Shown here one piece after another: positions 1 through 64,000 of a stretch of DNA of 64,000 bases; the first letter of the stretch is position 1, and each line of letters starts with the position of its first letter. A model generated the notes under the pieces. That model saw only the letters and a program-made list of their open reading frames with translations, did no database searches and was not told where the DNA came from. The stretch spans positions 7,457 through 71,456 of the forward strand of contig MGJB01000001.1 of the NCBI GenBank assembly GCA_001794055.1. The letters run 5' to 3'. This stretch comes from Candidatus Yanofskybacteria bacterium RIFCSPHIGHO2_01_FULL_41_26 (GTDB lineage Bacteria; Patescibacteriota; Minisyncoccia; 2-02-FULL-40-12; GWA2-44-9). A program made the translations under genes and the position numbers.

Positions 1-837
1 GTTGCTTTTTTGGCTATGCTGTTTTGGTTTTTAGCCCGCTTATTCGGTGGATTTTGGTCCAGTATTGATTTTCTTTCCCGAAAACAAACCTTATTACCTT
101 TAGGGCTTCTGGTTTTGGCCGGGGTTATGGGCATGGTTGATGACGTTCTCGGGGTTTTTAAAAAGGGGGGATTTAAACTTAAGAAGCGGCTCATATTGTA
201 TTTTGTTGTTGCGTCGATTGGGGCGTGGTGGTTCTATTTTAAGTTAGACATAACATCGATTAACATTCCTTTCTACGGGGATGTTCAGGTTGGGTGGCTA
301 TATGTAATTTATTTTATGATCATAACTGTCGCCACAGCTTTTTCGATGAATGAAACCGATGGCTTGGACGGTCTTTCTGGGGGAGTTTTTCTGACAATGT
401 TTGGCGCTTTGGCGGCTATAGCTTTTGACCAAGGAAGGATAGATATGGTTACTTTTTTGGCGGCTATAATGGGAGCTTTGGTTGGTTTTCTTTGGTTTAA
501 CATCTATCCGGCCAGATTTTTTATGGGCGATACAGGAGTAATGTCCTTGGGTTTTACCGCTGCAGTTGTGGCCTTGCTCACAGATACGGCGTTGTTGTTG
601 CCGTTAATAGCTATTATTCCCTTGATTGAATCTTTTTCTGTAATTCTCCAAACTCTTTCTAAGAAAATAAGAAAAAAGAAAATATTTCCCTCAACTCCAA
701 TCCACCACACTTTTGAAGCTCTTGGTTGGCCGGAAACACAAATCACGATGCGCTTTTGGATGATAAATGCTATTGGTGCCATAATCGGACTTATTATATT
801 TCTTGTTGACTCAAAAATCCCGCCGTTGTTCAGATAA
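1..837 (+). CDS. mraY: Phospho-N-acetylmuramoyl-pentapeptide transferase, 5'-truncated by window start
   Basis: Multi-TM protein with the MraY-type GLDGLSGG motif and C-terminal DTGVMSLGF. The frame is open to nt 1. Confidence 0.85.
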   Translation, partial: VAFLAMLFWFLARLFGGFWSSIDFLSRKQTLLPLGLLVLAGVMGMVDDVLGVFKKGGFKLKKRLILYFVVASIGAWWFYFKLDITSINIPFYGDVQVGWLYVIYFMIITVATAFSMNETDGLDGLSGGVFLTMFGALAAIAFDQGRIDMVTFLAAIMGALVGFLWFNIYPARFFMGDTGVMSLGFTAAVVALLTDTALLLPLIAIIPLIESFSVILQTLSKKIRKKKIFPSTPIHHTFEALGWPETQITMRFWMINAIGAIIGLIIFLVDSKIPPLFR

Positions 838-868
838 AACAAAAGGAGCCTTTGGCTCCTGATATATA

Positions 869-1546
869 TTACTTTTCCGATTTGTCTTCGTCTTTAATTG
901 ACGACCACATCGCAAATGCACTATCTTTTCCCCCCGCTCTTTGATATAGAGCCATACTAAACACAGTACTAGAATATTTTTTGGAATTTTGATAACCGAT
1001 CAAACCCATTGCCAGACCCGATTGTTGGCCCGAATCTTGTTTTCCGACAAAACAACACAAGGCGAGAGCTATATCGTTGGATTTTTGATAGCCGATGAGT
1101 CCCATAATGGATCCGCTTTCTTTCTTTGAATTCTGAAAAACAGAGATGCCAATACCTAGCAGGTTTTTATTTTCAGCCTTCTGATATCCGGACAATCCTA
1201 TCACCAAAACATTGTCATGACCGGCTTTTTGGTATACTTCAAAACCTAAAAAAGTTGTAGCGTCATAACCGGCTTCTTGGTATATTCCACCCAATAAGCT
1301 AAAAGCGTCTTGATCCGCTTTTTGATAGAGTGAAAAAATGGAATATATATTATTTGAACTTGATGCGTTTCCAAGAACAGTAAACACATTACCGTTTATG
1401 TTTAAAGGTAAACACAAGAGAGCGACTATGGCAAACTCTTTGGCATACTTTGGTTTTCTCTTAACATGAAGTCCGCGCATAGAAAATATTAACCAAATAA
1501 TGAAATGAAGAATGGTAGTTAATGAAAAGTTGATAATGTTCTGCAT
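869..1546 (-). CDS. Hypothetical N-terminally anchored protein with reiterated GxxGYQK(S/A) repeats
   Basis: 225-aa ORF with an N-terminal hydrophobic segment and about 7 degenerate G(L/I)xGYQK repeats. No recognisable family. Confidence 0.45.
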   Translation of the reverse strand: MQNIINFSLTTILHFIIWLIFSMRGLHVKRKPKYAKEFAIVALLCLPLNINGNVFTVLGNASSSNNIYSIFSLYQKADQDAFSLLGGIYQEAGYDATTFLGFEVYQKAGHDNVLVIGLSGYQKAENKNLLGIGISVFQNSKKESGSIMGLIGYQKSNDIALALCCFVGKQDSGQQSGLAMGLIGYQNSKKYSSTVFSMALYQRAGGKDSAFAMWSSIKDEDKSEK

Positions 1547-1718
1547 GCGTCTTCCTTTTCGTCTTTTGTTGTTAGAGAACTGCCGAGACTCCTTTTTGTA
1601 GTATATAGTTTAACTTATAAATGTCAAGGGCCAATTTGCAATAGGCGAGTTTAACTTGACTAAGTATTATCCATGTGTTAGGGTATTTAATTACTGTTCT
1701 TTTATAAGGAGGGTCTGG

Positions 1719-3482
1719 ATGATTGAAAAACTTCTGAAACAAATTAAAAATCCGGGGATTAGGTTGATGATTGAGCGTATTCGGTCGGAAGAAAAACAGG
1801 TTAAGAAGGTGTTTGCAATAACTGTTTTTGGCTCGATTTTAGGCGCATTTGTTCCTCTTGTGTATGGAAAAATTATCAGAATGGCCGGAGACAATATCTC
1901 TTCGGTTGAGTATATACTCTTGTTCGTATTAATGTGGTTGACGGTTGATCAGATACGCAACTGGACGACTAGATATTCTGACAGACAAGGGGTCTATGCT
2001 TCTTGGAATATTGACTACAATCTTTTTATGGATTCCTTGTCTCATTTGATACGGCTTCCGATGTCATATTTGTCTGAACAACGATTAGGCAAGACTGTTC
2101 AGAGAGTTGAGCGGGGAGCGGATTCTTTGGGAAGAATGGTTCGGGATGTTTTGTTTTCTCTTATTCCTCATTTTTTGAGCTTGATTTTTTCTTTTGCGTT
2201 GATGTTTTTGATTCAGTGGTTATTGGGGGTTTTGGTTCTTGTGACTGTGGTTCTATATACATTTGCCATGACATCTAGTAACAAAAAGATCGTTGCTCTT
2301 CACAGAGAAAATAAAAAGATATGGGAAGAAGCGTGGGGTCATATGTGGGATGTGGTTGGTAATGTAAAAGCTGTTAAGGCAAATACCAATGAAGAGTTTG
2401 AAATAAAAAGAATTAGGAGCAACTTTGACAAATGCTACTCAAGGGAAAAAGAAGCTCAAGATTTAAGAAACAAGATACAGGCTTATGAGCATTTTATATT
2501 TGGAGGCGGTGCTGTTATCACAATTGCATTAGGAGCTTTGATGTTGAGATGGGGAACGGTTGATGCTGGTGGCCTGTTTTCTTTTCTGGGTTATATCCAG
2601 CTTGCTTATACACCCTTTAGTCGCTTAGCTTACAATTGGAGATTTATTCTAGAAACATTAGTGATCGAAGAAAGAGTGGCCAAATTTTTGAAGGAAAATG
2701 AAGAGGATTATGAAACTGGAAATGACACACTGGTTGTCGGAGATATTGAATTTTCCAACGTAACTTTTGGATATGGCGAATCTGGGGACGAAATCTTTAA
2801 AAATGTTAATCTTGTTATTGGGGCAGGTGAAACGGTTGCAATAGTTGGTGAAAGCGGAGTTGGCAAAACGACTCTTATTGATTTAATTTCTCGTTACTAT
2901 GAACCAACGGCAGGGACCATTACTATAGGCGGTATTGATATAAGAAATTGGAAAAGAGGTTCTCTTAGATCGCAAATTGCCATAGTGCCTCAAGATCTTT
3001 CTTTGCTTAATGACACAATTAAACTGAACATAGCCTATGGAAATGTTGACAGAATTTCAGATGAAACGGCTATAGAAGATGCAGCAAAAGCATCTTACGC
3101 CCACGATTTTATTACCGGAAAAAGATTTGTCGATGGATATAACCAAATTGTCGGCGAGAGAGGAATAAAGTTGTCAGCTGGCCAGAAACAAAGGGTGGCA
3201 ATTGCCAGAGCTCTTCTTAGGGATCCTAAAATTCTGATTTTGGACGAGGCAACTTCAGCTCTTGATTCTGAATCAGAAATGTATGTTCAGCAGGCCTTAG
3301 AGGTTTTAATTAAAAGCAGAACCACTCTTATTATTGCCCACCGTTTAAGCACAATTAAAAAGGCCGATAAAATAGTTGTGATGCATGATGGGGGAATTGC
3401 TGAAGTCGGCAAACACGAAGAATTAATAGCTAAGAATGGAATATACAAAAAACTTATAGATCTTCAAAGTTTTCAGGAGTGA
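1719..3482 (+). CDS. ABC transporter, fused permease/ATPase (MsbA-like exporter family)
   Basis: Six-TM N-terminal half followed by Walker A (GESGVGKTT), ABC signature (LSAGQKQRVAIARAL) and Walker B (ILILDEATSALD). RBS AAGGAGG lies upstream of the ATG at 1719. Confidence 0.85.
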   Translation: MIEKLLKQIKNPGIRLMIERIRSEEKQVKKVFAITVFGSILGAFVPLVYGKIIRMAGDNISSVEYILLFVLMWLTVDQIRNWTTRYSDRQGVYASWNIDYNLFMDSLSHLIRLPMSYLSEQRLGKTVQRVERGADSLGRMVRDVLFSLIPHFLSLIFSFALMFLIQWLLGVLVLVTVVLYTFAMTSSNKKIVALHRENKKIWEEAWGHMWDVVGNVKAVKANTNEEFEIKRIRSNFDKCYSREKEAQDLRNKIQAYEHFIFGGGAVITIALGALMLRWGTVDAGGLFSFLGYIQLAYTPFSRLAYNWRFILETLVIEERVAKFLKENEEDYETGNDTLVVGDIEFSNVTFGYGESGDEIFKNVNLVIGAGETVAIVGESGVGKTTLIDLISRYYEPTAGTITIGGIDIRNWKRGSLRSQIAIVPQDLSLLNDTIKLNIAYGNVDRISDETAIEDAAKASYAHDFITGKRFVDGYNQIVGERGIKLSAGQKQRVAIARALLRDPKILILDEATSALDSESEMYVQQALEVLIKSRTTLIIAHRLSTIKKADKIVVMHDGGIAEVGKHEELIAKNGIYKKLIDLQSFQE

Positions 3483-3537
3483 GCCCTTTATAGGGCTTTT
3501 TATTTATCAAAATTAAAAACTGTATTATAATTTAATT

Positions 3538-4614
3538 GTGAACAGGAAACTTCTCTCAATAATTTTGATATTAGTCGTTTTTGGCCTTGTTGTTTTATCT
3601 TCGGCGGGAATCGTGGATGGTCAGAAGAAATTCGGTTCCTCTTATTATTATCTTACGCACCAGTTATTGTACGGAGTAATACCCGGTTTTATCGGAATGT
3701 TTGTCTTTTCTCTGATAAATTACAAGTTTTGGAAAAAGACATCATTATTTGTTTTAATCGGTTCGTTGGCGTTGATGATAATGATATTTATGCCTAATTT
3801 TGGTCATGGTCTCAAGGGTGCGACTCGGTGGATAAATCTGGGTGTTTTCTCTTTCCAGCCAGCTGAAATACTAAAACTCTCCTTGATAATATATTTGGCG
3901 GCATGGTTTGGAAACAGGGATGAAAGGACAAAGAGATGGTCTTATGGCGTGTTGCCATTTTTGATAGTTCTGTCTTTCGTGGCTTTGCTTTTATTTCTTC
4001 AACCGGATATCGGCACACTGATAGTGGTCTCGCTTATTTCTTTAGGAGTTTATTTTTTAGCTGGTCCAAGCTATAAACAGTTTGCGGGAATTTTGTTGGT
4101 CTTATTTCTGGGCTTATCGGCGATAATCGTTGTTGAACCTTACCGTTTTGATCGTTTAAAAGCTTTTTGGGATCCGTCTGTTGATCCGAGGGGAATTTCA
4201 TATCAAATAAATCAATCTTTAATATCAATCGGTTCAGGAGGATTGTTTGGCGTTGGTTATAATAACAGTTCCCAAAAGCAAGGAGGATTTTTACCGGAAG
4301 TGATAGGAGACTCGATTTTTGCTATTATTGCTGAAGAATTGGGATTGGTGGGCTCGGCGCTTACGGTTGGATTATTTGGAACCCTGTGTTTTTTTCTGGT
4401 TGGTATAGCCAAAAATGCGTCTGATAAGTTCGGAACTCTTCTTGTCATGGGGATTAATATTTGGATTATGTCACAAGCATTTGTAAATATAGCCGCCATA
4501 TCGGGACTTGTTCCTTTAACAGGTATTCCTCTGCCGTTTATCAGTTATGGTGGCACCGCTCTTGTGGTTCTGTTGTTGGGGATGGGAATTGTGTTTAATG
4601 TTGCTAAAGATTAA
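3538..4614 (+). CDS. ftsW: SEDS-family peptidoglycan glycosyltransferase (FtsW/RodA)
   Basis: 10-TM protein with the conserved C-terminal PLPFISYGG motif of FtsW/RodA. GTG start. Confidence 0.8.
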   Translation: MNRKLLSIILILVVFGLVVLSSAGIVDGQKKFGSSYYYLTHQLLYGVIPGFIGMFVFSLINYKFWKKTSLFVLIGSLALMIMIFMPNFGHGLKGATRWINLGVFSFQPAEILKLSLIIYLAAWFGNRDERTKRWSYGVLPFLIVLSFVALLLFLQPDIGTLIVVSLISLGVYFLAGPSYKQFAGILLVLFLGLSAIIVVEPYRFDRLKAFWDPSVDPRGISYQINQSLISIGSGGLFGVGYNNSSQKQGGFLPEVIGDSIFAIIAEELGLVGSALTVGLFGTLCFFLVGIAKNASDKFGTLLVMGINIWIMSQAFVNIAAISGLVPLTGIPLPFISYGGTALVVLLLGMGIVFNVAKD

Positions 4615-4641
4615 TTTGATTTTTTGGAGGCGTAATGTATA

Positions 4642-4875
4642 ATGCGTCTGGAGTTCTTTTTGGAGATGAACATGATTCTTCCCTCAACTGTTCAGTTGGC
4701 CGTTCTTAAGTTTAGCAAAAGCTCACAAGAAGACGATCCAAAAGATAAATGCGTGATGTGTGGAAAAGAAACGCCGTATCCTAAAAGTACCCACATTGAT
4801 TTTCGTGATTACTATGTTGAGGGATGTGGCCAGCTTTGCGGAGACTGCTGGAACAAGACTGATTCCCGAGCATAA
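4642..4875 (+). CDS. Small Cys-rich (CxxC...CxxC) zinc-ribbon-like protein
   Basis: GGAGG lies 11 nt upstream of the ATG. A rho-independent terminator (gtcgcccaagaggcggcTTTTGTTT) follows directly. CxxC ... CGDC pairs are present. Confidence 0.35.
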   Translation: MRLEFFLEMNMILPSTVQLAVLKFSKSSQEDDPKDKCVMCGKETPYPKSTHIDFRDYYVEGCGQLCGDCWNKTDSRA

Positions 4876-4924
4876 ATAACGTCGCCCAAGAGGCGGCTTT
4901 TGTTTACAAAAAATTAATAGCAAA

Positions 4925-5125
4925 ACCCTCACCCATTTCCGACCTATTGGATTGCGCCTCCGGTCTTCTTCGGACAAATGCTTAAGTTAATCTCAATTCA
5001 GTTAACAAATTTGGTTACCCCGTCGCAAGTTCCGACTCAAATTTGTTGAATGAACTGAATTATCAATCAATTTAAGCATTATGTTACCCTCGAAACCAAA
5101 CGGTCTGAAATGGGCTAGGTTTCGC
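4925..5125 (+). repeat. Repeat family D copy 1: ~200-nt structured element (long hairpin gcttaaNttaatctcaat...caaattt / aaatttgtt...attaatttaagc) closed by a copy-specific outer stem
   Basis: Aligns with copies at 29497-29770 and 42074-42280. The outer stem here is cccatttccgacc / ggtctgaaatggg. Confidence 0.7.
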
Positions 5126-5147
5126 TTAAATTATTTTAAGCAACCAG

Positions 5148-5312
5148 CCCGCATACCCTCAGGGAGAACTTGCGCAGGCATTTCGGCTTGCCCCCACACT
5201 CATGCATGAGTGTGGGGGCTTGGTTCTTTGAAATGCCGAGCATGGAGATGGCCGAGGCTCGCAGGAAGCCGAGGACTATCGGTCGAGTCGGGGGTATGTG
5301 GCTGGGAGGAGC
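5148..5312 (-). repeat. Repeat family B (MITE-like, 15-bp terminal inverted repeats cccagccacataccc / gggtatgtggctggg), minus orientation, with an internal 28-nt perfect palindrome insertion
   Basis: Reverse complement aligns with B copies at 15987-16123 and 62964-63099. The extra palindrome cccccacactcatgcatgagtgtggggg sits in the central loop. Confidence 0.7.
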
Positions 5313-5329
5313 GTGCCAGAAAACCGCCA

Positions 5330-5593
5330 TTAGGCGGTTTTCTGTAGGAGATGGGTCGTGTTGGATTTGAGACGGGAAGCTTTATTTTTCTTAATGACAC
5401 CGGTTTTGGCAGCTTTATCTAATGTCTGATAAACTCTGGAAAGCATTTTTTTGGCTTCATCTTTTTTACCTGCCGCAACTAGTTTTCGAAAATCTTTAAC
5501 AGACGCTTTGTAAGCGACGGTTTTTCTGGTATTTCGGATCTTCCTTGTTTTGTTTTGGCGCAAAGCTTTCTTTGCTGATTTAGTAATAGGCAT
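5330..5593 (-). CDS. rpsT: 30S ribosomal protein S20
   Basis: 87-aa basic protein starting MPITKSAKKALRQNKTRK, typical of S20. Flanked by repeat B upstream-side and repeat A downstream-side. Confidence 0.9.
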   Translation of the reverse strand: MPITKSAKKALRQNKTRKIRNTRKTVAYKASVKDFRKLVAAGKKDEAKKMLSRVYQTLDKAAKTGVIKKNKASRLKSNTTHLLQKTA

Positions 5594-5676
5594 GTTTTTG
5601 TATTATTCTAAAGCTTGTTTATATTACTACGTTTGTGTATATTGCGCAATAGGTCTTCTGAAGGAAAGAGGAAGAA

Positions 5677-5823
5677 ATGGTTGAAATCCTGAATAGTTTT
5701 TGGTTCAATTTTCCTCTCTGGATTTTCTGGGTTCTTTACCTGTTTAATGGGAAATCGTGGAAAATTAAAAAGTATGTCGCCATTCCCCTGTTAATTTTTT
5801 CTGGTTTATCTTTCATCCTTTAA
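5677..5823 (+). CDS. Possible 48-aa small membrane protein
   Basis: GGAAAGAGGAAGAA RBS then ATG. Hydrophobic MVEILNSFWFNFPLWIFWVLYLF. Too short for the ORF track. Confidence 0.25.
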   Translation: MVEILNSFWFNFPLWIFWVLYLFNGKSWKIKKYVAIPLLIFSGLSFIL

Positions 5824-5862
5824 GCGGGAAATAATCCCGTTTTTTTGTTGTACAAATATAAA

Positions 5863-5965
5863 GAAATAAGTTCCAGGCCAAAGAAGAACGTTCGCAGGCG
5901 GGTAGCCGAGAGAGAGCAAAAACCCAGCAGGGTTTTATGCGGTCTTCGTGGTCTGGGACTTATTT
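5863..5965 (+). repeat. Repeat family A copy 1 (~100 nt). Conserved core aagaagaacgttcg...ccgagatagagcaaaaa[ccc]agcag[ggg]ttttatgcggtct, closed by copy-specific outer stem gaaataagttccaggcca / tggtctgggacttatttc
   Basis: Six copies in the window (5863, 15263, 19397, 50200 rev, 51114, 57057). The inner stem covaries: ccc/ggg, ttc/gaa, ctc/gag. Confidence 0.75.
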
Positions 5966-5967
5966 CT

Positions 5968-7968
5968 TTAGATAACTTCACCCTTTAATTTTCTAATCTG
6001 TTCCTTTAGTCCCAACGCTGTTTCGTAATCCATTTTTCGGATGGCTTTATCCATCAGTTTCTGAAGCTGTTTCATGGCATTCTGTCTTGAGCCGTTGGTG
6101 AAGAAGATTATCTCATTGTTACCTTCACCGTATTTTTGAATTTCTTTCTGGCTGATCGGCAAGTCAAAATTGCCTATTTCTTTAATGATTGTTTGCGGTG
6201 TTATGCCGTTTTCTTTGTTATATTTTTCTTGTTTTTTTCGACGTCTCAGAGTTTCTTTGATCGCAAAATCAATAGACTTGGTTATTTTATCAGCGTACAT
6301 AATTACGTGGCCGTTCTCATTACGGGCTGCGCGGCCCATGGTTTGGATAAGTGTGGTTGTGTTTCTCAAAAAACCTTCTTTATCAGCATCCAATATTGCT
6401 ATTAAAGAAACTTCAGGCAAATCCAATCCTTCTCTCAAAAGGTTTACGCCAACCAGAACATCGTAATTGCCGAGACGGAGGTCTTTTATTATTTTTAATC
6501 TGTCCAATGTTTTTATTTCGGAGTGAAGATAATTGACTTTAATTTCCTGTTCGGCTAAATGTTCAGACAGGTCTTCGGCCATTCGTTTGGTAAGAGTTGT
6601 GACGATTACTCTTTCATGGTTTTTAATTCTTGCTTTGATGTTTTCTACTAAATGAGGAATTTGTCCTTCTGTTGGCCTTATTTCTATTGTCGGGTCCAAA
6701 AGGCCGGTTGGCCTGATGAGTTGTTCGGCTATTCCGTCTTTGCCAGCTTGTTCCATTTCGTATTTGGCCGGTGTGGCTGAAGTGTATATGGTTTTCTGAA
6801 TTCTTTTCTGGAATTCCGGAAATTTTAGCGGACGATTATCTATGGCTGAAGGCAATCTGAAACCGTATTCAACCAAAGTAGATTTTCGTGAATGATCGCC
6901 GGTGAACATTGAACGAAGCTGGGGAACTGTGACGTGCGACTCATCAATTATTGTCAGAAATTCTCCTTTGGAAGAAAAGAAATCCAGAAGTGAATAGGGC
7001 GGCTCGCCGGTTTTTCTGAAATCAAGATGGCGGGAGTAGTTTTCTATTCCGTGGCAGTATCCTGTTTGACGCATCATTTCAATATCTTGCCTGGTTTTTT
7101 CTTGAAGCCGGACAGCTTCCTCAAACTTTTTTTCTTTTTTCAAGTGTTTAACATGTTTCTGGAGTTCGCTTTTTATGTTTTCTATGGCTAATCCAATTTT
7201 ATCGCCTGAGGTTATCCAGTATTTGGCAGGAAAGATGGTAGTTTCAACTATTTTTTCATATTTTAAATCTTTCATTTCCAATTCTTCGGGATCAGAAATG
7301 GTGGCCTGCATAATTTTTTCAATTCGGTCGTTTTTAAACTTTATTTTAATAACTTCTTGGGCGCTTGGAGCGACTACCTCAATTTCGTTGGTTGTTTTTC
7401 TGAAACAGCCTCTTTTTAATTCTATATCCGGAACATACTGGAGCCGCAAAAGTCCCCGCACCAATTCAGACGAATTCATTTTTTTATTCTCAAATATCTG
7501 GAGACCCAAGTTTTTATAATCATCCGGTGAGCCGAGGTTGTAGATGCACGAAACGGAAGCAACAATTATTACATCATCTCGGCTGATGAGAGCTTGAGTG
7601 GCGGCATGGCGCAAGCGGTCTATCTCTTGATTTATTTTGGAATCCTTCTCTATGTAAGTATCGGTATGGGGAATATACGCTTCCGGTTGATAATAATCAT
7701 AATAGCTGACGAAATAATGAACGGCGTTTTTGGGAAAAAATTCTTTGAATTCTTTATACAACTGAGCGGCGAGAGTTTTGTTGTGAGAAATGATTAAGGT
7801 CGGTTTTTTATAATGCTCGATAATCTTGGCCATCGTAAACGTTTTACCCGAGCCGGTGACACCCAAAAGCACCTGATGCTTTTTGCCGGTTTTTAAACCC
7901 TTAGCTAATTTTTCTATTGCTTCGGGCTGATCCCCGGTGGGCTCGAATTTAGATGAAAGTTTGAACAT
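5968..7968 (-). CDS. uvrB: Excinuclease ABC subunit B
   Basis: 666-aa protein with Walker A GVTGSGKTFT, helicase motifs and a C-terminal UvrB/C interaction region. Confidence 0.95.
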   Translation of the reverse strand: MFKLSSKFEPTGDQPEAIEKLAKGLKTGKKHQVLLGVTGSGKTFTMAKIIEHYKKPTLIISHNKTLAAQLYKEFKEFFPKNAVHYFVSYYDYYQPEAYIPHTDTYIEKDSKINQEIDRLRHAATQALISRDDVIIVASVSCIYNLGSPDDYKNLGLQIFENKKMNSSELVRGLLRLQYVPDIELKRGCFRKTTNEIEVVAPSAQEVIKIKFKNDRIEKIMQATISDPEELEMKDLKYEKIVETTIFPAKYWITSGDKIGLAIENIKSELQKHVKHLKKEKKFEEAVRLQEKTRQDIEMMRQTGYCHGIENYSRHLDFRKTGEPPYSLLDFFSSKGEFLTIIDESHVTVPQLRSMFTGDHSRKSTLVEYGFRLPSAIDNRPLKFPEFQKRIQKTIYTSATPAKYEMEQAGKDGIAEQLIRPTGLLDPTIEIRPTEGQIPHLVENIKARIKNHERVIVTTLTKRMAEDLSEHLAEQEIKVNYLHSEIKTLDRLKIIKDLRLGNYDVLVGVNLLREGLDLPEVSLIAILDADKEGFLRNTTTLIQTMGRAARNENGHVIMYADKITKSIDFAIKETLRRRKKQEKYNKENGITPQTIIKEIGNFDLPISQKEIQKYGEGNNEIIFFTNGSRQNAMKQLQKLMDKAIRKMDYETALGLKEQIRKLKGEVI

Positions 7969-8022
7969 TATAAATAATGATGGGCCTTTTTTATTTCTAT
8001 TTTCAATGCTATTCTTAAACCG

Positions 8023-8634
8023 ATGATCTCGTACTTAGAGGGGAAAATTGAATATACTGGCGATAAATACGTTATTTTGAATACGGGCGGTATAGGGTAT
8101 AAGGTAAATATAGTCCCTAAATTGCTAAATAGTTTATCAAAAATCAACCCACCTGTCAATACAAAGACCCCCATTGTAAAATTTTTTACCCATTCTCAAT
8201 TGAATATGCGGGAAGGAGTTTTTGACATTTATGGTTTTGAAAAAAGAGAAGACTTGGAACTGTTTCACCTCCTTATTTCTGTATCAGGAATAGGTCCCAA
8301 AAACGCTTTAAATATAATGTCTTCGGTGGAACCGAAACACTTGAAAGCGGCAGTAGTGAACAATGACCCTGATTATTTGAAAAAAATATCCGGTCTGGGG
8401 CCCAAAACCGCGCAAAGGCTGATAATGGAATTACAAAACAGGGTTGATTATCTTGAGATTGGGGACATGAAAGGAATGGATTTGGGTCAAGAAGGAGAAG
8501 CCATGGAAGCACTGGTAGCGCTTGGTTATACTCTTAGCCAAGCCAAAGATGCCCTCAAAGAAGATGCCAAGGGCAAGACGCTGGAACAAAGAGTAAGAGA
8601 AGCGCTTAAATTACTGGGAAAAAATCGCCGATAA
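8023..8634 (+). CDS. ruvA: Holliday junction DNA helicase RuvA
   Basis: 203 aa. N-terminal MISYLEGKIEY OB-fold start and HhH motifs (GIGPKNALNI, GLGPKTAQRL) are typical of RuvA. Confidence 0.85.
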   Translation: MISYLEGKIEYTGDKYVILNTGGIGYKVNIVPKLLNSLSKINPPVNTKTPIVKFFTHSQLNMREGVFDIYGFEKREDLELFHLLISVSGIGPKNALNIMSSVEPKHLKAAVVNNDPDYLKKISGLGPKTAQRLIMELQNRVDYLEIGDMKGMDLGQEGEAMEALVALGYTLSQAKDALKEDAKGKTLEQRVREALKLLGKNRR

Positions 8635-8635
8635 A

Positions 8636-9583
8636 ATGATAAAATCTTTTTTACAAACGCAGGAGTGGTTAGATTTTCAGAAATACATTGGACGGAAAAC
8701 CTGGCGGTTTGATGATGGAAAAATTAAAGCAAATATAATTCAGCATGATTTGCCTTTCGGAAAAAATTATTTATATATTCCGCATGGGCCGGAAATAAAT
8801 TTTAATGTCATTACCGGCACCATAAATAATGAAGTCGCCAAGTTTGTTGCTTATCTTAAAAATTTAGCCAAAGATCAAAAATCAATTTTTATTAAGATTG
8901 AACCGCTAGACGATAAGGTGCCGGAAGCGATACACAATTTATCCACCAGCTGGCGGATCAAAAGGTCAGTCAAAGAGATCCAGCCGCACAAGACAGTTGT
9001 TTTAGATCTTCAAAAATCCGAAGAAGAACTGCTTGCCGAAATGCATCACAAAACTCGTTACAATATAAAAGTGGCCGAGAAGTACGGTGTTGTTGTAAAA
9101 GACAGCCTGTCTGCCGGCGAGGCAGGTAAAGACTTGGATACTTTTTGGAAACTATTAAAAAAGACTACCAAACGGGACAGATTCGGAAGTCATTCTAAGG
9201 AATATTATAAAAAATTAGTCGAATACTTTCAGCAAGGTGAAATGAGGGTGGATTTAGTATTGGCATACCATCAAGATAAAGCCGTAGCCGGAGCGTTAAT
9301 GATGACTTATGGCGATATCTGCTACTATCTTCACGGTGCATCTGACTATGATGCCCGAAGCATGATGGCTCCATATGCGCTCCATTGGGAAAACATAAAA
9401 ACGCTTCAAGCTTCAGGATGTAAGTTTTACGACCTTTGGGGCATAGATTCTCAACGTTGGCCGGGAGTGACGAGATTTAAACTTGGTTGGGGCGGCAGAG
9501 AAGTCGAATATTCCGGTTCGTTTGATCTGCCTGTCTCGCGATTTTGGTACTTTACATATAAAGTCGCAAGAAAAGTGTTTTAG
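8636..9583 (+). CDS. FemAB-family peptidoglycan interpeptide-bridge aminoacyltransferase-like protein
   Basis: 315 aa with the GNAT-like FemABX architecture. Located between ruvA and murE. Confidence 0.6.
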   Translation: MIKSFLQTQEWLDFQKYIGRKTWRFDDGKIKANIIQHDLPFGKNYLYIPHGPEINFNVITGTINNEVAKFVAYLKNLAKDQKSIFIKIEPLDDKVPEAIHNLSTSWRIKRSVKEIQPHKTVVLDLQKSEEELLAEMHHKTRYNIKVAEKYGVVVKDSLSAGEAGKDLDTFWKLLKKTTKRDRFGSHSKEYYKKLVEYFQQGEMRVDLVLAYHQDKAVAGALMMTYGDICYYLHGASDYDARSMMAPYALHWENIKTLQASGCKFYDLWGIDSQRWPGVTRFKLGWGGREVEYSGSFDLPVSRFWYFTYKVARKVF

Positions 9584-9603
9584 GATTCAGTAAATAATCA
9601 ACC

Positions 9604-10926
9604 ATGTTTCGAGAATCTTTGTTAGATAAAACTTTATATCGCATCAAGAGATTAATACCTAAATCGGTATTTAATTTTTTTGCGCCGTGTTATCATGCCG
9701 GATTAGCGCATTTGGGAAGTATTGTTTACGGCAATCCGTCAAAATCTCTGAAAGTCATAGGCGTGACTGGCACTAAAGGCAAATCGACAACTGTTTATTT
9801 GATTTCTAAAATTTTTGAAGGAGTTGGCGAGCCGATTGCGGCAATCGGCTCGCTTGGTTTTAAAATAAAGGATAAAGAGTGGCCAAATAATCTGAAAATG
9901 ACAATGCCGGGGCGGTTCAAGTTGCAGAAATTTTTTTATGAAGCCAAAAAAGCCGGATGTAAGTATGTGGTGCTGGAGGTAACTTCCGAAGGTATCAAAC
10001 AGAAGCGGCATTTGGGAATTAATTTTGATTGTGCGGTTTTTACCAATTTGCACAAAGAGCATCTTGAAAGCCACGGCTCTTTTGAGAATTATTACAAAGC
10101 CAAACAGGAACTATTTTCCAAGACAAAGAATATTCACGTTTTGAATGCTGATGACAAAAATATCGAGTTGTTTTCAAAATTTTCTTCAAAGCACACAATA
10201 TTTTATGGAACAGAAAGCGGGGATATGAGAGCTCAAAATTTGGATTTGAAATCGGATGGGGCCTCGTTTGATGTTTATGGAATTAAATTTAATATCAATT
10301 TCGGAGGCAAGTTCAATGTTTTAAATTGTCTGGCGGCTCTATCTACTGCCGCTATGTACGGAATAGACCTTCCAAACACAAGGACGGTCCTCGGGGAAAT
10401 AAAAAGTATCCCGGGAAGGATGGAATTCTTGCAGAAAGAACCATTTAGGGTGGTAGTGGATTATGCCCATACTCCCGATTCGCTTGAAGTTGTTTATAAA
10501 ACCTTGAAAGATGAACTTACTAGGTCCGACCTTGATGCTGGCCATCGGCTTATTTGTGTGCTTGGCGCCGCCGGAGGAGGAAGAGACAAATGGAAAAGGC
10601 CGGAATTTGGAAGAATTGCCAGTGAGTATTGCGATGAAATAATTTTGACCGATGAAGACCCATATGATGAAATTCCAGAAAAAATCATCGAAGAAATTTT
10701 TTCTGGAATTTCATCGAGTTCAAAGTTAAAAAGTTTAAAAGTTCATAAAGTCCTGGACCGAAAAGAAGCCATCAGAACTGCCTTGACAAAAGTCGGTCGA
10801 GGTGATACTGTTGTTATCACAGGAAAAGGCTCGGAGATTTCTATGGCCGTGGCCGGGGGAAAGAAAATTCCCTGGTCCGACAAGGAAATTGTCCGAGAAG
10901 TTCTTCGACAACAAGGAGGTCGGTAA
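9604..10926 (+). CDS. murE: Mur ligase, probably UDP-MurNAc-L-Ala-D-Glu:meso-DAP/L-Lys ligase
   Basis: P-loop GVTGTKGKSTT, Mur ligase middle domain, and the DYAHTPDSLE motif characteristic of MurE. Confidence 0.8.
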   Translation: MFRESLLDKTLYRIKRLIPKSVFNFFAPCYHAGLAHLGSIVYGNPSKSLKVIGVTGTKGKSTTVYLISKIFEGVGEPIAAIGSLGFKIKDKEWPNNLKMTMPGRFKLQKFFYEAKKAGCKYVVLEVTSEGIKQKRHLGINFDCAVFTNLHKEHLESHGSFENYYKAKQELFSKTKNIHVLNADDKNIELFSKFSSKHTIFYGTESGDMRAQNLDLKSDGASFDVYGIKFNINFGGKFNVLNCLAALSTAAMYGIDLPNTRTVLGEIKSIPGRMEFLQKEPFRVVVDYAHTPDSLEVVYKTLKDELTRSDLDAGHRLICVLGAAGGGRDKWKRPEFGRIASEYCDEIILTDEDPYDEIPEKIIEEIFSGISSSSKLKSLKVHKVLDRKEAIRTALTKVGRGDTVVITGKGSEISMAVAGGKKIPWSDKEIVREVLRQQGGR

Positions 10927-11318
10927 TGACATTTGTAATCGTTGTTTGGTTGCTTGGAATGACCGTGTTTGCTATCGGTATCGCATTGTTGGTCAATAAA
11001 GAAAATTTTGGTTTCCTTCCCCTATCTTTTGGTCTGGTCCTTGTTTTTTTGGTTACTTTTGTGGGTGTGCCAGAGGAATTTCCGAGCGGTCTGCCAAGGA
11101 AAGGGTCGGCCCTGTCTCCTGGTAAGTACTACAAAGTGGCCTCTGTATATGTGGCCGGACAAAACGTTTATGTCGGAGTTGAGAGGAATGTTAACAATCA
11201 TGAACGCCTCCTCTTGTATCAATTTCCAAGAGTGGCTTTTGATGATTACATCAATATCGATTCCAAAAGACTTGTAATCGTTGAAGCAAACGGCTTCAAG
11301 AAACCGGTTTTGAAGTGA
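10926..11318 (+). CDS. Hypothetical membrane protein
   Basis: Two N-terminal TM helices. ATG overlaps the murE stop. Followed by terminator gcaggcatcgcctgcTTTTTT (11325-11350). Confidence 0.45.
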   Translation: MTFVIVVWLLGMTVFAIGIALLVNKENFGFLPLSFGLVLVFLVTFVGVPEEFPSGLPRKGSALSPGKYYKVASVYVAGQNVYVGVERNVNNHERLLLYQFPRVAFDDYINIDSKRLVIVEANGFKKPVLK

Positions 11319-11347
11319 TATTGTGCAGGCATCGCCTGCTTTTTTAA

Positions 11348-12016
11348 TTGCTTGCCAATTTAAATAAACCGGTATATTATTTCCCTAATAGCTCATTGAC
11401 ACAAAGGTTCCATTTGGCACTTCCCAGAGGAAGAGGTAAGGCTGAACTCCACAGGCTCTATAGCGATCAACTCCGAAACTTTAATCTACATCATCTAATA
11501 CCTTCCAGCCGAGGTGGAGAAACTAACGAGTTTAACCTTTTTCCATATAAACTAAAATCCCATAGAGCTTACCATGCTCTTTTTCTGAATATGACCATTT
11601 GGGAAGTTTGGGAAAGAGTCGAAGAAATTTACGAAGAAATATTTAACACCAATGAGGAAAAAATTAGCCGGCAATGGATTAATGTCTGCCGGTTGAAAAA
11701 AGACACAGGATTAGATGTCCAGATTAACAGGATTTTTGGGGTTGAATATCTGCAGGAAAAGTGGATTATCGCTTTTGGAGGCCAAGACATCAGGCAAGCT
11801 CAAAGACTTTTGAAATACATGATGCTTTTTATAATTTTCGGCTCTCACATGGCGGATACGAATTATCTTTTTGACAACGGCCATTTAGCGGAATTTTTTG
11901 AAAAATCTCCTGCTGACGAGAATCGACTCAGGGCGTTTAATATTTGTTTTGGTGAATCTGCCGATTGGCAGAGGATAAAGGCAAAAGTTTCCAAGATTCG
12001 ACGCCAACTTCCTTGA
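11348..12016 (+). CDS. Hypothetical protein with HNH-like (beta-beta-alpha-Me) motif HHLIPSSRGGETNEFNL...H..YH
   Basis: Motif resembles HNH endonuclease HH-IP-S-GG-N-L...H but lacks the zinc-binding Cys pair. Start codon uncertain. Confidence 0.35.
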   Translation: MLANLNKPVYYFPNSSLTQRFHLALPRGRGKAELHRLYSDQLRNFNLHHLIPSSRGGETNEFNLFPYKLKSHRAYHALFLNMTIWEVWERVEEIYEEIFNTNEEKISRQWINVCRLKKDTGLDVQINRIFGVEYLQEKWIIAFGGQDIRQAQRLLKYMMLFIIFGSHMADTNYLFDNGHLAEFFEKSPADENRLRAFNICFGESADWQRIKAKVSKIRRQLP

Positions 12017-12053
12017 TCGGAAGTTTTTTAATTGTTAAGATTAAATTAGATGT

Positions 12054-12524
12054 ATGACAGATTTTGAACCACAACTTGTTGTTGCAAAGAAGAAAGAAAA
12101 AAAACTGCCGGCTATCAACGGTCCGGGACTTTTTTGGATGCTCATTGTCTTAACCCTTGTCCTTTTTGGCCTTGCTGTAAGCATGCTGGGCAGAATTCAA
12201 AATCCCAATGTCGGATTGCCGACGCCTACCGAAACCCTTCCTACCGAAATCAAACCCTCAAGAATATATACGGTCTCGTATAAAAGCGGCGTGTTTAGTC
12301 CGACCAATTTAAGGATTCATGCCGGCGATACGGTAAGGTTCAAAAACGAAAGCATCTTTCCGATAAGAATAATTTCCGGTCCGGATAGCAGTTTGGTTGG
12401 TTTTGACAGTATAGGTGATATTCCCCAGGGGAGCTACTTTTCTTTTACTTTTGCGGCAAAGGGTATCTTTGATTATCACGGCGACAGGAATATAAAAGAA
12501 ACCGGAACTATAATAGTCCGGTAG
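12054..12524 (+). CDS. Membrane-anchored hypothetical protein with C-terminal beta-rich (cupredoxin-like?) domain
   Basis: One N-terminal TM. C-terminal HAGDTVRFKN motif. No Cys, so no copper-site ligand. Confidence 0.4.
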   Translation: MTDFEPQLVVAKKKEKKLPAINGPGLFWMLIVLTLVLFGLAVSMLGRIQNPNVGLPTPTETLPTEIKPSRIYTVSYKSGVFSPTNLRIHAGDTVRFKNESIFPIRIISGPDSSLVGFDSIGDIPQGSYFSFTFAAKGIFDYHGDRNIKETGTIIVR

Positions 12525-12545
12525 GCTCACTGTAAAAACAATCCG

Positions 12546-12827
12546 ATGAGTAGAAACCTGTTAACATTGCAAATTGAATCACGTCTTGGCGCATTTTACA
12601 TCTCTTTGCTCGGACTTTTTTTTGTTGGTTTGATGTTTATAGCTCTGAAGAATTTTGAATCTGACTCGATTGTTTTGGATTCTCAAAGCACTCAAGTCAG
12701 AACCATCTCTTCTACGGAAAGAGATTTGATAAACAACTGGATTTTAGAAAATCAGGTCGAGATTCCAAAAGACAAGGGATATAGGTACATAATTCAGCAA
12801 TATCCTGCTAAACCATGGTTCAAATAA
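12546..12827 (+). CDS. Hypothetical small membrane protein
   Basis: 93 aa with one TM segment. Confidence 0.35.
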   Translation: MSRNLLTLQIESRLGAFYISLLGLFFVGLMFIALKNFESDSIVLDSQSTQVRTISSTERDLINNWILENQVEIPKDKGYRYIIQQYPAKPWFK

Positions 12828-12828
12828 C

Positions 12829-13662
12829 ATGAAATTTAAAATAGACCTCTATATAAAAGAATTTATATTATTCGGCACGACGCTGCTGGTGGGTATTTTT
12901 TCAGCTTACCAGATTGTTAATTCAACTGCATCGACAGTAGTTCCAAAGATAAAATTTGGCTGGGAAGATGCTGTTTTTTTGGCGATTTTAGCGATATTTT
13001 TTATATTTTTTTCAAAATATCAAAAAGTGGCCAGTTTTTCTTTTAAACTATTTTTGGTTTTGATCGTTTTTTCCGGCACTAGTGTGGTCGCGGGTACGTT
13101 ATCAAGTTTGCCTTGGGATTTTTGGGTTACTATTTTTATCGTAGCCATTTTTGTTTTGATTAAGAATGTTCTCGTCCACAATGTCGGGATAATTTTGGCA
13201 ATAGCCGGTATCGGGTCTTTATTGGGCTTGGCTATTTCCCCCGGAACGGCAATTATAGTAATGGTGGCGTTGTCTTTTTACGATATTATCGCCGTCTATG
13301 TTACGAAACATATGGTAAGCATGGCTAAAAACATGATAGAATCGGGCGCGATTTTCGGATTTATAATTCCTTCACAAATGAACGGATTTTTCTTTCACAA
13401 GCGGGAAGCTCAAAATCAAGTCGCAGCCGGAGGTCAGTTTATGATTCTAGGTTCGGGCGATATCGGTTTGCCTGTTGTTCTAGCAAGTTCAGTGGCCGGA
13501 TATTCCCTTGACAGTGCGATAATCGTGGCGGTATTTTCTTTAGCCGGATTGTTTATTACCCATCTTATTTTTGTGAATCAAAAAGAGAGAAAAGCGATGG
13601 CGGCATTACCTCCGATTGCGACGATGGCTATAATTGGGTATTTAGTAGCGATATTTTTATGA
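12829..13662 (+). CDS. GxGD-type intramembrane aspartyl protease (presenilin/SPP-like or prepilin-peptidase-like)
   Basis: Polytopic protein with FYD in one TM helix, LGSGDIGLP (GxGD) in the next, and an ALPP (PAL-like) motif near the C-terminus. Confidence 0.5.
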   Translation: MKFKIDLYIKEFILFGTTLLVGIFSAYQIVNSTASTVVPKIKFGWEDAVFLAILAIFFIFFSKYQKVASFSFKLFLVLIVFSGTSVVAGTLSSLPWDFWVTIFIVAIFVLIKNVLVHNVGIILAIAGIGSLLGLAISPGTAIIVMVALSFYDIIAVYVTKHMVSMAKNMIESGAIFGFIIPSQMNGFFFHKREAQNQVAAGGQFMILGSGDIGLPVVLASSVAGYSLDSAIIVAVFSLAGLFITHLIFVNQKERKAMAALPPIATMAIIGYLVAIFL

Positions 13663-15029
13663 AAATAACTTTCTACGGAGGAGCAAAAACAGTTACAGGA
13701 GCAAATTATTTGCTTGATGCGGGGGACGTTAAAATTTTAGTGGATTGCGGTTTGAATCAAGGCTCCAAATATTCGGAAGACATGAATTATGAAAAATTTG
13801 CCTACAATCCGGCACAAATAAAATTTGTATTCATAACTCATAGCCATACCGATCACATCGGCCGTCTTCCAAAATTGTTCAGGGAGGGTTTTACTGGAAA
13901 AGTTTATGCTTCCAAACCGACTTTAGATATGATCAGGAAGGCTTTGCCTGATAACTTAAAAATAATAACCGAAGAAGCCAAGAGAGAGGGCAGGGAACCC
14001 TTATTTGAATTAAAAGATTTGGACGGAGTCATGGAGTTAGCTGAAGGTTTTAATTATGAAGTTCCAATAGATCTCGATGGTGGAATGAAGGCCATTCTGC
14101 ATGACGCAGGCCACATATTGGGTTCGTCAATTGTAGAAATACAATTTCCGAGCCTAATTCAAAATTCAGGGAAGATTTATTTCACCGGGGACCTTGGCAA
14201 TCCACCGACTCCTTTGCTTCAGCCGCCATTTTTTCCCAAAGATGCCGATTACATAGTGGTAGAATCAGCTTACGGTTCAAGAATTCACGAAGATCGCGCG
14301 TCCAGAAAAATAATGCTGGAGAATGTCATTAAAGAAACCATGGTTAAAGGGGGAACCCTGATGATGCCTTCATTTGCCATGGAAAGAACGCAGGAACTTT
14401 TATACGAACTGAATCAGCTTATAAATCATAACCAGATACCTCGCGTTCCAATCTATGTCGATTCGCCTTTAGCCACCCACCTTACCGAGGTTTACCGGAA
14501 GTATCCGAACTATTTCAATAAAACCGCCCACCATGTCATTGAATCGGGCGATGACATATTTAATTTCCCGGGCCTGACGTTCACTCGCACAGTTGATGAA
14601 TCAAAAGCCATCAATAACGTGAAGGGGCCCAAAATAATAATTGCCGGTTCGGGAATGTCCATGGGGGGAAGAATTTTACATCACGAAATGAGATATTTGC
14701 CCGATCCCAATTCGGCTATTTTGTTTGTGGGCTATCAGGTTATGGGTTCATTGGGGCGCCGAATCTTGGACGGCGAAAAAGAAGTCAAAATATTTGGCGA
14801 GAAAATTGCCGTGAATTGCCAGATACGGGCAATCGGCGGTTATTCAGCCCATGCCGACCAGGCCATGCTACTTAAATGGATAGAAAGCGCCGGATCAGAC
14901 GGTAAACTCAAAAAAGTTTTTGTGGTTCAAGGAGAAGAGGATTCATCTATAATTTTGGCCGAAAAGGTCAAAACAGATTTGAATATTGACGCCGTTGTAC
15001 CCTCGCAAGGGGAGAGTTTTGAATTGTAG
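13659..15029 (+). CDS. MBL-fold beta-CASP family hydrolase (RNase J / CPSF-like RNA-metabolising nuclease)
   Basis: HSHTDHIGRLP metallo-beta-lactamase motif, beta-CASP region, and a C-terminal His motif. Confidence 0.75.
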   Translation: MKITFYGGAKTVTGANYLLDAGDVKILVDCGLNQGSKYSEDMNYEKFAYNPAQIKFVFITHSHTDHIGRLPKLFREGFTGKVYASKPTLDMIRKALPDNLKIITEEAKREGREPLFELKDLDGVMELAEGFNYEVPIDLDGGMKAILHDAGHILGSSIVEIQFPSLIQNSGKIYFTGDLGNPPTPLLQPPFFPKDADYIVVESAYGSRIHEDRASRKIMLENVIKETMVKGGTLMMPSFAMERTQELLYELNQLINHNQIPRVPIYVDSPLATHLTEVYRKYPNYFNKTAHHVIESGDDIFNFPGLTFTRTVDESKAINNVKGPKIIIAGSGMSMGGRILHHEMRYLPDPNSAILFVGYQVMGSLGRRILDGEKEVKIFGEKIAVNCQIRAIGGYSAHADQAMLLKWIESAGSDGKLKKVFVVQGEEDSSIILAEKVKTDLNIDAVVPSQGESFEL

Positions 15030-15064
15030 CTTCTCGCTCCTGCCTGATCATTTTTCAGACTTGC

Positions 15065-15247
15065 TCCCCAGCCACATACCCCCCGACTCGACCGATAGTC
15101 CTCAGTTTCAAAAGCTCAACCCTAACCCATTCTCGGGCACGGCATAAATTCTTGCTAGAATTTTGCCTCGTACTCGTTCCAGTCGAACTCCGTAAGTCCC
15201 TCTAATGGGTTAGGGTTTCGCTTTTTAGTTTTAAGTATGTGGCTGAG
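15065..15247 (+). repeat. Interrupted repeat B (5' end 15065-15102, 3' TIR remnant 15233-15247) with repeat C inserted between the halves
   Basis: ccccagccacataccccccgactcgaccgatagtcctc matches the B 5' end, and aagtatgtggctgag matches the B 3' TIR. The intervening 15110-15221 is the reverse complement of C (copy at 63121-63227). Confidence 0.6.
15110..15221 (-). repeat. Repeat family C (~110 nt, TIRs gaaaccctaacccatt / aatgggttagggtt), minus orientation, nested in a B copy
   Basis: Near-identical reverse complement of 63121-63227. Confidence 0.7.
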
Positions 15248-15262
15248 ACCTTAAATATCGTA

Positions 15263-15371
15263 AGCGAACGCCTTATTCCAAAGAAGAACGTTCGGAGGCT
15301 ACCCCGGGCCGAGATAGAGCAAAAACCCAGCAGGGTTTTATGCGGTCTGATTTGGGATGAGGCGTTCGCGA
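15263..15371 (+). repeat. Repeat family A copy 2, outer stem gcgaacgcc / ggcgttcgc
   Basis: Core identical to other A copies. Marks the left edge of the 15.05-19.5 kb island. Confidence 0.75.
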
Positions 15372-15390
15372 TTAAACAGCCATAAAAGAT

Positions 15391-15419
15391 AGGGTGATTT
15401 GACATTATTGTTTGATAAG
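15391..15419 (+). promoter_or_regulatory. Near-consensus sigma70 promoter TTGACA-17-TATAAT driving the G+C-rich ORF at 15509
   Basis: ttgacattattgtttgataagtgtataatgtaaatacg. The tataatgtaaat tail is shared with the promoter at 50947-50997 (minus). Confidence 0.6.
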
Positions 15420-15508
15420 TGTATAATGTAAATACGAGTTCAGGTTTTGTCTGGATACAGAAGCGCCAGACGAAACCCGTTAATAAAGCTTCTGAAGGAG
15501 AAAGACCA

Positions 15509-15907
15509 ATGGGGACATGGATTTTGATGGGACTCGTGGGGGTCCTCGGCGTGATTGTCGGCAGTTTGGTTCGGCGGTCAAACGCTGCCGAAATCAAACC
15601 GTTCGGGCTGGAAGCGTTCGAGGCCCACGGTCTTGGACGGGCATCCAGCGATGTCCTGAAGGCCGTCGTGGCGACCATCAGTTTTCTCGGCCATCCGTTC
15701 ACGGTGGTTGAGGAAGCTGCAGAGGCGAGGGTCTCTGCGGCAGCCAATTCGACAAGAACCTTCGCCCAGATTGAGGACAATCTGGACGAAATTCGAGATT
15801 TGGAGGCCAGGAACATCAGTCTCGAGGCTCGAGCAAGGCTTGCCGACGCTCGTGCGAGCGATCTGGCGGCTCTCGTCGCGCAGGTCAGCTCGGTCGTCGG
15901 TAGCTAG
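15509..15907 (+). CDS. G+C-rich hypothetical membrane-anchored coiled-coil protein (foreign-composition cassette P1)
   Basis: RBS gaaggagaaag, ATG, N-terminal TM (WILMGLVGVLGVIVG), and G/C-ending codon usage unlike neighbours. Terminator gaggggaagggggcaatggtgtcccacccctcTTTTTTT at 15925-15960. Confidence 0.5.
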   Translation: MGTWILMGLVGVLGVIVGSLVRRSNAAEIKPFGLEAFEAHGLGRASSDVLKAVVATISFLGHPFTVVEEAAEARVSAAANSTRTFAQIEDNLDEIRDLEARNISLEARARLADARASDLAALVAQVSSVVGS

Positions 15908-15986
15908 CCGGTGTCGTCGTGGAGGGGAAGGGGGCAATGGTGTCCCACCCCTCTTTTTTTGATTCTTAAAAGTCCGAGTCTCTCTT

Positions 15987-16123
15987 CCCCAGCCACATAC
16001 CCCCGACTCGACCGATAGTCCTCGGCTTCCTGCGAGCCTCGGCTGTCTTCATGCTCAGCCCCTCACCAAGCACCAAGCTTCGGGGCCTGCGCAAGTTCTC
16101 CCTGGGAGTATGTGGGCTTGGGA
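15987..16123 (+). repeat. Repeat family B, intact copy
   Basis: TIRs cccagccacataccc ... tatgtgggcttggg. Internal hairpin ggcctgcgcaag. Confidence 0.7.
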
Positions 16124-16198
16124 AGCTTTTAATTTTTTAAAATAGCATAAAAATTTTGGAATTGTTGACAAGTTTTATGTGGCTGATATTATTTATCT

Positions 16199-16420
16199 AT
16201 GACTTTTAAACCTAAACAACTCGATCCTGAAGCTGTCAAAATATTCAGCGAAACAGAAGTTGGCACACTTCTTGAAAGTATTGATGATAAGCTGGGTTTA
16301 ATTTTGGAAAACCAGGATGGAATACGCGACGATGTTAAAACATTAAAGAACGACTACAGACACATAGACGATCGAGTTAGTAAAACAGAAATCAGATTGG
16401 ATGTAATCGAGGCAAGATAA
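16199..16420 (+). CDS. Hypothetical 73-aa acidic protein
   Basis: TTGACA-17-TATTAT promoter at 16166-16194 with the ATG 4 nt after the -10 (leaderless-type). Confidence 0.4.
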   Translation: MTFKPKQLDPEAVKIFSETEVGTLLESIDDKLGLILENQDGIRDDVKTLKNDYRHIDDRVSKTEIRLDVIEAR

Positions 16421-16563
16421 ATCTCTAGATATTTCATGAGCATGTTAACGGCCCAAAAAGCCGGTTTTTGTTTTGTCTTAAACTTTGCTTGACTTTACAA
16501 TAAAGCCATGTTAATGTCTTGGCCGGTAGTCAGTTCGTAAACAACAAAAGGAGAAGACAACAG

Positions 16564-17130
16564 ATGTATCTATTTGCGGCATTGATCAGTGCGGTTGTCG
16601 GTGCTTTTCCACTCATGTTGGCTAGGAAGCCGGCTACTGCTATCGGGCAGTGTGTCGTGGCATTCTTTTCCAATTGGTGGCTGTTCTACGGTTTAACCAT
16701 TTCGACGGCCTATCCGCTTTTCGGAGTGGTTGGTTTCGTGACACTGATTTGGTGGTTGGTTGCGGCGACTTTTGCGTCAATCAACACAAACTCTTGGAGA
16801 AAAGAAAGCAATTCTTTTCCGTGGGCTTGGGTTTTTCCAGTAATCGGCATGGTATCCTACGTCTTCATTAGTATTGGCACTTCTGAAATGTTTCGATCGA
16901 ACGACTATGCGTCAATGCTCGGAGAAGTCGAGGAGCGGTTTTGGACGCAAGACATTCAGCCCAAAGACCCGGCTCACATGCGGATGGGCACATACGAGAA
17001 TGCCATCTATCGCGGCAAGGCAATTCAATTGTCGGTGTCCGTTTCATTCTGGGTGCTTTTCTTCTCTTTTTCTTATCTTAAAATCTTCTCTTTAATCTTT
17101 TGGCAAATTTTCGCAAAAATTGACATATAA
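16564..17130 (+). CDS. Hypothetical polytopic membrane protein
   Basis: RBS aaaggagaag then ATG. 4-5 TM helices. Terminator agccgtgctatcataaggcacggTTTT at 17132-17160. Confidence 0.5.
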   Translation: MYLFAALISAVVGAFPLMLARKPATAIGQCVVAFFSNWWLFYGLTISTAYPLFGVVGFVTLIWWLVAATFASINTNSWRKESNSFPWAWVFPVIGMVSYVFISIGTSEMFRSNDYASMLGEVEERFWTQDIQPKDPAHMRMGTYENAIYRGKAIQLSVSVSFWVLFFSFSYLKIFSLIFWQIFAKIDI

Positions 17131-17185
17131 TTAAAGCCGTGCTATCATAAGGCACGGTTTTAGTTTGTTCAAAGGAGACCAGAAA

Positions 17186-17455
17186 ATGCTAACGGCATGC
17201 TTTCAAAAAATAGTTAACGCTTGCGATTCTTTTCTTAATCTAATGGAGTCGCTGTTTTACCTTTGTTTTTATTTTGTAGGTGTACCCTCTGCCATTGCAC
17301 TATCTCTTGTTGTTGGGGGTTGGAATTTAAAGGCATCCACGATAATGTTTTCTGTCTTTCTTGGTTTATACATTCCTTTTCTTGTAACCTTATTCGGAAA
17401 TATTCTGCTGGTAAAGCGTAGAGTTCATTCAAAAAGAGAATCAAATGCCAATTAA
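17186..17455 (+). CDS. Hypothetical small membrane protein
   Basis: RBS aaaggagacc then ATG. Two TM helices. Confidence 0.4.
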   Translation: MLTACFQKIVNACDSFLNLMESLFYLCFYFVGVPSAIALSLVVGGWNLKASTIMFSVFLGLYIPFLVTLFGNILLVKRRVHSKRESNAN

Positions 17456-17636
17456 GATTGACTGCGAGGCTTTCCAGGGGAAATTTATATTTAGATATGA
17501 AGACGGACGGAAAAAACTTACCCCTGATGAATTAGATAGTCTTCAAAATCACTACAAAGAATGTGGTCATTGTAAAGCAATAGCAGGTGAAAAAGGTTTA
17601 GACCTGTCAAAGTATAGAGAGGCACCAAAGTTTTAA
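17445..17636 (+). CDS. Hypothetical 63-aa protein with CGHC motif
   Basis: Overlapping start with 17186-17455. Followed by a strong terminator aatgcgagatgatctcgcattTTTTT (17645-17672). Confidence 0.35.
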   Translation: MPIKIDCEAFQGKFIFRYEDGRKKLTPDELDSLQNHYKECGHCKAIAGEKGLDLSKYREAPKF

Positions 17637-17699
17637 CCCAATACAATGCGAGATGATCTCGCATTTTTTCTTACCAACTTCTAAAAAAAGTTTTAGACG

Positions 17700-18650
17700 C
17701 ATGTCCCCCAAAGCCCTATTGGGCTTTTCTTTTTATCCCCAAAATCTCTGGAAACTCAACATCTTTTTTCAAGGCAACTTCTAATGGGCATTTCCCATTA
17801 AGATGTTTGAATGGCTCCTCACAATCAGTAAAAGATTTGGTTCTTCTCCTTATCATCCAAGCATTTAGCCATCTTTCAGCCGAGTGGAAACCCTGGAAGC
17901 CTTTAACGCTTTTTAATCTGGCTTGTAGGTGAGAATTGTAGCTCTCAATGATATTGGTCGTATTAGGGCATTGCTGTCTAAACTGAGCATTAAAAGCCCC
18001 CTTTAACTCGTAGAAGAAATCATGATATTTTTCCTCGGTTCTAATTCTGAGCATTTGTCTTAAAATCTCAAAGTAATGGTTATGGCATAATTGTATCGGA
18101 ACTGTCGGATAAATCTGTTTTAGAGCTGGTTTTAAAGCACCGGATGTCATCGGCTATCACAATCTGAAGAGGATAGCGGACAGTATGAAGCAAATTAAAG
18201 AATTTATTGAAAGCCCATTCATTTTCACTGGGAGCTAAAACACCGACTGGTATATCGTGGCTTAGATAATCAATGCCGTAGATAAAAGGTATTTTCTTAT
18301 CATAGCCCTTAACTTTTACATATTTCCCATCAACAACTAATCTACCTGACCACCGATTACAGTATTCTCTTGATAGCCAAGTATTTTCTGGCAACTTATT
18401 CATTTCGTCTTCTACTTGTCTAAAAACTCTGGCTGGAGATGTGCTATACTGGTCAGCCAGTTTTCTGAATGGAACTCCGTCAATATGCGGTATCCAAAAG
18501 ATTGGTTTTACTCTGTGGTCTATTGAAAAAGAATGCTTTTGTTTCTTACAGAAAAATCTTTTTAATCCTTTTCTACTTCCTTTCTTAATTGTTTTATTAC
18601 TGCCGCAGACTGGGCATTTTGGGTTCTTTTTTTAGTCATAATACCCAATT
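17700..18650 (-). mobile_element. IS6 (IS26)-family insertion sequence, approximate ends not defined
   Basis: Transposase with VDGKYVKVKG...YGIDYLS and NIIESYNSHL...GFQGFHSAERWL motifs (IS6-family DDE signatures) plus an N-terminal CPVCG...C zinc ribbon. Clear TIRs could not be identified by eye. Confidence 0.6.
17716..18640 (-). pseudogene. IS6-family transposase split over three frames: leader MTKK at an A7 run, zinc-ribbon+DDE N-part, DDE C-part
   Basis: First shift at atgactAAAAAAAg (a -1 slip gives KNPKCPVCG...). Second shift at ttAAAAcc, where one fewer A restores ...CFKPALKQIYP. Either programmed slippage or homopolymer indels. Confidence 0.55.
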
Positions 18651-18804
18651 TAACATGTTAATTGAGAATGTAATCCTTTACAGATAGCAAAATTGGGTGC
18701 TTGATAGCACCCAATTTGAAACGGTCTCGTTGTACAACGTATTAGGCTTGCCGACTGCCGTTGTGCCGCTCCTTAACAGTCAGCACGCGTTCCAGGGTGT
18801 AGCG

Positions 18805-19314
18805 ATGGTTCCCATCAACGACTTCCAATTGTTTGCCGTCGGGACCAACGCACACGAATCCCAGCGCGCTTACGAGAAAATGCTTTCGGAGCGTGACCAG
18901 AGAGTGGCCATTGAAGCCAAGAGGGATATTCAGCATATTGAAGGCGTCGTAGCTCGTGCCAGCAGCGAGACGCTCCAGGCAGGGACGACGTACTATCTCT
19001 ATCTGGAAAACGTTCCGCATCTGTTCACGGCCGGTCCCGGCCTTTCAAGCAAGCTCATCGTGACCAGGCCGGGAGACAAGGTCAAGATCGGGTTCTACGC
19101 ATCAGACAAGGACGTGGTCCCGATGTCGGAGTTTGATAATTTGTCCCTCCCGCTTTCCAAAAGCGTTTTGCAGGGAAAAGTCGAATCTTCTGCGACCGAA
19201 CATCGATCTCAAGAAGAAGCGACAGAGGATGCCAAAACCGTTCTGGAGCGAATGAAGAACTTGACTCCCAAGGAACTTCAGGAGCTTGGCAAGAAAGTTC
19301 CGCCGAAAAAGTAA
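18805..19314 (+). CDS. G+C-rich hypothetical protein (foreign-composition segment), start uncertain (frame open from 18697)
   Basis: Sharp rise in G+C from ~18760. ORF with G/C-rich third positions. Hairpin terminator ccggcatttgccgg at ~19330. Confidence 0.4.
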   Translation: MVPINDFQLFAVGTNAHESQRAYEKMLSERDQRVAIEAKRDIQHIEGVVARASSETLQAGTTYYLYLENVPHLFTAGPGLSSKLIVTRPGDKVKIGFYASDKDVVPMSEFDNLSLPLSKSVLQGKVESSATEHRSQEEATEDAKTVLERMKNLTPKELQELGKKVPPKK

Positions 19315-19396
19315 TTCAAACTAAGCCCGGCATTTGCCGGCAACCCCGCATCTCGCTGGGCCTTTTATTTATTTAAAGTTTAAAAAATTGGAGAGC

Positions 19397-19492
19397 GAGG
19401 CCTTGTCTCAAAGAAGAACGTTCGGAGGCCGACGGGCCGAGATAGAACAAAAACTCAGCAGAGTTTTATGTGGTCTGATTTGGGATAAGGCC
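19397..19492 (+). repeat. Repeat family A copy 3 (variant core aaaactcagcagagtttt), outer stem ggccttgtctca / tgggataaggcc
   Basis: Same orientation as the copy at 15263. Together they bracket the 15.3-19.5 kb island. Confidence 0.7.
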
Positions 19493-19539
19493 GAGTGACA
19501 GGTTGTGTGAACCATTAAAATTAGTTATTATAAAAATAT

Positions 19540-20259
19540 ATGACCAATGAAAAAGGCAAAATGAATTTACCGGCTTCTAAGCTTCCACAAGTTGGGGAGC
19601 CAGAAAAAGGAGATTTCAGGGCTTCTCTTCATTGGAGGGTCTTGAGGATCATGTCGGAACTCATTGAGGGCTGGCAGTTTTTGGCTGATTTTAAAAAAAC
19701 AGTTACTTTTTTCGGTTCGGCTCGTTTTAAGGAAGGCAACAAATGGTATGAGGAAGCAAGAAAATTGGGAACCATGTTTGTAAAAGAGGGTTTTTCAGTT
19801 GTTACCGGTGGCGGTCCCGGGATTATGGAAGCAGGAAACAGGGGAGCAATTGAGGGCAACGGAGAATCTGTCGGGATCAATATTCAGTTGGCGACGGAAC
19901 AAAGAATCAATCCCTATGTAAGGAAAAGCACCGGCTTTCATTATTTTTTCGTTCGAAAATTAATGCTTTCCTATGCTGCCAGGGCCTATGTTTTTTTCCC
20001 GGGAGGACTTGGCACGCTTGATGAAGTTTTTGAAATTTTGACGTTGATTCAGACCAAAAAGATTTCAGATAAAATACCGGTTGTATTGGTTGGCAAAGAA
20101 TTTTGGAGCCCGATACACTCATGGCTTCATGAAGAAATTTTTGGTAAGATGCATGCCGTTGACAAAGAGGATTTGAATTTATATACAATTGTTGACACCG
20201 CTGAAGAGGCTTTTGAAATAGTGAAAAACGCCCCTCCGCGGGAAGAGTTCTACTATTGA
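19540..20259 (+). CDS. LOG-family (TIGR00730 / Rossmann-fold nucleotide-binding, lysine-decarboxylase-like) protein
   Basis: GGGPGIMEAGNRGA and PGGLGTLDE motifs typical of LOG/YvdD family. Confidence 0.8.
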   Translation: MTNEKGKMNLPASKLPQVGEPEKGDFRASLHWRVLRIMSELIEGWQFLADFKKTVTFFGSARFKEGNKWYEEARKLGTMFVKEGFSVVTGGGPGIMEAGNRGAIEGNGESVGINIQLATEQRINPYVRKSTGFHYFFVRKLMLSYAARAYVFFPGGLGTLDEVFEILTLIQTKKISDKIPVVLVGKEFWSPIHSWLHEEIFGKMHAVDKEDLNLYTIVDTAEEAFEIVKNAPPREEFYY

Positions 20260-20365
20260 TTTTGGATAAGTTTATGTTATAATTGAGAGCGAGGAGTAAA
20301 GCGTAAGCTTGCTTATGCTTTATCCGAGTGAACAAATTATACAAAGTATAATCTCTTAAACTAAA

Positions 20366-20475
20366 ACGCCGCTCGTTTGGCCAAATTCAAGGCAAAAGCG
20401 AGGATCGAACTGAGTCATAGATAGCTATGACGAAGGAGGACCGGAGCTTTTAACGAAGAAGTTGGTCAGAGCATT
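20366..20475 (+). ncRNA. Conserved structured 5' leader (copy 1) upstream of lon
   Basis: Aligns to 61726-61816. Shared ttggccaaattc...gaagttggtca closing helix. Internal hairpin covaries (gtcatag-atag-ctatgac vs aacatag-taaa-ctatgtt). Confidence 0.5.
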
Positions 20476-20524
20476 GCGTCCGGCCGTAAGTAATAGGCCG
20501 AGCAATGCGAACGAGCAAGTTTTT

Positions 20525-22855
20525 ATGGCTGATTTTAAAGCTAACAATATAATAATACCGGAACAACTTCCGCTTATAGCTCTCAAGAATACCGTCTTGT
20601 TTCCAAAAGTGGTTATTCCGCTTATAGTCCAAAGACCCAAATCAGTTGTCGCCCTTGAAGATGCTTTGGCTCATGAACGTCTTGTGTTTTTTGTTACTCA
20701 AAAAAACATCGAAGATAATATTGGCCGAAAAGACATCTTTACGGTGGGCACTATCGGCAGAATAGTTTCTGTTTTTAAACTGCCTGACGGATCTTCTAAG
20801 GTTGACGTGGAAGGGTTAGTCAGGGCGCGAATAACTGATTTTTTGAGCGAAGAACCATTCTTTAAAGTTAAGACCGAACCGTTTAATTTGATCACGAGAA
20901 ACAACCTTGAGGAAAAGGCGTTTTTGAGGCGGGCAATAGAGCAATTTAGAACCATTTCGGAAGCGCGCACCTTTCCGACTATATTGCCGGAAATTATTTA
21001 TATGATGCTTCAACTTAAAGACACCGAGCAGATATTAAGTCTGATGACGATTAATTTAAATCTAGGGATAGAAGATCAGCAAAGCATACTTGAATTAGAA
21101 AGTGCGATAGATTCTTTGAGGGAGATGAATGTTTTTCTTGTCCGCGAGATGGAGATAATGGAGGCGGAGAAGACTGTTACCAAAGAAACCAAAAAACAAA
21201 TCGGCAAAATGCAAAAAGAGCTTTTTTTGAGAGAGCAATTGAAAAGCATTGAAAAGGAGTTGGGCGTGGAAGATGAAAAAGATGAAGTGGATACGTTGAA
21301 ATCTAAGATCATTTCGGCAGGAATGCCAAAGAGCATTGAAGAAAAAGCCGTTAAGGAATTAAATCGTCTCGGCAAAATGCCGCCTTTCAATCCGGAGGTT
21401 TCATATTTGAGAACTTATCTTGATTTGCTTACTGAGTTGCCCTGGTCAAAAAAGACCAAAGAAAAAATAGATCTGAAAGAAGCGGAAAAAATACTAAATG
21501 AAGACCACTACGGACTCAATAAAGTTAAAGAAAGAATTCTGGAATACCTTGCTGTGCAAAAACAAGTCGGCAAATTGAAAGGGCCGATACTGTGTCTTGT
21601 CGGACCTCCCGGTACCGGGAAAACATCTATCGGCCAGTCTATCGCCAGGGCTTTAGGTCGTAAATTTATCCGGGTTTCTCTCGGCGGGTTGAGGGACGAA
21701 GCGGAAATTAGGGGCCATCGCCGAACCTACGTCGGGGCTATGCCGGGAAGAATTATTCAGGGAATTCATAATTCTAAAGTTAGAAATCCGGTGTTTATGC
21801 TGGATGAAATAGACAAGATTGGCATGGATTTCCGTGGCGATCCGTCCTCGGCTCTTCTGGAAGCATTGGATCCCCAGCAGAATCATTCTTTCTCCGATCA
21901 TTATTTAGAAGTGCCTTACGATCTTTCCGATGTCATGTTTATCACGACTGCTAATGTTTTGGATACGATTCCACCGGCCTTGAGAGATCGTCTTGAAATT
22001 ATAGAATTTCCAGGATATTCGGAGGATGAAAAATTCCATATTGCCAAAAATTTTCTTTTACCGAAGTTGTTTAAAGACCATGGTTTAAAGAAAAAAGTTT
22101 TGGTTTTTACTGATTCAGCGCTTGAGGATATTATAAGAAACCATACCCGTGAGGCCGGAGTCAGAGAGTTAGAGAGGCAATTGGCTTCGGTTATCAGGAA
22201 AATAACTCGAAAATTAGTTGAGTCTCATTCAAGCAAACAGATTGTTATAAACAAAAAAGACATCCATAAATATCTGGGTCCGGTTAAATATACCCATCAA
22301 CTGGCGGAAACCAAAGACGAAATCGGAGTTGTGACTGGTCTTGGTTGGACTCCGGTTGGCGGCGAAGTGTTTTTTATTGAGGTTTCCAAAATGCCCGGCC
22401 GGGGAAAACTTATTTTAACCGGCCAGTTGGGTTCAGTAATGAAAGAGTCTGCTCAGGCCGGTTTAAGCTATGCCAGAACGTTTGCCGCAAAGAAAGGCAT
22501 TAAAGAGGATTTCACTAAAGACGATATTCATATTCATGTTCCTTCGGGAGCGATAAAAAAAGACGGTCCTTCCGCCGGAACGGCTATGACCACGGCGTTG
22601 GTGTCATTATTTTTGGGAAAACCGGTTAGAAAAGAAGTTGCCATGACGGGCGAAGTTACTTTGCGCGGGAAAGTTCTTGAAATAGGCGGACTTAAAGAAA
22701 AGGTTCTTGCCGCTCATCGTGCTGGAATAAAAATCATTGTCGCTCCCAATGATAACAAGAAAGACCTAGAGGATGTTCCTAAAGAAGTCAAAAAAGACCT
22801 CAAATTTGTATTTGTCAAAACCATGGATGAGGTCTTGCAAGTTGCCTTGAAGTAG
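20525..22855 (+). CDS. lon: ATP-dependent Lon protease
   Basis: N-terminal LON domain, AAA+ Walker A GPPGTGKTS, and C-terminal protease with catalytic PKDGPSAG. Start set at MADFKANN (ATG 20525). Confidence 0.95.
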   Translation: MADFKANNIIIPEQLPLIALKNTVLFPKVVIPLIVQRPKSVVALEDALAHERLVFFVTQKNIEDNIGRKDIFTVGTIGRIVSVFKLPDGSSKVDVEGLVRARITDFLSEEPFFKVKTEPFNLITRNNLEEKAFLRRAIEQFRTISEARTFPTILPEIIYMMLQLKDTEQILSLMTINLNLGIEDQQSILELESAIDSLREMNVFLVREMEIMEAEKTVTKETKKQIGKMQKELFLREQLKSIEKELGVEDEKDEVDTLKSKIISAGMPKSIEEKAVKELNRLGKMPPFNPEVSYLRTYLDLLTELPWSKKTKEKIDLKEAEKILNEDHYGLNKVKERILEYLAVQKQVGKLKGPILCLVGPPGTGKTSIGQSIARALGRKFIRVSLGGLRDEAEIRGHRRTYVGAMPGRIIQGIHNSKVRNPVFMLDEIDKIGMDFRGDPSSALLEALDPQQNHSFSDHYLEVPYDLSDVMFITTANVLDTIPPALRDRLEIIEFPGYSEDEKFHIAKNFLLPKLFKDHGLKKKVLVFTDSALEDIIRNHTREAGVRELERQLASVIRKITRKLVESHSSKQIVINKKDIHKYLGPVKYTHQLAETKDEIGVVTGLGWTPVGGEVFFIEVSKMPGRGKLILTGQLGSVMKESAQAGLSYARTFAAKKGIKEDFTKDDIHIHVPSGAIKKDGPSAGTAMTTALVSLFLGKPVRKEVAMTGEVTLRGKVLEIGGLKEKVLAAHRAGIKIIVAPNDNKKDLEDVPKEVKKDLKFVFVKTMDEVLQVALK

Positions 22856-23102
22856 TGTATAGTCAATCTCGTGTTCTTTTTGAAAGTGAAGGTAGTCAAA
22901 AATGTGTGTTCATGCGTGTCCTTTTCACAATCAAAAAGGCGGGCACATGAGGCTTTGTTGTACCCCGTGTTCTTGTGGACAAAATATAGAGTTTTTTGTA
23001 CTTGAGTTGCACTTGTCTGATTGCCATCGTGCCGGACTTAATGTTCCAAAGATGCCGATAAATGCGCCTCCTCCCAATCGTGTTTCTGTGCCGTTAGATG
23101 AG

Positions 23103-23135
23103 ATCCCGGTCGCCGCCTAAAATAGGCGGTCTTTT
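23103..23135 (+). terminator. Rho-independent terminator
   Basis: cgccgcctaaaataggcggtcTTTTTATTT downstream of lon and the questionable small ORF 22902-23120. Confidence 0.5.
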
Positions 23136-23188
23136 TATTTGTAAGTGGAGTGCTTGCTTGTTAATTTATATTCGACTATTATTATTTT

Positions 23189-23719
23189 ATGACTCAATTT
23201 TTAGCATATTTGGACTGGACGATGATAACAAGGTTATTGGTTGCAGCTTTGCTTGGCGGAGTTGTGGGATTTGAAAGGGAGCGCTCCGGAAAAGTGGCTG
23301 GCTTGAGGACCCATGTTCTTGTGGCTATGGGCGCTGCTTTGCTGACCGTGATAACTGAACGGCTATTTTTTCTTTTTCCTTCTGTGAATGGGCAAATGGG
23401 CTTGGATTATCACATCATTGCTAATATCGTTGTTGGTATCGGTTTTATCGGTGCTGGAACGATTCTGCGTCGAGACGATAATAAGATCGAGGGTACAACT
23501 ACCGCAGCCAGTTTGTGGGTCGTCGCTGCTATCGGTATTGCCAGCGGGTTCGGATTTTACCAGGAAGCGGTGGCTACTACTGTTATTGCTTATGTCGTAT
23601 TGGCTGGTCTTTGGCTAATAGAAAAATATCTGACCCGGGAACTTCGTTACAAAGGGAGGGGGATATATAGAGAACTCAAACAAAGTGAAAATCCTGGACC
23701 TGAATATACTGAAAAATAG
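23189..23719 (+). CDS. MgtC/SapB-family membrane protein
   Basis: LLGGVVGFERE...VAGLRTHVLVAMGAAL signature of the MgtC family. TTGCTT-17-TATTAT promoter abuts the ATG. Confidence 0.75.
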   Translation: MTQFLAYLDWTMITRLLVAALLGGVVGFERERSGKVAGLRTHVLVAMGAALLTVITERLFFLFPSVNGQMGLDYHIIANIVVGIGFIGAGTILRRDDNKIEGTTTAASLWVVAAIGIASGFGFYQEAVATTVIAYVVLAGLWLIEKYLTRELRYKGRGIYRELKQSENPGPEYTEK

Positions 23720-24842
23720 GAATTTCCTCTACTCTGTTGCTGTTCTGGTGGGAACAATGGTAGGAGTGGGGGTTTTTGGAATTCCTTTTGTTTTTTCCAA
23801 AGCTGGTTTTTGGGTTGGTTTTTTATTTTTAGTATTTATCGGTTTTATTATGCTTCTTTTGGATCTAATGTATGGCGAAGTGGTTTTGAGAACTAACGAA
23901 GAGCATCAAATAACCGGTTATACTGATAAATATCTCGGACCTTGGTTTAAAAGGGTGATATTTTTTTCTGTGGCCTTGAGTTTATATTCTGCCTTGCTTG
24001 CGTATGTAGTTATTGCCGGAGATTTTCTCAACAATATTTTTTCTTCTGTTTTTTATGCTTCACCGGCTTCATACAGCTTGGTGTTTTTTGTCGTTCTTTC
24101 GGTGCTGGTTTTGTTGGGAATCAAAAGGATATCCTGGGTCGAGTTGCTTTTAGTGGTTTTGTTTACAGGGGTGGTTATACTGATTTTCAGTCTTGGCTTT
24201 AATAAGATAAACTTATCCAATTTTACCGAAATTCAGCCGGAATTCTGGTTCTTGCCTTACGGGGTTTTATTGTTCGCTTTTGCCGGATTTTCGGCAATTC
24301 CCATACAAAGGAATATTTTAAAAAACCGAGAAACTGAATTAAAAAGCTCTATCTTTTTAGCCGTTCTTTTAACCGGGGCGCTTTATTTGCTTTTTGCTTT
24401 TACGGTTCTTGGCATATCCGGAAGTGTGACCACGCCCGATGCCATATCGGGGTTGTATGAATTTTTGGGAGGCAAAATTATATTTCTTGGTTCGCTCTTT
24501 GGTATTTTGGCCGTTAGTACTTCTTTTCTGATGCTGGGTTCGGCTTTTTTGGACATGTTTCATTTAGATTATAATATTTCAAGGAGATGGGCCTGGATTT
24601 TAGTTGTTGCTCCGCCCCTCGTTCTATTTTTAGGCGGTCTGCGAACTTTTATTGAAATTATAAGTTTGGCCGGTTCGGTTGCCATCGGGCTTGAAGGAAT
24701 TGTTTTAACATTTGTTTATGTCAGATCAAAATCAAAAGGGGACCGGGTTCCTGAATATAGCCTGGAACTCCCCAAATTTATTTATTACCTCCTTATTTTT
24801 ATGTTCGGAGCAGGGGTTGTGTATGCATTGTTTATTAAATAA
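23685..24842 (+). CDS. Amino-acid permease-like transporter (APC/aromatic amino acid permease superfamily)
   Basis: ~11 TM helices. N-terminal GxxVGxGVFGIP motif. Confidence 0.55.
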   Translation: MKILDLNILKNRNFLYSVAVLVGTMVGVGVFGIPFVFSKAGFWVGFLFLVFIGFIMLLLDLMYGEVVLRTNEEHQITGYTDKYLGPWFKRVIFFSVALSLYSALLAYVVIAGDFLNNIFSSVFYASPASYSLVFFVVLSVLVLLGIKRISWVELLLVVLFTGVVILIFSLGFNKINLSNFTEIQPEFWFLPYGVLLFAFAGFSAIPIQRNILKNRETELKSSIFLAVLLTGALYLLFAFTVLGISGSVTTPDAISGLYEFLGGKIIFLGSLFGILAVSTSFLMLGSAFLDMFHLDYNISRRWAWILVVAPPLVLFLGGLRTFIEIISLAGSVAIGLEGIVLTFVYVRSKSKGDRVPEYSLELPKFIYYLLIFMFGAGVVYALFIK

Positions 24843-25112
24843 TCACTCGGCCTTATTGCATTTTTCAGCCCGTTACGATTGCTCCAGCGGCAATCTCCAC
24901 TTGTCCTCACGACGGCGGGTTCTTTAGTCGTCTTATGCTTTGTGTATAATGGTAAATTGCTACGACGGAAAGCCTGAACCTTGAATGACTTATCTTTACC
25001 TACTCCCTCAGAACACCAAGCCCGCCTGTTGCGGGTCTGAAAAATACAACAAGGCCTTGCTCTTTTTTAATCTTGTAGGTTTCCTTGTTCGTCATAAGTG
25101 AGAAAATTAGGC

Positions 25113-25166
25113 AAGGCCTTTTGTTTAACATTTCAACGACTCATGTGTGTGAGCCGTTGATTATCC
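25113..25166 (+). repeat. Repeat family G copy 1 (ggccttttgt..atttcaacgaYtcaYRYRtgtgagccgttgatt)
   Basis: Second copy at 51009-51062. Contains hairpin caacg..tca / tgagccgttg. Confidence 0.55.
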
Positions 25167-25181
25167 TTATTCCAAATAAAA

Positions 25182-25215
25182 GAGCCCCGCCTGACAAAGC
25201 GCGGGGCTTTCTGTT
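25182..25215. terminator. Bidirectional rho-independent terminator
   Basis: agccccgcctgacaaagcgcggggct flanked by T-runs on both strands. Terminates the minus-strand gene 25371-25982. Confidence 0.6.
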
Positions 25216-25370
25216 GTGTGGGGTACGACTCTATCAGAACTTCTTGACGGGTTGCTGTTTGGGACGGCAACCCGTCAAGGTGCGGGGATTATGCCGGCGA
25301 AGCTTCGCAAGTATCCACCGAAACCAGGACTTCTTTGTCTTCTTCGTGTTCATGTCTTCTCCTTGCACAT

Positions 25371-25982
25371 TCAGTGCAGTTCAAAACCTGTTGAAGAACT
25401 CTTGTCGACTAGTTTAACCGATGTCGGCTCCAGAAAATACTTACGTGCGGCAAATGCGGCAATCAAGAAGCTTAAAACTGTGGCTCCTGCGGGATAGAAC
25501 CGCTCCTTGATTGCCCAGCTTTTCCCGCCCGCCGTTGAAAGACAGTTGGCAATGGAGTAGCTGATATAAGCAAGGAAGGGCATGTCTTGGGGTTTCTTCC
25601 ACGCATCGACAAGTTGTGGGATTCCGGCGATGCACATCGCCATTGTGCTTGCAACGGCGGCGGCCTTTCCGCCGGAGAAATACCAGATCATCATGCTTGC
25701 AATCGTCAGCAAGACGACCATTGTTTCAAACCATGTCCATACCGCCCTATTGCCGGTCTTCAAAATGAAGTACACGGTCAACATGCTTCCGATGGTATAT
25801 ACCATCGGTAAAAGAAAATTACCCTTCTGAACAATGATTGTGGCGGCAATAACTGCGTCGAGCGTACCCCACAATGCCCACGTGAGGAGGTTCTGTTTCG
25901 CCTTGCCACTCCTTATCTGCTTCCACAATGGGAAGTAAGTCAGAAGAGCAAGAATACTGCCTGCCCAAACCAGTGCGTTCAT
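25371..25982 (-). CDS. Hypothetical polytopic membrane protein (moderately G+C-enriched)
   Basis: 203 aa with ~6 TM helices. A 13-bp perfect hairpin lies at 25237-25273 downstream. Confidence 0.5.
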   Translation of the reverse strand: MNALVWAGSILALLTYFPLWKQIRSGKAKQNLLTWALWGTLDAVIAATIIVQKGNFLLPMVYTIGSMLTVYFILKTGNRAVWTWFETMVVLLTIASMMIWYFSGGKAAAVASTMAMCIAGIPQLVDAWKKPQDMPFLAYISYSIANCLSTAGGKSWAIKERFYPAGATVLSFLIAAFAARKYFLEPTSVKLVDKSSSTGFELH

Positions 25983-26094
25983 CTCTCACCCCCGAAATTT
26001 TCAAAGATTATAAATTATACCACACATTTAATGTATTTGCAATGATTGGTCATGGTTTAAAAACAAAGCGAAGCCCCATGCTAAATTTGTCACA

Positions 26095-26207
26095 TTGACG
26101 AATCGAGGAGGGAGCTGGGGTTGATTGAATATGTATTCCAAAATAATAGGTCGAGCGCCGAGCATCTCGCGAGGAGGCAAGCGTGGGTTACCTGTTATTT
26201 TGGTAAA
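26095..26207 (+). repeat. Repeat family E copy 1 (ttgacgaRtcgagg..ttccaaaataataggtcgagcgccgagc..gcgaggaggcaagYgWgggttaYcTgttat)
   Basis: Copy 2 at 30012-30177 carries two extra hairpin insertions. Both copies lie upstream of + strand envelope/secreted protein genes. Confidence 0.55.
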
Positions 26208-26293
26208 TACATACCAATCATACTGAAGCGTATGACGAAATGAGGAACCGTGACCAAATTTGGCATGGGGTGAGCTAATGATATAATCATCTC

Positions 26294-27646
26294 ATGGTGT
26301 TTGTGAGAAAATTCGAACAATTTTTATTTTATTTTCTGCTTTTTGCAATTCCGTTTCAGACGCGGAAGATTTTGTGGCATCAAAATTGGAATTTTAATGA
26401 GTGGCAGTCGATATCTATCTACGGTACGGATATTTTATTACTCATTCTTTTCGGATTCTGGATTTTTGACTTAATTAATCCGAAGATAGAGCCACCTGTG
26501 GATAACCGACTTCGCAAGTCGGTTATCCACAGGTTTGTTAAGAGACATGATTACTTTTTGTTTGTCTTGATTGTCGTCTCAGCTATTTCGATTAAAAACT
26601 CTTCCAGCTATATTCTAAGCACCTATAGTGTTTTGAAACTCGTAGAATTTGTTGTCTTTTATTTCTATATCAAAAGTTATGCGGTTTATAAGTTCGGCTT
26701 GATAAGGTCAATGATTGTTTTGATTTACGGAGGATTATTTCAGGCGATAATTGCTATTCTGCAGTTTTTTAAACAATCAAGTTTAGGTTTAGGATTGTTG
26801 GGGGAAAGTGTTATTAGTCCCAATCTGACCGGCATTGCTTCTTTTTATAATATGGCGGGAGAAAAGATAATCCGCACCTATGGAACGACGCCCCACCCTA
26901 ATGTTTTGGCCGGATATTTATTTTTGGCAATTTTTGCTTTTTATTATCTCTGGATTTATAAAAACATAAGCAAGTTTTTCTTGCTTATGTATGGATTAAT
27001 TATTTTGGCTTTCTTTTTTACTTTTGCCCGGGTAGCAGTATTTCTTTTGTTTATAAATTTTCTAGTTAGAATCATTTTAGTGCATTTAAAATTTAAGAAA
27101 GAATACTGGAATAAGAAGTTAGCTTTACTGTCCGTAGTAACGGTTGTTGTTGCTACATCTCTCTTTTTGATTTATTGGTCCGAGACGGTCAGTCGGGTTA
27201 TGATTTCTTCCAAAGAAGAGGCGGTTCAAATGAGGATTTTTTACAATAAGGAATCTTTGAGTTCCTTGAACTGGTTTGGTGTCGGTTCGGGTAACTTTGT
27301 CAATTGGCTTATGGTCAAAGATCCCAATTTACCGCGTAATCTTTATCAACCGGTGCACAATATCTACCTCTTGGTTTATTCGGAAACGGGAATTTTGGGC
27401 ATCTCTGCTTTCCTCATGTTTCTGTTGTTTTTGATCAAAGATTTTGTATTGCGGACACGCATGAAAAATCTTTATAACTATTCGTTTCTTCTTATCTTTC
27501 TCTCGGTTTTATTTATGGGACTTTTTGACCATTTTTTGTTGACGCTTCAGCAGGGGAGGTTTATTTTTTGGTTAACAGTTATGCTCTTGACTATTAATCG
27601 CAAAGATGATATAATGATTAAACAACAGTCAGAACCGACCGCATAG
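26294..27646 (+). CDS. O-antigen ligase / Wzy-like polymerase family membrane protein
   Basis: ~12 TM helices with the HNIYLLVYSETGILG motif of the O-antigen ligase family. Carries the in-frame palindromic insert at 26499-26537. Confidence 0.65.
   Translation: MVFVRKFEQFLFYFLLFAIPFQTRKILWHQNWNFNEWQSISIYGTDILLLILFGFWIFDLINPKIEPPVDNRLRKSVIHRFVKRHDYFLFVLIVVSAISIKNSSSYILSTYSVLKLVEFVVFYFYIKSYAVYKFGLIRSMIVLIYGGLFQAIIAILQFFKQSSLGLGLLGESVISPNLTGIASFYNMAGEKIIRTYGTTPHPNVLAGYLFLAIFAFYYLWIYKNISKFFLLMYGLIILAFFFTFARVAVFLLFINFLVRIILVHLKFKKEYWNKKLALLSVVTVVVATSLFLIYWSETVSRVMISSKEEAVQMRIFYNKESLSSLNWFGVGSGNFVNWLMVKDPNLPRNLYQPVHNIYLLVYSETGILGISAFLMFLLFLIKDFVLRTRMKNLYNYSFLLIFLSVLFMGLFDHFLLTLQQGRFIFWLTVMLLTINRKDDIMIKQQSEPTA
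26499..26537. repeat. 39-nt perfect hairpin made of two inverted DnaA-box-like 9-mers (cTGTGGATAAccgacttcgcaagtcggTTATCCACAg), in frame inside a CDS
   Basis: Identical stem at 50374-50412 with the loop inverted. Encodes PVDNRLRKSVIHR in the host ORF. Confidence 0.65.
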
Positions 27647-27665
27647 AGCGGTCAAGGAGGCAACG

Positions 27666-27917
27666 ATGCAGGTTCCGTGCCCCTTCAGAGGGGATCACTT
27701 CATTGTCCAGGGTCGTATGCACAGCCCCAGTCAGTGCCCGCCGGTACCCGGCGAGCGTGGCGATCATCGCCGTCGTAAGCGGCTTCGCAAGAAGCATGCC
27801 AAACGTGCGGCGGAATTCATGGTCCGCCGTGGCGAAGCCGTCGCGGGGACTGGTAAGCCGTCGGCCAGCTCCAGCGAGAAAGCCGGAGTGAAAAACAAGC
27901 TGAAAGTGGGGTTGTGA
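27666..27917 (+). CDS. G+C-rich small basic protein (cassette with RBS aaggaggc)
   Basis: RBS, ATG, and R/K-rich 83-aa product. The frame choice in G+C-rich DNA is uncertain. Confidence 0.3.
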   Translation: MQVPCPFRGDHFIVQGRMHSPSQCPPVPGERGDHRRRKRLRKKHAKRAAEFMVRRGEAVAGTGKPSASSSEKAGVKNKLKVGL

Positions 27918-28117
27918 TGAGCATCAATCGTCGGATGTTGAGAAAGTCGTTGGGTACCCGGCATGCTCGTCGGGAGGGCACCAAGACGAAGGCCATCCGG
28001 GGAACGGGTGGCGGCACGAACCAACGGGTCAACAAGTACCGTTGGTTCAAAAAGTCGCGGGCGGCGGTTCGCCCGAGCGTTCTGCTCGAGCGACTGATTC
28101 GTCAAGCGATAGCCTAG
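27914..28117 (+). CDS. G+C-rich small highly basic protein, start overlapping upstream stop (gtgATGa)
   Basis: 67 aa, very R/K rich. Followed by terminator ggggcggcgatgagccgcccccaaTTTTTT (28128-28166). Confidence 0.3.
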   Translation: MMSINRRMLRKSLGTRHARREGTKTKAIRGTGGGTNQRVNKYRWFKKSRAAVRPSVLLERLIRQAIA

Positions 28118-28208
28118 AAATCGGCACGAAGGGGCGGCGATGAGCCGCCCCCAATTTTTTCAAGCGGAGCATTTGCTCCCTTTTTTAATTTAAATTAGAA
28201 TAAAGTTT

Positions 28209-28808
28209 ATGTCTGATCGCACCGAACTTCTAAGACAAATCAAAGACGAAGTCATTGGCCTCAAGGAATCCCCGCTTTACCAGGAAAGAATTAAAAACAA
28301 GGTTTTTCCAGTTATCGGCGAGGGGAGCCACCATGCCAGGATAATGTTCATCGGTGAAGCTCCCGGTCGGAACGAAGCCGCAACCGGAAAACCGTTTTGC
28401 GGAGCGGCCGGGAAGATATTAGACGAACTGCTTGTTTCCGCGGATATAGACAGAAAAGATGTTTATATAACCAATATCGTCAAAGACAGGCCGCCTTTTA
28501 ACAGAGATCCGTTGCCCGATGAAATTAATGCCTACGGACCTTTTTTAGACAGACAGATAGAGATAATCCAGCCCTCCGTCATAGCCACTCTTGGTCGATT
28601 CTCAATGGACTATATTATGAGGAAGTTTGGACTGGAAAATCAGTTAAAGTCCATAAGCCAGATGCATGGTAAGAGTTTTAAAGCCACAACTAATTATGGT
28701 GAAATCAAAATTATCCCTCTATACCACCCCGCCGTGGCGATATATAATAATACAACTAAGGATACCCTGATTAAAGATTTTCAGATTTTAAAAAGTCCTC
28801 CACTCTGA
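28209..28808 (+). CDS. Uracil-DNA glycosylase, family 4/5 (UDG superfamily)
   Basis: GEGSHHARIMFIGEAPGRNE...GKPFCGAAGKILDELL motif block typical of family-4-type UDGs. Confidence 0.8.
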   Translation: MSDRTELLRQIKDEVIGLKESPLYQERIKNKVFPVIGEGSHHARIMFIGEAPGRNEAATGKPFCGAAGKILDELLVSADIDRKDVYITNIVKDRPPFNRDPLPDEINAYGPFLDRQIEIIQPSVIATLGRFSMDYIMRKFGLENQLKSISQMHGKSFKATTNYGEIKIIPLYHPAVAIYNNTTKDTLIKDFQILKSPPL

Positions 28809-28810
28809 GC

Positions 28811-29488
28811 ATGGAAAATGTAATTCATTTATTTGAATCAAGTTTCCCAACCATTGTTGAGTATAAATACCTGCTTCTGTTTTTGGGTTCTATCTTTGAA
28901 GGTCTAAACAGCATGGTTCTTGGCGGTTTCTTAGTTTCGACTGGAACGATCAAGCTTATTCCAATTTTCCTGATATTTACTGTCGGTTATGTTCTTAACG
29001 GGTATCTGTGGTATTTTATCGGTTATTTTGCCGGAGCAAAGCCGATTGATAAATGGGGAAGAGGGAAGCCCAAGAGTCGAAAAATAGTAGAGAAAGTAGA
29101 AGAATATTTTGGAAAATATAGCGGTCGGGCAATTATTTTTACAAAATTTACTTTCTCTCTCACGATTGCCACGCTTATAATGGCCGGATCTCTGAAGTAC
29201 GACCTTAAGAAATTTTCTCTGTATAATTTTATCGGTTCAATTGGCTGGGTTTTGGCAACTTTATTTATTGGCTATTTCTTTGGCCAAAGCTACAAATTTT
29301 TCATTGACTCCCTTGTGAACATTACTTATTTGATACTTTTCTTGGGCGGTGCCGTGGCCTTGGTTTACATTTTAAAACTCATGTTTGGCAGTGCTTTTAC
29401 AAAATCCCTTCTTTTGAAAGATAAACTCAAGGAATTCAGCGACAAACTCAAAGATGGGATTGATAAGTTCTTGTCAGACAAGGAATAG
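28811..29488 (+). CDS. DedA/SNARE-associated (VTT domain) membrane protein
   Basis: Conserved FLGSIFEG...GGFL DedA motif and 4-5 TM helices. Confidence 0.7.
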   Translation: MENVIHLFESSFPTIVEYKYLLLFLGSIFEGLNSMVLGGFLVSTGTIKLIPIFLIFTVGYVLNGYLWYFIGYFAGAKPIDKWGRGKPKSRKIVEKVEEYFGKYSGRAIIFTKFTFSLTIATLIMAGSLKYDLKKFSLYNFIGSIGWVLATLFIGYFFGQSYKFFIDSLVNITYLILFLGGAVALVYILKLMFGSAFTKSLLLKDKLKEFSDKLKDGIDKFLSDKE

Positions 29489-29496
29489 TCGCTCAA

Positions 29497-29770
29497 CCCG
29501 CCCCCATTCTCGGCCTGTTGGATTACGGCCTCCGGATCTCCTGGAGGCGATTCCAGGGCTGGCTAAAGCACAGCCCTAAAACCTTCTCCTTGACGGACAA
29601 ATGCTTAAACTAACCTTCAATTTGCTTAACAAATTTAAGCATCCGTTCCTCCCCGCCAGCTGGCGGGGATTTTCCGGCTAAGATTTATTGAATAAGCAGA
29701 TTATCAATTAATTTGAGTATTATGTTACCCTCGAAACCAAAAGGTCTTAAATAAGCGGGCTTTGCTTGTT
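29497..29770 (+). repeat. Repeat family D copy 2 (central loop replaced by hairpin cctccccgccagctggcggggatt)
   Basis: Aligns with 4925-5125 and 42074-42280. Located directly after the DedA stop codon. Confidence 0.7.
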
Positions 29771-30011
29771 TTAAAGACTGCTTTCGCTAAGATATTTAAA
29801 AAACAAAAGCCGCCTATTGGGCGGTATACATCACTTTTGTAACCACTCTGGACGATTCTTTTCAACCCACACTCTCCAGTTTTCACTACGCCTGCATTTC
29901 ATGGTTTTTCCTGTGGTTGAAATATCGAAGAGCTATAAAAAAGTACTACTCTATTAGACTTATTGTCAACCGGGGTTTTGGTAAGCGCAGCCTCATCGCT
30001 TTTATGACACT

Positions 30012-30177
30012 TTGACGAGGTGAGGAAACAGGTTAGGTTGATTGATCCGCCATCCGCCAACTGGCGGAGGCGGATTGATTTCCAAAATAATAGGTCGAGC
30101 GCCGAGCCGCCAGCCTGTCTGCGATAGTCAAGCAATAGGCTGGCGTAGCGAGGAGGCAAGTGAGGGTTATCTTGTTA
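30012..30177 (+). repeat. Repeat family E copy 2 with two hairpin insertions
   Basis: Shares ttccaaaataataggtcgagcgccgagc and agcgaggaggcaagtgagggttatcttgttat with copy 1. Confidence 0.55.
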
Positions 30178-30211
30178 TAGCTGCAAACGAAGACAAATGT
30201 AAGCTTTACTT

Positions 30212-30251
30212 AAATTTTGTCCGAGTGGGGCAGATATACAACGTATTTTGG
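30212..30251 (+). repeat. Repeat family F copy 1 (ttttgtccgagYg..atatacaacgtattt)
   Basis: Second copy at 42911-42949. Confidence 0.45.
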
Positions 30252-30378
30252 CTTTAAATCAATTTAATTATACCGAATCTGTTCCCCGGAGACGAGGAAC
30301 CGTGGCAGAAAAGTGATGGGGCGGAGCTCTGGCCTGTGGATTGCCATGTTGAGGTGGATTTGGTACAATTAATCCTAC

Positions 30379-31602
30379 ATGATTACAATCAAAAAGACCG
30401 CATATTTAGTCATAATTTTGATCCTTTTATTCACAGCTAATATTTCCCGAGCCGCTACCGACGATACCCGTTATTTCGTTAAATCCACCTCCGGTTGGTG
30501 GAAAAAATCATTTGGTGTTAGGCACAATTTTGATAACGGATTTACTGCCGATCTTTCCGATTTTCATCTTCGCGTTGCGAAGATTTTTGGCATAGAAGTT
30601 GAACCAGTCAAGAAGTTAAATGTTTTGCCAGATTTGTCTCAAGCGCCAATAACAAGCGGAAAAATTCAGGCAAAAAGAATTAAACCGGCCGAACAAGTTC
30701 CTTGGGGGGTTAAGGCGGTTTACAACAATCCACTGCTTTCAAAATCATCGGGCGGTTCGGGGGTTATTGTTGCCATATTGGATACGGGAGTTTTAAAAAT
30801 CCACCCCGATCTTGAAAATAGAATTAAAGAGTGTAAAGATTTTTCAGGCCCAGTCGGGATTGTTGACGGAAAATGCGATGACAATAATGGCCATGGAACT
30901 CATGTTGCCGGAATAATTGTCGCAGACGGGGGTTCGGACGGGCTTGGCATATATGGCGTGGCTCCGGAAGCCAACCTGTTTGCTTACAAAGTTTGTTCTA
31001 ATAATGGTACTTGCTGGGCTGACGATGTTGCTGTTGCTTTAAGAACGGCTGCCGATGGCGGAGCTAATATCGTAAACATGAGTTTGGGTTCCGATAATCC
31101 CAGCCCATTAATAACCGATGCCTCTGATTATGCCGTTTCCAAGAAAGTTTTGATTGTTGCCGCCGCCGGCAATGACGGACCTTATTTTAGGAGTATTGAT
31201 TATCCTGGAGCTGATGCAAGTGTTATTGCTGTGGGAGCTGTTAATATAGATATTCAGATTCCGGACTGGAGTTCGCGGGGGCTTAATTCAACTACAAAAC
31301 CCTATAACACAGAAGAACAAGATATTGAGTTTGCCGCTCCGGGTGTTAATGTAGAATCAACTTGGAAAGACGGCGGTTATGCTATTTTGTCCGGAACATC
31401 TATGGCCTCTCCTCATGTTGCGGGATTGGCCGCCAAGCTCTGGTCTCGATTGCCTGAACAATCGAGTGTTTCTAATTTGCAAGGCGAATCGGGACAAATT
31501 AATCCCGCTTCAGTCGTTCGTGACGTTCTCCACAAACTTACCGCTGACCTGTTGCCTATCGGCGACGATGACAATTCAGGATTTGGATTTCCGCATTTAT
31601 AA
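30379..31602 (+). CDS. Secreted subtilisin-like serine protease (S8 family)
   Basis: Signal peptide plus catalytic triad blocks DTGV..., HGTHVAGII and GTSMASPHVAG. Confidence 0.9.
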   Translation: MITIKKTAYLVIILILLFTANISRAATDDTRYFVKSTSGWWKKSFGVRHNFDNGFTADLSDFHLRVAKIFGIEVEPVKKLNVLPDLSQAPITSGKIQAKRIKPAEQVPWGVKAVYNNPLLSKSSGGSGVIVAILDTGVLKIHPDLENRIKECKDFSGPVGIVDGKCDDNNGHGTHVAGIIVADGGSDGLGIYGVAPEANLFAYKVCSNNGTCWADDVAVALRTAADGGANIVNMSLGSDNPSPLITDASDYAVSKKVLIVAAAGNDGPYFRSIDYPGADASVIAVGAVNIDIQIPDWSSRGLNSTTKPYNTEEQDIEFAAPGVNVESTWKDGGYAILSGTSMASPHVAGLAAKLWSRLPEQSSVSNLQGESGQINPASVVRDVLHKLTADLLPIGDDDNSGFGFPHL

Positions 31603-31872
31603 GTCAGATAATTAATCCATTTTATCAGTTTAGCGGAGCGGATTTTAGCCAAATCCGAGACGCGAGGATGAAGCTGTAGATTATTCTACTGCGAGTCCGA
31701 GTAACGAAGGATTTGGTCTAAAATCAGCCCGCCCTAAGAGGGAAGCTAAATAACAAGACCGATTCTTTCGTCTCTCCTCCTCAATATAGAACAATCTATA
31801 TCTTCGTCGTTCCTCGGACTCGGTCTATTCTTTAGCTTCTAAAATGATAAAATGGATTAATTATCTGACCCA
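31603..31872. repeat. 270-bp intergenic element bounded by 24-bp perfect inverted repeats (tcagataattaatccattttatca / tgataaaatggattaattatctga) with nested internal hairpins
   Basis: IRs abut the protease stop and the start of the next gene. The interior has no ORF and at least 5 nested stem pairs. Confidence 0.6.
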
Positions 31873-31874
31873 GT

Positions 31875-32495
31875 ATGAAAATAAGTCATGTTGTAAGAAC
31901 TCTAGTTGTATCCGATTTTTTTATTAATGCCGGTTTTTCTGTTTTCGCGCCGGTATTTGCGATATTTGTTACTAAACAAATTGACGGAGGGACTTTGGCG
32001 GTCGTCGGTTTTGCTGCCGCTATTTTTCAAATATTCAAGTCTGGCCTCCAAATTCCGATAGCCAAGTATTTGGATAAAAATCATGGCGAATATGACGACT
32101 TTTATTCAATGGTTTTTGGCACCTTTCTTATTGCATTGGTGCCTTTTTTGTATTTATTTGCTACCAAAACGAGTCATGTCTATATGATTCAAGCGCTTTA
32201 CGGTATCGGAGCATCTTTTGCCATTCCTCCTTGGTATGCCATTTTTACCAGACATGTTGACAAAATGCAGGAGAATGTGGAGTGGTCTCTGGACTCAATT
32301 GCTATTGGAATAGGTGCGGCGACATCAGCGGCTCTCGGGGGATTTTTAGCGGAAAAATTTGGTTTTCGATTTGTATTTCTTTTGGGGGGCATGCTTGCTG
32401 TTTTTGGCGCAATCCAGCAAATTAAAATTTTCCGAGATTTAAAAGGAAAAGTCTCTCAAGGTACTGTAAGACCTTTGCCTGACGGTGCCAAATAA
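31875..32495 (+). CDS. Hypothetical 6-TM membrane protein (half-MFS-like)
   Basis: 206 aa with six predicted TM helices. Confidence 0.45.
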   Translation: MKISHVVRTLVVSDFFINAGFSVFAPVFAIFVTKQIDGGTLAVVGFAAAIFQIFKSGLQIPIAKYLDKNHGEYDDFYSMVFGTFLIALVPFLYLFATKTSHVYMIQALYGIGASFAIPPWYAIFTRHVDKMQENVEWSLDSIAIGIGAATSAALGGFLAEKFGFRFVFLLGGMLAVFGAIQQIKIFRDLKGKVSQGTVRPLPDGAK

Positions 32496-32546
32496 AATAA
32501 TACAATGGGGGTCTTTGCAAGCAAAGACCCCCATTGTATATTGTAC

Positions 32547-34283
32547 ATGAATAAAGAAATCTCAAAAATTTTATATGAGATGGCTATTTTGCTTGAAATG
32601 AAAGGTGTGGAGTTCAAGCCTCGCATGTATGAAAAAGCCGCCGGATCTGTTGAATCATTAACTGAAGATGTCAGGGGTATTTATAAACATGGCGGTTTTA
32701 AAGCGCTTGAAGATATTTCAGGTGTCGGTTCGTCTATTGGCAAGAAAATAGAGGAATATATCAAGACTAGACGTGTCAAAGAATACGATAAACTCAAAAA
32801 AGCGGTTCCGGTAGACATTGAGGACTTGGTATCTGTTGAAGGCATTGGACCCAAGACTATTTTGCGTCTTTATAAAAAACTAAAAATTAAAACAAGAGAT
32901 CAGTTGGAAAAAGCTGCAACCAGAGGCAAGCTTGTAAAAGCCGGATTCGGTAAAAAAACCGAGGACAACATTTTAAAAAGCATCGGCTTTTTGAAAAAAG
33001 AACATGGGCATTGTCTTTTAGGCGAAATAATGCCGACAGCTGAAAAAATACTTGAATGCATCCTGGCTTTGCCCGAAGTTGAGTCGGCTGAATTTGGCGG
33101 TTCTTTACGTCGGATGGCGGAAACCGTCGGTGATCTGGATTTTATTGCTTTTTCTACCAAGCCCTCCGAGGTGGTTGAAAAATTTATCAGATTTCCTGAA
33201 GTGCAAAGTGTTCATTCCAAAGGAAAGCATAAGGCCTTGGTTCGTTTAAGCATAGAGACGGATGCTGATATTTGGGTTATGGATCCCCAAGCAACAGGCG
33301 CTGCTCTTATCGGTTGGACAGGCGATAAACAGCACAATATTGCCCTACGAACTCTTGCCGAGAAGAAGGGCTGGATGTTGAATGACTATGGACTGTGGAA
33401 TGGAAAAATCTTACTTGTTTCAAAAACCGAAGAAGAAATTTATAAAAAACTCGGCATGGCTTGGATACCGCCTGAAATCCGCAACAATACCGGTGAGATA
33501 GAAGCGGCCCTTCGACAAGCTCAGGGTAAACCTGGTGGTTTGCCCCACCTTGTCGGCTACGGTGATGTAAAAGGCGATCTGCAAATTCAGACAGACTGGA
33601 CTGATGGCAAGGATTCTATTGAAACAATGGCCAAAGCTGCCAAAGAACTCGGCCACGACTATATCCTCATTACCGATCATACCAAATTTCTCGCCATGAC
33701 CGGAGGAAGTGATGAAAAACGGCTTATCAAACAAATGGCCGCGATTGATAAAATAAATTCAAGTTCTACGTTTCATGGTTCAGGTTTCAAGATTCTTAAA
33801 GGCGCCGAAGTAAACATAATGCCAGATGGCACTCTGGATATAAACGACGAAACTTTGGCAAAATTGGATGTTGTGGGTGCCGCTGTCCATTCTAAATTTA
33901 ATATGTCTGAGAAAGATATGACCGCGCGCATCAAAAGGGCGATGGAAAATCAGAATGTAGACATAATTTTCCATCCGACCGGAAGGCTCATTCAGAAACG
34001 CGAGGCCTATAAAGTAGACATGGATGAGCTTTTAAAAACCGCAAAGAAAACTAAAACTGTCATGGAAATTGATGCTTTTCCTGACAGACTGGATCTGAAA
34101 GACGAATATATTCGCAAAGCGGTAAATATGGGCGTTAAACTTGCAATAGATACTGATGCTCATTCTATTGAACACTTAAAATTTCTTCGTTATGGTATTG
34201 CCCAAGCTCGTCGCGGTTGGGCCGAAAAGAAAGACGTTATTAATGCTCATAATTGGCAAGAGATGTTAAAAATGCTAAAATAA
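32547..34283 (+). CDS. DNA polymerase X family (Pol beta-like nucleotidyltransferase + C-terminal PHP phosphoesterase domain)
   Basis: Tandem HhH motifs (GVGSSIGKKI, GIGPKTILRL), NT core GGSLRRMAETVGDLDF, and a PHP domain with His/Asp motifs (ITDHT). Confidence 0.85.
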   Translation: MNKEISKILYEMAILLEMKGVEFKPRMYEKAAGSVESLTEDVRGIYKHGGFKALEDISGVGSSIGKKIEEYIKTRRVKEYDKLKKAVPVDIEDLVSVEGIGPKTILRLYKKLKIKTRDQLEKAATRGKLVKAGFGKKTEDNILKSIGFLKKEHGHCLLGEIMPTAEKILECILALPEVESAEFGGSLRRMAETVGDLDFIAFSTKPSEVVEKFIRFPEVQSVHSKGKHKALVRLSIETDADIWVMDPQATGAALIGWTGDKQHNIALRTLAEKKGWMLNDYGLWNGKILLVSKTEEEIYKKLGMAWIPPEIRNNTGEIEAALRQAQGKPGGLPHLVGYGDVKGDLQIQTDWTDGKDSIETMAKAAKELGHDYILITDHTKFLAMTGGSDEKRLIKQMAAIDKINSSSTFHGSGFKILKGAEVNIMPDGTLDINDETLAKLDVVGAAVHSKFNMSEKDMTARIKRAMENQNVDIIFHPTGRLIQKREAYKVDMDELLKTAKKTKTVMEIDAFPDRLDLKDEYIRKAVNMGVKLAIDTDAHSIEHLKFLRYGIAQARRGWAEKKDVINAHNWQEMLKMLK

Positions 34284-34293
34284 GGCATTAATC

Positions 34294-37216
34294 ATGGTTA
34301 TGGAGAGCAAAAATAAAATCTGGAAGATGATTTTTAAACCAGAACAACCAAATCTAGAGAAAGATTTGGAATTGGACGATGAAAAGTTGCAGAACATTGT
34401 TTTAGAAAAAAAAGAATTACAGAGTGAAATTGAAAAAAAACTTAGCTTATCTAATAACGCAAACGAAATCTTTTCCTCTATTAATACCTATAAGTTTATT
34501 AGCCATGAAGATGCCGTAGAATTCTTTGATCGATTATTGGATCATCCGGCAATATATAATTGTCTTGATGGCAGTAGTGCTTACTTAATTCTAGATTTTC
34601 TTAGGGAAAAAGGTAATCCTGAGGCCGTAGAAACAATTATACGATATGTTAACCACATATTATTACCTGGGTATAAAAGACAAGCGCATCTTCAGTTCGA
34701 CTTATATCATGCCGCTTTTACGCTATTAGCTATTTTAGGCAAAGAAGCATGTGAAAAAGTGCTTCAATCTCTTGCCGAACAAGACGTGACTTTTAAGGGC
34801 TGGTTTGAAAAAAATAAAATCTCTCTTTTGGGTCTAAAGTTTCCGAGCCAAATTACAAGTTCATACAAATCGGACATCCCCCATAATGATTGGCCTCCAA
34901 ATTATCTCGATAAAACATCAACACCATCAAATGAAGAACTTTCAGTTTCACGACCGTCGGAATTTCAAAAGACCAATGACACATTGGATTTTCAATCCAG
35001 ACTTTGGGAACAAGGTAAACCCTTTAATTTTTACAGAAGATTTAGGCCGGTGGTTCCCAACAGTGTTATTGTAGACGGAGCAAATTATTTAATGGCTTTG
35101 CGTGGTACTGTGGAAAATATGGGCGATAATAATAATTTGGATCCCAGTCTAAACTTATTGTCTGGTAGGATTGAAGAAAAACTTTTAACTGCAACGGTAG
35201 AAAAACCGGAACAATCCAATCAGAAAGAAATATTCGAAATTGTTTCTCTTGGGGCAGGTGAAGTCTTGTGTTTGGCCGTTTTGGAAAATAACAGAGAAGA
35301 AGCGCTACTCCGCTTAGGAATTATAAAACAGTTTATTGATCAAAGTAAAAGCAAAATTTCAGAAATTTTTAAAATGTTTCTTTTGGATGAATTAGCTTTG
35401 ATTGAATATTATATAAAAAATGATTCTAATTTTTCTTTTCCAGAACTTCCTCAAAACGCTGAATCTTTCCTGATGTATCATGCTTGGCACACAAAAACCA
35501 GAGAAATCCCCGATTTTAGAGTTCTTTTAGCAGAAAAAGTTAGGTGGTTAATGGCAAATGATTTAACCAGCAATCTGTCATTAATAGCGTTTGGTCCTAA
35601 CAATCTTCCTATAGGGGGACCGTCTTTTGCCAGAATAATTGAAATCGTCGGAAGATACAAAAAGGGACTGGAATTATATAAAGTTGTTGACGAAAAAGAT
35701 ATGCCTATTTACTGGGAAGCCATCGATAAATTGGAAGATACCGATCCGTCAAGAATAGTTGTTTTTGGCCGAGATGGAAGATTTTTCTTTACGGCATTGA
35801 AAGCTTCGGGATTTGGCATCGGAGACAAAGAGGTTAAGTATGTGGTTATAACCAGAAACATGAAGGATCTGGAGTCAAGAGACACAATTACGGACTACTT
35901 GAAACAGAATGGAATATCTCTTGATTTTACTTTTGTCGATACAGGTTTTCGGGGTTCTATACCGGAATTGGCGATAGATTTTCTATCCCAAGACCAGGGT
36001 ATAAGCCTGTCTTCACAAGAAATAGACCGGAAAATAACTTTGTTATCAAGCTCGGAACGAACCCGAACAGAACTGTCTAGAAAAAGACGATCGAGAGACG
36101 AACAAATGAGGACTGTGGGGGTGATAGAGGATCATCGGCCCCAAAACATGGAAAGTCCGGCTCAACTGGAAATGGACGAAAGGGGAAAACTAAGACCAAA
36201 AGGTACATTTAATTCTTCTGCTGACCAGCTTGGCTATTGGATTGTAGAGCATGTATCTTTAAGGAATTTTGCGCCAAAACTTAATCCGGATAAAAGAATC
36301 GAATATAACAAAAAAGATCCTCTAAGTGGCCTGAGATTTGTTCAGGACTACAGAGGAGAATCTATCGGAACCCACCCCATGGAGTTGTGGGAAGATAAAA
36401 ATGAAGATAAAGAAAGGTTTCTCATCAAAGGCGGTCCCGAGCATACGTTAAGAGCGGATTTTGTTGGCCAGAGATTTCTACGGCAGGCCGATTTGGTGGT
36501 TCCAGACACAGAACTTGTGACAATAAACGGTCAGCTTAAATTAAAGATGGAATTTTTGGCAGACTACAAATTAATGGGGCTTCATCTTCCCGTCGAGTTT
36601 CAAAACAGCGAAAAGATTCAGTCCGCTTTGTTGGTCGATGCTTTATTGGGCCAGTATGACCGTACTCCTTGGAATTTAATGTTTAATTCGCGTTGGGGGG
36701 AGCATCGTGTTGCCTTCATTGATAACGGTGCCAGTTTGTTTTCCAGGGCCAGGGGGGGGGCACAAAGGTTTTCCGAGATACTTTGATGTGTCTCAACTGG
36801 CGGAAATACTGGCTAATCCTCAGTTTATTGGTGAACCAGTCAATGAGGCATACGACAATTTAATTGAAGTCAAAGATGGGGTTATAAAAGTTAAAAACAG
36901 AGAAAGATTTTCAGAACTTTTCAAGAAATTCTGTTTTTCTTTTGATTATGATTTTATTGATTCCGTTATTGAACAAGCGGGATATCCTGACGGTAGAAGG
37001 TCCATCCTTTTTCTGGAAGGAATTGTTGAAGATTTAACAGGAGAATTAAAAAGAATGCACCCCGGGTCATCGGATTATAAAAAAACCAACGAAGCCATAG
37101 AAACTTATAAAAAGGCTATCGAAGCTGGAGGAGAATCGTCATATCTCAAACAAGCTCTTAAGCAGAGGAGAGATGATATTATAAACATGTTCAATGGTTT
37201 GGGTTTTCAATTCTGA
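34294..37216 (+). CDS. Large (~970 aa if contiguous) protein with C-terminal PI3K/PI4K-superfamily kinase domain most like type II PI4K. Reading frame broken by a G9 homopolymer (two ORFs 34294-36786 and 36707-37216)
   Basis: Catalytic-loop-like LLVDALLGQYDRTPWNLMF and activation-loop-like RVAFIDNGASLF closely parallel PI4KII [20 protein letters not shown] / IKVAAIDNGLAF. Removing one G of ggggggggg (36752-36760) fuses the frames: ...SRARGGHKGFPRYFD... Confidence 0.55.
36752..36760 (+). repeat. G9 homopolymeric tract inside the kinase-like gene (frameshift point)
   Basis: aggggggggg cac. ORFs in frames +1 and +2 overlap exactly here. Confidence 0.9.
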
Positions 37217-37237
37217 TATAATATAGCGACTTTAACC

Positions 37238-38086
37238 ATGTCGGAAATGAATTCAAAAAAAGAGTTTGAAAAACTTACAACTCCAGAAAAATTTGAGGCG
37301 GTTAGGTTTTTAAAAGTATTCATTGTTCGCCATGGGCTCACCGAATATAAAGAACGTGAAAGTGTAAAAAAGTTTGGCAAGTGGAACCCCGGTATTCACG
37401 ACATAACCCCTGAAGGCGAAGATGAATTAAGGGATACGGCCCTAAGAATAATCCAAGAGATAAATCCCAAAACTGATATAGTTGTATTTTTATCCAGTCC
37501 TCGAGCAAGAGCTCAATCAAGCATGAGAATATTAGATGATGAATTTCGACAGAGAGGCATTGAAATTTACCAAGAAAGCCCTGTTTTAGTAGAAATGTTA
37601 AGAAGTGGCGGAGACATGTCGCCAGTGACAGGAGACAATAACGAAATAAAATTTCAAGATCAACCGCAGAATGATTATTGGGATATTGAAGAAGAGGGCG
37701 AAGAGCAACCCCAAGGAAAGCGTTTTAAAAAGTTTTTAAGTTATTTTGCGTCAATTAACCAAACATTGTTAGCTGAAAAAATTAAAAAAACTAGCAGTAG
37801 GTTGAATGGTAAAATACCTGTTTTTGTTGCAATAACTCATGGTGAAGTAACTCATGCCGGGGCTTCTCCTGCGCCAGTTTATAAAAAATCTTTTTTGGGA
37901 GAAGTTTTTCCAGATAAAAAAAGATTAAAATTACCTAGAGGAAGGTCAATGAAACTGGTTTTTGATCTTGAAAATCCCGGAAATTTTTCTGTGACTATTC
38001 CTCCTGAAACAAGCCTTTCCGGCAGTAGCGAGACAAAAAATCTTCATTTTAATTCTAAAAATGGATCTGTTGAGAATATTTATTAA
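37238..38086 (+). CDS. Histidine phosphatase superfamily protein (PGAM-like branch, RHG motif)
   Basis: FIVRHGLTEY (RHGxT catalytic motif) near the N-terminus. A second phospho-histidine-pocket region LSSPRARAQ. Acidic insert. Confidence 0.6.
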   Translation: MSEMNSKKEFEKLTTPEKFEAVRFLKVFIVRHGLTEYKERESVKKFGKWNPGIHDITPEGEDELRDTALRIIQEINPKTDIVVFLSSPRARAQSSMRILDDEFRQRGIEIYQESPVLVEMLRSGGDMSPVTGDNNEIKFQDQPQNDYWDIEEEGEEQPQGKRFKKFLSYFASINQTLLAEKIKKTSSRLNGKIPVFVAITHGEVTHAGASPAPVYKKSFLGEVFPDKKRLKLPRGRSMKLVFDLENPGNFSVTIPPETSLSGSSETKNLHFNSKNGSVENIY

Positions 38087-38309
38087 AGCCAAACCTAATT
38101 CCAGTGAAAACAAAGTTGACCCGCCTTCGCCGGGAGGTTTAGGCGAGGCAAAGAAAAATTATTATACTGTATCCGTTAAAGATCCTCCGGTCGGGGGGCG
38201 GGCGAATAGAGCTATTGTCAGAGAGCTTTCAGAATATTTTCACACTCCAAATGTCAGGATAGTCTCGGGTCATATTTCAAGGCAGAAGATTGTTGAAGTA
38301 GATCTATAA
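38061..38309 (+). CDS. DUF167 (YggU-like) family protein
   Basis: KAKPNSSENKV...VSVKDPPVGGRANRAIVRELSEYFH...VRIVSGHISRQKIVEV matches the YggU family pattern. Confidence 0.7.
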   Translation: MDLLRIFIKAKPNSSENKVDPPSPGGLGEAKKNYYTVSVKDPPVGGRANRAIVRELSEYFHTPNVRIVSGHISRQKIVEVDL

Positions 38310-38376
38310 CTTGACACATCCTAATTTTAGATGTATCTTATTGATAGGCTGTCTTAACAGAAAAGAAAGGTAAGCC

Positions 38377-38754
38377 ATGAGCGAAGTCAAAGCTTTTACG
38401 CTGGATGGAATTACCAGGGTTGCTGAAGGGGCGGATGGGGTTATGTGCTTGAAAGACCTTGGGTTTAACCACGCCCTTGTGGTTATTACCGAAGATGAGA
38501 CAGAGTATGACATTATTGTTCTTGAGCCAACGACAGGCAAAGTCCGTGTTAAAGGCGGCTGGTTCACCCAGCCGACCGAATGCAAGCTGACAGGCGCCAC
38601 GGCAGGCGGTTCTACGCTTTGGATGAACCGTATCGCGGTTGGCTGGTGCATGGAGTTCTGGTTGAAGGAACATTGCACCGTCACAACGCTTTCTGTCAAA
38701 ATTATCGGTTGGAGAATTAATCCGACAATTACATCTTCAACTCTTGTTCATTGA
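38377..38754 (+). CDS. Hypothetical protein (moderately G+C-rich)
   Basis: RBS gaaaggtaagcc then ATG. Terminator gaccacttcggtggtcTTTT at 38755-38778. Confidence 0.45.
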   Translation: MSEVKAFTLDGITRVAEGADGVMCLKDLGFNHALVVITEDETEYDIIVLEPTTGKVRVKGGWFTQPTECKLTGATAGGSTLWMNRIAVGWCMEFWLKEHCTVTTLSVKIIGWRINPTITSSTLVH

Positions 38755-38811
38755 GACCACTTCGGTGGTCTTTTGTTTGGAAAATAATTGTTATTAAGGT
38801 AAAATTACTAT

Positions 38812-39951
38812 GTGGCGAATTATAGAATCTTACTTCTCGGGGGTGGCAGCGGGGGGCATGTTTTTCCGCTGGTTGCTGTTGCCAATGCTTTGAAAGAAAA
38901 ATCCGAACAAAATGGAATTTCTTTAGAGTTGATGATTTTGGGAGAAGGTAAATTTATAGCAAAAGCGGCAACGGATGCGGGATTAAATTTTCAATCGATA
39001 TTAGCCGGCAAACTAAGAAGATATTTCAGTCTTTTAAATGTTCTAGATATTTTTAAAGTTCTGATAGGATTTTTTCAGGCTCTTTGGCATATATTTTGGT
39101 TTATGCCTGATGTGGTCTTTGCCAAAGGCGGATATGCGTCTTTGTCTGGCGCATTTGTGGCGAAGCTTTATTTCATTCCTTTGTTTGTTCACGAATCGGA
39201 TTCAATCCCTGGTCTTGCCAATAGGATTTTAGGCAGATTGGCAAAGACCGTTTTTATTTCTTTCGCATCTAGTGATAAATATTTTAAAACCGGCAAGACA
39301 GTTTTAACGGGAAATCCTGTCCGGAAAGAATTGGTTTCAGGTGACAAATCGACTGGTATCCAAAGTTTCGGTTTAAACCCGAACCTCAAAACAGTTTTGG
39401 TTTTGGGGGGCAGCCAAGGCGCGCAAAGAATTAACCAAATCGTTTTGGAATCTATTGTTTTAATGACAAAGGAATTTCAGGTCATCCACCAATGCGGGGA
39501 ATCTCAACACAAGGCGGTTAAAGCGGAAGAGGATAAAATTATAAAAGAAGGCCAAGGTGAATATTCCGATACTGTGAAAATGAATTATAAACTCTATCCA
39601 TTTTTCAGCGAGAAAGAACTGGCGATGGCCTATGCCGTGTCGGATGTAATTGTTTCTCGCGCCGGAGCCGGTTCGCTTTTTGAGATTGCTGCACTCGGCA
39701 AACCGGCTATTTTGATACCTCTTTCCACTAATGCTAGTCGCGGTGAGCAAATTACCAATGCTCTTGAATTTTCAAAATTCGGAGCATCAATGATCGAAGA
39801 GGAAAATCTTACGCCCCACATTCTAATCAACCAGATAAATTCTTTGCTTCAGCCTGAAAAATATAATACTGTAAGCCAAAATTTAAAAACTCTTGCTATG
39901 CCTGACGCAGCGGAAAAAATTGCCTTAGTATTATTGACATCGCAGAGCTAA
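38812..39951 (+). CDS. murG: Undecaprenyldiphospho-muramoylpentapeptide beta-N-acetylglucosaminyltransferase
   Basis: N-terminal GGGSGGHVFPLVAVANAL motif and GT-B two-domain architecture. Confidence 0.9.
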   Translation: MANYRILLLGGGSGGHVFPLVAVANALKEKSEQNGISLELMILGEGKFIAKAATDAGLNFQSILAGKLRRYFSLLNVLDIFKVLIGFFQALWHIFWFMPDVVFAKGGYASLSGAFVAKLYFIPLFVHESDSIPGLANRILGRLAKTVFISFASSDKYFKTGKTVLTGNPVRKELVSGDKSTGIQSFGLNPNLKTVLVLGGSQGAQRINQIVLESIVLMTKEFQVIHQCGESQHKAVKAEEDKIIKEGQGEYSDTVKMNYKLYPFFSEKELAMAYAVSDVIVSRAGAGSLFEIAALGKPAILIPLSTNASRGEQITNALEFSKFGASMIEEENLTPHILINQINSLLQPEKYNTVSQNLKTLAMPDAAEKIALVLLTSQS

Positions 39952-39966
39952 TGCTAATATTATTTT

Positions 39967-40698
39967 ATGAACTGGAAGACGATCGGTTTTGATAAAAATA
40001 AAAAGTATTTTCTAGATGCCATTAAAAACGGCAATTTATCGCACGCTTATATTTTTTGCGGACCTGACGGTATCGGTAAGAAGTTATTTGCTTATGATTT
40101 ATTTAGTTTTATAAATCAACGGGAGCCAGAAGGCGACCCGGATTTTAAATTGCTTACTCCTCGTTTGGAGGATGATGAAACTAAAATATACATTGAAGAT
40201 GTCAGGAATCTTAAATCCTACTTATCTTTGAAATCCTACCGTGGCCCGTACAAGTTTGTAGTTATAAACGATGCTGACCGATTGGTTCCTGAAGCTGCCA
40301 ATGCCTTTTTGAAAATATTGGAAGAGCCGTCGCTGTTCACGGTAATTATTTTGGTTAGTTCTCAACCCAAATTAATTCTTCCGACAGTTCTATCTCGATG
40401 CGAGAAAGTGCAATTTTTGCCTCCCGAAGAAAAAACCATTAACAAAGAAACGGCCAAAGCCGTAGCCGAGTTTATAAGTATAGCGAGGCAAGGAATAACC
40501 GAACGTATGCAATATGCCGAAAAGCTATTTGCCGATAAAAATTACCAAAATCTTGTCATCGGCTTGATTCATACTATTCGGTCGCGGGAAAATCCGAACC
40601 ATAAAGTTTTAAAAAATCTCCTCAAACTAAATTCCCTTCTCTCTCGGCCTCAATTCAACCACCGCCTAGCCCTCGAAAATTTCCTTATCAATCTTTAA
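39967..40698 (+). CDS. holB: DNA polymerase III delta' subunit-like clamp-loader AAA+ protein
   Basis: HAYIFCGPDGIGKKLFA P-loop-like motif and SRC-like ...SRCEKVQF. Confidence 0.7.
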   Translation: MNWKTIGFDKNKKYFLDAIKNGNLSHAYIFCGPDGIGKKLFAYDLFSFINQREPEGDPDFKLLTPRLEDDETKIYIEDVRNLKSYLSLKSYRGPYKFVVINDADRLVPEAANAFLKILEEPSLFTVIILVSSQPKLILPTVLSRCEKVQFLPPEEKTINKETAKAVAEFISIARQGITERMQYAEKLFADKNYQNLVIGLIHTIRSRENPNHKVLKNLLKLNSLLSRPQFNHRLALENFLINL

Positions 40699-40771
40699 CT
40701 CGCTCGGGGTGGGCACATTTTCAGCCTGTTCCAAAACTCGCTCCCATCCAATCCCTCTCTTCATCACATCT

Positions 40772-40878
40772 CCGCGATACGACAAAAGAGCTGACGGATG
40801 TACGGAAATTACCATGAGCGCTTCGCTATAATGGTAATTTCCTATCCGTCAGCTTCTTTATGTTACCGTATCGCTGCG
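40772..40878. repeat. Hairpin-closed element: ~25-bp stem-loop (agctgacggatgtacggaaattaccat / atggtaatttcctatccgtcagct) inside outer stem gcgatacg / cgtatcgc. D-like 3' motif tatgttacc
   Basis: Architecture parallels family D (outer stem, long hairpin, tatgttacc). Confidence 0.45.
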
Positions 40879-40999
40879 AGGAGTGATTCAGATAGGGATA
40901 TGGCTGGAAGTTTAGTTTGAAAGATAAATCTGCTTGCCTTTACTTTTTCGATAATTTGCTCTATTATTTTAGGCAGGTCTTTTTATCGGAGGATTTTTC

Positions 41000-41194
41000 A
41001 TGATGATTTTCTTCGCGATTATATTGATATCAATGGGTATTGCTGGGCTACTTGAATATGTCAGGCCCGTCAGGCCTAGTGAGAACTCTTATGATAATGC
41101 CCTGCAGAAATATTTGAAAGCTTGCCGAACAACGATTAGGGCTGATTTGAAAAGGTCATTAATTAAACTCTGTGGCAGAAATAAGACCCCTTGA
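41000..41194 (+). CDS. Hypothetical small membrane protein
   Basis: RBS atcggagga then ATGATG. One TM. Terminator aagaccccttgaataaggggtTTTTATTT. Confidence 0.35.
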   Translation: MMIFFAIILISMGIAGLLEYVRPVRPSENSYDNALQKYLKACRTTIRADLKRSLIKLCGRNKTP

Positions 41195-41308
41195 ATAAGG
41201 GGTTTTTATTTATCGCGAACACCCCACCCCACCTTCTCATCTTTTAAGCAAACTTATCCAGGACGATGAATCAGGTGGGATGGGGTATTCGCTCGACATA
41301 AAGCAATC

Positions 41309-41466
41309 ATCGCCAATCTCTCTGATATCACTCCACGTAGCAATGGGCTAAACAAAACAGGGGTCGAATGAGTAAATATGCGAAATAGCGAAGCGCTCTC
41401 GCATATTTATGAAATGAGACCCCATTTTGTTCGCATTGCGGAGTTGTGATAGAAGAGAGGTTGGCG
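41309..41466. repeat. ~155-nt long imperfect palindrome (rod-like element of 4 nested helices) immediately upstream of frr, preceded by a 20-bp-stem hairpin at 41213-41295
   Basis: Left arm catcgccaatctctc-tgatatcac-...-aaatatgcga mirrors the right arm tcgcatattt-...-gtgataga-gagaggttggcgatg. Confidence 0.55.
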
Positions 41467-41516
41467 ATGGATGCGGAGACGTTGTTTAGAGAAAAATTAT
41501 ATGCTAATATTTTTTT

Positions 41517-42071
41517 ATGTATAAAGACCACATAAGCCAGAAAAAAAAGGAGTTTGATGTCGCTGTTGAGCATGTCAAAAATGAGATAGCTGGAATAAGA
41601 ACCGGCCGGGCCCATGTTTCCATGGTTGAAGATATTGTCGTGGATTATATGGACTCCAAGTTCAGGATTAGAGAATTAGCAACTATTAATATTCCTGAAC
41701 CGCGGACACTTCTCATCCAACCGTGGGACAAACAGGCTATTCCTAATATTGTAAAAAGCATTAAAGAAAGTTCCTTGGGTTTAAACCCTATTGATGACGC
41801 CACCGGCATTAGGTTGAATATTCCGCCATTAACGGAAGAACGCCGGCTGGAATTTATCAAATTACTTCATCAGAAAATTGAATGGGGGAAGGTAAGAGTC
41901 AGACAAATTCGGGAAGATGTATTAAAGAAAGTCCAGGCTGAAGTCAAAGAAAAGAAGGCCCGGGAAGATGATTTGTTTAAAGCCAAAGAAGAACTTCAAA
42001 AAATCATAAACGACCTCAATCGTATCTTTGACAATATGACCAAGAAAAAAGAACAGGAATTGATGTCGTAA
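41517..42071 (+). CDS. frr: Ribosome recycling factor
   Basis: 184 aa. The MYKDHISQKKKEFDVAVEHVKNEIAGIRTGRA start is typical of RRF. Confidence 0.9.
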   Translation: MYKDHISQKKKEFDVAVEHVKNEIAGIRTGRAHVSMVEDIVVDYMDSKFRIRELATINIPEPRTLLIQPWDKQAIPNIVKSIKESSLGLNPIDDATGIRLNIPPLTEERRLEFIKLLHQKIEWGKVRVRQIREDVLKKVQAEVKEKKAREDDLFKAKEELQKIINDLNRIFDNMTKKKEQELMS

Positions 42072-42073
42072 AA

Positions 42074-42280
42074 AGCGAAGGCCTGAATCATTTTCTCACC
42101 GTTGACTTTCTTCGGACAAATGCTTAAATTAATCTCAATTTGCTTAACAAATTTTAGCATCCGTTCCTCCCTAAGGGGATTTTCCGGCTAAAATTTGTTG
42201 ATTAAGCAAATTATCAATTAATTTAAGCATTGTGTTACCCTCGAAACCAATAGGTTCTAAAATGACTAAGGCCTTCGCTT
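42074..42280 (+). repeat. Repeat family D copy 3, outer stem aagcgaaggcct / aggccttcgctt
   Basis: Aligns with D1 and D2. The central loop hairpin is cctccctaaggggatt. Confidence 0.7.
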
Positions 42281-42301
42281 TAAAATCATTAAATCATATT
42301 A

Positions 42302-42811
42302 ATGAGTATTGAAAGTCTAAGTAAAATAGAACGAGGCAAGGAAACTTTAATGAATCTTGAGAAAGAAGGGCTTTATGTTTTTCACGGTTCAACGGAGTTG
42401 ATACAAGAATTAGAACCACGCCAGGCAAAGGTTTGGAATAAAGACAAAAAAGAAATGGTTGCACACGGAGAGCCGTCAGTAGTTGCAACACCATTTGCAG
42501 AAATTGCAATATTCAGGGCTATTATAAGTAACAAGATAAAATCCAATGACGGAAAGCATTACAGTTCTTTTGGCTCTGATGGACATAAACCATTTTTTGA
42601 AACCACTCTCAAGATATTGGAACAGGCCAAAGATGTTGTGGGCTATGTTTATGTTTTTAAAAAAGAAGATTTTACTAAACTTAGTCCGATGGAGTGGAGA
42701 TCAAACAAGAAGCTCAAACCCGTTCGGACTTTTGAAGTGCATTTTCAAGATTTGCCAGAAAATATCAAACTTGAGCCAAGAAACAGTGAAGATGTCTCTT
42801 TAAAATTGTAA
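42302..42811 (+). CDS. Hypothetical protein
   Basis: 169-aa ORF bracketed by two hairpin-closed repeat elements that share the aagcgaaggcc outer stem. Confidence 0.45.
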   Translation: MSIESLSKIERGKETLMNLEKEGLYVFHGSTELIQELEPRQAKVWNKDKKEMVAHGEPSVVATPFAEIAIFRAIISNKIKSNDGKHYSSFGSDGHKPFFETTLKILEQAKDVVGYVYVFKKEDFTKLSPMEWRSNKKLKPVRTFEVHFQDLPENIKLEPRNSEDVSLKL

Positions 42812-42821
42812 GCGAAGGCCA

Positions 42822-43097
42822 CTGTTATTTTCTCGCAAACTGCACGTTTGGCAACTATTTCAGGAGCTCTGACGCTATAATTATGAGTGAGGAGCAAAAT
42901 GATTGAAAATCATTTTGTCCGAGCGAGTTAAATATACAACGTATTTCTCTGGGTACCGACCCGAGGATGTCGAAAACGGCCCAAAGGGCCGCATGGTTCG
43001 ACAGGAGTTGCTTCGGGCGGTCAGATAAATTAGGAAGAATTTCTAGAAATAGTCCAAGAGGAAGCCGTGAGAAAATGGCAGCGGCTTCGCTTTTAAC
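42822..43097. repeat. Hairpin-closed element (outer stem aagcgaaggcca / gcggcttcgctt) containing repeat F copy 2 (42911-42949)
   Basis: Same outer-stem sequence as D copy 3 on the other side of the ORF. Confidence 0.5.
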
Positions 43098-43134
43098 TTT
43101 GAATTTTCAGATTTTAGTTATAATATAGAGACAC

Positions 43135-44217
43135 ATGATAACTGCAGTAATCTTTATTATAGTTCTGGGGGTGCTGGTTTTTATCCACGAGTTTGGGCAT
43201 TTTATTTTTGCCAAAAGAGCCGGAATGAAAGTGGAAGAATTCGGTTTTGGTTTCCCGCCTCGGATTTGGGGCATCAGAAAGGGTGAAACACTATACTCCG
43301 TGAACGCAATTCCCTTCGGCGGATTTGTGAAAATTTTAGGCGAAGGAGGAGAAGAAGCAAATAATCCAAGAAGTTTTTCTTCCAAACCGACTGGTTTGCG
43401 GCTCAAAGTAATTATCGCCGGAGTGACGATGAATTTCTTTTTGGCAGTTGTTCTTTTGATGGTTACCAATTTTTTTGGGTTAAGAATAGGATTAATTGAT
43501 GATAAGACAGCGACAATTGCTAAAGACAAGCAAGTTCAAATAATTGAAGTTTCTAAAGATAGTCCGGCGGATAAGGCGGACATCAAGCTTCTTGATGAGG
43601 TCACAGGTTTTAAATTAAACGGTTTTTTCAAAGCGGTTTCTAGCGCGGAAGATGTCCAAGCTTTTATAAATGAAAATGCTGGAAAAACCTTGATCGTGGT
43701 TGTTCAAAGAAATAGAGAAATATTAGAAAAAGAAATTGTGCCAAGAGTGAATCCTCCGGCTGGACAGGGCGCATTGGGGGTTTCTTTGGCTCTCACGGGG
43801 GTCGTTTCTTATCCGTGGTATGAAGCGGTCTGGAGAGGTGTATATGATGCGGTTATCCTTACGATGAATACCGTTATCGGGTATTTTATGCTTTTCAAAA
43901 TGCTTTTGTTAAAAGGTAAATTAATTGCCGACGTTTCGGGCCCTGTCGGCATAGCTACTCTTACTGGTCAAGCCGCAAGAATGGGGATAAATTACCTGAT
44001 GCAGTTTACGGCGATGATATCCATCAATTTGGCGGTACTGAACATTATTCCATTTCCAGCCTTGGACGGAGGCAGGGCTTTGCTTATAATTGTAGAGAAG
44101 CTCAAAGGTTCGCCAATGAACAAAAAAGCCGAACAATTGGTAAATGCCATCGGCTTCGCGTTTCTTGTTGCATTGATGGTGTATGTGACCACTAAAGACA
44201 TAATCCGATTTTTTTGA
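43135..44217 (+). CDS. rseP: Site-2 protease RseP-like M50 zinc metalloprotease with PDZ domain
   Basis: HEFGHFIFAK (HExxH) in TM1 and the LDGG motif near the C-terminus. Confidence 0.85.
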   Translation: MITAVIFIIVLGVLVFIHEFGHFIFAKRAGMKVEEFGFGFPPRIWGIRKGETLYSVNAIPFGGFVKILGEGGEEANNPRSFSSKPTGLRLKVIIAGVTMNFFLAVVLLMVTNFFGLRIGLIDDKTATIAKDKQVQIIEVSKDSPADKADIKLLDEVTGFKLNGFFKAVSSAEDVQAFINENAGKTLIVVVQRNREILEKEIVPRVNPPAGQGALGVSLALTGVVSYPWYEAVWRGVYDAVILTMNTVIGYFMLFKMLLLKGKLIADVSGPVGIATLTGQAARMGINYLMQFTAMISINLAVLNIIPFPALDGGRALLIIVEKLKGSPMNKKAEQLVNAIGFAFLVALMVYVTTKDIIRFF

Positions 44218-44244
44218 AAAATCATAATTTCTAATTTCTAAACA

Positions 44245-45471
44245 ATGAAGCTATCTAAATTATTTACCAAAACACTTCGGGAGGCGCCAAGCGATGAGAC
44301 GGCAAAAAATGCCCGGCTTTTAATTCGGGGCGGATTTGTTTCAAAAGTTATGGCCGGCGTGTATGAATATCTGCCTTTTGGCTTGAGGGTGCTTAATAAA
44401 ATTAATAATATTATTCGTGAAGAAATGGATGTGGTTGGCGGACAAGAATTAAATATGTCTGTTTTCCAGAATAAAGAAATTTGGCAGGCAACAGGACGTT
44501 GGGATTCTGCCAAAGAGGTGATGTATCAATTTAAAGATAATTTTAATAAAGACCAGGGACTCGGTTTTACCCACGAGGAACCGATTGCTGCGACAGCTCG
44601 CCACTTTATTAGTTCGTACAAAGATCTTCCAAAGGCGGTTTATCAAATTCAGACTAAATTTAGAAATGAAGCTCGCGCTAAATCTGGCTTATTGAGAGGG
44701 CGGGAATTCCTGATGAAAGATCTTTATAGTTTTCATGCCGACCAAAATGATTTGGACGAATATTATGAGAAAGTTGCCGACGCATACTCGCGTATTTTTG
44801 AAAGGGTCGGTGTAAGCGCCGTTCGGACATTTGCTTCCGGTGGTTTGTTTTCCAAATATTCTGATGAATTTCAAGTGGTTGCGGATATCGGAGAGGATAC
44901 TATTTACGTAAATGAAAAGGAAAACAGGGCAGTTAATAAAGAAGTTTACAACGAAGATGTATTGGCCGATTTGAAGTGGAACAAGAGTAACCTTACGGAA
45001 AGATCATCGATTGAAGTTGGAAATATTTTTAAATTGGGAACAAAATTTTCTGAACCCCTCGGCCTTACATATACAGACGCCGACGGTAACTTAAGACCTG
45101 TTATTATGGCTTCATATGGTATTGGTCCGGGAAGACTGATGGGAACGGTTGTTGAAGTGTCTTGTGATGAGGAAGGAATTATCTGGCCGGAAAACATTGC
45201 GCCCTATAAGGTTCATTTGATCTCTTTGGAACAAAACAAAAAGGCGGATAAAGTTTATGACGATTTGGCAAATTCCGGCGCTGAGGTTCTATACGATGAC
45301 CGGGAAGACAAAACCGCGGGAGAAAAATTTGCCGATGCCGATCTTATCGGCTGTCCAATTAGAATTGTCGTTAGCAAAAAAACTCTTGAAAAAGAGAGCG
45401 TTGAACTCAAGCTCCGCAACGAAAAAGATTTCAAACTCGTTAAGTTGTCCGATATTTCTCAATCTTTATAG
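44245..45471 (+). CDS. proS: Prolyl-tRNA synthetase, compact form lacking the editing/insertion domain
   Basis: Conserved N-terminal block MKLSKLFTKTLREAPSDETAKNARLLIRGGFVSKVMAGVYEYLPFGLRVLNKINNIIREEM, class II motifs, and a C-terminal anticodon-binding domain. Confidence 0.8.
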   Translation: MKLSKLFTKTLREAPSDETAKNARLLIRGGFVSKVMAGVYEYLPFGLRVLNKINNIIREEMDVVGGQELNMSVFQNKEIWQATGRWDSAKEVMYQFKDNFNKDQGLGFTHEEPIAATARHFISSYKDLPKAVYQIQTKFRNEARAKSGLLRGREFLMKDLYSFHADQNDLDEYYEKVADAYSRIFERVGVSAVRTFASGGLFSKYSDEFQVVADIGEDTIYVNEKENRAVNKEVYNEDVLADLKWNKSNLTERSSIEVGNIFKLGTKFSEPLGLTYTDADGNLRPVIMASYGIGPGRLMGTVVEVSCDEEGIIWPENIAPYKVHLISLEQNKKADKVYDDLANSGAEVLYDDREDKTAGEKFADADLIGCPIRIVVSKKTLEKESVELKLRNEKDFKLVKLSDISQSL

Positions 45472-45547
45472 AGCTCATGCCTCCTTAAGATTTCTACTAC
45501 GATTTTTGTTTTTGATTGTTTATATTAATTCTGATATGTTTTAACCA

Positions 45548-46600
45548 ATGTTCAACAAGCTGTTTGGTTTTTGGTCAAAAGACATTGGAATTGATCTGGG
45601 TACGGCAAATACCCTGGTTTATGTTCGAGGAAAAGGAATTGTAATCAATGAACCGTCAATTGTGGCAGTGAACCAAAAAACCGGCAAAATACTTGCTATT
45701 GGCAAAGAAGCCAGAACAATGGTTGGCCGGACGCCGGGATATATTACAGTTTCTCGACCCTTGATCAATGGGGTTGTTTCCGACTTTGAAGTGACTGAAC
45801 AGATGCTCAAGTATTTTATAGATAAAGTTCATCGAGAGGGTTTTGTTTTATTGCCTCGGCCAAGAGTGGTTGTGGGAATTCCTTCGGGAGTGACGGAAGT
45901 GGAAAAAAGGGCCGTTGAAGATGCTACTTACAACGCCGGCGCGAGAGAAGTTTATCTTATTGAAGAGCCGATGGCAGCAGCTATTGGAGCTCGTCTGCCT
46001 GTTCACGAAGCGGTAGCCAATGTGATAGTTGACATGGGTGGCGGCACGACCGAGGTAGCCGTCATTTCTATGGGCGGTGTTATAGCTTCCCGTTCTTTGC
46101 GGGTTGCCGGAGACAAGCTCAATGAAGACATTGTTAGATATTTACGAGAAGAAAGAAATCTTTTGGTTGGAGAATCTACGGCAGAAAACTTGAAATTAAC
46201 ATTGGGTTCGGCTCATCCTTCTGAAAAAGATGAGGAAGACGGCTTTGTGAGGGGCAGAGATTTGGTCTCTGGCTTACCTAAAGAAATATCTATAACCTCG
46301 GAAGAGGTTAGGGAAGCGATGCAGCGTTCCGTAAAAAGTATTGTTCTCGCCGTTAAAAATACGATCGAGGAAACCCCTCCTGAATTAACAGCTGACTTGA
46401 TAAATAGATTTATATTTCTTGCCGGAGGCGGGGCACTTTTGAAGGGTTTGGATAAAATAATAGCTCATGAAACGAAGTTGTTTGTAAAAATAGTGGATGA
46501 TCCCTTAACCGCTGTTGCGAGGGGTTGCGGTTTTGTGCTTGAAAATGTCGACCAACTAAAAAATGTTCTGGTTGCCACCCAAAAAGACGACTATTTTTAA
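45548..46600 (+). CDS. mreB: Rod shape-determining protein MreB
   Basis: Actin-fold motifs DLGTANT, VVGIPSG and DMGGGTTEVA. Confidence 0.95.
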   Translation: MFNKLFGFWSKDIGIDLGTANTLVYVRGKGIVINEPSIVAVNQKTGKILAIGKEARTMVGRTPGYITVSRPLINGVVSDFEVTEQMLKYFIDKVHREGFVLLPRPRVVVGIPSGVTEVEKRAVEDATYNAGAREVYLIEEPMAAAIGARLPVHEAVANVIVDMGGGTTEVAVISMGGVIASRSLRVAGDKLNEDIVRYLREERNLLVGESTAENLKLTLGSAHPSEKDEEDGFVRGRDLVSGLPKEISITSEEVREAMQRSVKSIVLAVKNTIEETPPELTADLINRFIFLAGGGALLKGLDKIIAHETKLFVKIVDDPLTAVARGCGFVLENVDQLKNVLVATQKDDYF

Positions 46601-46603
46601 TTA

Positions 46604-47395
46604 ATGAAAAAGTCACCGATAAAATCCGGTGCTATTTTATTGATAGCTGTTATTGGTGCTATTTTTTTTAACAAACATATCATTAAAGATGGATTTATTT
46701 TTTATCCGAAAACTTTAATAAACATGGGTAGTTATCTGTTTATCAAAGCGGAAAATTTTGGTGGATTGGTAGGAAAAATAAAAAATTTCAACCGTCTTGC
46801 GGATGAGAATGACAGATTAAAAGAAGACGAAGAATTAATCGTTAATTTACGAGCGAAAATAGACAATTTAGAAGAGGAAAATGAGTTTTTAAGACAAGCG
46901 GCCCGAATCACCCGGAAATTAAAGTATCCAGTTGTTTATGGGGGTATTTTCAATTTTAATCTGGCTCCAACTGGATATAATGTCCTTCTTAATAAAGGAT
47001 CTCAAGATGGCATTTCTGAAGGAGATATTATAGTGACGACCGAAGGAGTTTTGGTGGGAAAAATACAGATAGTCATGAAAAATTTTTCGAGAGTCCTTTT
47101 TGTGTCCGATCCCGAATTTAAAATTACATCCAAAGTATTGAATTCAAAAACGGTCGGTATTGCCAGGGGTTCCTTAAATGAAGGCATGTATCTTGATTTT
47201 ATTGTTCAAAGCGATGAAATACAAGAGAAAGACATAATAATATCAACTGGTAATGATTTTTTCCCTCCGGCACTGATTATTGGTTTCGTGGACCACATTG
47301 AAGATAATTCGAACCAGATGTTTAAGAAGATACGCATCCGACCTGCTGTTAAAGATGTAAAATTAGGCAAGGTGTTGATTTTACAAATTAAATAA
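46604..47395 (+). CDS. mreC: Rod shape-determining protein MreC
   Basis: N-terminal TM, coiled coil, then a beta-rich domain. Position after mreB. Confidence 0.7.
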   Translation: MKKSPIKSGAILLIAVIGAIFFNKHIIKDGFIFYPKTLINMGSYLFIKAENFGGLVGKIKNFNRLADENDRLKEDEELIVNLRAKIDNLEEENEFLRQAARITRKLKYPVVYGGIFNFNLAPTGYNVLLNKGSQDGISEGDIIVTTEGVLVGKIQIVMKNFSRVLFVSDPEFKITSKVLNSKTVGIARGSLNEGMYLDFIVQSDEIQEKDIIISTGNDFFPPALIIGFVDHIEDNSNQMFKKIRIRPAVKDVKLGKVLILQIK

Positions 47396-47398
47396 AAA

Positions 47399-47761
47399 AT
47401 GAAAATTTGGTTGATCATTGTTTTATTTTTGGTGGTCATGTTTTTTGATGGCGCAATCTTTCCAGGACTTTTTGGTTTTAGAGAGAGTTTTTTGACGGTA
47501 ATGTTTATTGTAATCATGATTTTGCAACGCAAAGTCGATTTTCAGGGCCTGATTCTGGGCGTGGTATTTTCCGGAACAGCGGAGTTTTATTGGGGGTTAA
47601 GGTTCGGGATATTGATATCGTCTTTGTTGGTATCGACAGGAGTATTCTTTTTATTAAATACCTTTTTTAATATCAGAAGCAAGGCCTCCGTCATTATTAC
47701 GGGGGTAATAATGTTTATTATTTTTTGGGAGGCCTCAATTCTGGTAAGTAAGATAATTTAA
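47399..47761 (+). CDS. mreD: MreD-like small polytopic membrane protein
   Basis: 120-aa 4-TM protein between mreC and pbp2. Confidence 0.5.
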   Translation: MKIWLIIVLFLVVMFFDGAIFPGLFGFRESFLTVMFIVIMILQRKVDFQGLILGVVFSGTAEFYWGLRFGILISSLLVSTGVFFLLNTFFNIRSKASVIITGVIMFIIFWEASILVSKII

Positions 47762-47762
47762 A

Positions 47763-49688
47763 ATGTTTAAAGACTACAGAGTATCCGTAAATGAAGATTG
47801 GGTTTCTCCGGAAGAGACACTTTTAGATTCGGGCAGCGAATATTCTGATATTGAAACGCCAATTTCGGCCGATGTTTTTAGGTTTACTTTTATGGTTGCT
47901 TTGATTTTGCTTGCTGTAGCCATGACCTTTACTTTTAAAATAGGAATTGCTGATCACGATTCTTATGCAGATCTTGCCTTACAAAATAAGTCTGTTAATT
48001 TCCCCATTCCACCGCCCAGGGGAGTTATAATGGATCGGTTTGGAAAACAGTTGGTCAAAAATTTACCAAGTTTTGACTTGCTTGTTTTCTCAAGAGAGGT
48101 TAAAGCGAATCCATCAGATGTCAATAGAGACAAGGTAGCCGAAGTTTTAAAGATTAAACCAGAAGAGTTTAGAATTTTTATTTCTGAAGGGATTAGGGCA
48201 AATTCTAATTTTTTTGCAGCAACCAATCTAAACAAAGATCAGGTTCTGGCTATCAAATACCTTGATCCTGATGGTTACTATGTGGTTCCAAATGTCAAGC
48301 GATATTATGTAAGCGGACAGGAGTTTTCACAGATCATTGGTTATATCGGAAAAGTTAATCAGGATGATTTTAAAGATGAGTATTATTATTCCACCGATAT
48401 GATAGGCCGCTTGGGGGCAGAAGCTTGGTATGAAGAGGTTTTGAGAGGAGATCATGGTAGGATTTTTTTCAGTTCCAACGGTAAAACTATCGAGGATCCT
48501 CAATTTGGGAAAGATCAGAAAAATGATTTAAACACAGATCCGGTTCAAGGAAAGAATCTGGTTTTGAATATTGACCATGATTTACAGAAGAAGTTGTATA
48601 ATGAACTTCGTGAAATTTTGGTTTCAGCAGGCTTGTCTCGTGGCGCGGCGATAATTCAAAATCCTCAAAACGGCGCCGTTTTGGCGATGGTTAGTTTTCC
48701 ATCTTTTGACAATAATCTTTTTGTGAAAGGTCTATCTGACAGTCAGTTCAAAAATCTTTTTGAAAGCAAAACCAAGCCTCTGTTCAACAGGGTTATCGGC
48801 GGATTGTATAATCCAGGTTCAACTATCAAGCCGTTTATAGGAATGACTGCTCTTCAGGAAGGGATAGTTACTCCACAGGACACAATCAAGGACTGCATAA
48901 GTTTGACCGTCCCTAATCCTTTTGATAAAAATTCTCCCTATATTTTCAAAAACTGGAGACAGGATTATGGCCTTTTCAATTTAAAAAAGTCTATTGCCCA
49001 ATCGTGCAATATTTTCTTCTTTACCGTAGGAGGAGGTCCGCCGGCTGACGGAGGCAACATTCTCGGCCTTGGTGCTGAAAAAATAGATAAATATCTAATG
49101 GCTGTAATGGCCAACTCAAAATTGGGGATAGATATTCCCGGAGAGGAGAGCGGTTTTGTCCCCACCCCTGACTGGAAGCTCAAAACAAGAGGCGAGAATT
49201 GGTATCAGGGAGACACCTACAACATATCTATCGGCCAAGGGGATCTTTTAGTGACTCCTTTGTGGCTCAATTCTTACATTTCGGCCATAGCCAACGGAGG
49301 AACTATTTATAAGCCGATGATTGCCCAAAAGGTTGTTGATGAAAACAATAACGATATGGAAATATTCAAACAGCAGGCGCTGGCGAAACTGCCTTTCGAA
49401 GATAATATTATACAGGAAATGAAAAGCTATATGGAAGAAACTGTAATTTCTGGAACGGCCGGAATATTGAAAGATTTGCCGGTTAAAGCCGGAGCAAAAA
49501 CTGGTACGGCCGAAGTGGTAAAGGGCAAAAGTATTAATTCTTTGTTTACCGCGTTTGCTCCTTTTGATAACCCCGAACTCAATATTACGGTTCTTATAGA
49601 AGGTTCGGTGTCAAACCAAGGTTTGGCCATACGCGCCGCCCATAATGTGTTAAAATGGTATTTTGGGGAGTATCAACAGAAGCCTTGA
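47763..49688 (+). CDS. mrdA: Penicillin-binding protein 2 (class B transpeptidase)
   Basis: N-terminal TM, dimerisation domain, and transpeptidase motifs STIKP, SxN-like and KTGT(A). Confidence 0.85.
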   Translation: MFKDYRVSVNEDWVSPEETLLDSGSEYSDIETPISADVFRFTFMVALILLAVAMTFTFKIGIADHDSYADLALQNKSVNFPIPPPRGVIMDRFGKQLVKNLPSFDLLVFSREVKANPSDVNRDKVAEVLKIKPEEFRIFISEGIRANSNFFAATNLNKDQVLAIKYLDPDGYYVVPNVKRYYVSGQEFSQIIGYIGKVNQDDFKDEYYYSTDMIGRLGAEAWYEEVLRGDHGRIFFSSNGKTIEDPQFGKDQKNDLNTDPVQGKNLVLNIDHDLQKKLYNELREILVSAGLSRGAAIIQNPQNGAVLAMVSFPSFDNNLFVKGLSDSQFKNLFESKTKPLFNRVIGGLYNPGSTIKPFIGMTALQEGIVTPQDTIKDCISLTVPNPFDKNSPYIFKNWRQDYGLFNLKKSIAQSCNIFFFTVGGGPPADGGNILGLGAEKIDKYLMAVMANSKLGIDIPGEESGFVPTPDWKLKTRGENWYQGDTYNISIGQGDLLVTPLWLNSYISAIANGGTIYKPMIAQKVVDENNNDMEIFKQQALAKLPFEDNIIQEMKSYMEETVISGTAGILKDLPVKAGAKTGTAEVVKGKSINSLFTAFAPFDNPELNITVLIEGSVSNQGLAIRAAHNVLKWYFGEYQQKP

Positions 49689-49739
49689 ATTAAATCGTAA
49701 GTTGTAGTATACTTTTCTAATTAAATTTTAATTAAAGCT

Positions 49740-50198
49740 ATGGATAATCAATATTTTAGTAAAGAAGGATTAGAAAAATTAAAAAAAGAACTGGAAGAAC
49801 GACTTAATGTTTTGCGTCCGGAAATAGCCCAGCGCATCAAAGAAGCCAAGGAATTGGGCGATCTGTCCGAAAACGCGGAATATGATTCGGCAAAAGAAGC
49901 TCAAGCGTTGAATGAAGGCAGAATGGAAGACATAAGAAACACTCTTGAAAATGCTGTAATTATAACCGGAAATAACACTAGCGGAACTATTGGTGTTGGC
50001 TCAAGTATTAAAGTAGAGTCTAACACCGGAGTTCGCTCTTTCGTAATTGTCGGCGCCGCTGAATCCGATCCGGCCAAAGGGTTTATTTCAAATGAATCTC
50101 CGTTAGGTCAGGCATTTCTAGGACACAAAAAAGGGGACAAAGTTGAAGCAAGAACCCCGAAAGGAATAGTTGAATATAAAATAGTCGAGGTGAATTAG
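49740..50198 (+). CDS. greA: Transcription elongation factor GreA
   Basis: Coiled-coil N-domain with the acidic tip motif LSENAEYD plus a C-terminal FKBP-like domain. Confidence 0.9.
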   Translation: MDNQYFSKEGLEKLKKELEERLNVLRPEIAQRIKEAKELGDLSENAEYDSAKEAQALNEGRMEDIRNTLENAVIITGNNTSGTIGVGSSIKVESNTGVRSFVIVGAAESDPAKGFISNESPLGQAFLGHKKGDKVEARTPKGIVEYKIVEVN

Positions 50199-50199
50199 T

Positions 50200-50303
50200 C
50201 GCGAACGCCTCATCCCAAATCAGACCGCATAAAACCCTGTTGGGTTTTTGCTCTCTCTCGACTACCCACCTGCGAACGTTCTTCTTTGGAATAAAGCGTT
50301 CGC
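50200..50303 (-). repeat. Repeat family A copy 4 (minus orientation), outer stem gcgaacgcctcatccca / tggaataaagcgttcgc
   Basis: Reverse complement of the A core. Inverted relative to the copy at 51114, bracketing cassette P2. Confidence 0.75.
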
Positions 50304-50373
50304 TATGATATAAATTAATAAGCATGAAAAATAGGCCCCGTTGCGGGGCCTTTTGGCGTCTCTTTTCGTTTGC

Positions 50374-50412
50374 CTGTGGATAACCGACTTGCGAAGTCGG
50401 TTATCCACAGCT
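50374..50412. repeat. Second copy of the DnaA-box-like hairpin (cTGTGGATAAccgacttgcgaagtcggTTATCCACAg)
   Basis: Same stems as 26499-26537 with the 7-nt loop inverted, implying insertion in the opposite orientation. Confidence 0.65.
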
Positions 50413-50429
50413 GGTTCGTTGACGTTGGC

Positions 50430-50894
50430 CTAGAGGGTCAGGCCGGGGCCGTGGAACTCCATCATCAGCGGGAGGTCCCGTCGGACGATGTCCAGCTTCG
50501 CCTTGGCGTCGATGAAGTGCTCTTCGGCTGTGGTGACCTCGACCATGATGATCTCAATCATCGCTTTGATCATTGCTTTGGCCGCGTCGACTCCGAGGGT
50601 TTCGACCGCATCATGCGGTTCGACACCTTCGATGACCTCGAGCTTCTTCTTGAGGCCGTCGAGCGCCGCCTCGGCACTGGCGAGCTTGCTCTTGGCCTCG
50701 GCGAGCTCTTGCTCGTACCGTTCGTTGAGCGGGATGGCCCGCTCGTCGATGTTCAGGCCGATCAGGGCGCCGCCCTGACGGTGGAGGTGGCGGGTGTGGG
50801 AGCGCTTGTTGCTCCCCTCGCCGATCGTCACCGTGATCTGCTTGCCACCCTTGCTGTTCTCTCTGGTCGATGTGACCGTGTATTTCAGTGCCAT
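50430..50894 (-). CDS. G+C-rich hypothetical protein (cassette P2)
   Basis: Minus-strand RBS gaaggagacagccacATG. High-GC codon usage. The opposite-strand ORFs here are composition artefacts. Confidence 0.5.
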   Translation of the reverse strand: MALKYTVTSTRENSKGGKQITVTIGEGSNKRSHTRHLHRQGGALIGLNIDERAIPLNERYEQELAEAKSKLASAEAALDGLKKKLEVIEGVEPHDAVETLGVDAAKAMIKAMIEIIMVEVTTAEEHFIDAKAKLDIVRRDLPLMMEFHGPGLTL

Positions 50895-50946
50895 GTGGCT
50901 GTCTCCTTCGTCCCCCGCGTTTAGCGGGGTTTACGGACTGACCGGA

Positions 50947-50997
50947 TTGTCAGTGAACGTAATTTACATTATAGCATACTTTTGACCACTTTGTCAA
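50947..50997 (-). promoter_or_regulatory. Near-consensus sigma70 promoter (minus strand) TTGACA-18-TATAAT for cassette P2
   Basis: Minus strand reads ttgacaaagtggtcaaaagtatgctataatgtaaattacg. Closely related to the promoter at 62281-62310. Confidence 0.6.
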
Positions 50998-51008
50998 CCC
51001 AAATAAAA

Positions 51009-51062
51009 ATCGGCCTTTTGTGCCAATTTCAACGATTCACACCTGTGAGCCGTTGATTTTAT
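51009..51062 (+). repeat. Repeat family G copy 2
   Basis: aatcggccttttgtgccaatttcaacgattcacacctgtgagccgttgatttt. Confidence 0.55.
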
Positions 51063-51113
51063 TATTTAGTTTGAACATATATTTCCAATCACCATTTAAT
51101 ATCGACTCAACTA

Positions 51114-51236
51114 GCGGAGGGAGACACCTTTATCCCAAAGAAGAACGTTCGGAGGCTACCCCGGGCCGAGATAGAGCAAAAATTCAGTAGAATTTTATGC
51201 GGTCTTCGTGGGATGAAGGCGTCTCCCTCCGTATGC
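51114..51236 (+). repeat. Repeat family A copy 5 with 22-bp outer stem ggagggagacacctttatccca / tgggatgaaggcgtctccctcc
   Basis: Core variant aaaattcagtagaatttt. Precedes lysS. Confidence 0.75.
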
Positions 51237-51298
51237 GTGGAGGTTGTGTCAACTATTCAGAAAGTGGATTTTTTATTTATTTTTGCTATCATTTATCT

Positions 51299-52753
51299 AT
51301 GGCTTTAGATGAAATACGTAGTATAAAAATTAAAAAAGTTGAAGAATTAAGGAAGTCCGGTATTGATCCCTATCCGGCTATTTCAAGCCGGACTAATTAT
51401 ATTAAAGAAGCTATTGAGAATTACGATGAATGGAAGGAGCGAAAAGAAATTACTTTAGCCGGAAGAATAATGGCAAGGCGCGAACATGGAGGTTCTGTTT
51501 TTTTTGATATCAATGATGGCTCTGGAAAAATCCAGTGTTTCATAAAAGAAGATGTTGTCGGCAGTGATAAATTTAAACAATTCAGTGAGCTTATAGATAT
51601 TGGGGACTTTATTGAGGCAAAAGGAACTTTGTTTAAAACAAAACAGGAAGAAAAAACCCTACTCACTACTCACTACTTACTACTCACTAAGGCTCTCCTG
51701 CCTTTGCCGGAAAAATGGCATGGTTTACAGGATGTTGAAGAAAGACTAAGAAAAAGATATCTGGATTTTATTTTTAATCCCGAATTAAGAGAAGTTGTTG
51801 AAAAGAAAGCTTTATTTTGGAATGCGGTCAGAGAGTTTCATGTTGAAAGAGGTTTTTTAGAAGTTGAAACCCCGGTTTTAGAAACTACTGTAGGTGGAGC
51901 AGACGCGACGCCTTTTAAGACTCATCACAACGCATTGGATATTGATGTGTACCTACGTATTTCAGCAGGCGAGCTTTGGCAAAAAAGACTAATGGTTGCC
52001 GGTTTTAATAAAACTTTTGAAATAGGAAGAATTTTTCGCAACGAGGGCATGTCTACTGAGCATTTGCAGGACTATACTCAATGCGAAGCTTACTGGGCCT
52101 ATGCAAACTATAAAGATATGTATAAATTTTTGCAGGACTGTTATCGTTACGCTGCTGAAAAAACATTTGGAACACTTAAGTTTAAAATAAACAATTTTAA
52201 CATTGATCTTGGAAGCCAATGGCCTCTAATTGATTACTCAGAAGAAGTTAAAAAACAAACAGGAATTAATATTTGGGAAGCGAGTGATAAGGAAATAAAG
52301 AAGAAATTGGAAGAACTTAAGGTTGAATATAATAAAGCTGAAAATAGGGCACGTTTAATTGATTCTCTGTGGAAGTATTGCCGGAAAAATATCGGCGGGC
52401 CGGCCATTTTGATTAATGAGCCCAAAATAGTTTCACCTTTATCAAAAACAACTCCGGAAAATCCAAACACCACAGAACGCTTTCATTTTATTATTGCCGG
52501 TTCAGAAGTAGGTCAAGGATATAGCGAACTTAATGACCCGATAGATCAAAGAGAACGCTTTGAAACTCAAGAAAAAATGAGAGAAGCAGGAGATGCAGAA
52601 GCTCAGCCTATGGACAAGGACTTTGTTGAGGCGTTGGAATACGGCATGCCTCCTACAGCCGGCCACGGTTTTAGCGAGAGATTGTTCAGTTTCTTGATGG
52701 GCAAGCCAATCAGAGAAACTCAAATTTTCCCCTTAATGAAACCTAGGGACTAA
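51299..52753 (+). CDS. lysS: Lysyl-tRNA synthetase, class II
   Basis: N-terminal OB anticodon-binding domain plus class II motifs. Strong collinearity with bacterial LysS. Confidence 0.95.
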   Translation: MALDEIRSIKIKKVEELRKSGIDPYPAISSRTNYIKEAIENYDEWKERKEITLAGRIMARREHGGSVFFDINDGSGKIQCFIKEDVVGSDKFKQFSELIDIGDFIEAKGTLFKTKQEEKTLLTTHYLLLTKALLPLPEKWHGLQDVEERLRKRYLDFIFNPELREVVEKKALFWNAVREFHVERGFLEVETPVLETTVGGADATPFKTHHNALDIDVYLRISAGELWQKRLMVAGFNKTFEIGRIFRNEGMSTEHLQDYTQCEAYWAYANYKDMYKFLQDCYRYAAEKTFGTLKFKINNFNIDLGSQWPLIDYSEEVKKQTGINIWEASDKEIKKKLEELKVEYNKAENRARLIDSLWKYCRKNIGGPAILINEPKIVSPLSKTTPENPNTTERFHFIIAGSEVGQGYSELNDPIDQRERFETQEKMREAGDAEAQPMDKDFVEALEYGMPPTAGHGFSERLFSFLMGKPIRETQIFPLMKPRD

Positions 52754-52755
52754 AC

Positions 52756-54042
52756 ATGTTAGACATAAAATTTATCAGAAATAATATAGACAAAATCAGG
52801 GAAGCCATCAAAAACAAGAAGGCCAATTTGGACTTGGACAAACTATTGGCTGCCGATGAGAGGCGCCGGCACTTGCTGAGTGAGTCAGAGATTTTGAAAG
52901 CGGAACAGAACAAACGTTCCAAGGGGCCACAATCACCGGTTGACTTGGAAGAGTTAAAAGCTTTAAAAGAAAAAATCAAATTGATAGAAAATGAATTGAA
53001 ATCTGTTGAGGAAGAATATGAACGATTGATGATGGTAGTTCCGAATATACCCACTGACGATACGCCGATAGGAAAAGATGAATCTGCGAATAAGGTTTTA
53101 AGAAAATGGGGAAAGGTAAGAAAATTTGATTTTAAACCGAAGGAGCATTGGGAGATTGGTGAGGCATTGGACTTGATCGATAACGAAAGAGCATCAAAAG
53201 TTTCAGGAGCAAGATTTACCTATTTAAAAAGAGGATTGGCTTTAATGCAATTTACTTTAATTCAATATGCCATGTCTGTCTTTGTGGATGAGAAGCTTAT
53301 CAAAAAAATAATTAAAAATAATAACTTAGATTTAAAAACTAATCCATTTATACCTGTTATACCACCGGTATTAATAAGACCTGATTCTATGCAGAAAATG
53401 GCTCGTTTGGAACCGAAAGAAGAAAGATATTATATGCCGGCTGATGATATATATCTTGTTGGCAGTGCTGAACATACTCTTGGAGCTATGCATATGGATG
53501 AAACATTTAACGAGAAAGATTTGCCCATTAGATATATCGGCTACTCTACTGCTTTCAGAAGAGAAGCCGGTTCTTACGGCAAAGACATGAAAGGCATACT
53601 AAGAGTTCACCAGTTTGATAAGTTAGAAATGGAATCATTTTGTTTGCCGGAAGATTCAATTAAAGAACAGGATTTATTTGTGGGCATGCAGGAATACTTA
53701 GTTCAGTCGCTGAATATACCTTATCAGGTGGTGGCGATATGCACTGGAGACATGGGTGGACCCGATGCCAGACAGATAGATTTGGAAATGTGGATGCCCG
53801 GTCAGGATAGATACAGAGAGACGCATACAGCTGATTTAATGACGGATTATCAAGCGAGGCGACTTGGAACTAAAGTAAAAAGAGCCGGAGGTTCGGAGTT
53901 TGTGCATATGAATGATGCCACCGCTTTAGCTATTGGCAGAACCCTTATTGCCATTATGGAAAACTATCAAACTAAAAAAGGAACCATTGAAGTTCCCAAG
54001 GTTCTTCGCAAGTTTATGGGCGGAATTAAAGAGATAAAATAG
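52756..54042 (+). CDS. serS: Seryl-tRNA synthetase
   Basis: N-terminal coiled-coil arm and class II catalytic core (FRRE, GSA motifs). Confidence 0.95.
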   Translation: MLDIKFIRNNIDKIREAIKNKKANLDLDKLLAADERRRHLLSESEILKAEQNKRSKGPQSPVDLEELKALKEKIKLIENELKSVEEEYERLMMVVPNIPTDDTPIGKDESANKVLRKWGKVRKFDFKPKEHWEIGEALDLIDNERASKVSGARFTYLKRGLALMQFTLIQYAMSVFVDEKLIKKIIKNNNLDLKTNPFIPVIPPVLIRPDSMQKMARLEPKEERYYMPADDIYLVGSAEHTLGAMHMDETFNEKDLPIRYIGYSTAFRREAGSYGKDMKGILRVHQFDKLEMESFCLPEDSIKEQDLFVGMQEYLVQSLNIPYQVVAICTGDMGGPDARQIDLEMWMPGQDRYRETHTADLMTDYQARRLGTKVKRAGGSEFVHMNDATALAIGRTLIAIMENYQTKKGTIEVPKVLRKFMGGIKEIK

Positions 54043-54133
54043 ATACTTATCACCTAAGTTACAGTTGCTTTTTAGGAGGTTTTGTGGTATTATATAGATA
54101 CTCCGTTCCTTTCCATTCCTTTTCTTTCATTTC

Positions 54134-54475
54134 ATGCAGAAAAATATAGCAGATTGGTCGGATCACGAAGCAAATGATCAATACAAGAAAAACTATATTA
54201 TGGGTTTGTGGAAATTTAGCGACAAAGTTTCTTTAGAGCAATTGGTGGAAGTTGCTAAAAAGGCCATAGAAAACCCAAAGTATCTTCAGGTATATATTAG
54301 GCAATGTTCAAAAGATCAGTATGGCATAGGATTTACCTATGACAATTCTGATAAGGTACCGGCAGCCGGTCAGAATAAAGAATACATGGATCCGGTTATG
54401 GATGCATTAAAAAGACAGTTCGGGAACGATCTGGTTGGGTGGGATATTTCTTCACCTGTCTGGATTATTAAATAA
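54134..54475 (+). CDS. Hypothetical protein
   Basis: 113-aa ORF followed by hairpin terminators (54485-54540). Confidence 0.4.
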   Translation: MQKNIADWSDHEANDQYKKNYIMGLWKFSDKVSLEQLVEVAKKAIENPKYLQVYIRQCSKDQYGIGFTYDNSDKVPAAGQNKEYMDPVMDALKRQFGNDLVGWDISSPVWIIK

Positions 54476-54614
54476 AATTAAACCTTAACTAAAGGGTTAA
54501 GGATACGGAATGCAGAAAACCGTCGAAAGGCGGTTTTCTGTTTGAGTTTTTATAGATATAATGTGTTTATGAGGCCGGTTAATATAAAAAGTTTAAATCA
54601 TAAAGATGAGGCGA

Positions 54615-55357
54615 TGCGTCGGCATCGCCGGGCTTTTGTTTTGAAGATTGTTATAGTAGTGCTTGGGACGGTTGCCGTTGTGGCTGGAATAATTTATCTT
54701 TTGTTCTTTTCGAGGATGTTTGATGTCAGGGAGGTGAGTTTTAACGGTTTAGATACTGTAAGTTCAGATGTGTTTCGGACAAAAATAGAAGGAAATTTGA
54801 GTCAAAATCTACTCTCATATTTGCCTCGAAGAAACAATCTCTTTTTTGTGGGGGTTGGTGATTTTGAAAAAGAATTTGCCTCGGAATACCCAGTTTTTAA
54901 ATCGGTGAATGTCCAAAGGAAACTTCTTCATGGTTTGGTATTAAATTTTTTGGAAAGAAAACCAGTTGGTGTGTGGTGTTTCAAAAATGATTGCTATTAT
55001 TTTGATGAGGAGAAAGTTCTTTGGGGCCAGCCAGCCAAATCATCCGGCTTCATATTTCTGACAATAGAGGACGACAGACAAAACGAGAGCAAAAAAATAG
55101 ATGGCGACTTTTTTAGGCCAATAATGGAAATTGCAAAAAAAATGCCCGGAGAAATAAAAAATATAGTAATACCAGCAGGCTCATTTAACGAATTTCGTGT
55201 TTATACTGCTGATTACTATATTGCTTTTACTACGGACTCTGATGTTCAAAATCAGCTAGCTACCTTGAAGATATTCATGAATGACAAAAAGGGTGATCTT
55301 GATTTCCATCCACAATACATTGACTTAAGAATTGATGGGAGGGTTTATTATAAATGA
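54615..55357 (+). CDS. ftsQ: FtsQ/DivIB-like cell division protein (TM + POTRA-like)
   Basis: Basic N-terminus MRRHRRAF, single TM, periplasmic beta domain. Located upstream of murB. Confidence 0.55.
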
Positions 55358-56361
55358 TTATTAAGGAAAATGTGATTTTGGCGCCGTATACGACTTTTAA
55401 AATTGGTGGGCCGGCGAGATATTTTTGCGAGGTCGGGAATATTATTGAATTTCGCGAAGCGTTAAAATTTTCAAAAGAAAACAATCTGCGGTTCTTCATC
55501 TTAGGCGGAGGAAGCAATATTTTATTTTCTGGCAAAGGGTTTAGCGGGTTGGTTATAAAAATGGAGATTAAAGGGTTGAAATTCAAAGATGATAAAGATT
55601 ATTCAATCTTGATTGCCGGAGCTGGGGAAAGTTGGGATGATGTGGTTGAAAAAGCGGTTGAAAGAAATTTGGGCGGTATAGAAAATTTGTCGTTGATACC
55701 TGGCACGGCCGGGGGCGCAGTTTGTCAGAACATCGGCGCTTATGGTGTGGAGTTAAAAGATGTCTTGTTGGGTGTTGAAGTATTTGATGCAAAGTCTGGA
55801 GGAATTAAGACTTTTTTTAACAAAGATTGTCATTTTGGGTATAGAGATAGTGTTTTTAAAAACCGCGATGATTTAGTTATTTTGAAAGTGGATCTTAAAC
55901 TATTGAAAAATCTTGAACCAAATATTAAATATCCAGACCTTGTTAAATTTTTTGAAAATGTTACCCCGTCGATAGTTGGTGTTAGACAGGCGGTTATTAA
56001 TATTAGAAAGAAAAAATTGCCCTACCCATCTGAAGTCGGAAATGCGGGTTCGTTTTTTAAAAATCCAATTATAGAAATGTCCGGTTATCAATTTCTAATT
56101 TCTAAACACTCTGATTTAAAAGGGTACGATATGGGTAGTGGTTGGGTAAAACTTTTAGCCGGACAGCTTATAGAAAAATGTGGTTGGAAAGGGAAACAAC
56201 TGGGAAATGTTGGAGTGTCCGATAAGCACTCCCTAGTTTTGGTTAATTACGGAAATGGAACAGCGGAAGAAGTAATCCATTTTTCGGAGGAGATTAAAAG
56301 ATCGGTAAAAGATAGATTTGGAATAGAGTTAGAGCCGGAGGTGGAGGTTGTTGACAATTGA
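55354..56361 (+). CDS. murB: UDP-N-acetylenolpyruvoylglucosamine reductase
   Basis: FAD-binding domain (LGGGSNILF) and C-terminal MurB domain. Confidence 0.9.
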   Translation: MIIKENVILAPYTTFKIGGPARYFCEVGNIIEFREALKFSKENNLRFFILGGGSNILFSGKGFSGLVIKMEIKGLKFKDDKDYSILIAGAGESWDDVVEKAVERNLGGIENLSLIPGTAGGAVCQNIGAYGVELKDVLLGVEVFDAKSGGIKTFFNKDCHFGYRDSVFKNRDDLVILKVDLKLLKNLEPNIKYPDLVKFFENVTPSIVGVRQAVINIRKKKLPYPSEVGNAGSFFKNPIIEMSGYQFLISKHSDLKGYDMGSGWVKLLAGQLIEKCGWKGKQLGNVGVSDKHSLVLVNYGNGTAEEVIHFSEEIKRSVKDRFGIELEPEVEVVDN

Positions 56362-56381
56362 GTTTCAATTTGCTATAATGG
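56352..56381 (+). promoter_or_regulatory. Consensus sigma70 promoter TTGACA-17-TATAAT overlapping the murB 3' end
   Basis: ttgacaattgagtttcaatttgctataat. Confidence 0.55.
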
Positions 56382-56387
56382 ATAGAC

Positions 56388-56958
56388 AATAAGTTCTTTA
56401 CATATCGGGTCCTTAACTGGGCTCGAAAAAAGCCAGCAAATACCTCGAAATCTAGGCATTCAAGTAAGATATATTTGGCCTTAAAGGATGTAAACATTTG
56501 TGGAGTATTAATTTAAGTAGTTCTCAAGTTGTTAGTAATTTGCTGGTTTTTTTCGGGCTCTGTTAGTGGAGCCAAAGAATCGACAGAGGCTACGTTGCGC
56601 GGAGGGTTCGGAGGGTGCTCCGATCGCCAGTGATCCGCGACGTTGTTCCTCTGTCGAGTGCGGGAGTGGAGCCGGCGGGGAAGCCCCGGCAGTTCAACAG
56701 CCACACCGCAAACCTGGCCGGAGAATGGTGGATAACTCCGGGTCTCGCGTTGTTTCCAGCCAGGCGCTGGTGCGCGGGATTTTCAACCACTCGGGGGAGG
56801 CGCATCGCCTCCCCCCGTCTCGACTCACCGTGCGAGGTAGCATGCATGCACCGCCGTCGTCGCCGTCGTGGGGTGGCACAGGTCCGAAGAACCTGTAAGC
56901 CACAATAACCGAACGACCGCCTCGTCAGGGTTTCCCCTGACGAGGCGCTTTTTTATTT
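56388..56958 (+). ncRNA. Candidate ~570-nt structured non-coding RNA of unknown class (AT-rich 5' third with 23-nt long-range pairing, G+C-rich 3' two-thirds, intrinsic terminator)
   Basis: Promoter directly upstream. 56417-56443 pairs with 56537-56565. Multiple GC-rich hairpins. No RBS or convincing ORF. Terminator cgcctcgtcagggtttcccctgacgaggcgcTTTTTTATTT at 56918-56958. Confidence 0.45.
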
Positions 56959-57056
56959 AAAATTATGCTCAACCCTCCCCATTTTTGAGCATCGTGTTAT
57001 CTTCGGAGGTAAACGGTCTGCAAATGGAGAGGGGTTTCTCTGGCCTTTTTGTTGAA

Positions 57057-57160
57057 GCGACACCTTCATCCCAAAGAAGAACGTTCGGAGGCTACCCTGG
57101 GCCGAGATAGAGCAAAAATTCAGTAGAATTTTATGCGGTCTTCGTGGGATGAGGTGGCGC
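57057..57160 (+). repeat. Repeat family A copy 6, outer stem gcgacaccttcatccca / tgggatgaggtggcgc
   Basis: Core as in copy 5. Confidence 0.75.
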
Positions 57161-57190
57161 TGAAATTCTAGGTAAAGCAAAGTTTAATAA

Positions 57191-58942
57191 TTAAGGATTA
57201 ATTTTCCAGACGAAGATGGAATTGCCGATAACTTTAATTGGTTGATAGTTGGTAAGCCAGCCGTAATTTTTGTCAGTGGCGAGGGACTGTTGATAGAACG
57301 TTGCCGATACAGCGATATATCCGCCGGTCGGATTATCTGACATGAATTGGTCTTTAGTTTTGTATTTTTCGCTTGTCATCCAATAAAATTTATTACCCAA
57401 ATAATATGATTGATCAGCCCAGCCGAAATAATCAAGACTAATTTTTTTAATATCATTTCTATCAACCCAATCAGCCAGACGCTTTAAGTCTTGGCCCCAG
57501 TCAAGGTTTGAATCAACAACATATCTGTAACCGCCGGTTGGTCCGCCGGCTATTTGATTAAAATAAGTCAAGTAATAAGGAAAGATTATGATTGTTTCGG
57601 CCAATAACCAGGCACACAGAGTGCTTACGAAGACCAGATATACCCTCTTTGCCTTAACGCGTTCATAAAGAACGGATAGTTGACCCGCAACAAGAATGGC
57701 TGTACCACCATAGACTGGGATTAGATGTCTGATCCCAATATTTAAATTGGCGTTGATACTGATAATCCAATAAAAAAGCGCCCAGGAGAAGATGGCTGTT
57801 TCTGCGAAATGGATTCGCAGCCAGTTTTTCAGGCGCCGTTCTTTGGTGCGGGCATTTATAAAAAATGCGATTGTCGCGATGATAAAGAGTATTAAAAATG
57901 GAATTGGTTCTTTCAGGGCATAAATAACTGGAAAATATGATTTTACTGCTGTTTGATAAACGTTGCCCAAAAAGTAGGTTTGATTGCCGCCGACATTTCT
58001 TTGAAAAATCATCAACACCCCAAGACTGTATTGAGCAAATGGACGAAGTAAGGGTTTATCCGATGCCCATATAACAGGATCGGCAAAAAGCCGATTACCG
58101 TAAGAACCTAAAATAACAGCTGCATCCGCTTTTTGTTTTTCTCCGCTGTAATTTAAAAGATGCAATTGAAATATCGGACCGACAATGAATGCAAAACCAA
58201 CAATAATTATCAGAACTGCCTTCCAGGCCATGCTGATCATTCCCGATAATTTGTGCTGATTGGCGTATGCCCATATGACAGCCAGAAAGACGAGCAGGGG
58301 AATCAATAAGAATGCTGAAAACTTGGTTAGTTGACCGAGACCGAAAACAATCGCAGCCAACCAAAAGTTTTTGTTCCGCCAGCCGGCAGATTGATTTTCA
58401 AAATAGCGTTCAAAAAAATACAGTGTCGCTATAATGCCGGCGAGGAGAGCGATGTCAGTGGTAACTAGCCGGGAATGGGCAATAACGGTAGGAGTAAAAG
58501 AAAATAAGAATATCGCCAGAAGCGCAGCTTTGTCACCGAATAATTTTTTGGTCCAGACAAAAATTATCCATGCCGAAATAATAAAGAATAACAACATCGG
58601 CAGTTTGGCCGCGCGAACCAAAGTGATGGCATCGTTGCCTGTTTGGAAGATCAGGGCTCGGCCGAAATTCCATTGACCGTTCACGTCAGTTGGCCAGTTA
58701 GTGGGATATTTTTGAGAAAAGGCGCTTTGGTTTAGATTGAAAGGCAGCAAAGCCAATCCGGCCAGATCTTTAGCCAGTGGCGGGTGCTCCGGATTGAACT
58801 GATAGCTATGCTGGACGACATATGAATAACCGGCGCCGATGTGGGGAATTTCATCAACAACAGGCGAGTCATTCCAACCACTTGTAATTGCCAAGATGGT
58901 AGCCGAAGCAATTATTAGGAATGCTGTTAATTTGATTTTCAT
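57191..58942 (-). CDS. GT-C superfamily glycosyltransferase (PMT/ArnT, GT39/GT83-like)
   Basis: N-terminal DE motif loop (VVDEIPH) and HPPLAK motif typical of the PMT/ArnT family. ~12 TM helices. Confidence 0.65.
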   Translation of the reverse strand: MKIKLTAFLIIASATILAITSGWNDSPVVDEIPHIGAGYSYVVQHSYQFNPEHPPLAKDLAGLALLPFNLNQSAFSQKYPTNWPTDVNGQWNFGRALIFQTGNDAITLVRAAKLPMLLFFIISAWIIFVWTKKLFGDKAALLAIFLFSFTPTVIAHSRLVTTDIALLAGIIATLYFFERYFENQSAGWRNKNFWLAAIVFGLGQLTKFSAFLLIPLLVFLAVIWAYANQHKLSGMISMAWKAVLIIIVGFAFIVGPIFQLHLLNYSGEKQKADAAVILGSYGNRLFADPVIWASDKPLLRPFAQYSLGVLMIFQRNVGGNQTYFLGNVYQTAVKSYFPVIYALKEPIPFLILFIIATIAFFINARTKERRLKNWLRIHFAETAIFSWALFYWIISINANLNIGIRHLIPVYGGTAILVAGQLSVLYERVKAKRVYLVFVSTLCAWLLAETIIIFPYYLTYFNQIAGGPTGGYRYVVDSNLDWGQDLKRLADWVDRNDIKKISLDYFGWADQSYYLGNKFYWMTSEKYKTKDQFMSDNPTGGYIAVSATFYQQSLATDKNYGWLTNYQPIKVIGNSIFVWKINP

Positions 58943-58946
58943 TCCG

Positions 58947-59960
58947 TTATTTGAAATATCTCCAGTATTCCATAAATCCGATAGAAAACAAGAAAACGAT
59001 CATGACCAATGCAGTTATTACAGGGGCTTCGTGAACTGAATGAGCATCACGCATTGAATACCACGAACTTAATTTATCAAAGAACCACCAGATTCCCCGG
59101 GCGGTGAAAATCATTACCACAGGCAGAACACCAATAGTTATCAGTGTATTGTGGGCTGTGGCAGATAAAAATCCGGGTATAAGCACGATTAAGAACCATG
59201 CAAACAAGAGAGTGTGGATGGTTGAAAAGTGGCCATGCTTGCGCCTTAACCAGTGTATAAGCTCATTAATAAAACCGACAATAAAGAATATACCTATTGG
59301 CCAAGGTAAAAGTGGGGAATCCGAGAAGTTAAACATTCCTAAGGTTTTTACCAAGCTTGTGACAGATATATTTACCCCTACACTGGACATAGGGGCGGTT
59401 TGTTGCCAAAAAGATATCATGGCAGGCAAAGCAACCGCAAAAGCCGTCAAAGCAAGCAAGACGAAACCTTGAAGCAACTTGTTTTTGGCGTATTCGTATT
59501 TAGCGTGGTTAAAATCTTTTTTCAGATACCACCAATAATTTAAGAATAATAACATGACAACAATCGGCGTCGTGTAGAAAGAGGTGTTAGTATAAAATCC
59601 TAATCCGCCAAAAATACCGGCCATAGCAAAATCAGGCCGATGATTGTGTTTTAAACCCTTCCAAAGAAAATAGAAAGTATAAACAAGTACAAATGGAATT
59701 ATTATTGCGCTATCTTCCATTCGTGAAAAACTAACATGCCAGAAAGAAATTGCTGCAAGGTAGCTTGCAATAGCTGCTAAGCGCCACTCAAATAGTTCTT
59801 TAACTAACAGATAAAGCCCGATAATGGTGAGGACTCCAATGAGTGGCGGAAAGATGGTGCCCATCGTTGCGATGGGCACCATCATATAAAGACGGAAAAA
59901 AGAAGCAACTCCGACGATAATTAAAAAGATAACAAGCTCTTGTTTTTTTGTTTTTTGCAT
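58947..59960 (-). CDS. Polytopic membrane protein, possibly a second GT-C-like glycosyltransferase
   Basis: 337 aa with ~10 TM helices. Directly upstream (same strand) of the GT-C gene. Confidence 0.45.
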   Translation of the reverse strand: MQKTKKQELVIFLIIVGVASFFRLYMMVPIATMGTIFPPLIGVLTIIGLYLLVKELFEWRLAAIASYLAAISFWHVSFSRMEDSAIIIPFVLVYTFYFLWKGLKHNHRPDFAMAGIFGGLGFYTNTSFYTTPIVVMLLFLNYWWYLKKDFNHAKYEYAKNKLLQGFVLLALTAFAVALPAMISFWQQTAPMSSVGVNISVTSLVKTLGMFNFSDSPLLPWPIGIFFIVGFINELIHWLRRKHGHFSTIHTLLFAWFLIVLIPGFLSATAHNTLITIGVLPVVMIFTARGIWWFFDKLSSWYSMRDAHSVHEAPVITALVMIVFLFSIGFMEYWRYFK

Positions 59961-60022
59961 ACTTTTATATTCTAACAGAAAAGAAGTAAAGTTTTATCAA
60001 CAAACCGGAGATTGATTTTGTC

Positions 60023-60031
60023 GGGGGGGGG
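60023..60031 (+). repeat. G9 homopolymeric tract in the promoter spacer / 5' region of the 60048 gene
   Basis: ttgattttgtcGGGGGGGGGtgttatattcaaaatcATG. Lies between a -35-like TTGATT and a -10-like TTATAT. Confidence 0.85.
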
Positions 60032-60047
60032 TGTTATATTCAAAATC

Positions 60048-61700
60048 ATGGAAAGTATGCTTCAAGTCGAAAAACCAATAATCGCCGAAAAAAGCAGAGA
60101 CGAACTATATTTTGATACTCTCAAAGCCAAGAGGGATGTTTTGTCTTCTCATTATGCATTGGGCCAACTGCGAAAGGGCAGGAAAGTAGAGGAAATGTCG
60201 GATACCGAGGTTGAAGATTATAAATCAGTTAAAGAAGAATATGACAAGCGCAGAGAATTATTTCTCGTTTCATTTGGTAATTTAAACGAGAATGACAGTC
60301 AAAAAATTTCGGAGCTAACAAGCCTTACTAAAGTTGAGATTGCATTGTCTTCTTTGGATAAATCCACAGAAGCCAAAACTGAAGCAGCGGTTCCCGATGA
60401 AGTTTTAATAGGAGAAGGCCATGTTTTTAATAGTTTGATTGCTGTAGAGAGTCCTGATAGAGGCACAACAATGGCTGAAGTGAATAGGATGTTGAAATAT
60501 TCTCAAGATACTGCCCGTCCATTAGAAACCGCATACTGGGAATCTAAAAAAGCTGAACTTTTTGAAAGGCAGGAAGCCGAAACAAACCCAGACCGGCCGG
60601 CGCCAAAAGGATTTATGCAAAGAGCCAGAGATGCTTTTGAAAAGACAAAAGATGCTATTTTGGGGACCAATCGTATAAGCGGAGGTTCAGAAAGCGTTGA
60701 ATCAAGAATGTCTCCTCTTGGATTGAGATCTCAACCATTAACACAACCAGAAGCGGTGCCTCAACAATCCGAAAAAGAACCCAAGAAACCAAGCAAGTGG
60801 GGTTGGCTTAAAGAACGCGGAAAAGGTGTCTGGAATTTCGGCATTTGGGAATTTCATCAGGCGGAAAGATTAAGAATCAAAACAAAAGAAGTTGAAAATG
60901 ACGTTAGGGCTCTTGCAAGCAATATTCAACATGAGATAAATCTTGAACCGGAAGAAGCAGAAACAACCGCTTGGGAAATAGTTAACGAGCTTAAGGCAAA
61001 AAACTTGGACATTTCAGCTCCGGAATTTTTTGAAGCATCAAGGGATATTTTTGAGAAGAAAGCAAGGGAAAATGCCGAGCAGGAAAATTATATAATCCAA
61101 TCGGCATGGGAGGATCTTCAGGAAAAAGCAAAAAAATATCGGGGTGAGGCGGGCCAAGACGTGTTCACTGAAGAAGTCAGAGTTAAATTTGAATCAGACT
61201 TAAGAAAAGAATTACATAAAGTCCGCAACGGAGCCATAAAAGAAGACGTAGTTAAATTTGCGGGTGTTATGAGAAAAAATCTTGACGAGAACTGGCAATG
61301 GAGATATGTCTGGGGTGCGGCAGAGGCAGCGCTCGGTTTTATCGGAGTTAAATACCTGGTTATGAAAATAGAACAGGCGGCGCTGGCAAAATTAGCAGCT
61401 GCCGAGAAGGCCGCGGGTGCCGTAAAAGGCGGCGCTGGCGCTGTTGAACAGGCGCTTACTCAAAAGATGCACGAGAACGTTTGGACGACCTTAAAGGAAA
61501 TGGCCCAAAACGGTCCGCAGCATCTCAACTTGGATAATTCTACTTTGCAAGAGCTTAGTCAAAAGGTTTTGGATTTCAATAGTATGTATGAGCAGGAATG
61601 GGTCAATCAAGCCGTTGAGGGTCTTAGAAGCTCAAGAGTTTTACCTGAAGGATTACCGATCAACATACCCCCTGAAGTATTGAAAGTTCTTGGATATTAA
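60048..61700 (+). CDS. Hypothetical 550-aa charged/coiled-coil protein, possibly surface or secreted
   Basis: Long ORF with no recognisable domain. Single hydrophobic stretch near residue 430. Confidence 0.5.
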   Translation: MESMLQVEKPIIAEKSRDELYFDTLKAKRDVLSSHYALGQLRKGRKVEEMSDTEVEDYKSVKEEYDKRRELFLVSFGNLNENDSQKISELTSLTKVEIALSSLDKSTEAKTEAAVPDEVLIGEGHVFNSLIAVESPDRGTTMAEVNRMLKYSQDTARPLETAYWESKKAELFERQEAETNPDRPAPKGFMQRARDAFEKTKDAILGTNRISGGSESVESRMSPLGLRSQPLTQPEAVPQQSEKEPKKPSKWGWLKERGKGVWNFGIWEFHQAERLRIKTKEVENDVRALASNIQHEINLEPEEAETTAWEIVNELKAKNLDISAPEFFEASRDIFEKKARENAEQENYIIQSAWEDLQEKAKKYRGEAGQDVFTEEVRVKFESDLRKELHKVRNGAIKEDVVKFAGVMRKNLDENWQWRYVWGAAEAALGFIGVKYLVMKIEQAALAKLAAAEKAAGAVKGGAGAVEQALTQKMHENVWTTLKEMAQNGPQHLNLDNSTLQELSQKVLDFNSMYEQEWVNQAVEGLRSSRVLPEGLPINIPPEVLKVLGY

Positions 61701-61725
61701 TTTATTAACTTTGTATTAATTTAGA

Positions 61726-61816
61726 ACGTAGCTGGCTTGGCCAAATTCGAGGAAAAATCGAGTATTCGACTGAAACATAGTAAACTATGTTGAAGGAGAA
61801 GCGGAGATTTTAACGA
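61726..61816 (+). ncRNA. Conserved structured 5' leader (copy 2) upstream of the small acidic protein gene
   Basis: See 20366-20475. Confidence 0.5.
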
Positions 61817-61887
61817 AGAAGTTGGTCAAGAGCATACTGCCTTAATCTGCCGTAGACAGATGGCAGAGCGACCGGCAAGTTATAAAC

Positions 61888-62181
61888 ATGAATGAAGCAC
61901 AACAACAATTAGCGGACACAATAGGGGAATTGCTTGCCCAGTCGCCTCTGGATGACGAAATAAAAAATCGTCTTTTGGAAAAAATGGAAGAAATTCCCGA
62001 GAATTTGTTATTTCGACTGCAGGATGCTCTGGAAAGAGAGAAAGAAGAACTTGAAACGGTTGCTTTTGATATAGATATGTTTCTCAAAGATCAGGAGAAA
62101 AACTGGCAGGGAGTAGTTGAAGACCAGAAAAGGATTGCCGGAGAAGTGACCGATAAATGGGTTGAAAAACTCAAAACCTAA
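61888..62181 (+). CDS. Hypothetical small acidic protein
   Basis: 97 aa. Followed by hairpin aaacctcaattgaggtttaacctcaa and terminator aaaacagccaaaatggctgTTTTTT. Confidence 0.45.
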   Translation: MNEAQQQLADTIGELLAQSPLDDEIKNRLLEKMEEIPENLLFRLQDALEREKEELETVAFDIDMFLKDQEKNWQGVVEDQKRIAGEVTDKWVEKLKT

Positions 62182-62280
62182 CTCAATTGAGGTTAAACCT
62201 CAAGAACTCAAACCCGAGGTTTAACCTCATCAAATTAAATACCCTCAAAAAACAGCCAAAATGGCTGTTTTTTGAGGGTA

Positions 62281-62310
62281 TTGACAAAGTGGTGGCAAGT
62301 ATGCTATACT
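62281..62310 (+). promoter_or_regulatory. Near-consensus sigma70 promoter TTGACA-18-TATACT for cassette P3
   Basis: ttgacaaagtggtggcaagtatgctatact. The first 12 and last 11 nt are shared with the P2 promoter. Confidence 0.6.
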
Positions 62311-62390
62311 TGACTTACACAACGGAATGAATGTGAGATAGACCCTTGTCAACCAAGCTCCTGAAAAGGGGCACAACGAAAGGTAGAAAA

Positions 62391-62846
62391 ATGAATCCAC
62401 GCATTGTCGGCGTCGGCGCTCTCATCGCGGTTCTGTGCCTAGCCATCCTGGCGATTCTCGTGGGCTTCGGCGGCGACCGCGCGTCGGCCCTCCCGCAGGG
62501 TCCGACCGACCTCGTTGTTTATCAGGCCTATCAGGTCGCCGACTTTCGGTCGTGCAAGCTGGCGGACGGTTCGCTGGCGACGGAGTGGCATTTCGGCGGA
62601 GCGGATCGCTCGCGCCGAAATCAGCTGACGCCGGCGCTGGACGGCCGCGGCCGTCCGATCTTCCGGGTCGTGACGAACAATAGGAATCTCCCGGCTGGCC
62701 ACATGCGTTTGCGCATGGTGGCCGAAGCCGACCCGACACTCGAGGGCTTCAAATACGGCGACTATTCCTGGAATGGGATTGTCGTCGAGTACAACGGCCG
62801 CGTCGAGGACCAGCGGATCGTCGGTCCCTGCGGACCGGACCGCTGA
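62391..62846 (+). CDS. G+C-rich hypothetical secreted/membrane-anchored protein (cassette P3)
   Basis: ATG after gaaaggtagaaaa. N-terminal TM/signal (IVGVGALIAVLCLAILAILVG). Terminator hairpins at 62893-62947. Confidence 0.5.
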   Translation: MNPRIVGVGALIAVLCLAILAILVGFGGDRASALPQGPTDLVVYQAYQVADFRSCKLADGSLATEWHFGGADRSRRNQLTPALDGRGRPIFRVVTNNRNLPAGHMRLRMVAEADPTLEGFKYGDYSWNGIVVEYNGRVEDQRIVGPCGPDR

Positions 62847-62963
62847 AGGCCGACATCGCGCTTGCCCTGAGCTCGTCGAAGGGTACAATCGCCCCGGAGG
62901 GCGGAACCAGAAATCTTGGTTCCGCTCCTCTGGAGGCGGTTTTTTAATATTTGTCCAGATTCG

Positions 62964-63099
62964 CCCCCAGCCACATACCCCCGACTCGACCGATAGTTGA
63001 TTTGTTCCAGCGACAAATCACTATCTACATGCTCGGCATTTCGAAGAACCAAGCCGAAATGCCTGCGCAAGTTCTCCCTGTGGGTATGTGGACTGGGGG
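62964..63099 (+). repeat. Repeat family B copy
   Basis: TIRs cccagccacataccc / gggtatgtggactggg. Internal hairpin ggcatttcgaagaaccaagccgaaatgcc. Confidence 0.7.
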
Positions 63100-63120
63100 C
63101 TCTTAATTAATTAAGCCAAA

Positions 63121-63227
63121 GCGAAACCCTAATCCGTTAGAGGGACTTACGGAGTTCGGCGGAACGAGTACGAGGCAAAATTCCAGTCAGGAATTTATGC
63201 CGTGCCCGAGAATGGGTTAGGGTTGAG
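63121..63227 (+). repeat. Repeat family C copy (plus orientation)
   Basis: TIRs gaaaccctaatccgtt / aatgggttagggttgag. Reverse complement of 15110-15221. Confidence 0.7.
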
Positions 63228-63276
63228 CGCAACTTGTGGAATATTAGTTTTTGTTTTTATGTTACAATAAATACAT

Positions 63277-63681
63277 ATGTCAGAAGCAGGAGTGACAATT
63301 GAACAGGAAATAGCCCAACTGGAAAAACAGCTTCAGGAAAAGAAGGCTAATTTGGAGCAACAGCCGGAACAAAAAGAATCTCCTCCCGATAAGGAAATAT
63401 TGAGAGAGGTTGTCGGCGAGAAGATTCAACAAAATGCTCCCGCATATATTCCCAAACCGGCACCGCAAACTCAGACCGACGATACAGGCTCTATTCCAGC
63501 AGAACTCAAAGACAAGATTCAAGAATTGGTTAATTTGGTTTTTCAGAATAGTTTGGATCAGGGCATTAAACAAGCTATAAAGTCAGACAACCCCGCTTTG
63601 ATCGACGCCTTTCACGATGTATTGGTAGATCAGTTATATGATGCGCTTTTAGAGAGGAAAAAACTTGAATCAGTAAAATAG
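63277..63681 (+). CDS. Hypothetical protein (N-terminal coiled coil, Q/P-rich linker)
   Basis: 134-aa ORF. Confidence 0.4.
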   Translation: MSEAGVTIEQEIAQLEKQLQEKKANLEQQPEQKESPPDKEILREVVGEKIQQNAPAYIPKPAPQTQTDDTGSIPAELKDKIQELVNLVFQNSLDQGIKQAIKSDNPALIDAFHDVLVDQLYDALLERKKLESVK

Positions 63682-63690
63682 ATTGTCAAT

Positions 63691-64000
63691 TTTTATTCTC
63701 ACAATTTATCTTGGGGTTTTGGCGATAATATTTATTGCCGGGTTAGTTTTGCTGGGTTCGGCCAGAACTAAAGGTAGTCTTGCCAGGGCTTTGAACATGT
63801 CTTTATTTTTGATCTCAGTGCCTCGTGAAAGCCCTTCAGCGAGTTTCGGCCAAAATCCTCGATCCGAAAAAGAATTAATCTCGGTAATGGAACAGCTTTA
63901 TTCTTCTTTTATCAACATCCACGCTAAGGGTTGGAACAAATTTATATATGGCGAACCGTATATTTCTCTGGAAATGGGAGTGCATCACATCGGCGAGGAG
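63691..64000 (+). CDS. Possible membrane protein, 3'-truncated by window end
   Basis: Open frame to the last base. Hydrophobic N-terminus. Start codon (TTG 63691 or ATG 63796) uncertain. Confidence 0.25.

Follow-up and report, generated by a model that had tools for sequence, protein, structure and literature searches.

Why does a large kinase-like gene lose its frame at a run of nine G, and is this break a switch, a lesion or an error? The question is raised by a locus of Candidatus Yanofskybacteria, an uncultured groundwater bacterium of the CPR/Patescibacteria. Members of this group are uncultured, their genomes are tiny, and an attached life on other cells is assumed for them. We analysed a stretch of 64,000 nucleotides, hereafter the window, and give all positions in its coordinates.

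The frame break and the kinase-like protein

Exactly nine G were counted at positions 36752-36760, and two open reading frames, one of 830 aa (34294-36786) and one at 36707-37216, overlap across this G9 tract. Both the tract and its position at the frame break had been noted in a preliminary description of the window and were confirmed in the sequence. By changing the tract length in silico, we obtained a single open frame of 973 aa for G8 and of 974 aa for G11, matching the protein of ~970 aa predicted in that description for these two lengths. G7 and G10 yielded other truncated products. The locus comprises the following features:

34294-36786, + strand: truncated reading frame of 830 aa, ending at a premature TGA (36784-36786) 8 codons 3' of the tract
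36655-36675, + strand: codons for Y-D-R-T-P-W-N, the putative catalytic loop (D...N), a motif kept in distant homologues
36718-36729, + strand: codons for I-D-N-G, the putative DFG-equivalent metal-binding motif (IDFG or IDHG in distant homologues)
36752-36760, + strand: G9 homopolymer, read from the sequence; the intact frame would be G8, the ninth G being a +1 insertion that shifts the frame
36761-37216, + strand: out-of-frame remainder of 151 codons plus stop; it encodes the C-lobe of the kinase-like domain, a conserved helical region at the C-terminus

The tract lies 12 residues past the DFG-like IDNG motif and within the motif SRARGGHKGF. Across it, the G8-merged protein agrees with the family consensus "FIDNGASLFSRARGGHKGFP" and reproduces the consensus SRARGGHKGFP..FD..QL..NPQF. 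Judging from this fit, the tract encodes a conserved R-G-G, written as AGG GGG GGG with one extra G. The out-of-frame remainder begins with HKGFPRYFD...NPQF...DGRRS, and its frame is fully open over all 151 codons. As in a contingency locus, a change of one G thus toggles the product between 973 aa (G8) and 830 aa (G9) with the downstream frame preserved. The full-length product would be marked by the peptide SRARGGHKGFPR, which spans the tract, and the truncated product by SRARGGAQRFSEIL. Public MAGs annotate the frameshifted gene as two hypothetical proteins, which are better read as one frameshifted gene.

The ~970-aa protein belongs to a family with members solely in bacteria of the Candidate Phyla Radiation (CPR) and carries its kinase-like domain at the C-terminus. 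A Foldseek search with a structure model of moderate confidence (mean pLDDT of 66) matched CtkA from H. pylori (3akk, 3akl) with a probability of 1.0 and a target-normalised TM-score of 0.45-0.49. Further matches were HipA, mTOR/PI3K, COQ8, RIO and PRPK, with probabilities of 0.9-1.0 over all matches. YDRTPWN and IDNG/IDFG are kept across about 50 homologous domains, and their catalytic roles are assigned by analogy. The C-terminal domain is therefore predicted to adopt a bilobal protein-kinase-like fold, and the structural matches together with the D-x4-N and DFG-like motifs bear out the earlier label 'kinase-like'. Scans with Pfam, NCBIfam and PADLOC of the merged protein, the intact orthologue P0002 and the neighbouring genes returned no family for the kinase-like protein, and a profile search against PDB sequences returned noise only. 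One distant homologue gave weak, sub-threshold matches to the Pfam families PI3_PI4_kinase and ABC1. The catalytic domain is also found inside giant proteins of 2,000-5,700 aa.

The family thus resembles HipA/CtkA and the PI3K/PI4K-like atypical kinases in its predicted fold, its D-x4-N loop (YDRTPWN) and its DFG-like IDNG/IDFG. It differs from them in its unique architecture, with a helical N-terminus of about 430 aa and a 'GRDG...DTGxxGS' middle domain, in the conserved motif 'SRA[RQ]GGxKGF' after the DFG, which has no named counterpart, and in its lack of any significant match in Pfam, NCBIfam, PADLOC or PDB sequences. The 830-aa product keeps the helical N-terminal region, the middle domain, the kinase-like N-lobe, the catalytic loop and the metal-binding motif. 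As it lacks the whole C-lobe, it is presumably kinase-dead.

A second G9 tract and the reproducibility of both

The preliminary description had also placed a second G9 tract in a promoter, which was borne out insofar as a promoter is predicted around it:

57191-58942: second PMT/PMT_2 gene, following the PMT_2-family gene below
58947-59960, - strand: divergent PMT_2-family glycosyltransferase gene
60012-60040, + strand: predicted sigma-70-type promoter TTGATT-17-TG-n-TATATT, whose 17-nt spacer contains G9
60023-60031, + strand: second G9 tract, non-coding, inside the predicted promoter spacer
60048-61700, + strand: conserved hypothetical protein of 550 aa, its start codon set by orthologue alignment

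This tract lies within the 87-nt intergenic region between the genes at 58947-59960 and 60048-61700. The predicted promoter would drive the gene starting at ATG 60048, giving a nearly leaderless transcript. With G9 between the predicted -35 and -10 hexamers, tract length would set the spacer, and G9 corresponds to the optimal 17 nt. Taking about 7-8 nt or more as the slip-prone length of a G/C homopolymer, such runs thus occur both in coding sequence (36752-36760) and in a promoter spacer (60023-60031), as is typical of contingency loci. The second tract was G9 in 9/9 spanning contigs and in 4 contigs of another species, whose downstream protein is 63% identical.

Homopolymers are a classic site of indel errors, and the preliminary description had left open an assembly error at the frame break; the true length would then be G8 and the gene intact. 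One ANAN16 scaffold (L022) is interrupted by N10 exactly where the second tract lies, which shows that assemblers struggle there. Against this stands the recurrence of the coding tract: 19 contigs, which differ in BioSample, assembler and repository, encode the G9 product. It was recovered in IDBA-type ANAN16 scaffolds of different BioSamples, in MEGAHIT k141 assemblies and in a Logan assembly, and two NCBI MAG protein records carry it as well. The contigs include two SNP haplotypes of the window species, both G9, and every spanning contig of this species showed G9 at both tracts. Unanimous Illumina consensus errors are not expected at a 9-mer. None of the products that the window species would make with G7, G8, G10 or G11 was found by exact look-up among ~15 billion proteins, so that the product of an intact G8 gene is absent from the whole collection; neither there nor in the assemblies did an in-frame (G8/G11) or any other tract length of this species occur. 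Because the identical G9 was assembled independently many times and on two haplotypes, the assembly error is effectively refuted, and a sequencing or assembly artefact is very improbable. With two SNP haplotypes carrying it, the G9 allele must have lasted for some time. Similar poly-G breaks in CPR MAGs should not be 'corrected' by default as assembly errors.

Tract lengths in orthologues and in the gene family

A comparison of tract length in relatives, proposed in the preliminary description, revealed variation in a second species (species 2; about 60% aa identity). The tract is G8 and the gene broken on one contig (L007), whereas it is G7 and the gene intact on two others (L013 and L036), in otherwise almost identical sequences. 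The species 2 contigs compared are ERZ4903055:k141_2252774, ERZ27254767:k141_2258887 and Ga0209542_10101112. Products derived from the L007 sequence by setting its tract to G7 or G9 gave no exact match in the protein collection. The product look-up also showed that the P0004 cluster includes an intact 1036-aa form, P0011. In a metagenome scan for relatives, the window species itself was not among the returned sequences.

Most orthologues have no run at the tract site and are simply in frame; the tract-free ones spell this RGG in a mixture of codons (AGA GGT GGG, AGA GGC GGT and others). A +1 G at this site was found in three species, as G9 for G8 in the window species, G8 for G7 in species 2 and G7 for G6 in species 4. 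The species 4 copy also carries a 7-bp duplication upstream and is an irreversible, multi-lesion pseudogene. A further orthologue, from species 3, is interrupted by a nonsense codon that lies 25 codons 3' of the tract site and is present on 5 contigs. Thus, among the orthologues with the kinase domain, those of four species are disrupted in one region. In the window species, the segment 3' of the tract is 62-64% identical to orthologues. As the intact orthologues are 64.5% identical among themselves, there is no sign of long-term decay. In the out-of-frame part, one of its two haplotypes has a G->C (Gly->Cys) exchange at the conserved Gly of 'DGRRS', a sign that constraint may be relaxed.

The preliminary description considered nine G highly unexpected in AT-rich DNA. 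The window has a G+C content of about 40%, and with P at about 0.01-0.05 for the window alone, the chance statistics are modest and the wording was overstated. The expectation under a first-order Markov model is 0.37 G/C runs of at least nine per window (P(>=2) ~0.05), and extrapolation of the real run-length decay gives about 0.13-0.17 (P ~0.01). A dinucleotide shuffle of GGGGGGGG was not significant (21/100 shuffles). The shape of the run-length distribution is more telling than the run count: it is bimodal, in that 11 runs have six bases, none has seven or eight, against a Markov expectation of about 5, and two have exactly nine. Among the Gly codons GGG is used least (12%), and the probability of AGG GGG GGG is ~0.003 given local codon usage.

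Tracts also recur elsewhere in the family. Four more homologues carry in-frame tracts of 8-10 at other sites (G9 in L025, G10 in L030, C8 in L038 and G8 in L050). Together with the window G9 and the G8 of species 2, the census of 22 non-redundant family genes comprised six G/C tracts of at least 8 in 62.6 kb, compared with 1 in the remaining 141 kb (binomial p = 0.004). The Markov expectation for the family genes is 1.1 tracts (P = 0.001; about 0.005 without the window). The six tracts occupy 5 or more different positions. As in contingency loci, tracts are thus more frequent than base composition predicts and appear repeatedly in one gene family.

Switching, gene loss or recoding

Taken together, the G9 is a genuine, heritable +1 slipped-strand insertion at a mutation-prone repeat that recurs in the gene family. 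We favour, at a probability of roughly 0.55, its reading as a hypermutable contingency-type tract that has undergone real +1 slippage and is now OFF, truncating the C-lobe of the kinase-like domain. G8 would be the ON state with the full 973-aa protein and G9 the OFF state with the 830-aa product; slippage of DNA polymerase would add or remove one G and so toggle the frame, and the OFF length is fixed at the consensus level in the sampled Rifle population. The phase-variation switch of the preliminary description gains from the two tract lengths of species 2, the enrichment in the family and the lack of decay, and it loses from the window species showing only OFF. Given this single state, the damaged haplotype and the species 4 pseudogene, reversible switching in the window species is no more than plausible; that it is both reversible and selected there may be proposed from these comparisons.

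The main rival to a switch is plain pseudogenisation, in which a GGG-GGG hot spot suffered a +1 slippage that became fixed while the gene or its kinase module is being lost. The tract would then have no adaptive switching role, and its reversion would be biologically irrelevant. We regard this as somewhat unlikely. Several observations fit it: the OFF length on both haplotypes, the damaging Gly->Cys exchange, species 4, where the same +1 sits on a short G6 tract beside a second frameshift, and the nonsense codon on the 5 contigs of species 3. The last two indicate that recurrent loss needs no switch. Pseudogenisation is harder to reconcile with 151 open downstream codons whose conservation equals that of intact orthologues, and with ON and OFF lengths on nearly identical backgrounds in species 2. 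From what is known of homopolymer slippage, reversion of a G9 tract should also be appreciably frequent. Moreover, selection should purge long tracts if they were merely harmful, so that the in-frame G8-G10 or C8 tracts at different sites of four other homologues, in a family enriched for them, count against simple loss.

Recoding would instead make G9 the working form, expressed as two isoforms of 830 aa and about 973 aa, either through RNA polymerase slippage that loses one G in some mRNAs or through a +1 frameshift of tRNA-Gly on GGG_GGG_G. G-runs let tRNA-Gly re-pair perfectly after a +1 slip, as at sufD-type frameshift sites, and exactly one G was added at one site in three species, with the downstream frame intact and conserved in the window species. 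Yet most orthologues are in frame without a slippery run, species 2 also occurs with an in-frame length, species 4 carries a second, unrelated frameshift, and a conserved residue 3' of the tract is mutated on one haplotype. In the zero frame the A site holds GCA, a common codon and no stop, and no stable RNA structure was found 3' of the tract (z = -1.6 and +0.07 vs shuffles). Where transcriptional slippage is efficient, the documented cases are mainly A/T runs. We thus consider recoding improbable, and a programmed frameshift was rejected as the main explanation: neither a site conserved among orthologues nor a stimulatory element was found. The locus resembles prfB +1, dnaX and IS elements in its slippery homopolymer at the frame junction and its conserved downstream frame, and departs from them in the unconserved tract site, the missing stimulatory structure and A-site stop, and the existence of in-frame alleles. 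A split gene whose second frame is translated alone is likewise unlikely, as there is no ATG in that frame near the break. The sole candidate start is a GTG at 36788 with no visible Shine-Dalgarno sequence, and the ATG overlapping the stop (TGATG) belongs to the third frame, which stays open from there for just 25 codons.

Repeat-mediated phase variation is textbook biology of host-adapted pathogens. A literature search for it in CPR, Patescibacteria, Parcubacteria and Saccharibacteria found no relevant paper. If the tracts switch, these organisms would diversify their populations stochastically, and the kinase-like family would be a target of fluctuating selection, a pointer to a function in host or phage interaction. 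More tentatively, and at somewhat less than even odds, the CPR-specific kinase-like family as a whole may be a contingency family, in which Parcubacteria lineages independently gained or kept tracts at five or more positions and switch a kinase module stochastically. Together with the conserved promoter G9 beside surface-glycosylation genes, this would be the first evidence of SSR phase variation in CPR. Such ultra-small episymbionts would then hedge their bets like host-adapted pathogens, perhaps in their dealings with host cells or phages.

The promoter-spacer G9 would, by analogy, represent the other classical architecture of repeat-mediated phase variation. The Neisseria porA poly-G and opc poly-C tracts lie between -35 and -10. 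Like them, the second G9 sits in a predicted spacer, and it is placed alike in another species; it differs in being invariant in all contigs examined and in that its promoter is predicted only. A homopolymeric tract has also been described in the nspA promoter region (PMC6389960). Intragenic poly-G/C phase variation is known from Campylobacter jejuni, Neisseria (hmbR, hpuAB, pgtA), Helicobacter, Bordetella and the 7C tract of Mycobacterium tuberculosis glpK (PMC8355987, PMC3786947, PMC2193922, PMC1891110, PMC10334774, 10.1101/717272, PMC2831843). Compared with these loci, the host here is a groundwater CPR bacterium and not a host-adapted pathogen, and where those loci encode surface, LOS/capsule or restriction-modification functions, the target here is a large, cytoplasmic-looking kinase-like protein. 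Its tract is placed close to the 3' end in a catalytic-domain motif, so that only the C-lobe is removed, and shows only the OFF length in the window species. What it shares with them is a G/C homopolymer of ~7-10 nt in a coding region, a one-base toggle between full-length and truncated product, an intact downstream frame, for the orthologous tract of species 2 a length that differs between close strains, and the over-representation of tracts in particular gene families.

The frame break and the protein it interrupts

The kinase-like gene of the window is divided between two open reading frames which, as the preliminary description had stated, overlap across a run of nine G:

34294-36786: upstream ORF, 830 aa
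36707-37216: downstream ORF
36752-36760, + strand: run of exactly nine G (G9), within the overlap
37238-38086: gene directly downstream, which resembles the histidine phosphatase superfamily (His_Phos_1, SixA-like) weakly and below threshold

When one G is taken out of 36752-36760, or two are put in, a single open frame of 973 or 974 aa results, as had been proposed for eight or eleven G, and G7 and G10 lead to other truncations. Up to 96% of the merged protein (the 973-aa product read with one G removed) aligns with orthologues 980-1075 aa long. Since its aligned sequence, ...AFIDNGASLFSRARGGHKGFPRYFD...NPQF..., matches the family consensus, the break falls within the codons of a conserved R-G-G. 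Judged from this alignment, G8 is the ancestral state of the tract.

The 830-aa product is identical to the hypothetical proteins OGM99259.1 and OGN20941.1 from two Candidatus Yanofskybacteria MAGs of the Rifle aquifer. The window itself falls within MGKG01000028.1 of assembly GCA_001794675.1. Pfam, NCBIfam, PADLOC and PDB-sequence searches of the kinase-like protein gave no match. Its AlphaFold model (mean pLDDT 66; mostly 60-88 in the C-terminal 300 residues) was matched in Foldseek by H. pylori CtkA (probability 1.0, target-normalised TM-score 0.45-0.49), with further matches to HipA, mTOR/PI3K, COQ8, RIO and PRPK. YDRTPWN is the counterpart of the catalytic loop and IDNG that of the DFG motif, reading IDFG in distant relatives. 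The truncation indeed lies shortly after IDNG: the frameshift removes everything past DFG+12, which, on the model of protein kinases, would amount to the entire C-lobe. Owing to this loss, the 830-aa product should be kinase-dead with its other domains retained.

An exhaustive representative search located the same ~280-aa domain inside giant proteins of 1,800-5,700 aa, which points to a modular use of the domain, effector- or toxin-like. The giant carriers include P0037, P0038, P0041, P0045, P0050, P0053 and P0064, with lengths of 2,300-5,700 aa; a Pfam scan of three large proteins (P0037, P0040 and P0046) detected no domain. In some members of the family the N-terminal and middle domains are retained and the C-terminus is a different one. 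The kinase-like gene and its downstream neighbour may represent a kinase/phosphatase pairing; the neighbour is not conserved at every orthologous locus.

Composition and reproducibility of the tract

The nine-G run had been called highly unexpected in AT-rich DNA. At ~40% G+C, the window is not very AT-rich, and the numbers of G/C runs predicted for it by a first-order Markov model are 5.4 (≥7), 1.4 (≥8) and 0.37 (≥9). We counted 49 runs of length five and 11 of length six; lengths seven and eight do not occur, and length nine occurs twice. The probability of two runs ≥9 is ~0.05 by the Markov model and ~0.01 when the real decay is extrapolated, and the G8 pattern alone was not significant against dinucleotide shuffles (21/100 shuffles). 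Given these modest values, the tract is just moderately improbable by composition. More striking are the bimodal run lengths and the codon choice: of the Gly codons GGG is used least (12%), and the probability of AGG GGG GGG given RGG is ~0.003. Runs of seven or eight are absent against ~5 expected, and both nines are G on the + strand, which also carries most genes. The window has a positive GC skew over its full length.

An assembly error, the other option raised initially, is hardly credible. There are 19 contigs that encode precisely this G9 product, comprising ANAN16 scaffolds (two BioSamples), three MEGAHIT assemblies, one Logan assembly and the NCBI MAG, and G9 was present in 6/6 fetched loci. 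Two of these loci, L004 and L006, carry G9 although they have SNPs relative to the window at 36992 and 37392 (L004 also at 32045), so that at least two haplotypes share it. Among ~15 billion proteins, none of the G7, G8, G10 or G11 products was present, and a homology search retrieved no 973-aa protein that was nearly identical.

We also consider it unlikely that the G9 allele works through frameshifting or slippage, although some leaky expression by slippage is possible. RNA structure 3' of the tract is not significant, GCA occupies the A site in the zero frame, the site lacks conservation among orthologues, and in-frame alleles exist. The out-of-frame segment is 62-64% identical to orthologues, equal to the 64.5% among intact orthologues themselves, so it has not decayed for long. 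In L004 and L006, 36992 G>T puts Cys in place of the conserved Gly of DGRRS, a hint that this segment is currently unconstrained.

Tracts in other species and at a second site

All tract-free orthologues are in frame at the RGG site, with the codons AGA GGT GGG, AGA GGC GGT, AGA GGT GGA, CGG GGT GGT, CGC GGC GGA, AGA GGA GGT or CGT GGG GGG. In species 2 (~60% identical) the site reads AAG GGG GGG. Contigs L013 and L036 have G7 and an intact 1036-aa protein, whereas in L007 G8 breaks the frame precisely at the orthologous tract (K-G-G-A-stop); over 1.5 kb, L007 and L036 differ solely by one G in the tract. Species 2 thus shows an ON/OFF length polymorphism. In a neighbour-joining tree it lies nearer the tract-free P0002 than the window protein, so the tract was either gained twice or kept over long divergence. 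Compared with L013, L007 also carries 12 SNPs within 60 bp (4643-4702), where an invariant GRDGRFFFTALKAS motif becomes GRDGHFFFTALKAC in the broken G8 allele; recombination, a chimeric assembly or the onset of decay could each account for this cluster.

Two further species have disrupted orthologues:

L056 (GCA_041643395.1 JBGGGU010000643.1), 4045-4051: species 4, +1 G in the same RGG tract
L056, ~2820-2835: species 4, 7-bp tandem duplication (ATACCAT) upstream of the tract, disrupting the conserved YHAW...PDFRVLL motif
L034 (Ga0209542_10028391), ~4590-4600: species 3, nonsense codon with a conserved open frame behind it

Species 4 (L056, L057) reads AGA GGG GGG plus one G, i.e. G7 versus an in-frame G6, and its orthologue is split among three ORFs; the added G together with the duplication marks a real pseudogene. 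In species 3 (P0007), TAA replaces the Gln codon of NPQF, 25 codons past RGG, and the truncated 911-aa product occurs on 5 contigs.

Family genes carry tracts at other positions as well:

L025: G9, in frame, encoding PGGG in the kinase N-lobe
L030: G10, in frame, encoding KGGG in the N-terminal region
L038: C8, in frame, encoding PPP at codons 11-13
L050: G8, in frame, at MKQAGG

Across 22 non-redundant genes of the family (62.6 kb) we counted six G/C tracts ≥8, whereas the other 141 kb of DNA held one (binomial p = 0.004); the number expected by the Markov model is 1.1 (P = 0.001; ~0.005 without the window).

The second G9 tract lies in a promoter, as had been noted, occupying the 17-nt spacer of a predicted TTGATT-N17-TG-n-TATATT:

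60023-60031, + strand: second G9 tract, within the 87 nt that separate a divergent PMT_2 glycosyltransferase operon from a conserved gene for a 550-aa hypothetical protein
60048: ATG of the 550-aa hypothetical gene, set by alignment

It is G9 in 9/10 fetched contigs from different samples; no length variation was seen among the contigs compared, the tenth (L022; ANAN16 SAMN03842436 scaffold_31753, ~662-680) having an N10 scaffolding gap directly after eight bases of the run. Its assembly broke at the homopolymer, possibly through length heterogeneity or a coverage drop. The same G9 occurs within TTGACA-N17-TAAATT in a species with a 63% identical downstream protein (L052-L055, 1476-1484), and an interrupted GGTGATGG occupies the spacer site in one with a 77% identical protein (L051, ~690-700). 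Retention of a non-coding homopolymer at such divergence implies selection on the run or on spacer length.

Phase variation or gene loss

What breaks the frame of the kinase-like gene is a true +1 slippage mutation, situated in a hypermutable tract. Because tracts recur family-wide and species 2 is polymorphic for ON and OFF alleles, we favour a contingency locus, with a probability of roughly 0.55. The suggested phase-variation switch thereby gains support from the G7/G8 pair of species 2 and the family tracts; the window species itself, however, is G9 throughout. The chief alternative is that the gene is simply being lost, which we regard as the distinctly weaker candidate. Our literature search found no paper tying repeat-mediated phase variation to bacteria of the Candidate Phyla Radiation; the system is of a known kind, in an unexpected group of organisms.

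Follow-up and report, generated by a model that had tools for sequence, protein, structure and literature searches.

The 64-kb stretch of Candidatus Yanofskybacteria DNA analysed here (which we refer to as the window) carries murB on the forward strand (55354-56361, stop codon 56359-56361), and 3' of it a structured unit that lies between murB and a convergent PMT-family glycosyltransferase gene (PMT). An initial sequence-only reading had placed a consensus TTGACA-17-TATAAT promoter over the murB stop, and this holds: a sigma-70 promoter at 56351-56379 (+ strand) matches the consensus at 12 of 12 positions, its -35 TTGACA (56351-56356) lying within the last murB codons and stop and its -10 TATAAT (56374-56379) following after a 17-nt spacer, with the extended -10 TG at 56371-56372 (TGcTATAAT). 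This 12/12 match to TTGACA-17-TGnTATAAT is unique within the 3 kb scanned. The predicted primary transcript of ~570 nt (56386-56955, + strand) has inferred ends, the start being placed 7 nt 3' of the -10 and the end within the U-run of an intrinsic terminator (56918-56958, + strand), which is as canonical as it had been read to be, with a 13-bp stem (56918-56947) containing 10 G-C pairs and then a T-run. Promoter and terminator give the unit its own transcription signals on one strand; expression is not covered by this evidence, and the consensus promoter suggests, in the absence of expression data, that the unit is expressed constitutively at a high level. The 5' part of the RNA is A+U-rich and is followed by a part of 59-67% G+C (0.59-0.67 across 56550-56950, vs. 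a window mean of 0.41).

Five other G+C-rich islands occur in the window (~15.4-16.0, 18.8-19.3, 27.6-28.2, 50.3-51.0 and 62.3-62.9 kb), these are promoter-to-terminator units with an RBS-preceded orphan small-protein ORF and a clear GC3 periodicity (GC3 > GC1 > GC2), and we refer to them as cassettes. Repeats, which we name Rep-A, Rep-B and Rep-C, follow the cassettes. A Rep-A and a Rep-C-like element also lie directly 3' of the RNA, where 230 nt of unrelated repeats stand between its terminator and PMT. Rep-A was considered as an integron attC site and dropped, as it has no R'/R'' boxes.

Given five such units in one window, the region downstream of murB could be a further cassette decayed to a pseudogene, or a small-protein gene, and the sequence-only reading had left room for a high-GC cassette that had lost its ORF. 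The region does contain stop-free stretches of 110, 97 and 85 codons; stretches of 85-110 codons are, however, expected at 65% G+C, and these show no codon periodicity and no usable start. The earlier observation that no ORF is preceded by an RBS was confirmed, the sole GGAG (56568-56571) being followed after 7 nt by AUC, with no start codon. G+C by codon position varies little (0.57-0.72) and shows neither a consistent phase nor GC3 periodicity, and a codon model built from the window's six G+C-rich ORFs and scored leave-one-out gave positive values for all six (+0.08 to +0.44 bits per codon), whereas all six frames of 56566-56910 had negative codon log-odds (best -0.14 bits per codon). A Pfam search of the ORFs in the region returned no match, and the unit lacks the cassette traits altogether (RBS-preceded ORF, GC3 periodicity, cassette codon usage). 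Among the homologues described below, the spacing between conserved anchors takes every residue mod 3, so the conserved blocks shift in relative phase and a conserved reading frame, which would have refuted an RNA gene and was looked for, is ruled out. Conservation moreover peaks in the 5' part, which is A+U-rich and has only short stop-free stretches in any frame (32-72 codons), and compensatory changes keep the helices paired. With no cassette codon signature in a unit that is syntenic and single-copy, we reject the lost-ORF cassette, and we consider a pseudogene or small-protein gene extremely unlikely.

Homologous loci and gene order

To find relatives of the RNA, metagenome contigs were searched with the pattern AGGCATTCAAGTAAN{0,4}ATATTT, taken from the near-invariant internal segment of its 5' domain, which returned 35 loci, 19 of them homologous (15 distinct) and the remainder chance matches inside genes. 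Together with three loci reached through MurB look-ups this gives 18 distinct homologues, or 19 distinct sequences with the window, the homologues being metagenomic loci from Candidatus Yanofskybacteria-like Parcubacteria. MurB relatives at 63-73% identity were traced to their contigs, and three of the four keep the arrangement murB-gap-PMT(-). The murB-PMT(-) gaps in relatives span 835-1373 nt, with no called gene or a spurious one, and those of the 63-73% relatives share 72-93% nucleotide identity with the window gap, in blocks. Common to the window and these gaps are the promoter, an invariant leader (AAGTTCTTTACATA), the string AGGCATTCAAGTAA, the closing stem of the 5' domain and several G+C-rich blocks.

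The order serS-ftsQ-like-murB-RNA-PMT(-) is kept as MurB identity to the window drops to 40-58% (40-73% among the homologous loci overall). A promoter of the form TTGACW-17-TGnTATAMT stands at the equivalent position in at least ten homologues, conservation among homologues begins directly 3' of the -10, and the terminator is kept in L059 and L088 with both of its stem strands changed. That promoter, position and pairing are kept at 40-73% identity in housekeeping proteins means that the RNA is under selection. The source was taken to be a Candidatus Yanofskybacteria genome from the Rifle aquifer (GCA_001794675.1). Ten listed contigs with an identical MurB come from the same population (100% identical, with one 1-nt difference) and are for this reason uninformative on variation.

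An nhmmer profile of the 5' domain matched wherever the domain is intact (E 1e-21 to 1e-35), with one copy per locus and one copy in the window, and gave split or partial matches in L066 and L091, which have an AT-rich insertion in the domain. Leader and 5' domain are common to 18 homologues with an intact 5' part, L091 yielding a partial match only. The profile found no match in L058 (a MurB relative with another downstream gene), none in non-CPR MurB loci and none in viral contigs; a contig scan with MurB recovered only Bacteroidota and Proteobacteria loci (≤48% identity) and no CPR relative. Viral contigs scanned for the 5' motif and the pseudoknot motif gave chance matches inside protein genes or nothing, as did the scan of viral contigs for Rep-A, and BLAST of the unit vs. 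phage and plasmid collections gave no match.

The position of the unit, always between convergent genes, and its last terminator, which abuts the PMT stop codon in several relatives, would fit a cis element, which could be a long structured murB 3' UTR or else a zone that buffers or terminates transcription between two convergent units, murB and PMT. The unit has its own conserved consensus promoter, however, the RNA is retained in two loci from which murB is missing (L077 and L079), and in the window its terminator does not adjoin PMT but is followed first by the 230 nt of unrelated repeats; a buffer zone would also leave the invariant unpaired sequence and the covarying pseudoknot unexplained, and we hold a cis element to be highly unlikely. 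A pile of selfish repeats (MITEs, palindromic elements) in a permissive intergenic region deserves even less credence. The genome is rich in such elements, with Rep-A and the Rep-C-like element directly downstream, and mobile mini-elements are inserted into the RNA of several relatives, yet 56386-56958 has no segment repeated in another part of the window or in any of the loci, and module order and promoter are conserved across distant relatives. A MITE would be expected in multiple dispersed copies with terminal inverted repeats, whereas this element is present in a single copy at a constant syntenic position, and because it is single-copy both the MITE and the decayed-cassette readings are excluded.

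Predicted structure and modules

The RNA is modular, with a shared 5' part (leader and long hairpin) followed by G+C-rich modules. The leader (56391-56412, + strand) consists of AAGUUCUUUACAUA, invariant in the four-sequence alignment A1, and then CGGGUCC; a second clade carries the version AAGUACCUUUUAUA. Two helices proposed for the leader were dropped: one between its CUUUACA and the UGUAAG that ends the ACAGG hairpin is not kept in L079, and one between GGGUCC and a downstream GGGCCC is interrupted by a mismatch in both the window and L088. The 5' domain, which more of the family shares than any other part, is a long hairpin at 56419-56560 (+ strand) closed by 56419-56441 pairing with 56538-56560. 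This is the 23-nt long-range pairing of the sequence-only reading, which stood up well, as the pairing motif occurs nowhere else in the window (0 chance matches expected) and its three apparent mismatches are all G.U on the + strand. Within the domain lies a near-invariant internal segment of 25-31 nt, AUCUAGGCAUUCAAGUAAGAUAUAUUUGGCC (56450-56480, + strand), with invariant columns in 17 sequences; the loop AUCYAGGCAUUCAAGUAAGAUAUUU is invariant and is enclosed in homologues by a closing stem of 19-23 bp.

Four kinds of G+C-rich module follow, an AUCGRCAG hairpin, a GCGG/GUGG hairpin, an H-type pseudoknot core and an ACAGG hairpin, all on the + strand. The first is a long three-part hairpin (56579-56657) closed by AUCGACAGAGG / CCUCUGUCGA, its stem 56580-56589/56648-56657 being visible on inspection. 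The second (56660-56709) has the form GCGG-GA-GUGG ... CCAC-A-CCGC, with a conserved internal loop in seven sequences and a variable apical part. The pseudoknot domain (56718-56815), for which profile matches were obtained in ten distinct homologues including the window, comprises hairpin Pa (56718-56741), whose loop AAUGGUGGAUAA is predicted to pair with CCACU (56787-56791, inside the string CAACCACUC at 56784-56792), hairpin Pb (56743-56779) between Pa and CCACU, with a linker UUUUCAA 3' of Pb, and hairpin Pc (56793-56815) 3' of CCACU. The fourth (56872-56903), GGUGGC-ACAGGU..ACCUGU-AA-GCCAC, is present in eight sequences from both clades, and its inner part (56881-56897) is likewise evident on inspection. 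The run of G+C-rich hairpins read from the sequence earlier (56580-56589/56648-56657, 56793-56815 and 56881-56897) is recovered in this arrangement.

Lineages differ by gain, loss and expansion of these modules, giving a mosaic, whilst a junction CCAAAGA(U)G is present in most sequences. The pseudoknot core is absent from one clade, in which a GGUCACGCCAGCCACC...GGGGACCGAAUGGCGUGACC hairpin takes its place, and in some relatives a further 3' module precedes the terminator. Total length runs from ~430 nt (L079) to ~900 nt (we give the family range as 0.45-0.9 kb). In L077 the RNA is split by an IS-like element 83-88% identical to window positions 17035-18728. The pseudoknot-less clade and the L077 insertion imply that part of the molecule is dispensable. 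The 3' half, which not all members share, tolerates change, and it is the 5' domain that has the look of a core.

Folding energy was calculated for the whole unit (z = -8.8), with the 5' hairpin and the terminator accounting for most of this value. On its own the G+C-rich core reached z = -2.9, vs. -1.0 to -6.2 for the G+C-rich protein-coding units of the window, and since the z-scores fail to separate the RNA core from coding units, folding energy by itself is weak evidence for an RNA.

Covariation

Base pairs are maintained by compensatory change across homologues in the 5' stem, the pseudoknot domain and further hairpins. The 5' closing stem (19 bp, 17 sequences) is 99.1% paired, vs. 32-62% in slid controls, with four pairs that change on both sides (A-U/U-A, G-C/A-U, C-G/U-A) and a covariation score reached by none of 500 shuffles. 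G.U pairs are abundant in this stem on the + strand, and because these would read C.A on the opposite strand, the + strand is fixed as the one transcribed into the structure. For the pseudoknot domain, aligned in ten sequences with the window among them, pairing extends to 92% of cells over 29 pairs, vs. 35-54% in slid controls, and 19 of the 29 pairs change on both sides, vs. 6.2 +/- 1.8 in shuffles (0/500 reaching the observed count). For example, GGUGG/CCACU is replaced in L091 by AUGAUGG/CCAUCAU, a compensation within the pseudoknot itself.

The pseudoknot numbers depend on how the alignment was made. The MAFFT alignment A3 misaligned the domain and was replaced by A4, in which hand-cut helix segments were joined with artificial A/T spacers; because A4 was fitted manually to match the helices proposed, its pair counts are biased toward the structure, and L060 and L091, which diverge most, supply part of the signal. 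Relatedness among the sequences, moreover, makes the shuffle controls in general overstate significance. We therefore take the modelled covariation of the pseudoknot core as supportive and not as a formal test.

The other G+C-rich hairpins (AUCGRCAG...CUGYCGA, GCGG-GUGG/CCAC-CCGC and ACAGGN...NCCUGU-AAGCC) also recur with compensatory changes. The form AUCGGCAGnnn...nnnCUGCCGA is found in eight homologues with covarying inner triplets, and in the window a G-to-A change in the 56579-56657 hairpin is offset by C-to-U on the other strand. The 56872-56903 hairpin has U-A, A-U or G-C as its sixth pair and either GUGGC/GCCAC or GGAGC/GCUCU as its outer stem. The two checks proposed from the sequence alone, a search for homologues and a covariation test on them, have thus both come out on the side of an RNA, with homologues found and helices that covary.

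Comparison with known RNA families

A search with the 4227 families of Rfam 15, which include RNase P, tmRNA, SRP, 6S, OLE, ROOL, GOLLD, raiA and HEARO as well as riboswitches, ribozymes and group I/II introns, gave no match at gathering score in the 64-kb window and none in 16 homologous loci (130 kb), 17 loci in total. At E ≤ 10 only unrelated low-score noise appeared in the two representatives searched (56200-57300 of the window, and L087), and ARAGORN found no tRNA and no tmRNA in the window. The scan of all Rfam models had been named beforehand as a way to check the candidate, with a significant match as grounds for refuting it, and its negative outcome agrees with the failure to match RNase P, tmRNA, SRP or 6S features by eye. 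In the paper library searched, no large ncRNA was found described for Patescibacteria/Parcubacteria (CPR), and a search there for the invariant motif found nothing.

A known housekeeping RNA that has diverged beyond the Rfam models must still be weighed, the likeliest being one with a 6S-like 5' hairpin and otherwise RNase P, SRP or tmRNA. The 5' domain loosely resembles 6S RNA, likewise a stand-alone promoter-to-terminator RNA, in that its long, irregular hairpin (140-200 nt) combines an extended closing stem with a large internal loop. The Yanofskybacteria RNA nevertheless extends 350-900 nt past this hairpin, its family is three to five times longer than 6S RNA, its internal loop is sequence-invariant on one strand only, it does not match the 6S models and there is no RNA polymerase-related evidence. 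For SRP, the ACAGGUCCGAAG... hairpin shares a heptamer with helix 8, as given by the E. coli 4.5S sequence. Helix 8 of SRP has non-canonical loops, whereas the 56872-56903 hairpin is a fully Watson-Crick, covarying stem, and we rejected it as helix 8. RNase P is opposed by the absence from the RNA of the RNase P P4 motif, AGGAAAGUCC / ACAGAA..GGCUUA, and tmRNA by the negative ARAGORN result. With no match to 4227 families in 17 loci at gathering score and nothing relevant at E ≤ 10, a diverged housekeeping RNA is in our judgement very unlikely, though for the 5' hairpin it is not fully excluded.

Among large RNAs of no housekeeping class, OLE (ornate, large, extremophilic; Firmicutes; about 600 nt) offers several likenesses to the Yanofskybacteria RNA, being a stand-alone, multi-hairpin RNA of ~0.6 kb with strictly conserved unpaired stretches and restricted to one bacterial lineage. 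OLE functions in a membrane-associated RNP (PMC9723947, PMC10898510), and the Yanofskybacteria RNA adjoins membrane-protein genes (PMT-family glycosyltransferases); a membrane association of the latter is pure speculation. The two differ in that no sequence or covariance-model similarity is found between them, oapA/B/C-like partner genes were not identified in this analysis, the Yanofskybacteria RNA has a CPR bacterium as host, and its 3' half is modular and partly dispensable. The raiA, ROOL and GOLLD RNAs resemble it as abundant or large RNAs found by comparative genomics, without a known biochemical function, and in their ornate folds, pseudoknots and variable expansion segments. Homo-oligomers made of RNA alone are formed by ROOL, GOLLD and OLE (PMC12286853), and the architecture of raiA is conserved (PMC12968392). 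None of the raiA, ROOL and GOLLD models matches the Yanofskybacteria RNA, however, and it differs from ROOL and GOLLD in having no phage or tRNA-cluster association, with no viral copy and a fixed chromosomal position.

Possible function and significance

We consider it highly probable that 56386-56955 (+ strand) is a structured noncoding RNA gene. We hold with the same high confidence that its product is an independently transcribed, stable RNA belonging to an uncatalogued family of Candidatus Yanofskybacteria and related Parcubacteria (CPR). The novel large ncRNA first put forward as one of two options is the one that conservation, synteny, covariation, the lack of a reading frame and the lack of an Rfam match support, and the unit, kept at one genomic position in many related groundwater CPR bacteria, qualifies well as a candidate new class among the large noncoding RNAs of bacteria.

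By inference it would act in trans as an RNA, in which the unpaired stretches that hardly vary (the internal segment of the 5' domain and the linkers of the pseudoknot) may provide surfaces for binding or tertiary contacts, with the variable G+C-rich hairpins as structural expansions. No specific partner or activity is indicated, and any statement of function is a guess by analogy. If the gene is a noncoding RNA gene, our first guess, on the analogy of OLE, raiA, ROOL and GOLLD, is a scaffold or RNP role, which is possible but falls short of probable; a ribozyme or ligand-binding RNA built on the pseudoknot core is a second guess and an unlikely one, and for neither is function shown. A sponge or 6S-like regulator is less likely again, and some role outside these is doubtful, if slightly less so than the second guess. 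The cell-wall and glycosyltransferase neighbourhood is a lead only, since the whole block is collinear in this lineage.

A bolder reading, to which we lean only slightly, is that CPR/Patescibacteria here yield their first described class of large, ornate, lineage-specific ncRNA (0.45-0.9 kb), with a conserved 5' recognition domain and a pseudoknotted ribozyme or RNP core, possibly linked to envelope biogenesis in view of the constant location between murB and PMT-family glycosyltransferase genes. The genomes of CPR bacteria are minimal and little is understood of their biology, and if the reading is true, a retained RNA gene this large should matter in genomes of roughly 1 Mb. The large structured ncRNAs known from bacteria fall into no more than about a dozen classes, and each one (RNase P, tmRNA, OLE, GOLLD, ROOL, raiA) has proved biochemically unusual. 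The RNA provides a testable handle, as a covariance model can be built for it and its size fits cryo-EM. Enrichment cultures of Ca. Yanofskybacteria with methanogens have been published, one of them with metatranscriptomes (PMC9600506, PMC10936435). G+C-rich islands in these A+T-rich CPR genomes mark RNA genes as well as puzzling G+C-rich orphan protein genes.

RNA genes of the window and the locus in its own population

The whole window (1-64000) yielded no tRNA genes and no Rfam families at the gathering score, and the only RNA gene identified in these 64 kb is the G+C-rich ncRNA downstream of murB (56386-56955, +). When murB itself (55354-56361) was compared with a collection of species-representative genomes, only Bacteroidota and Proteobacteria MurB were retrieved, at 36-48 % identity apart from one locus at 24 %; no CPR genome was retrieved from this collection, the source genome included.

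In eight independent assemblies from the window's own population (L003-L010), the contigs stop within the RNA's G+C-rich domain or just past it, each at a position of its own (window equivalents 56547, 56674, 56682, 56801, 56808, 56826, 56882 and 57152). Because all sequence that is present is identical, these ends look like a failure of coverage or assembly at the G+C-rich hairpins rather than strain variation.

Additional module and mobile elements in relatives

Six relatives (L057, L060, L062, L067, L080 and L087) carry a conserved additional 3' module that occupies the last ca. 110 nt before the end of the convergent PMT-family glycosyltransferase gene, with the sequence GGGCGGUUGGAAAYUUAGCGGGGAAGCCCGCGGUA...GGUGUGCGAUACACCUUCC followed by a terminator, CAGGCCUnnnGGGCCUG. 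The module is absent from the window's RNA and had no match in Rfam; it could belong to the RNA or be a small RNA in its own right.

Mobile elements also lie within the RNA gene in relatives (L057, L060, L066, L067, L077, L087 and L091). A 45-nt hairpin mini-element, CUCGGAGUGGUUUCRUGGCGGUGCKUWAGCCCGCCGAGGAACUCUGU, is common to L057 (locus position about 1385-1430) and L060 (about 6143-6190), at different sites, and a second hairpin of roughly 40 nt, CUGGGAGUGCGCCGUGCUUUAGCCGGCAWAGCUCUCUCU, lies in the RNA leader of L060, L067 and L087. An A+T-rich element of roughly 190 nt sits within the 5' hairpin in L066 (about 770-960) and in L091, which is stored in reverse orientation. The RNA of L077 is split by a roughly 1.6-kb IS-like element, to which window positions 17035-17185 and 17725-18728 share 83-88 % identity.

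G+C-rich units with orphan reading frames

Five units of the window stand at about 60-69 % G+C, against 41 % for the window as a whole, all containing orphan small ORFs without a Pfam match: 15399-15960 (+), about 18700-19340 (+), 27587-28160 (+), 50327-50997 (-) and 62281-62945 (+). All five have an RBS and a strong terminator, and four have a promoter of the TTGACA/TTGACT-17-TATAAT type, and some of these promoters overlap the preceding gene at its end; no promoter was identified for the unit at 18.7 kb. The mRNAs of these units are unusually well folded, with z reaching -6.2. About 15 homologues exist for the 154-aa ORF at 50430-50894, and the one in the relative L097 occupies the same greA-X-asnS slot, with its G+C content (64 %), GC3 (0.84) and promoter all as in the window. 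Since slot, composition and promoter are kept in L097, we infer from sequence that the five units are resident genes of anomalous composition, not recent imports; the cause of that composition is unexplained.

Structured intergenic repeats

Rep-A is a repeated hairpin, about 100 nt long, whose outer stem is imperfect and spans 18-20 bp; it occurs in six copies (5878-5960, 15266-15375, 19400-19495, 50195-50289 (-), 51123-51222 and 57057-57160), usually immediately 3' of a terminator, and one copy lies directly downstream of the ncRNA (56386-56955). It had no match in Rfam, and its exact core was absent from the viral contigs searched. The inner stem shows compensatory changes between copies (AAAAUUCAGUAGAAUUUU vs. 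AAAACCCAGCAGGGUUUU vs. AAAACUCAGCAGAGUUUU); both a MITE-like element and a small RNA are possible readings of Rep-A, and we cannot decide between them.

Two more structured intergenic repeat families are present. Rep-B (5140-5310 (-), 15060-15110, 15985-16130 and 62960-63100) is G+C-rich with an outer stem CCCCAGCCACAUACCCC / GGGUAUGUGGNCUGGGG, and in Rep-C (15114-15224 and 63118-63228 (-)) the ends AACCCUNNCCCAUU / AAUGGGNNAGGGUU flank variable content; related Rep-C-like copies lie at 4925-5125, 29589-29751, 42108-42261 and 56967-57040. Around the G+C-rich units, the order and orientation of Rep-B and Rep-C vary.

What the first reader, a model, noticed from the sequence alone, without database searches (positions are those of the whole stretch)
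60001..60060. Second G9 homopolymer located in the promoter spacer of a divergently oriented hypothetical gene
ttgattttgtcGGGGGGGGGtgttatattcaaaatcATG places the nine-G run between a -35-like TTGATT and a -10-like TTATAT, 17 nt upstream of the start of the 550-aa hypothetical protein (60048-61700). It is also upstream of the divergent membrane-protein/GT-C operon (59960-57191). Changes in tract length would alter spacer length and promoter strength, the textbook promoter-type phase variation. Two G9 tracts in 64 kb of AT-rich DNA suggest a set of contingency loci, which is not a feature usually discussed for CPR bacteria.
Basis: partly seen in the sequence, partly recalled or inferred. Interest (0 to 1): 0.6.

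Follow-up and report, generated by a model that had tools for sequence, protein, structure and literature searches.

The report
Poly-G tract inside a leaderless promoter
A run of nine Gs sits in the spacer of a real promoter in an uncultivated groundwater bacterium (Candidatus Yanofskybacteria) and has been kept, at different lengths, in related species, so it looks like the mutation-driven expression dial known from pathogens, but switching itself has not been shown.

Summary
G9 lies at 60023-60031, between TTGATT (60012-60017) and TGtTATATT (60032-60040). The spacer is 17 bp and the -10 ends 7 nt before the ATG at 60048. Eleven orthologous loci keep this layout (TTGnnn, 16-18 nt, TAnnnT, exactly 7 nt, ATG), so it is a genuine leaderless promoter.

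Seven of the eleven orthologues carry a G run at the same place: G7, G8, G8, G9, G9, G9 and G10. The flanks are constant, so the spacer reads 16, 17 or 18. One orthologue has an interrupted remnant. Three have no tract, and all three have a 17-nt spacer. The tract therefore looks ancestral, selectively retained and free to change length.

In this organism every assembly I could read or infer (about 18 contigs) has G9. In one sister population, six otherwise near-identical assemblies differ at the tract (G10TG, G12, G13). That could be real variation or homopolymer sequencing error.

The closest analogue is the poly-G spacer tract of Neisseria meningitidis porA. I found no paper describing phase variation in CPR bacteria. 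Switching and an effect on expression are untested, and the 550-aa product has no recognisable function. I file it as a new member of a known kind, of moderate interest.

The parts
60023..60031 (+). G9 homopolymer, the central 9 bp of the promoter spacer
   Evidence: The orthologous position carries G7 to G10 in seven related species.
60012..60017 (+). -35 hexamer TTGATT
   Evidence: A TTG trinucleotide lies 16-18 nt upstream of the -10 in all 11 orthologues.
60018..60034 (+). 17-nt spacer: ttgtc + G9 + tgt
   Evidence: The flanks ttgtt/ttgtc and tgt are constant in most tract-bearing orthologues (L026 has tcttga on the left, L025 has tga on the right), so length differences lie in the tract itself.
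60032..60040 (+). extended -10, TGtTATATT
   Evidence: T75, G76, T78, A79 and T83 are invariant in alignment A3. In this window the same motif peaks 6-8 nt before the ATG of long ORFs.
60048..61700 (+). 550-aa gene of unknown function. Its ATG starts 7 nt after the -10, so the mRNA is inferred to be leaderless
   Evidence: There are no family hits. The AlphaFold2 model is all-helical with pLDDT 58.
61888..62181 (+). 97-aa gene, conserved immediately downstream in orthologues and probably co-transcribed
62239..62281 (.). palindromic hairpin with a 20-bp stem, the likely terminator of the two-gene unit. A strong TTGACA-18-TATACT promoter follows it
59993..60002 (.). TTTATCAACA box between the two divergent core promoters, invariant in all 11 orthologues
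   Evidence: Only two exact copies occur in the window.
59969..59977 (-). extended -10 (TGtTAGAAT) of the divergent PMT_2 / PMT operon, 8 nt before its ATG at 59960
57191..59960 (-). divergent operon: a 337-aa PMT_2-like membrane protein and a 583-aa PMT-type GT-C glycosyltransferase
   Evidence: Synteny is conserved in orthologous loci.
36752..36760 (+). the other G9 (context only): it lies inside a gene of about 973 aa and puts it out of frame by +1 G

Best explanation
The G9 run is the middle of the 17-bp spacer of a sigma-70-type promoter with an extended -10. This promoter fires a leaderless transcript for a two-gene unit: the 550-aa gene and the 97-aa gene, ending at a hairpin near 62239-62281.

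Inference: a G/C homopolymer of this length is prone to slipped-strand mispairing at replication. Gain or loss of one G would change the distance between the -35 and -10 (16, 17 or 18 bp). That would change how well RNA polymerase can contact both elements, so expression would be turned up or down heritably and reversibly. G9 gives the 17-bp spacing that all tract-free orthologues also have, so the allele seen here is probably the high-expression state.

Shown here:
- the position of the tract;
- the conserved promoter geometry;
- retention of the tract across a clade;
- tract length varying with spacer length between species.

Inferred, not shown:
- slippage at an appreciable rate in this organism;
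- an effect of spacer length on transcription;
- a selective benefit of switching.
For: (1) The promoter is real.
- All 11 orthologous loci keep TTGnnn, 16-18 nt, TAnnnT, exactly 7 nt, ATG.
- In this window TGnTAnnnT lies 6-8 nt before the ATG of a long ORF 11 times. Other distances score about 1 each. Nine of 59 genes show this layout.

(2) The tract is retained and varies in length.
- Window G9, spacer 17. L022/L049 G9, 17. L059 G9, 17. L025 G10, 18. L030 G8, 16. L031 G8, 16. L026 G7, 16.
- L058, the closest relative, has an interrupted remnant, GGTGATGG, spacer 16.
- L011, L023 and L038 have no tract, and all three have a spacer of 17.
- The sequence between the TTTATCAACA box and the -35 is not conserved in the same alignment. 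Nine neutral bases would not have survived proteins diverging to about 50% identity.

(3) A neighbour-joining tree places each tract-free orthologue next to a tract-bearing one. This suggests an ancestral tract with repeated loss.

(4) In the P0012 species, six assemblies have a 100% identical 1797-nt gene. Across all six, the only variable sites in the sequence they share are in the tract: G10TG three times, G12 once, G13 twice. Elsewhere there are two single-contig SNPs and a divergent end on L077.

(5) The other G9 in this window breaks a gene by +1 G. An orthologue with G8 is also +1 out of frame, and the two tract-free orthologues examined at DNA level are intact.

(6) The tract is not coding. 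In L023, L025 and L030 there is no in-frame start upstream of the conserved ATG.

(7) There is a direct precedent. The poly-G tract between the -35 and -10 of N. meningitidis porA gives graded expression at 11G, 10G and 9G (PMC3639595).
Against: - About 18 contigs of this organism from independent assemblies are all G9 or consistent with it. Nine assemblies of the P0003 species are all G9. Seven assemblies of the Hainich species are all G7. No consensus-level switching is visible at G7 or G9.
- The only within-population variation concerns a longer tract. It splits by assembler: IDBA and JGI assemblies give G10TG, megahit assemblies give G12 or G13. It may therefore be technical.
- Extended -10 promoters can work without a -35, so a change in spacer length might have little effect.
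- The product has no signal peptide and only a borderline hydrophobic segment, and no function could be assigned. The usual rationale for phase variation, a variable surface antigen, is not established.
- A G8 in a similar promoter-like context precedes a housekeeping UvrD helicase gene in another Patescibacteria genome. Such tracts need not mark contingency genes.
Confidence: 0.5

Rival explanations
1. The G run is a fixed cis-element of this promoter rather than a switch. It could be a spacer with particular rigidity or melting behaviour, or the binding site of a regulator. Length differences between species would then be slow, tolerated drift.
For: The tract is conserved as G while its surroundings diverge. 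It is invariant within three populations. An invariant TTTATCAACA box nearby shows the region is under regulatory constraint.
Against: Three orthologues replaced the run with unrelated AT-rich sequence yet kept the 17-nt spacing and the hexamers, so G content is dispensable for promoter function. A protein-binding site would not be expected to tolerate lengths of 7, 8, 9 and 10. No G-run-binding regulator is known to me (own knowledge).
Confidence: 0.25
2. The tract is a self-perpetuating homopolymer with no function. Once seeded in a tolerant spacer, slippage keeps regenerating it, and the promoter works regardless because of its extended -10.
For: Extended -10 promoters are less dependent on the -35 (established knowledge). 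The tract has been lost or interrupted at least four times without loss of the gene. The window-only statistics are modest.
Against: The TTG of the -35 is kept in all 11 orthologues, and all tract-free orthologues have exactly 17 nt. Spacing therefore appears to be under selection. Seven of eleven lineages retain at least seven Gs at proteins diverged to about 50% identity, which is hard to explain without selection.
Confidence: 0.17
3. The tract is coding. The gene would start at TTG 60012 or 60018 (562 or 560 aa, as several gene callers chose), so tract changes would switch translation on and off.
For: The ORF is open from 60012 through G9. ENA and JGI gene calls give 560 or 562 aa.
Against: Homologues start at the ATG equivalent to 60048. 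Orthologues with G8 or G10 have no in-frame upstream start, and others have a stop 21-45 nt upstream. The supposed extension overlaps the conserved -35 and -10.
Confidence: 0.03
4. The tract is a sequencing or assembly artefact.
For: One scaffold (L009) has a gap of Ns inside the tract. Homopolymers are error-prone.
Against: The same G9 appears in eight independently assembled contigs made with different assemblers, and G tracts sit at the same place in other species.
Confidence: 0.01

Closest known systems
Neisseria meningitidis porA promoter poly-G tract (and the opc / fetA poly-C tracts)
   Same: A G/C homopolymer lies between the -35 and -10, and one-base changes alter the spacer length. 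In porA, 11G, 10G and 9G give high, intermediate and low expression (PMC3639595). Here G9 gives 17 bp, and orthologues show G8 with 16 bp and G10 with 18 bp.
   Different: The phylum is different (Patescibacteria/CPR, a groundwater organism rather than a host-adapted pathogen). The promoter is leaderless with an extended -10. The product is not a known surface antigen. No strain-to-strain or clonal switching has been shown for this organism. The opc and fetA comparison rests on my own knowledge and was not checked in a paper here.
Haemophilus influenzae hifA/hifB fimbrial promoter (TA repeats in a combined divergent promoter)
   Same: A repeat tract sits in the -35/-10 spacer within a short intergenic region between divergent genes (van Ham et al. 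1993, seen only as a citation in PMC5084427).
   Different: In hif the repeats sit in overlapping promoters and control both genes. Here the tract lies only in the + strand promoter spacer, and the divergent promoter has its own -10 46 bp beyond the near end of the tract. The repeat is a homopolymer, not a dinucleotide.
Mycoplasma hyorhinis vlp poly-A and Bordetella pertussis fim poly-C promoter tracts
   Same: These are homopolymers within or next to core promoter elements that set transcription level through their length (own knowledge, not checked here).
   Different: The base differs, the position relative to activator sites differs, and the products are surface lipoproteins or fimbriae.
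Intragenic poly-G/C contingency loci of Campylobacter jejuni and Helicobacter pylori
   Same: G/C tracts of 7 or more act as mutational on/off switches (abstracts listed). The other G9 in this window (36752) behaves like an OFF allele of this type.
   Different: Those tracts act on translation frame, whereas the tract studied here lies in a promoter.

Membership tests
SSR-mediated promoter phase variation (porA type) | Simple-sequence repeat long enough to slip (G/C homopolymer of about 7 or more) | tested here: met
   G9 at 60023-60031
SSR-mediated promoter phase variation (porA type) | Repeat lies between the -35 and -10 of the promoter that drives the gene | tested here: met
   TTGATT-17-TATATT with TG. 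The geometry is conserved in 11 orthologues. The transcription start itself is not mapped.
SSR-mediated promoter phase variation (porA type) | Repeat number differs among strains or within a population | tested here: inconclusive
   Invariant G9 in about 18 contigs of this organism. Lengths of G7 to G10 occur between species. G10TG, G12 and G13 occur among near-identical assemblies of a sister species, where homopolymer error is not excluded.
SSR-mediated promoter phase variation (porA type) | Change in repeat number changes transcript or protein level | not testable with these tools
   Needs reporter assays, in vitro transcription or metatranscriptomes.
SSR-mediated promoter phase variation (porA type) | High-frequency, reversible switching | not testable with these tools
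   Needs read-level or single-cell data. Only consensus assemblies were available.
Leaderless mRNA promoter | -10 hexamer (TANNNT) ending 6-8 nt before the start codon, with no Shine-Dalgarno sequence | tested here: met
   TATATT ends at 60040 and the ATG is at 60048. The distance is 7 nt in all 11 orthologues. In this window the motif-to-ATG distance peaks at 6-8 nt.

The most novel reading that the evidence does not exclude
Yanofskybacteria, and possibly other CPR/Patescibacteria, may maintain genuine contingency loci. One is a poly-G tract kept since the common ancestor of a clade in the spacer of a leaderless promoter. Another is a poly-G tract inside a kinase-like gene that is found out of frame in both species that carry it. 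If so, these ultra-small, uncultivated groundwater bacteria would use mutation-driven phase variation, a strategy so far described mainly for host-adapted pathogens and commensals. The variation could act on a conserved module placed next to protein-glycosylation (GT-C) genes.
Probability: 0.4. Interest if true: 0.7.

Novelty: new member of a known kind. Interest (0 to 1): 0.55.

Why it matters
Regulation and population heterogeneity in CPR bacteria are almost unknown, because few of these organisms are cultured. Two full-text searches found no paper describing phase variation in this group. The tract is conserved but varies in length, and it sits in a well-defined promoter. That gives a concrete hypothesis which existing metagenomic reads could test. 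The work also yields a promoter model for this lineage: an extended -10 placed 6-8 nt before the ATG, meaning leaderless mRNAs. This model could improve start-codon calls. Several pipelines extended this gene by 10-12 codons through its own promoter.

Tried and rejected
- A gapped-pattern scan of metagenome contigs for tract-length variants of this exact promoter returned nothing, although JGI contigs with the sequence exist. The collection apparently lacks them.
- Looking up the 550-aa and 547-aa start variants to catch assemblies with other tract lengths found only G9 contigs.
- Function of the 550-aa protein could not be assigned. Pfam, NCBIfam, PADLOC and PHROGs gave no hits. The AlphaFold2 model from a 25-sequence alignment has pLDDT 58 and pTM 0.25. 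Foldseek against the PDB gave nothing below E = 0.4, only generic coiled coils. I ran no further fold searches because the model is too poor.
- Rfam found no family over 59000-62500, apart from weak chance hits on the terminator hairpin.
- Single-strand folding of the intergenic region is no better than shuffles, z = -0.15. An RNA or DNA structural element is rejected.
- The small inverted repeat GATTTTG...CAAAATC around the tract is not conserved in orthologues and was dropped.
- The TTTATCAACA box is not a repeated regulon motif in this window: only two exact copies.
- A Markov simulation for chance expectation timed out. An analytic extrapolation replaced it.
- The idea that the tract is coding was rejected.

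Full report
**What is there.** The window is chromosomal DNA of a Candidatus Yanofskybacteria MAG from the Rifle aquifer (GCA_001794675.1, contig MGKG01000028). Housekeeping genes surround the site: UvrB, Lon, PBP, Mur ligase, MurB and tRNA synthetases. A run of nine Gs occupies 60023-60031. The only other G or C run of 7 or more is a second G9 at 36752-36760.

From the window's own run-length distribution I expect about 0.03-0.3 G runs and 0.01-0.06 C runs of 9 or more. I also expect about 1-4 G runs of 7 or more. The number of long runs is therefore ordinary. What is odd is that both are 9, with nothing at 7 or 8. On the window alone this is modestly significant.

**The promoter.** The scan gives TTGATT (60012-60017), a 17-nt spacer and TATATT (60035-60040), preceded by TG. 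That makes an extended -10, TGtTATATT. The -10 ends 7 nt before the ATG at 60048, with no Shine-Dalgarno sequence between them.

An alignment of the 25-cluster protein family shows that most homologues start at the Met equivalent to 60048. Orthologues with other tract lengths have no in-frame upstream start, or have a stop 21-45 nt upstream. The 560- and 562-aa gene calls that run through the tract are therefore over-extensions, and the tract is non-coding.

In this window the motif TGnTAnnnT lies 6-8 nt before the ATG of a long ORF 11 times. Any other distance scores about once. Nine of 59 genes show the layout, including the divergent PMT_2 gene. Leaderless transcripts from extended -10 promoters are thus a normal way of starting operons in this genome.

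The transcription unit is probably the 550-aa gene plus a conserved 97-aa gene. It is closed by a palindromic hairpin with a 20-bp stem at 62239-62281, and a new strong promoter follows.

**Comparative evidence.** I recovered the orthologous intergenic region from genome and metagenome collections. In eleven species-level orthologues (protein identity to the window about 50-80%) the layout is the same throughout. It runs: divergent PMT_2 start, its TGnTAnnAT -10, an invariant TTTATCAACA box, TTGnnn, spacer, TAnnnT (preceded by TGn in ten of the eleven), exactly 7 nt, ATG.

| Locus | Tract | Spacer (nt) |
|---|---|---|
| window | G9 | 17 |
| L022/L049 | G9 | 17 |
| L059 | G9 | 17 |
| L025 | G10 | 18 |
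| L030 | G8 | 16 |
| L031 | G8 | 16 |
| L026 | G7 | 16 |
| L058 (closest relative) | GGTGATGG, interrupted | 16 |
| L011 | none | 17 |
| L023 | none | 17 |
| L038 | none (T8 in its place) | 17 |

The flanks (ttgtt on the left, tgt on the right) stay constant in most tract-bearing orthologues, so the length differences are in the G run itself. L026 has a different left flank and L025 a slightly different right flank. All three tract-free orthologues have a spacer of exactly 17.

In a neighbour-joining tree each tract-free orthologue sits next to a tract-bearing one. The simplest reading is an ancestral tract with several losses. The non-functional bases of the same intergenic region are scrambled. 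Survival of seven or more consecutive Gs in seven lineages therefore argues for selection.

In about 197 kb of related loci there are 12 G/C runs of 7 or more, 11 of them distinct because L016 and L043 hold the same sequence. Six of them are at this promoter.

**Variation within populations.**
- This organism: eight shown contigs from different samples and assemblers have G9, and one scaffold has an N gap inside the tract. Gene-call lengths on about 18 contigs are all compatible with G9.
- P0003 species: nine assemblies are all G9.
- Hainich species: seven assemblies are all G7.
- P0012 species: six assemblies have a 100% identical 1797-nt gene, and the only variable sites in the sequence all six share are in the tract. 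Elsewhere there are two single-contig SNPs and a divergent end on L077.

The P0012 alleles are G10-T-G-A-TATTTT (three assemblies), G12-A-TATTTT (one) and G13-A-TATTTT (two). The T-to-G change also removes the TG of the extended -10, and G13 lengthens the spacer to 19.

This is what a hypermutable tract would look like. However, the alleles split by assembler: IDBA and JGI assemblies against megahit assemblies. Runs of 10-13 Gs are also where Illumina errors concentrate. The same megahit assemblies did reproduce G9 correctly at the two other species. I treat this result as suggestive, not decisive.

**The other G9.** At 36752-36760 the tract separates an 830-aa ORF from a 169-aa ORF. Removing one G gives a single 973-aa ORF that reads SRARGGHKGFP, exactly as in the orthologues that extend past the site, which are 911-1075 aa. 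Up to 19 contigs carry the 830-aa (G9) product, and no fused version at 90% identity or more exists in the database.

An orthologue with G8 at the same site (L068) is also out of frame by +1 G and is split into 883 + 166 aa. The two orthologues examined at DNA level that encode RGG as AGAGGTGGG are intact. Long G tracts in this lineage are therefore associated with frame changes. That two out of two carry one extra G leaves room for programmed slippage as an alternative to a phase-OFF state.

**Mechanism and its weak points.** The best-supported model is a porA-type promoter rheostat. Slipped-strand mispairing changes the tract by one G, the spacer moves between 16, 17 and 18 bp, and transcription of the 550-aa/97-aa unit changes. 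G9, giving 17 bp, would be the high state. In porA, 11G, 10G and 9G give graded expression (PMC3639595).

Weak points:
- No switching is visible at G9.
- An extended -10 may buffer changes in spacer length. Against this, the invariant TTG and the strict 17 nt in tract-free orthologues suggest that the -35 matters.
- The product is not evidently a surface protein. It has no family hits, an all-helical low-confidence model, one borderline hydrophobic segment (Kyte-Doolittle score of about 1.36 by hand calculation, below the 1.6 threshold used) and no structural match.
- A G8 in a similar promoter-like context precedes an intein-containing UvrD helicase gene in another Patescibacteria genome.

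The tract is unlikely to act on the divergent GT-C operon through core geometry. That promoter's -10 (59969-59977) is 46 bp beyond the near end of the tract. Competition between the two closely spaced polymerase footprints is possible but speculative.

**Novelty.** The mechanism is textbook. The organism and the promoter type (leaderless, extended -10) are new for it. Two full-text searches found no paper on phase variation in Patescibacteria or the CPR. I file it as a new member of a known kind. My confidence is about 0.5 that it truly acts as a mutational expression switch, and about 0.85 that the promoter assignment and the non-chance retention of the tract are correct.

Noticed in passing
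window 34294-37216 (G9 at 36752-36760): The first G9 splits a kinase-like gene of about 973 aa into 830 + 169 aa. G8 would restore the conserved SRARGGHKGFP frame. Up to 19 contigs carry the G9 product. Orthologue L068 (G8 at 3840-3847) is also +1 G out of frame, while two tract-free orthologues (L069, L074) are intact. Either these are phase-OFF alleles, or there is programmed transcriptional slippage or +1 frameshifting.
   Followed up: yes
window 59993-60002: The 10-bp box TTTATCAACA between the two divergent core promoters is invariant in all 11 orthologues, better conserved than either -35. On the minus strand it reads TGTTGATAAA, with TTGATA about 19-20 nt from the PMT_2 -10, which is too far for a normal -35. 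It may be a regulator binding site. Only one other exact copy occurs in the window, at 63908.
   Followed up: partly
window-wide, for example 8023, 26294, 39967, 41517, 45548, 59960, 60048, 63277: Nine of 59 genes have TGnTAnnnT 6-8 nt before the start codon, and the motif-to-ATG distance peaks sharply at 6-8 nt. Leaderless mRNAs appear common in this Yanofskybacteria genome. Gene callers mis-extend some starts through the promoter.
   Followed up: partly
L076-L081 (P0012 species), promoter tract about 15-27 nt upstream of the gene start: Six near-identical assemblies differ at the tract: G10TG, G12 and G13. Across all six, the tract sites are the only variable positions in the sequence they share. 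The T-to-G allele also destroys the TG of the extended -10. This is either real polymorphism or homopolymer error.
   Followed up: yes
L016 3012-3019 (same sequence in L043 2103-2110): A G8 run directly abuts a TATCAT hexamer about 30 nt upstream of a distant (31% identity) homologue of the 550-aa gene, just after a terminator. A G tract may be a recurrent feature upstream of this gene family.
   Followed up: partly
L020 4709-4716: A G8 lies in a promoter-like context (ATGATT-17-TATACT). A 12-bp-stem hairpin follows, and then a 1022-aa UvrD/PcrA helicase gene that contains an intein. It shows that promoter-like G tracts in Patescibacteria also occur at housekeeping genes.
   Followed up: partly
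L009 around 1240-1260 (equivalent to window 60023-60052): One scaffold of this organism has a 10-N gap that begins inside the G tract after 8 Gs. This is an assembly break exactly at the homopolymer.
   Followed up: no
L026 versus L027/L082-L086, left of the TTTATCAACA box: Two Hainich strains share an identical + strand promoter and gene but have unrelated sequence on the PMT_2 side. The switch occurs next to the conserved box, which suggests a recombination breakpoint.
   Followed up: no
window 62239-62281: A perfect palindromic hairpin with a 20-bp stem has T and A runs on both sides, making it a likely bidirectional terminator. The strongest consensus promoter of the region follows immediately (TTGACA-18-TATACT with TG, 62281-62310).
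   Followed up: no
whole window: There is a strong excess of G over C on the + strand (14619 against 11644), and nearly all genes lie on the + strand. This is consistent with a leading-strand segment.
   Followed up: no
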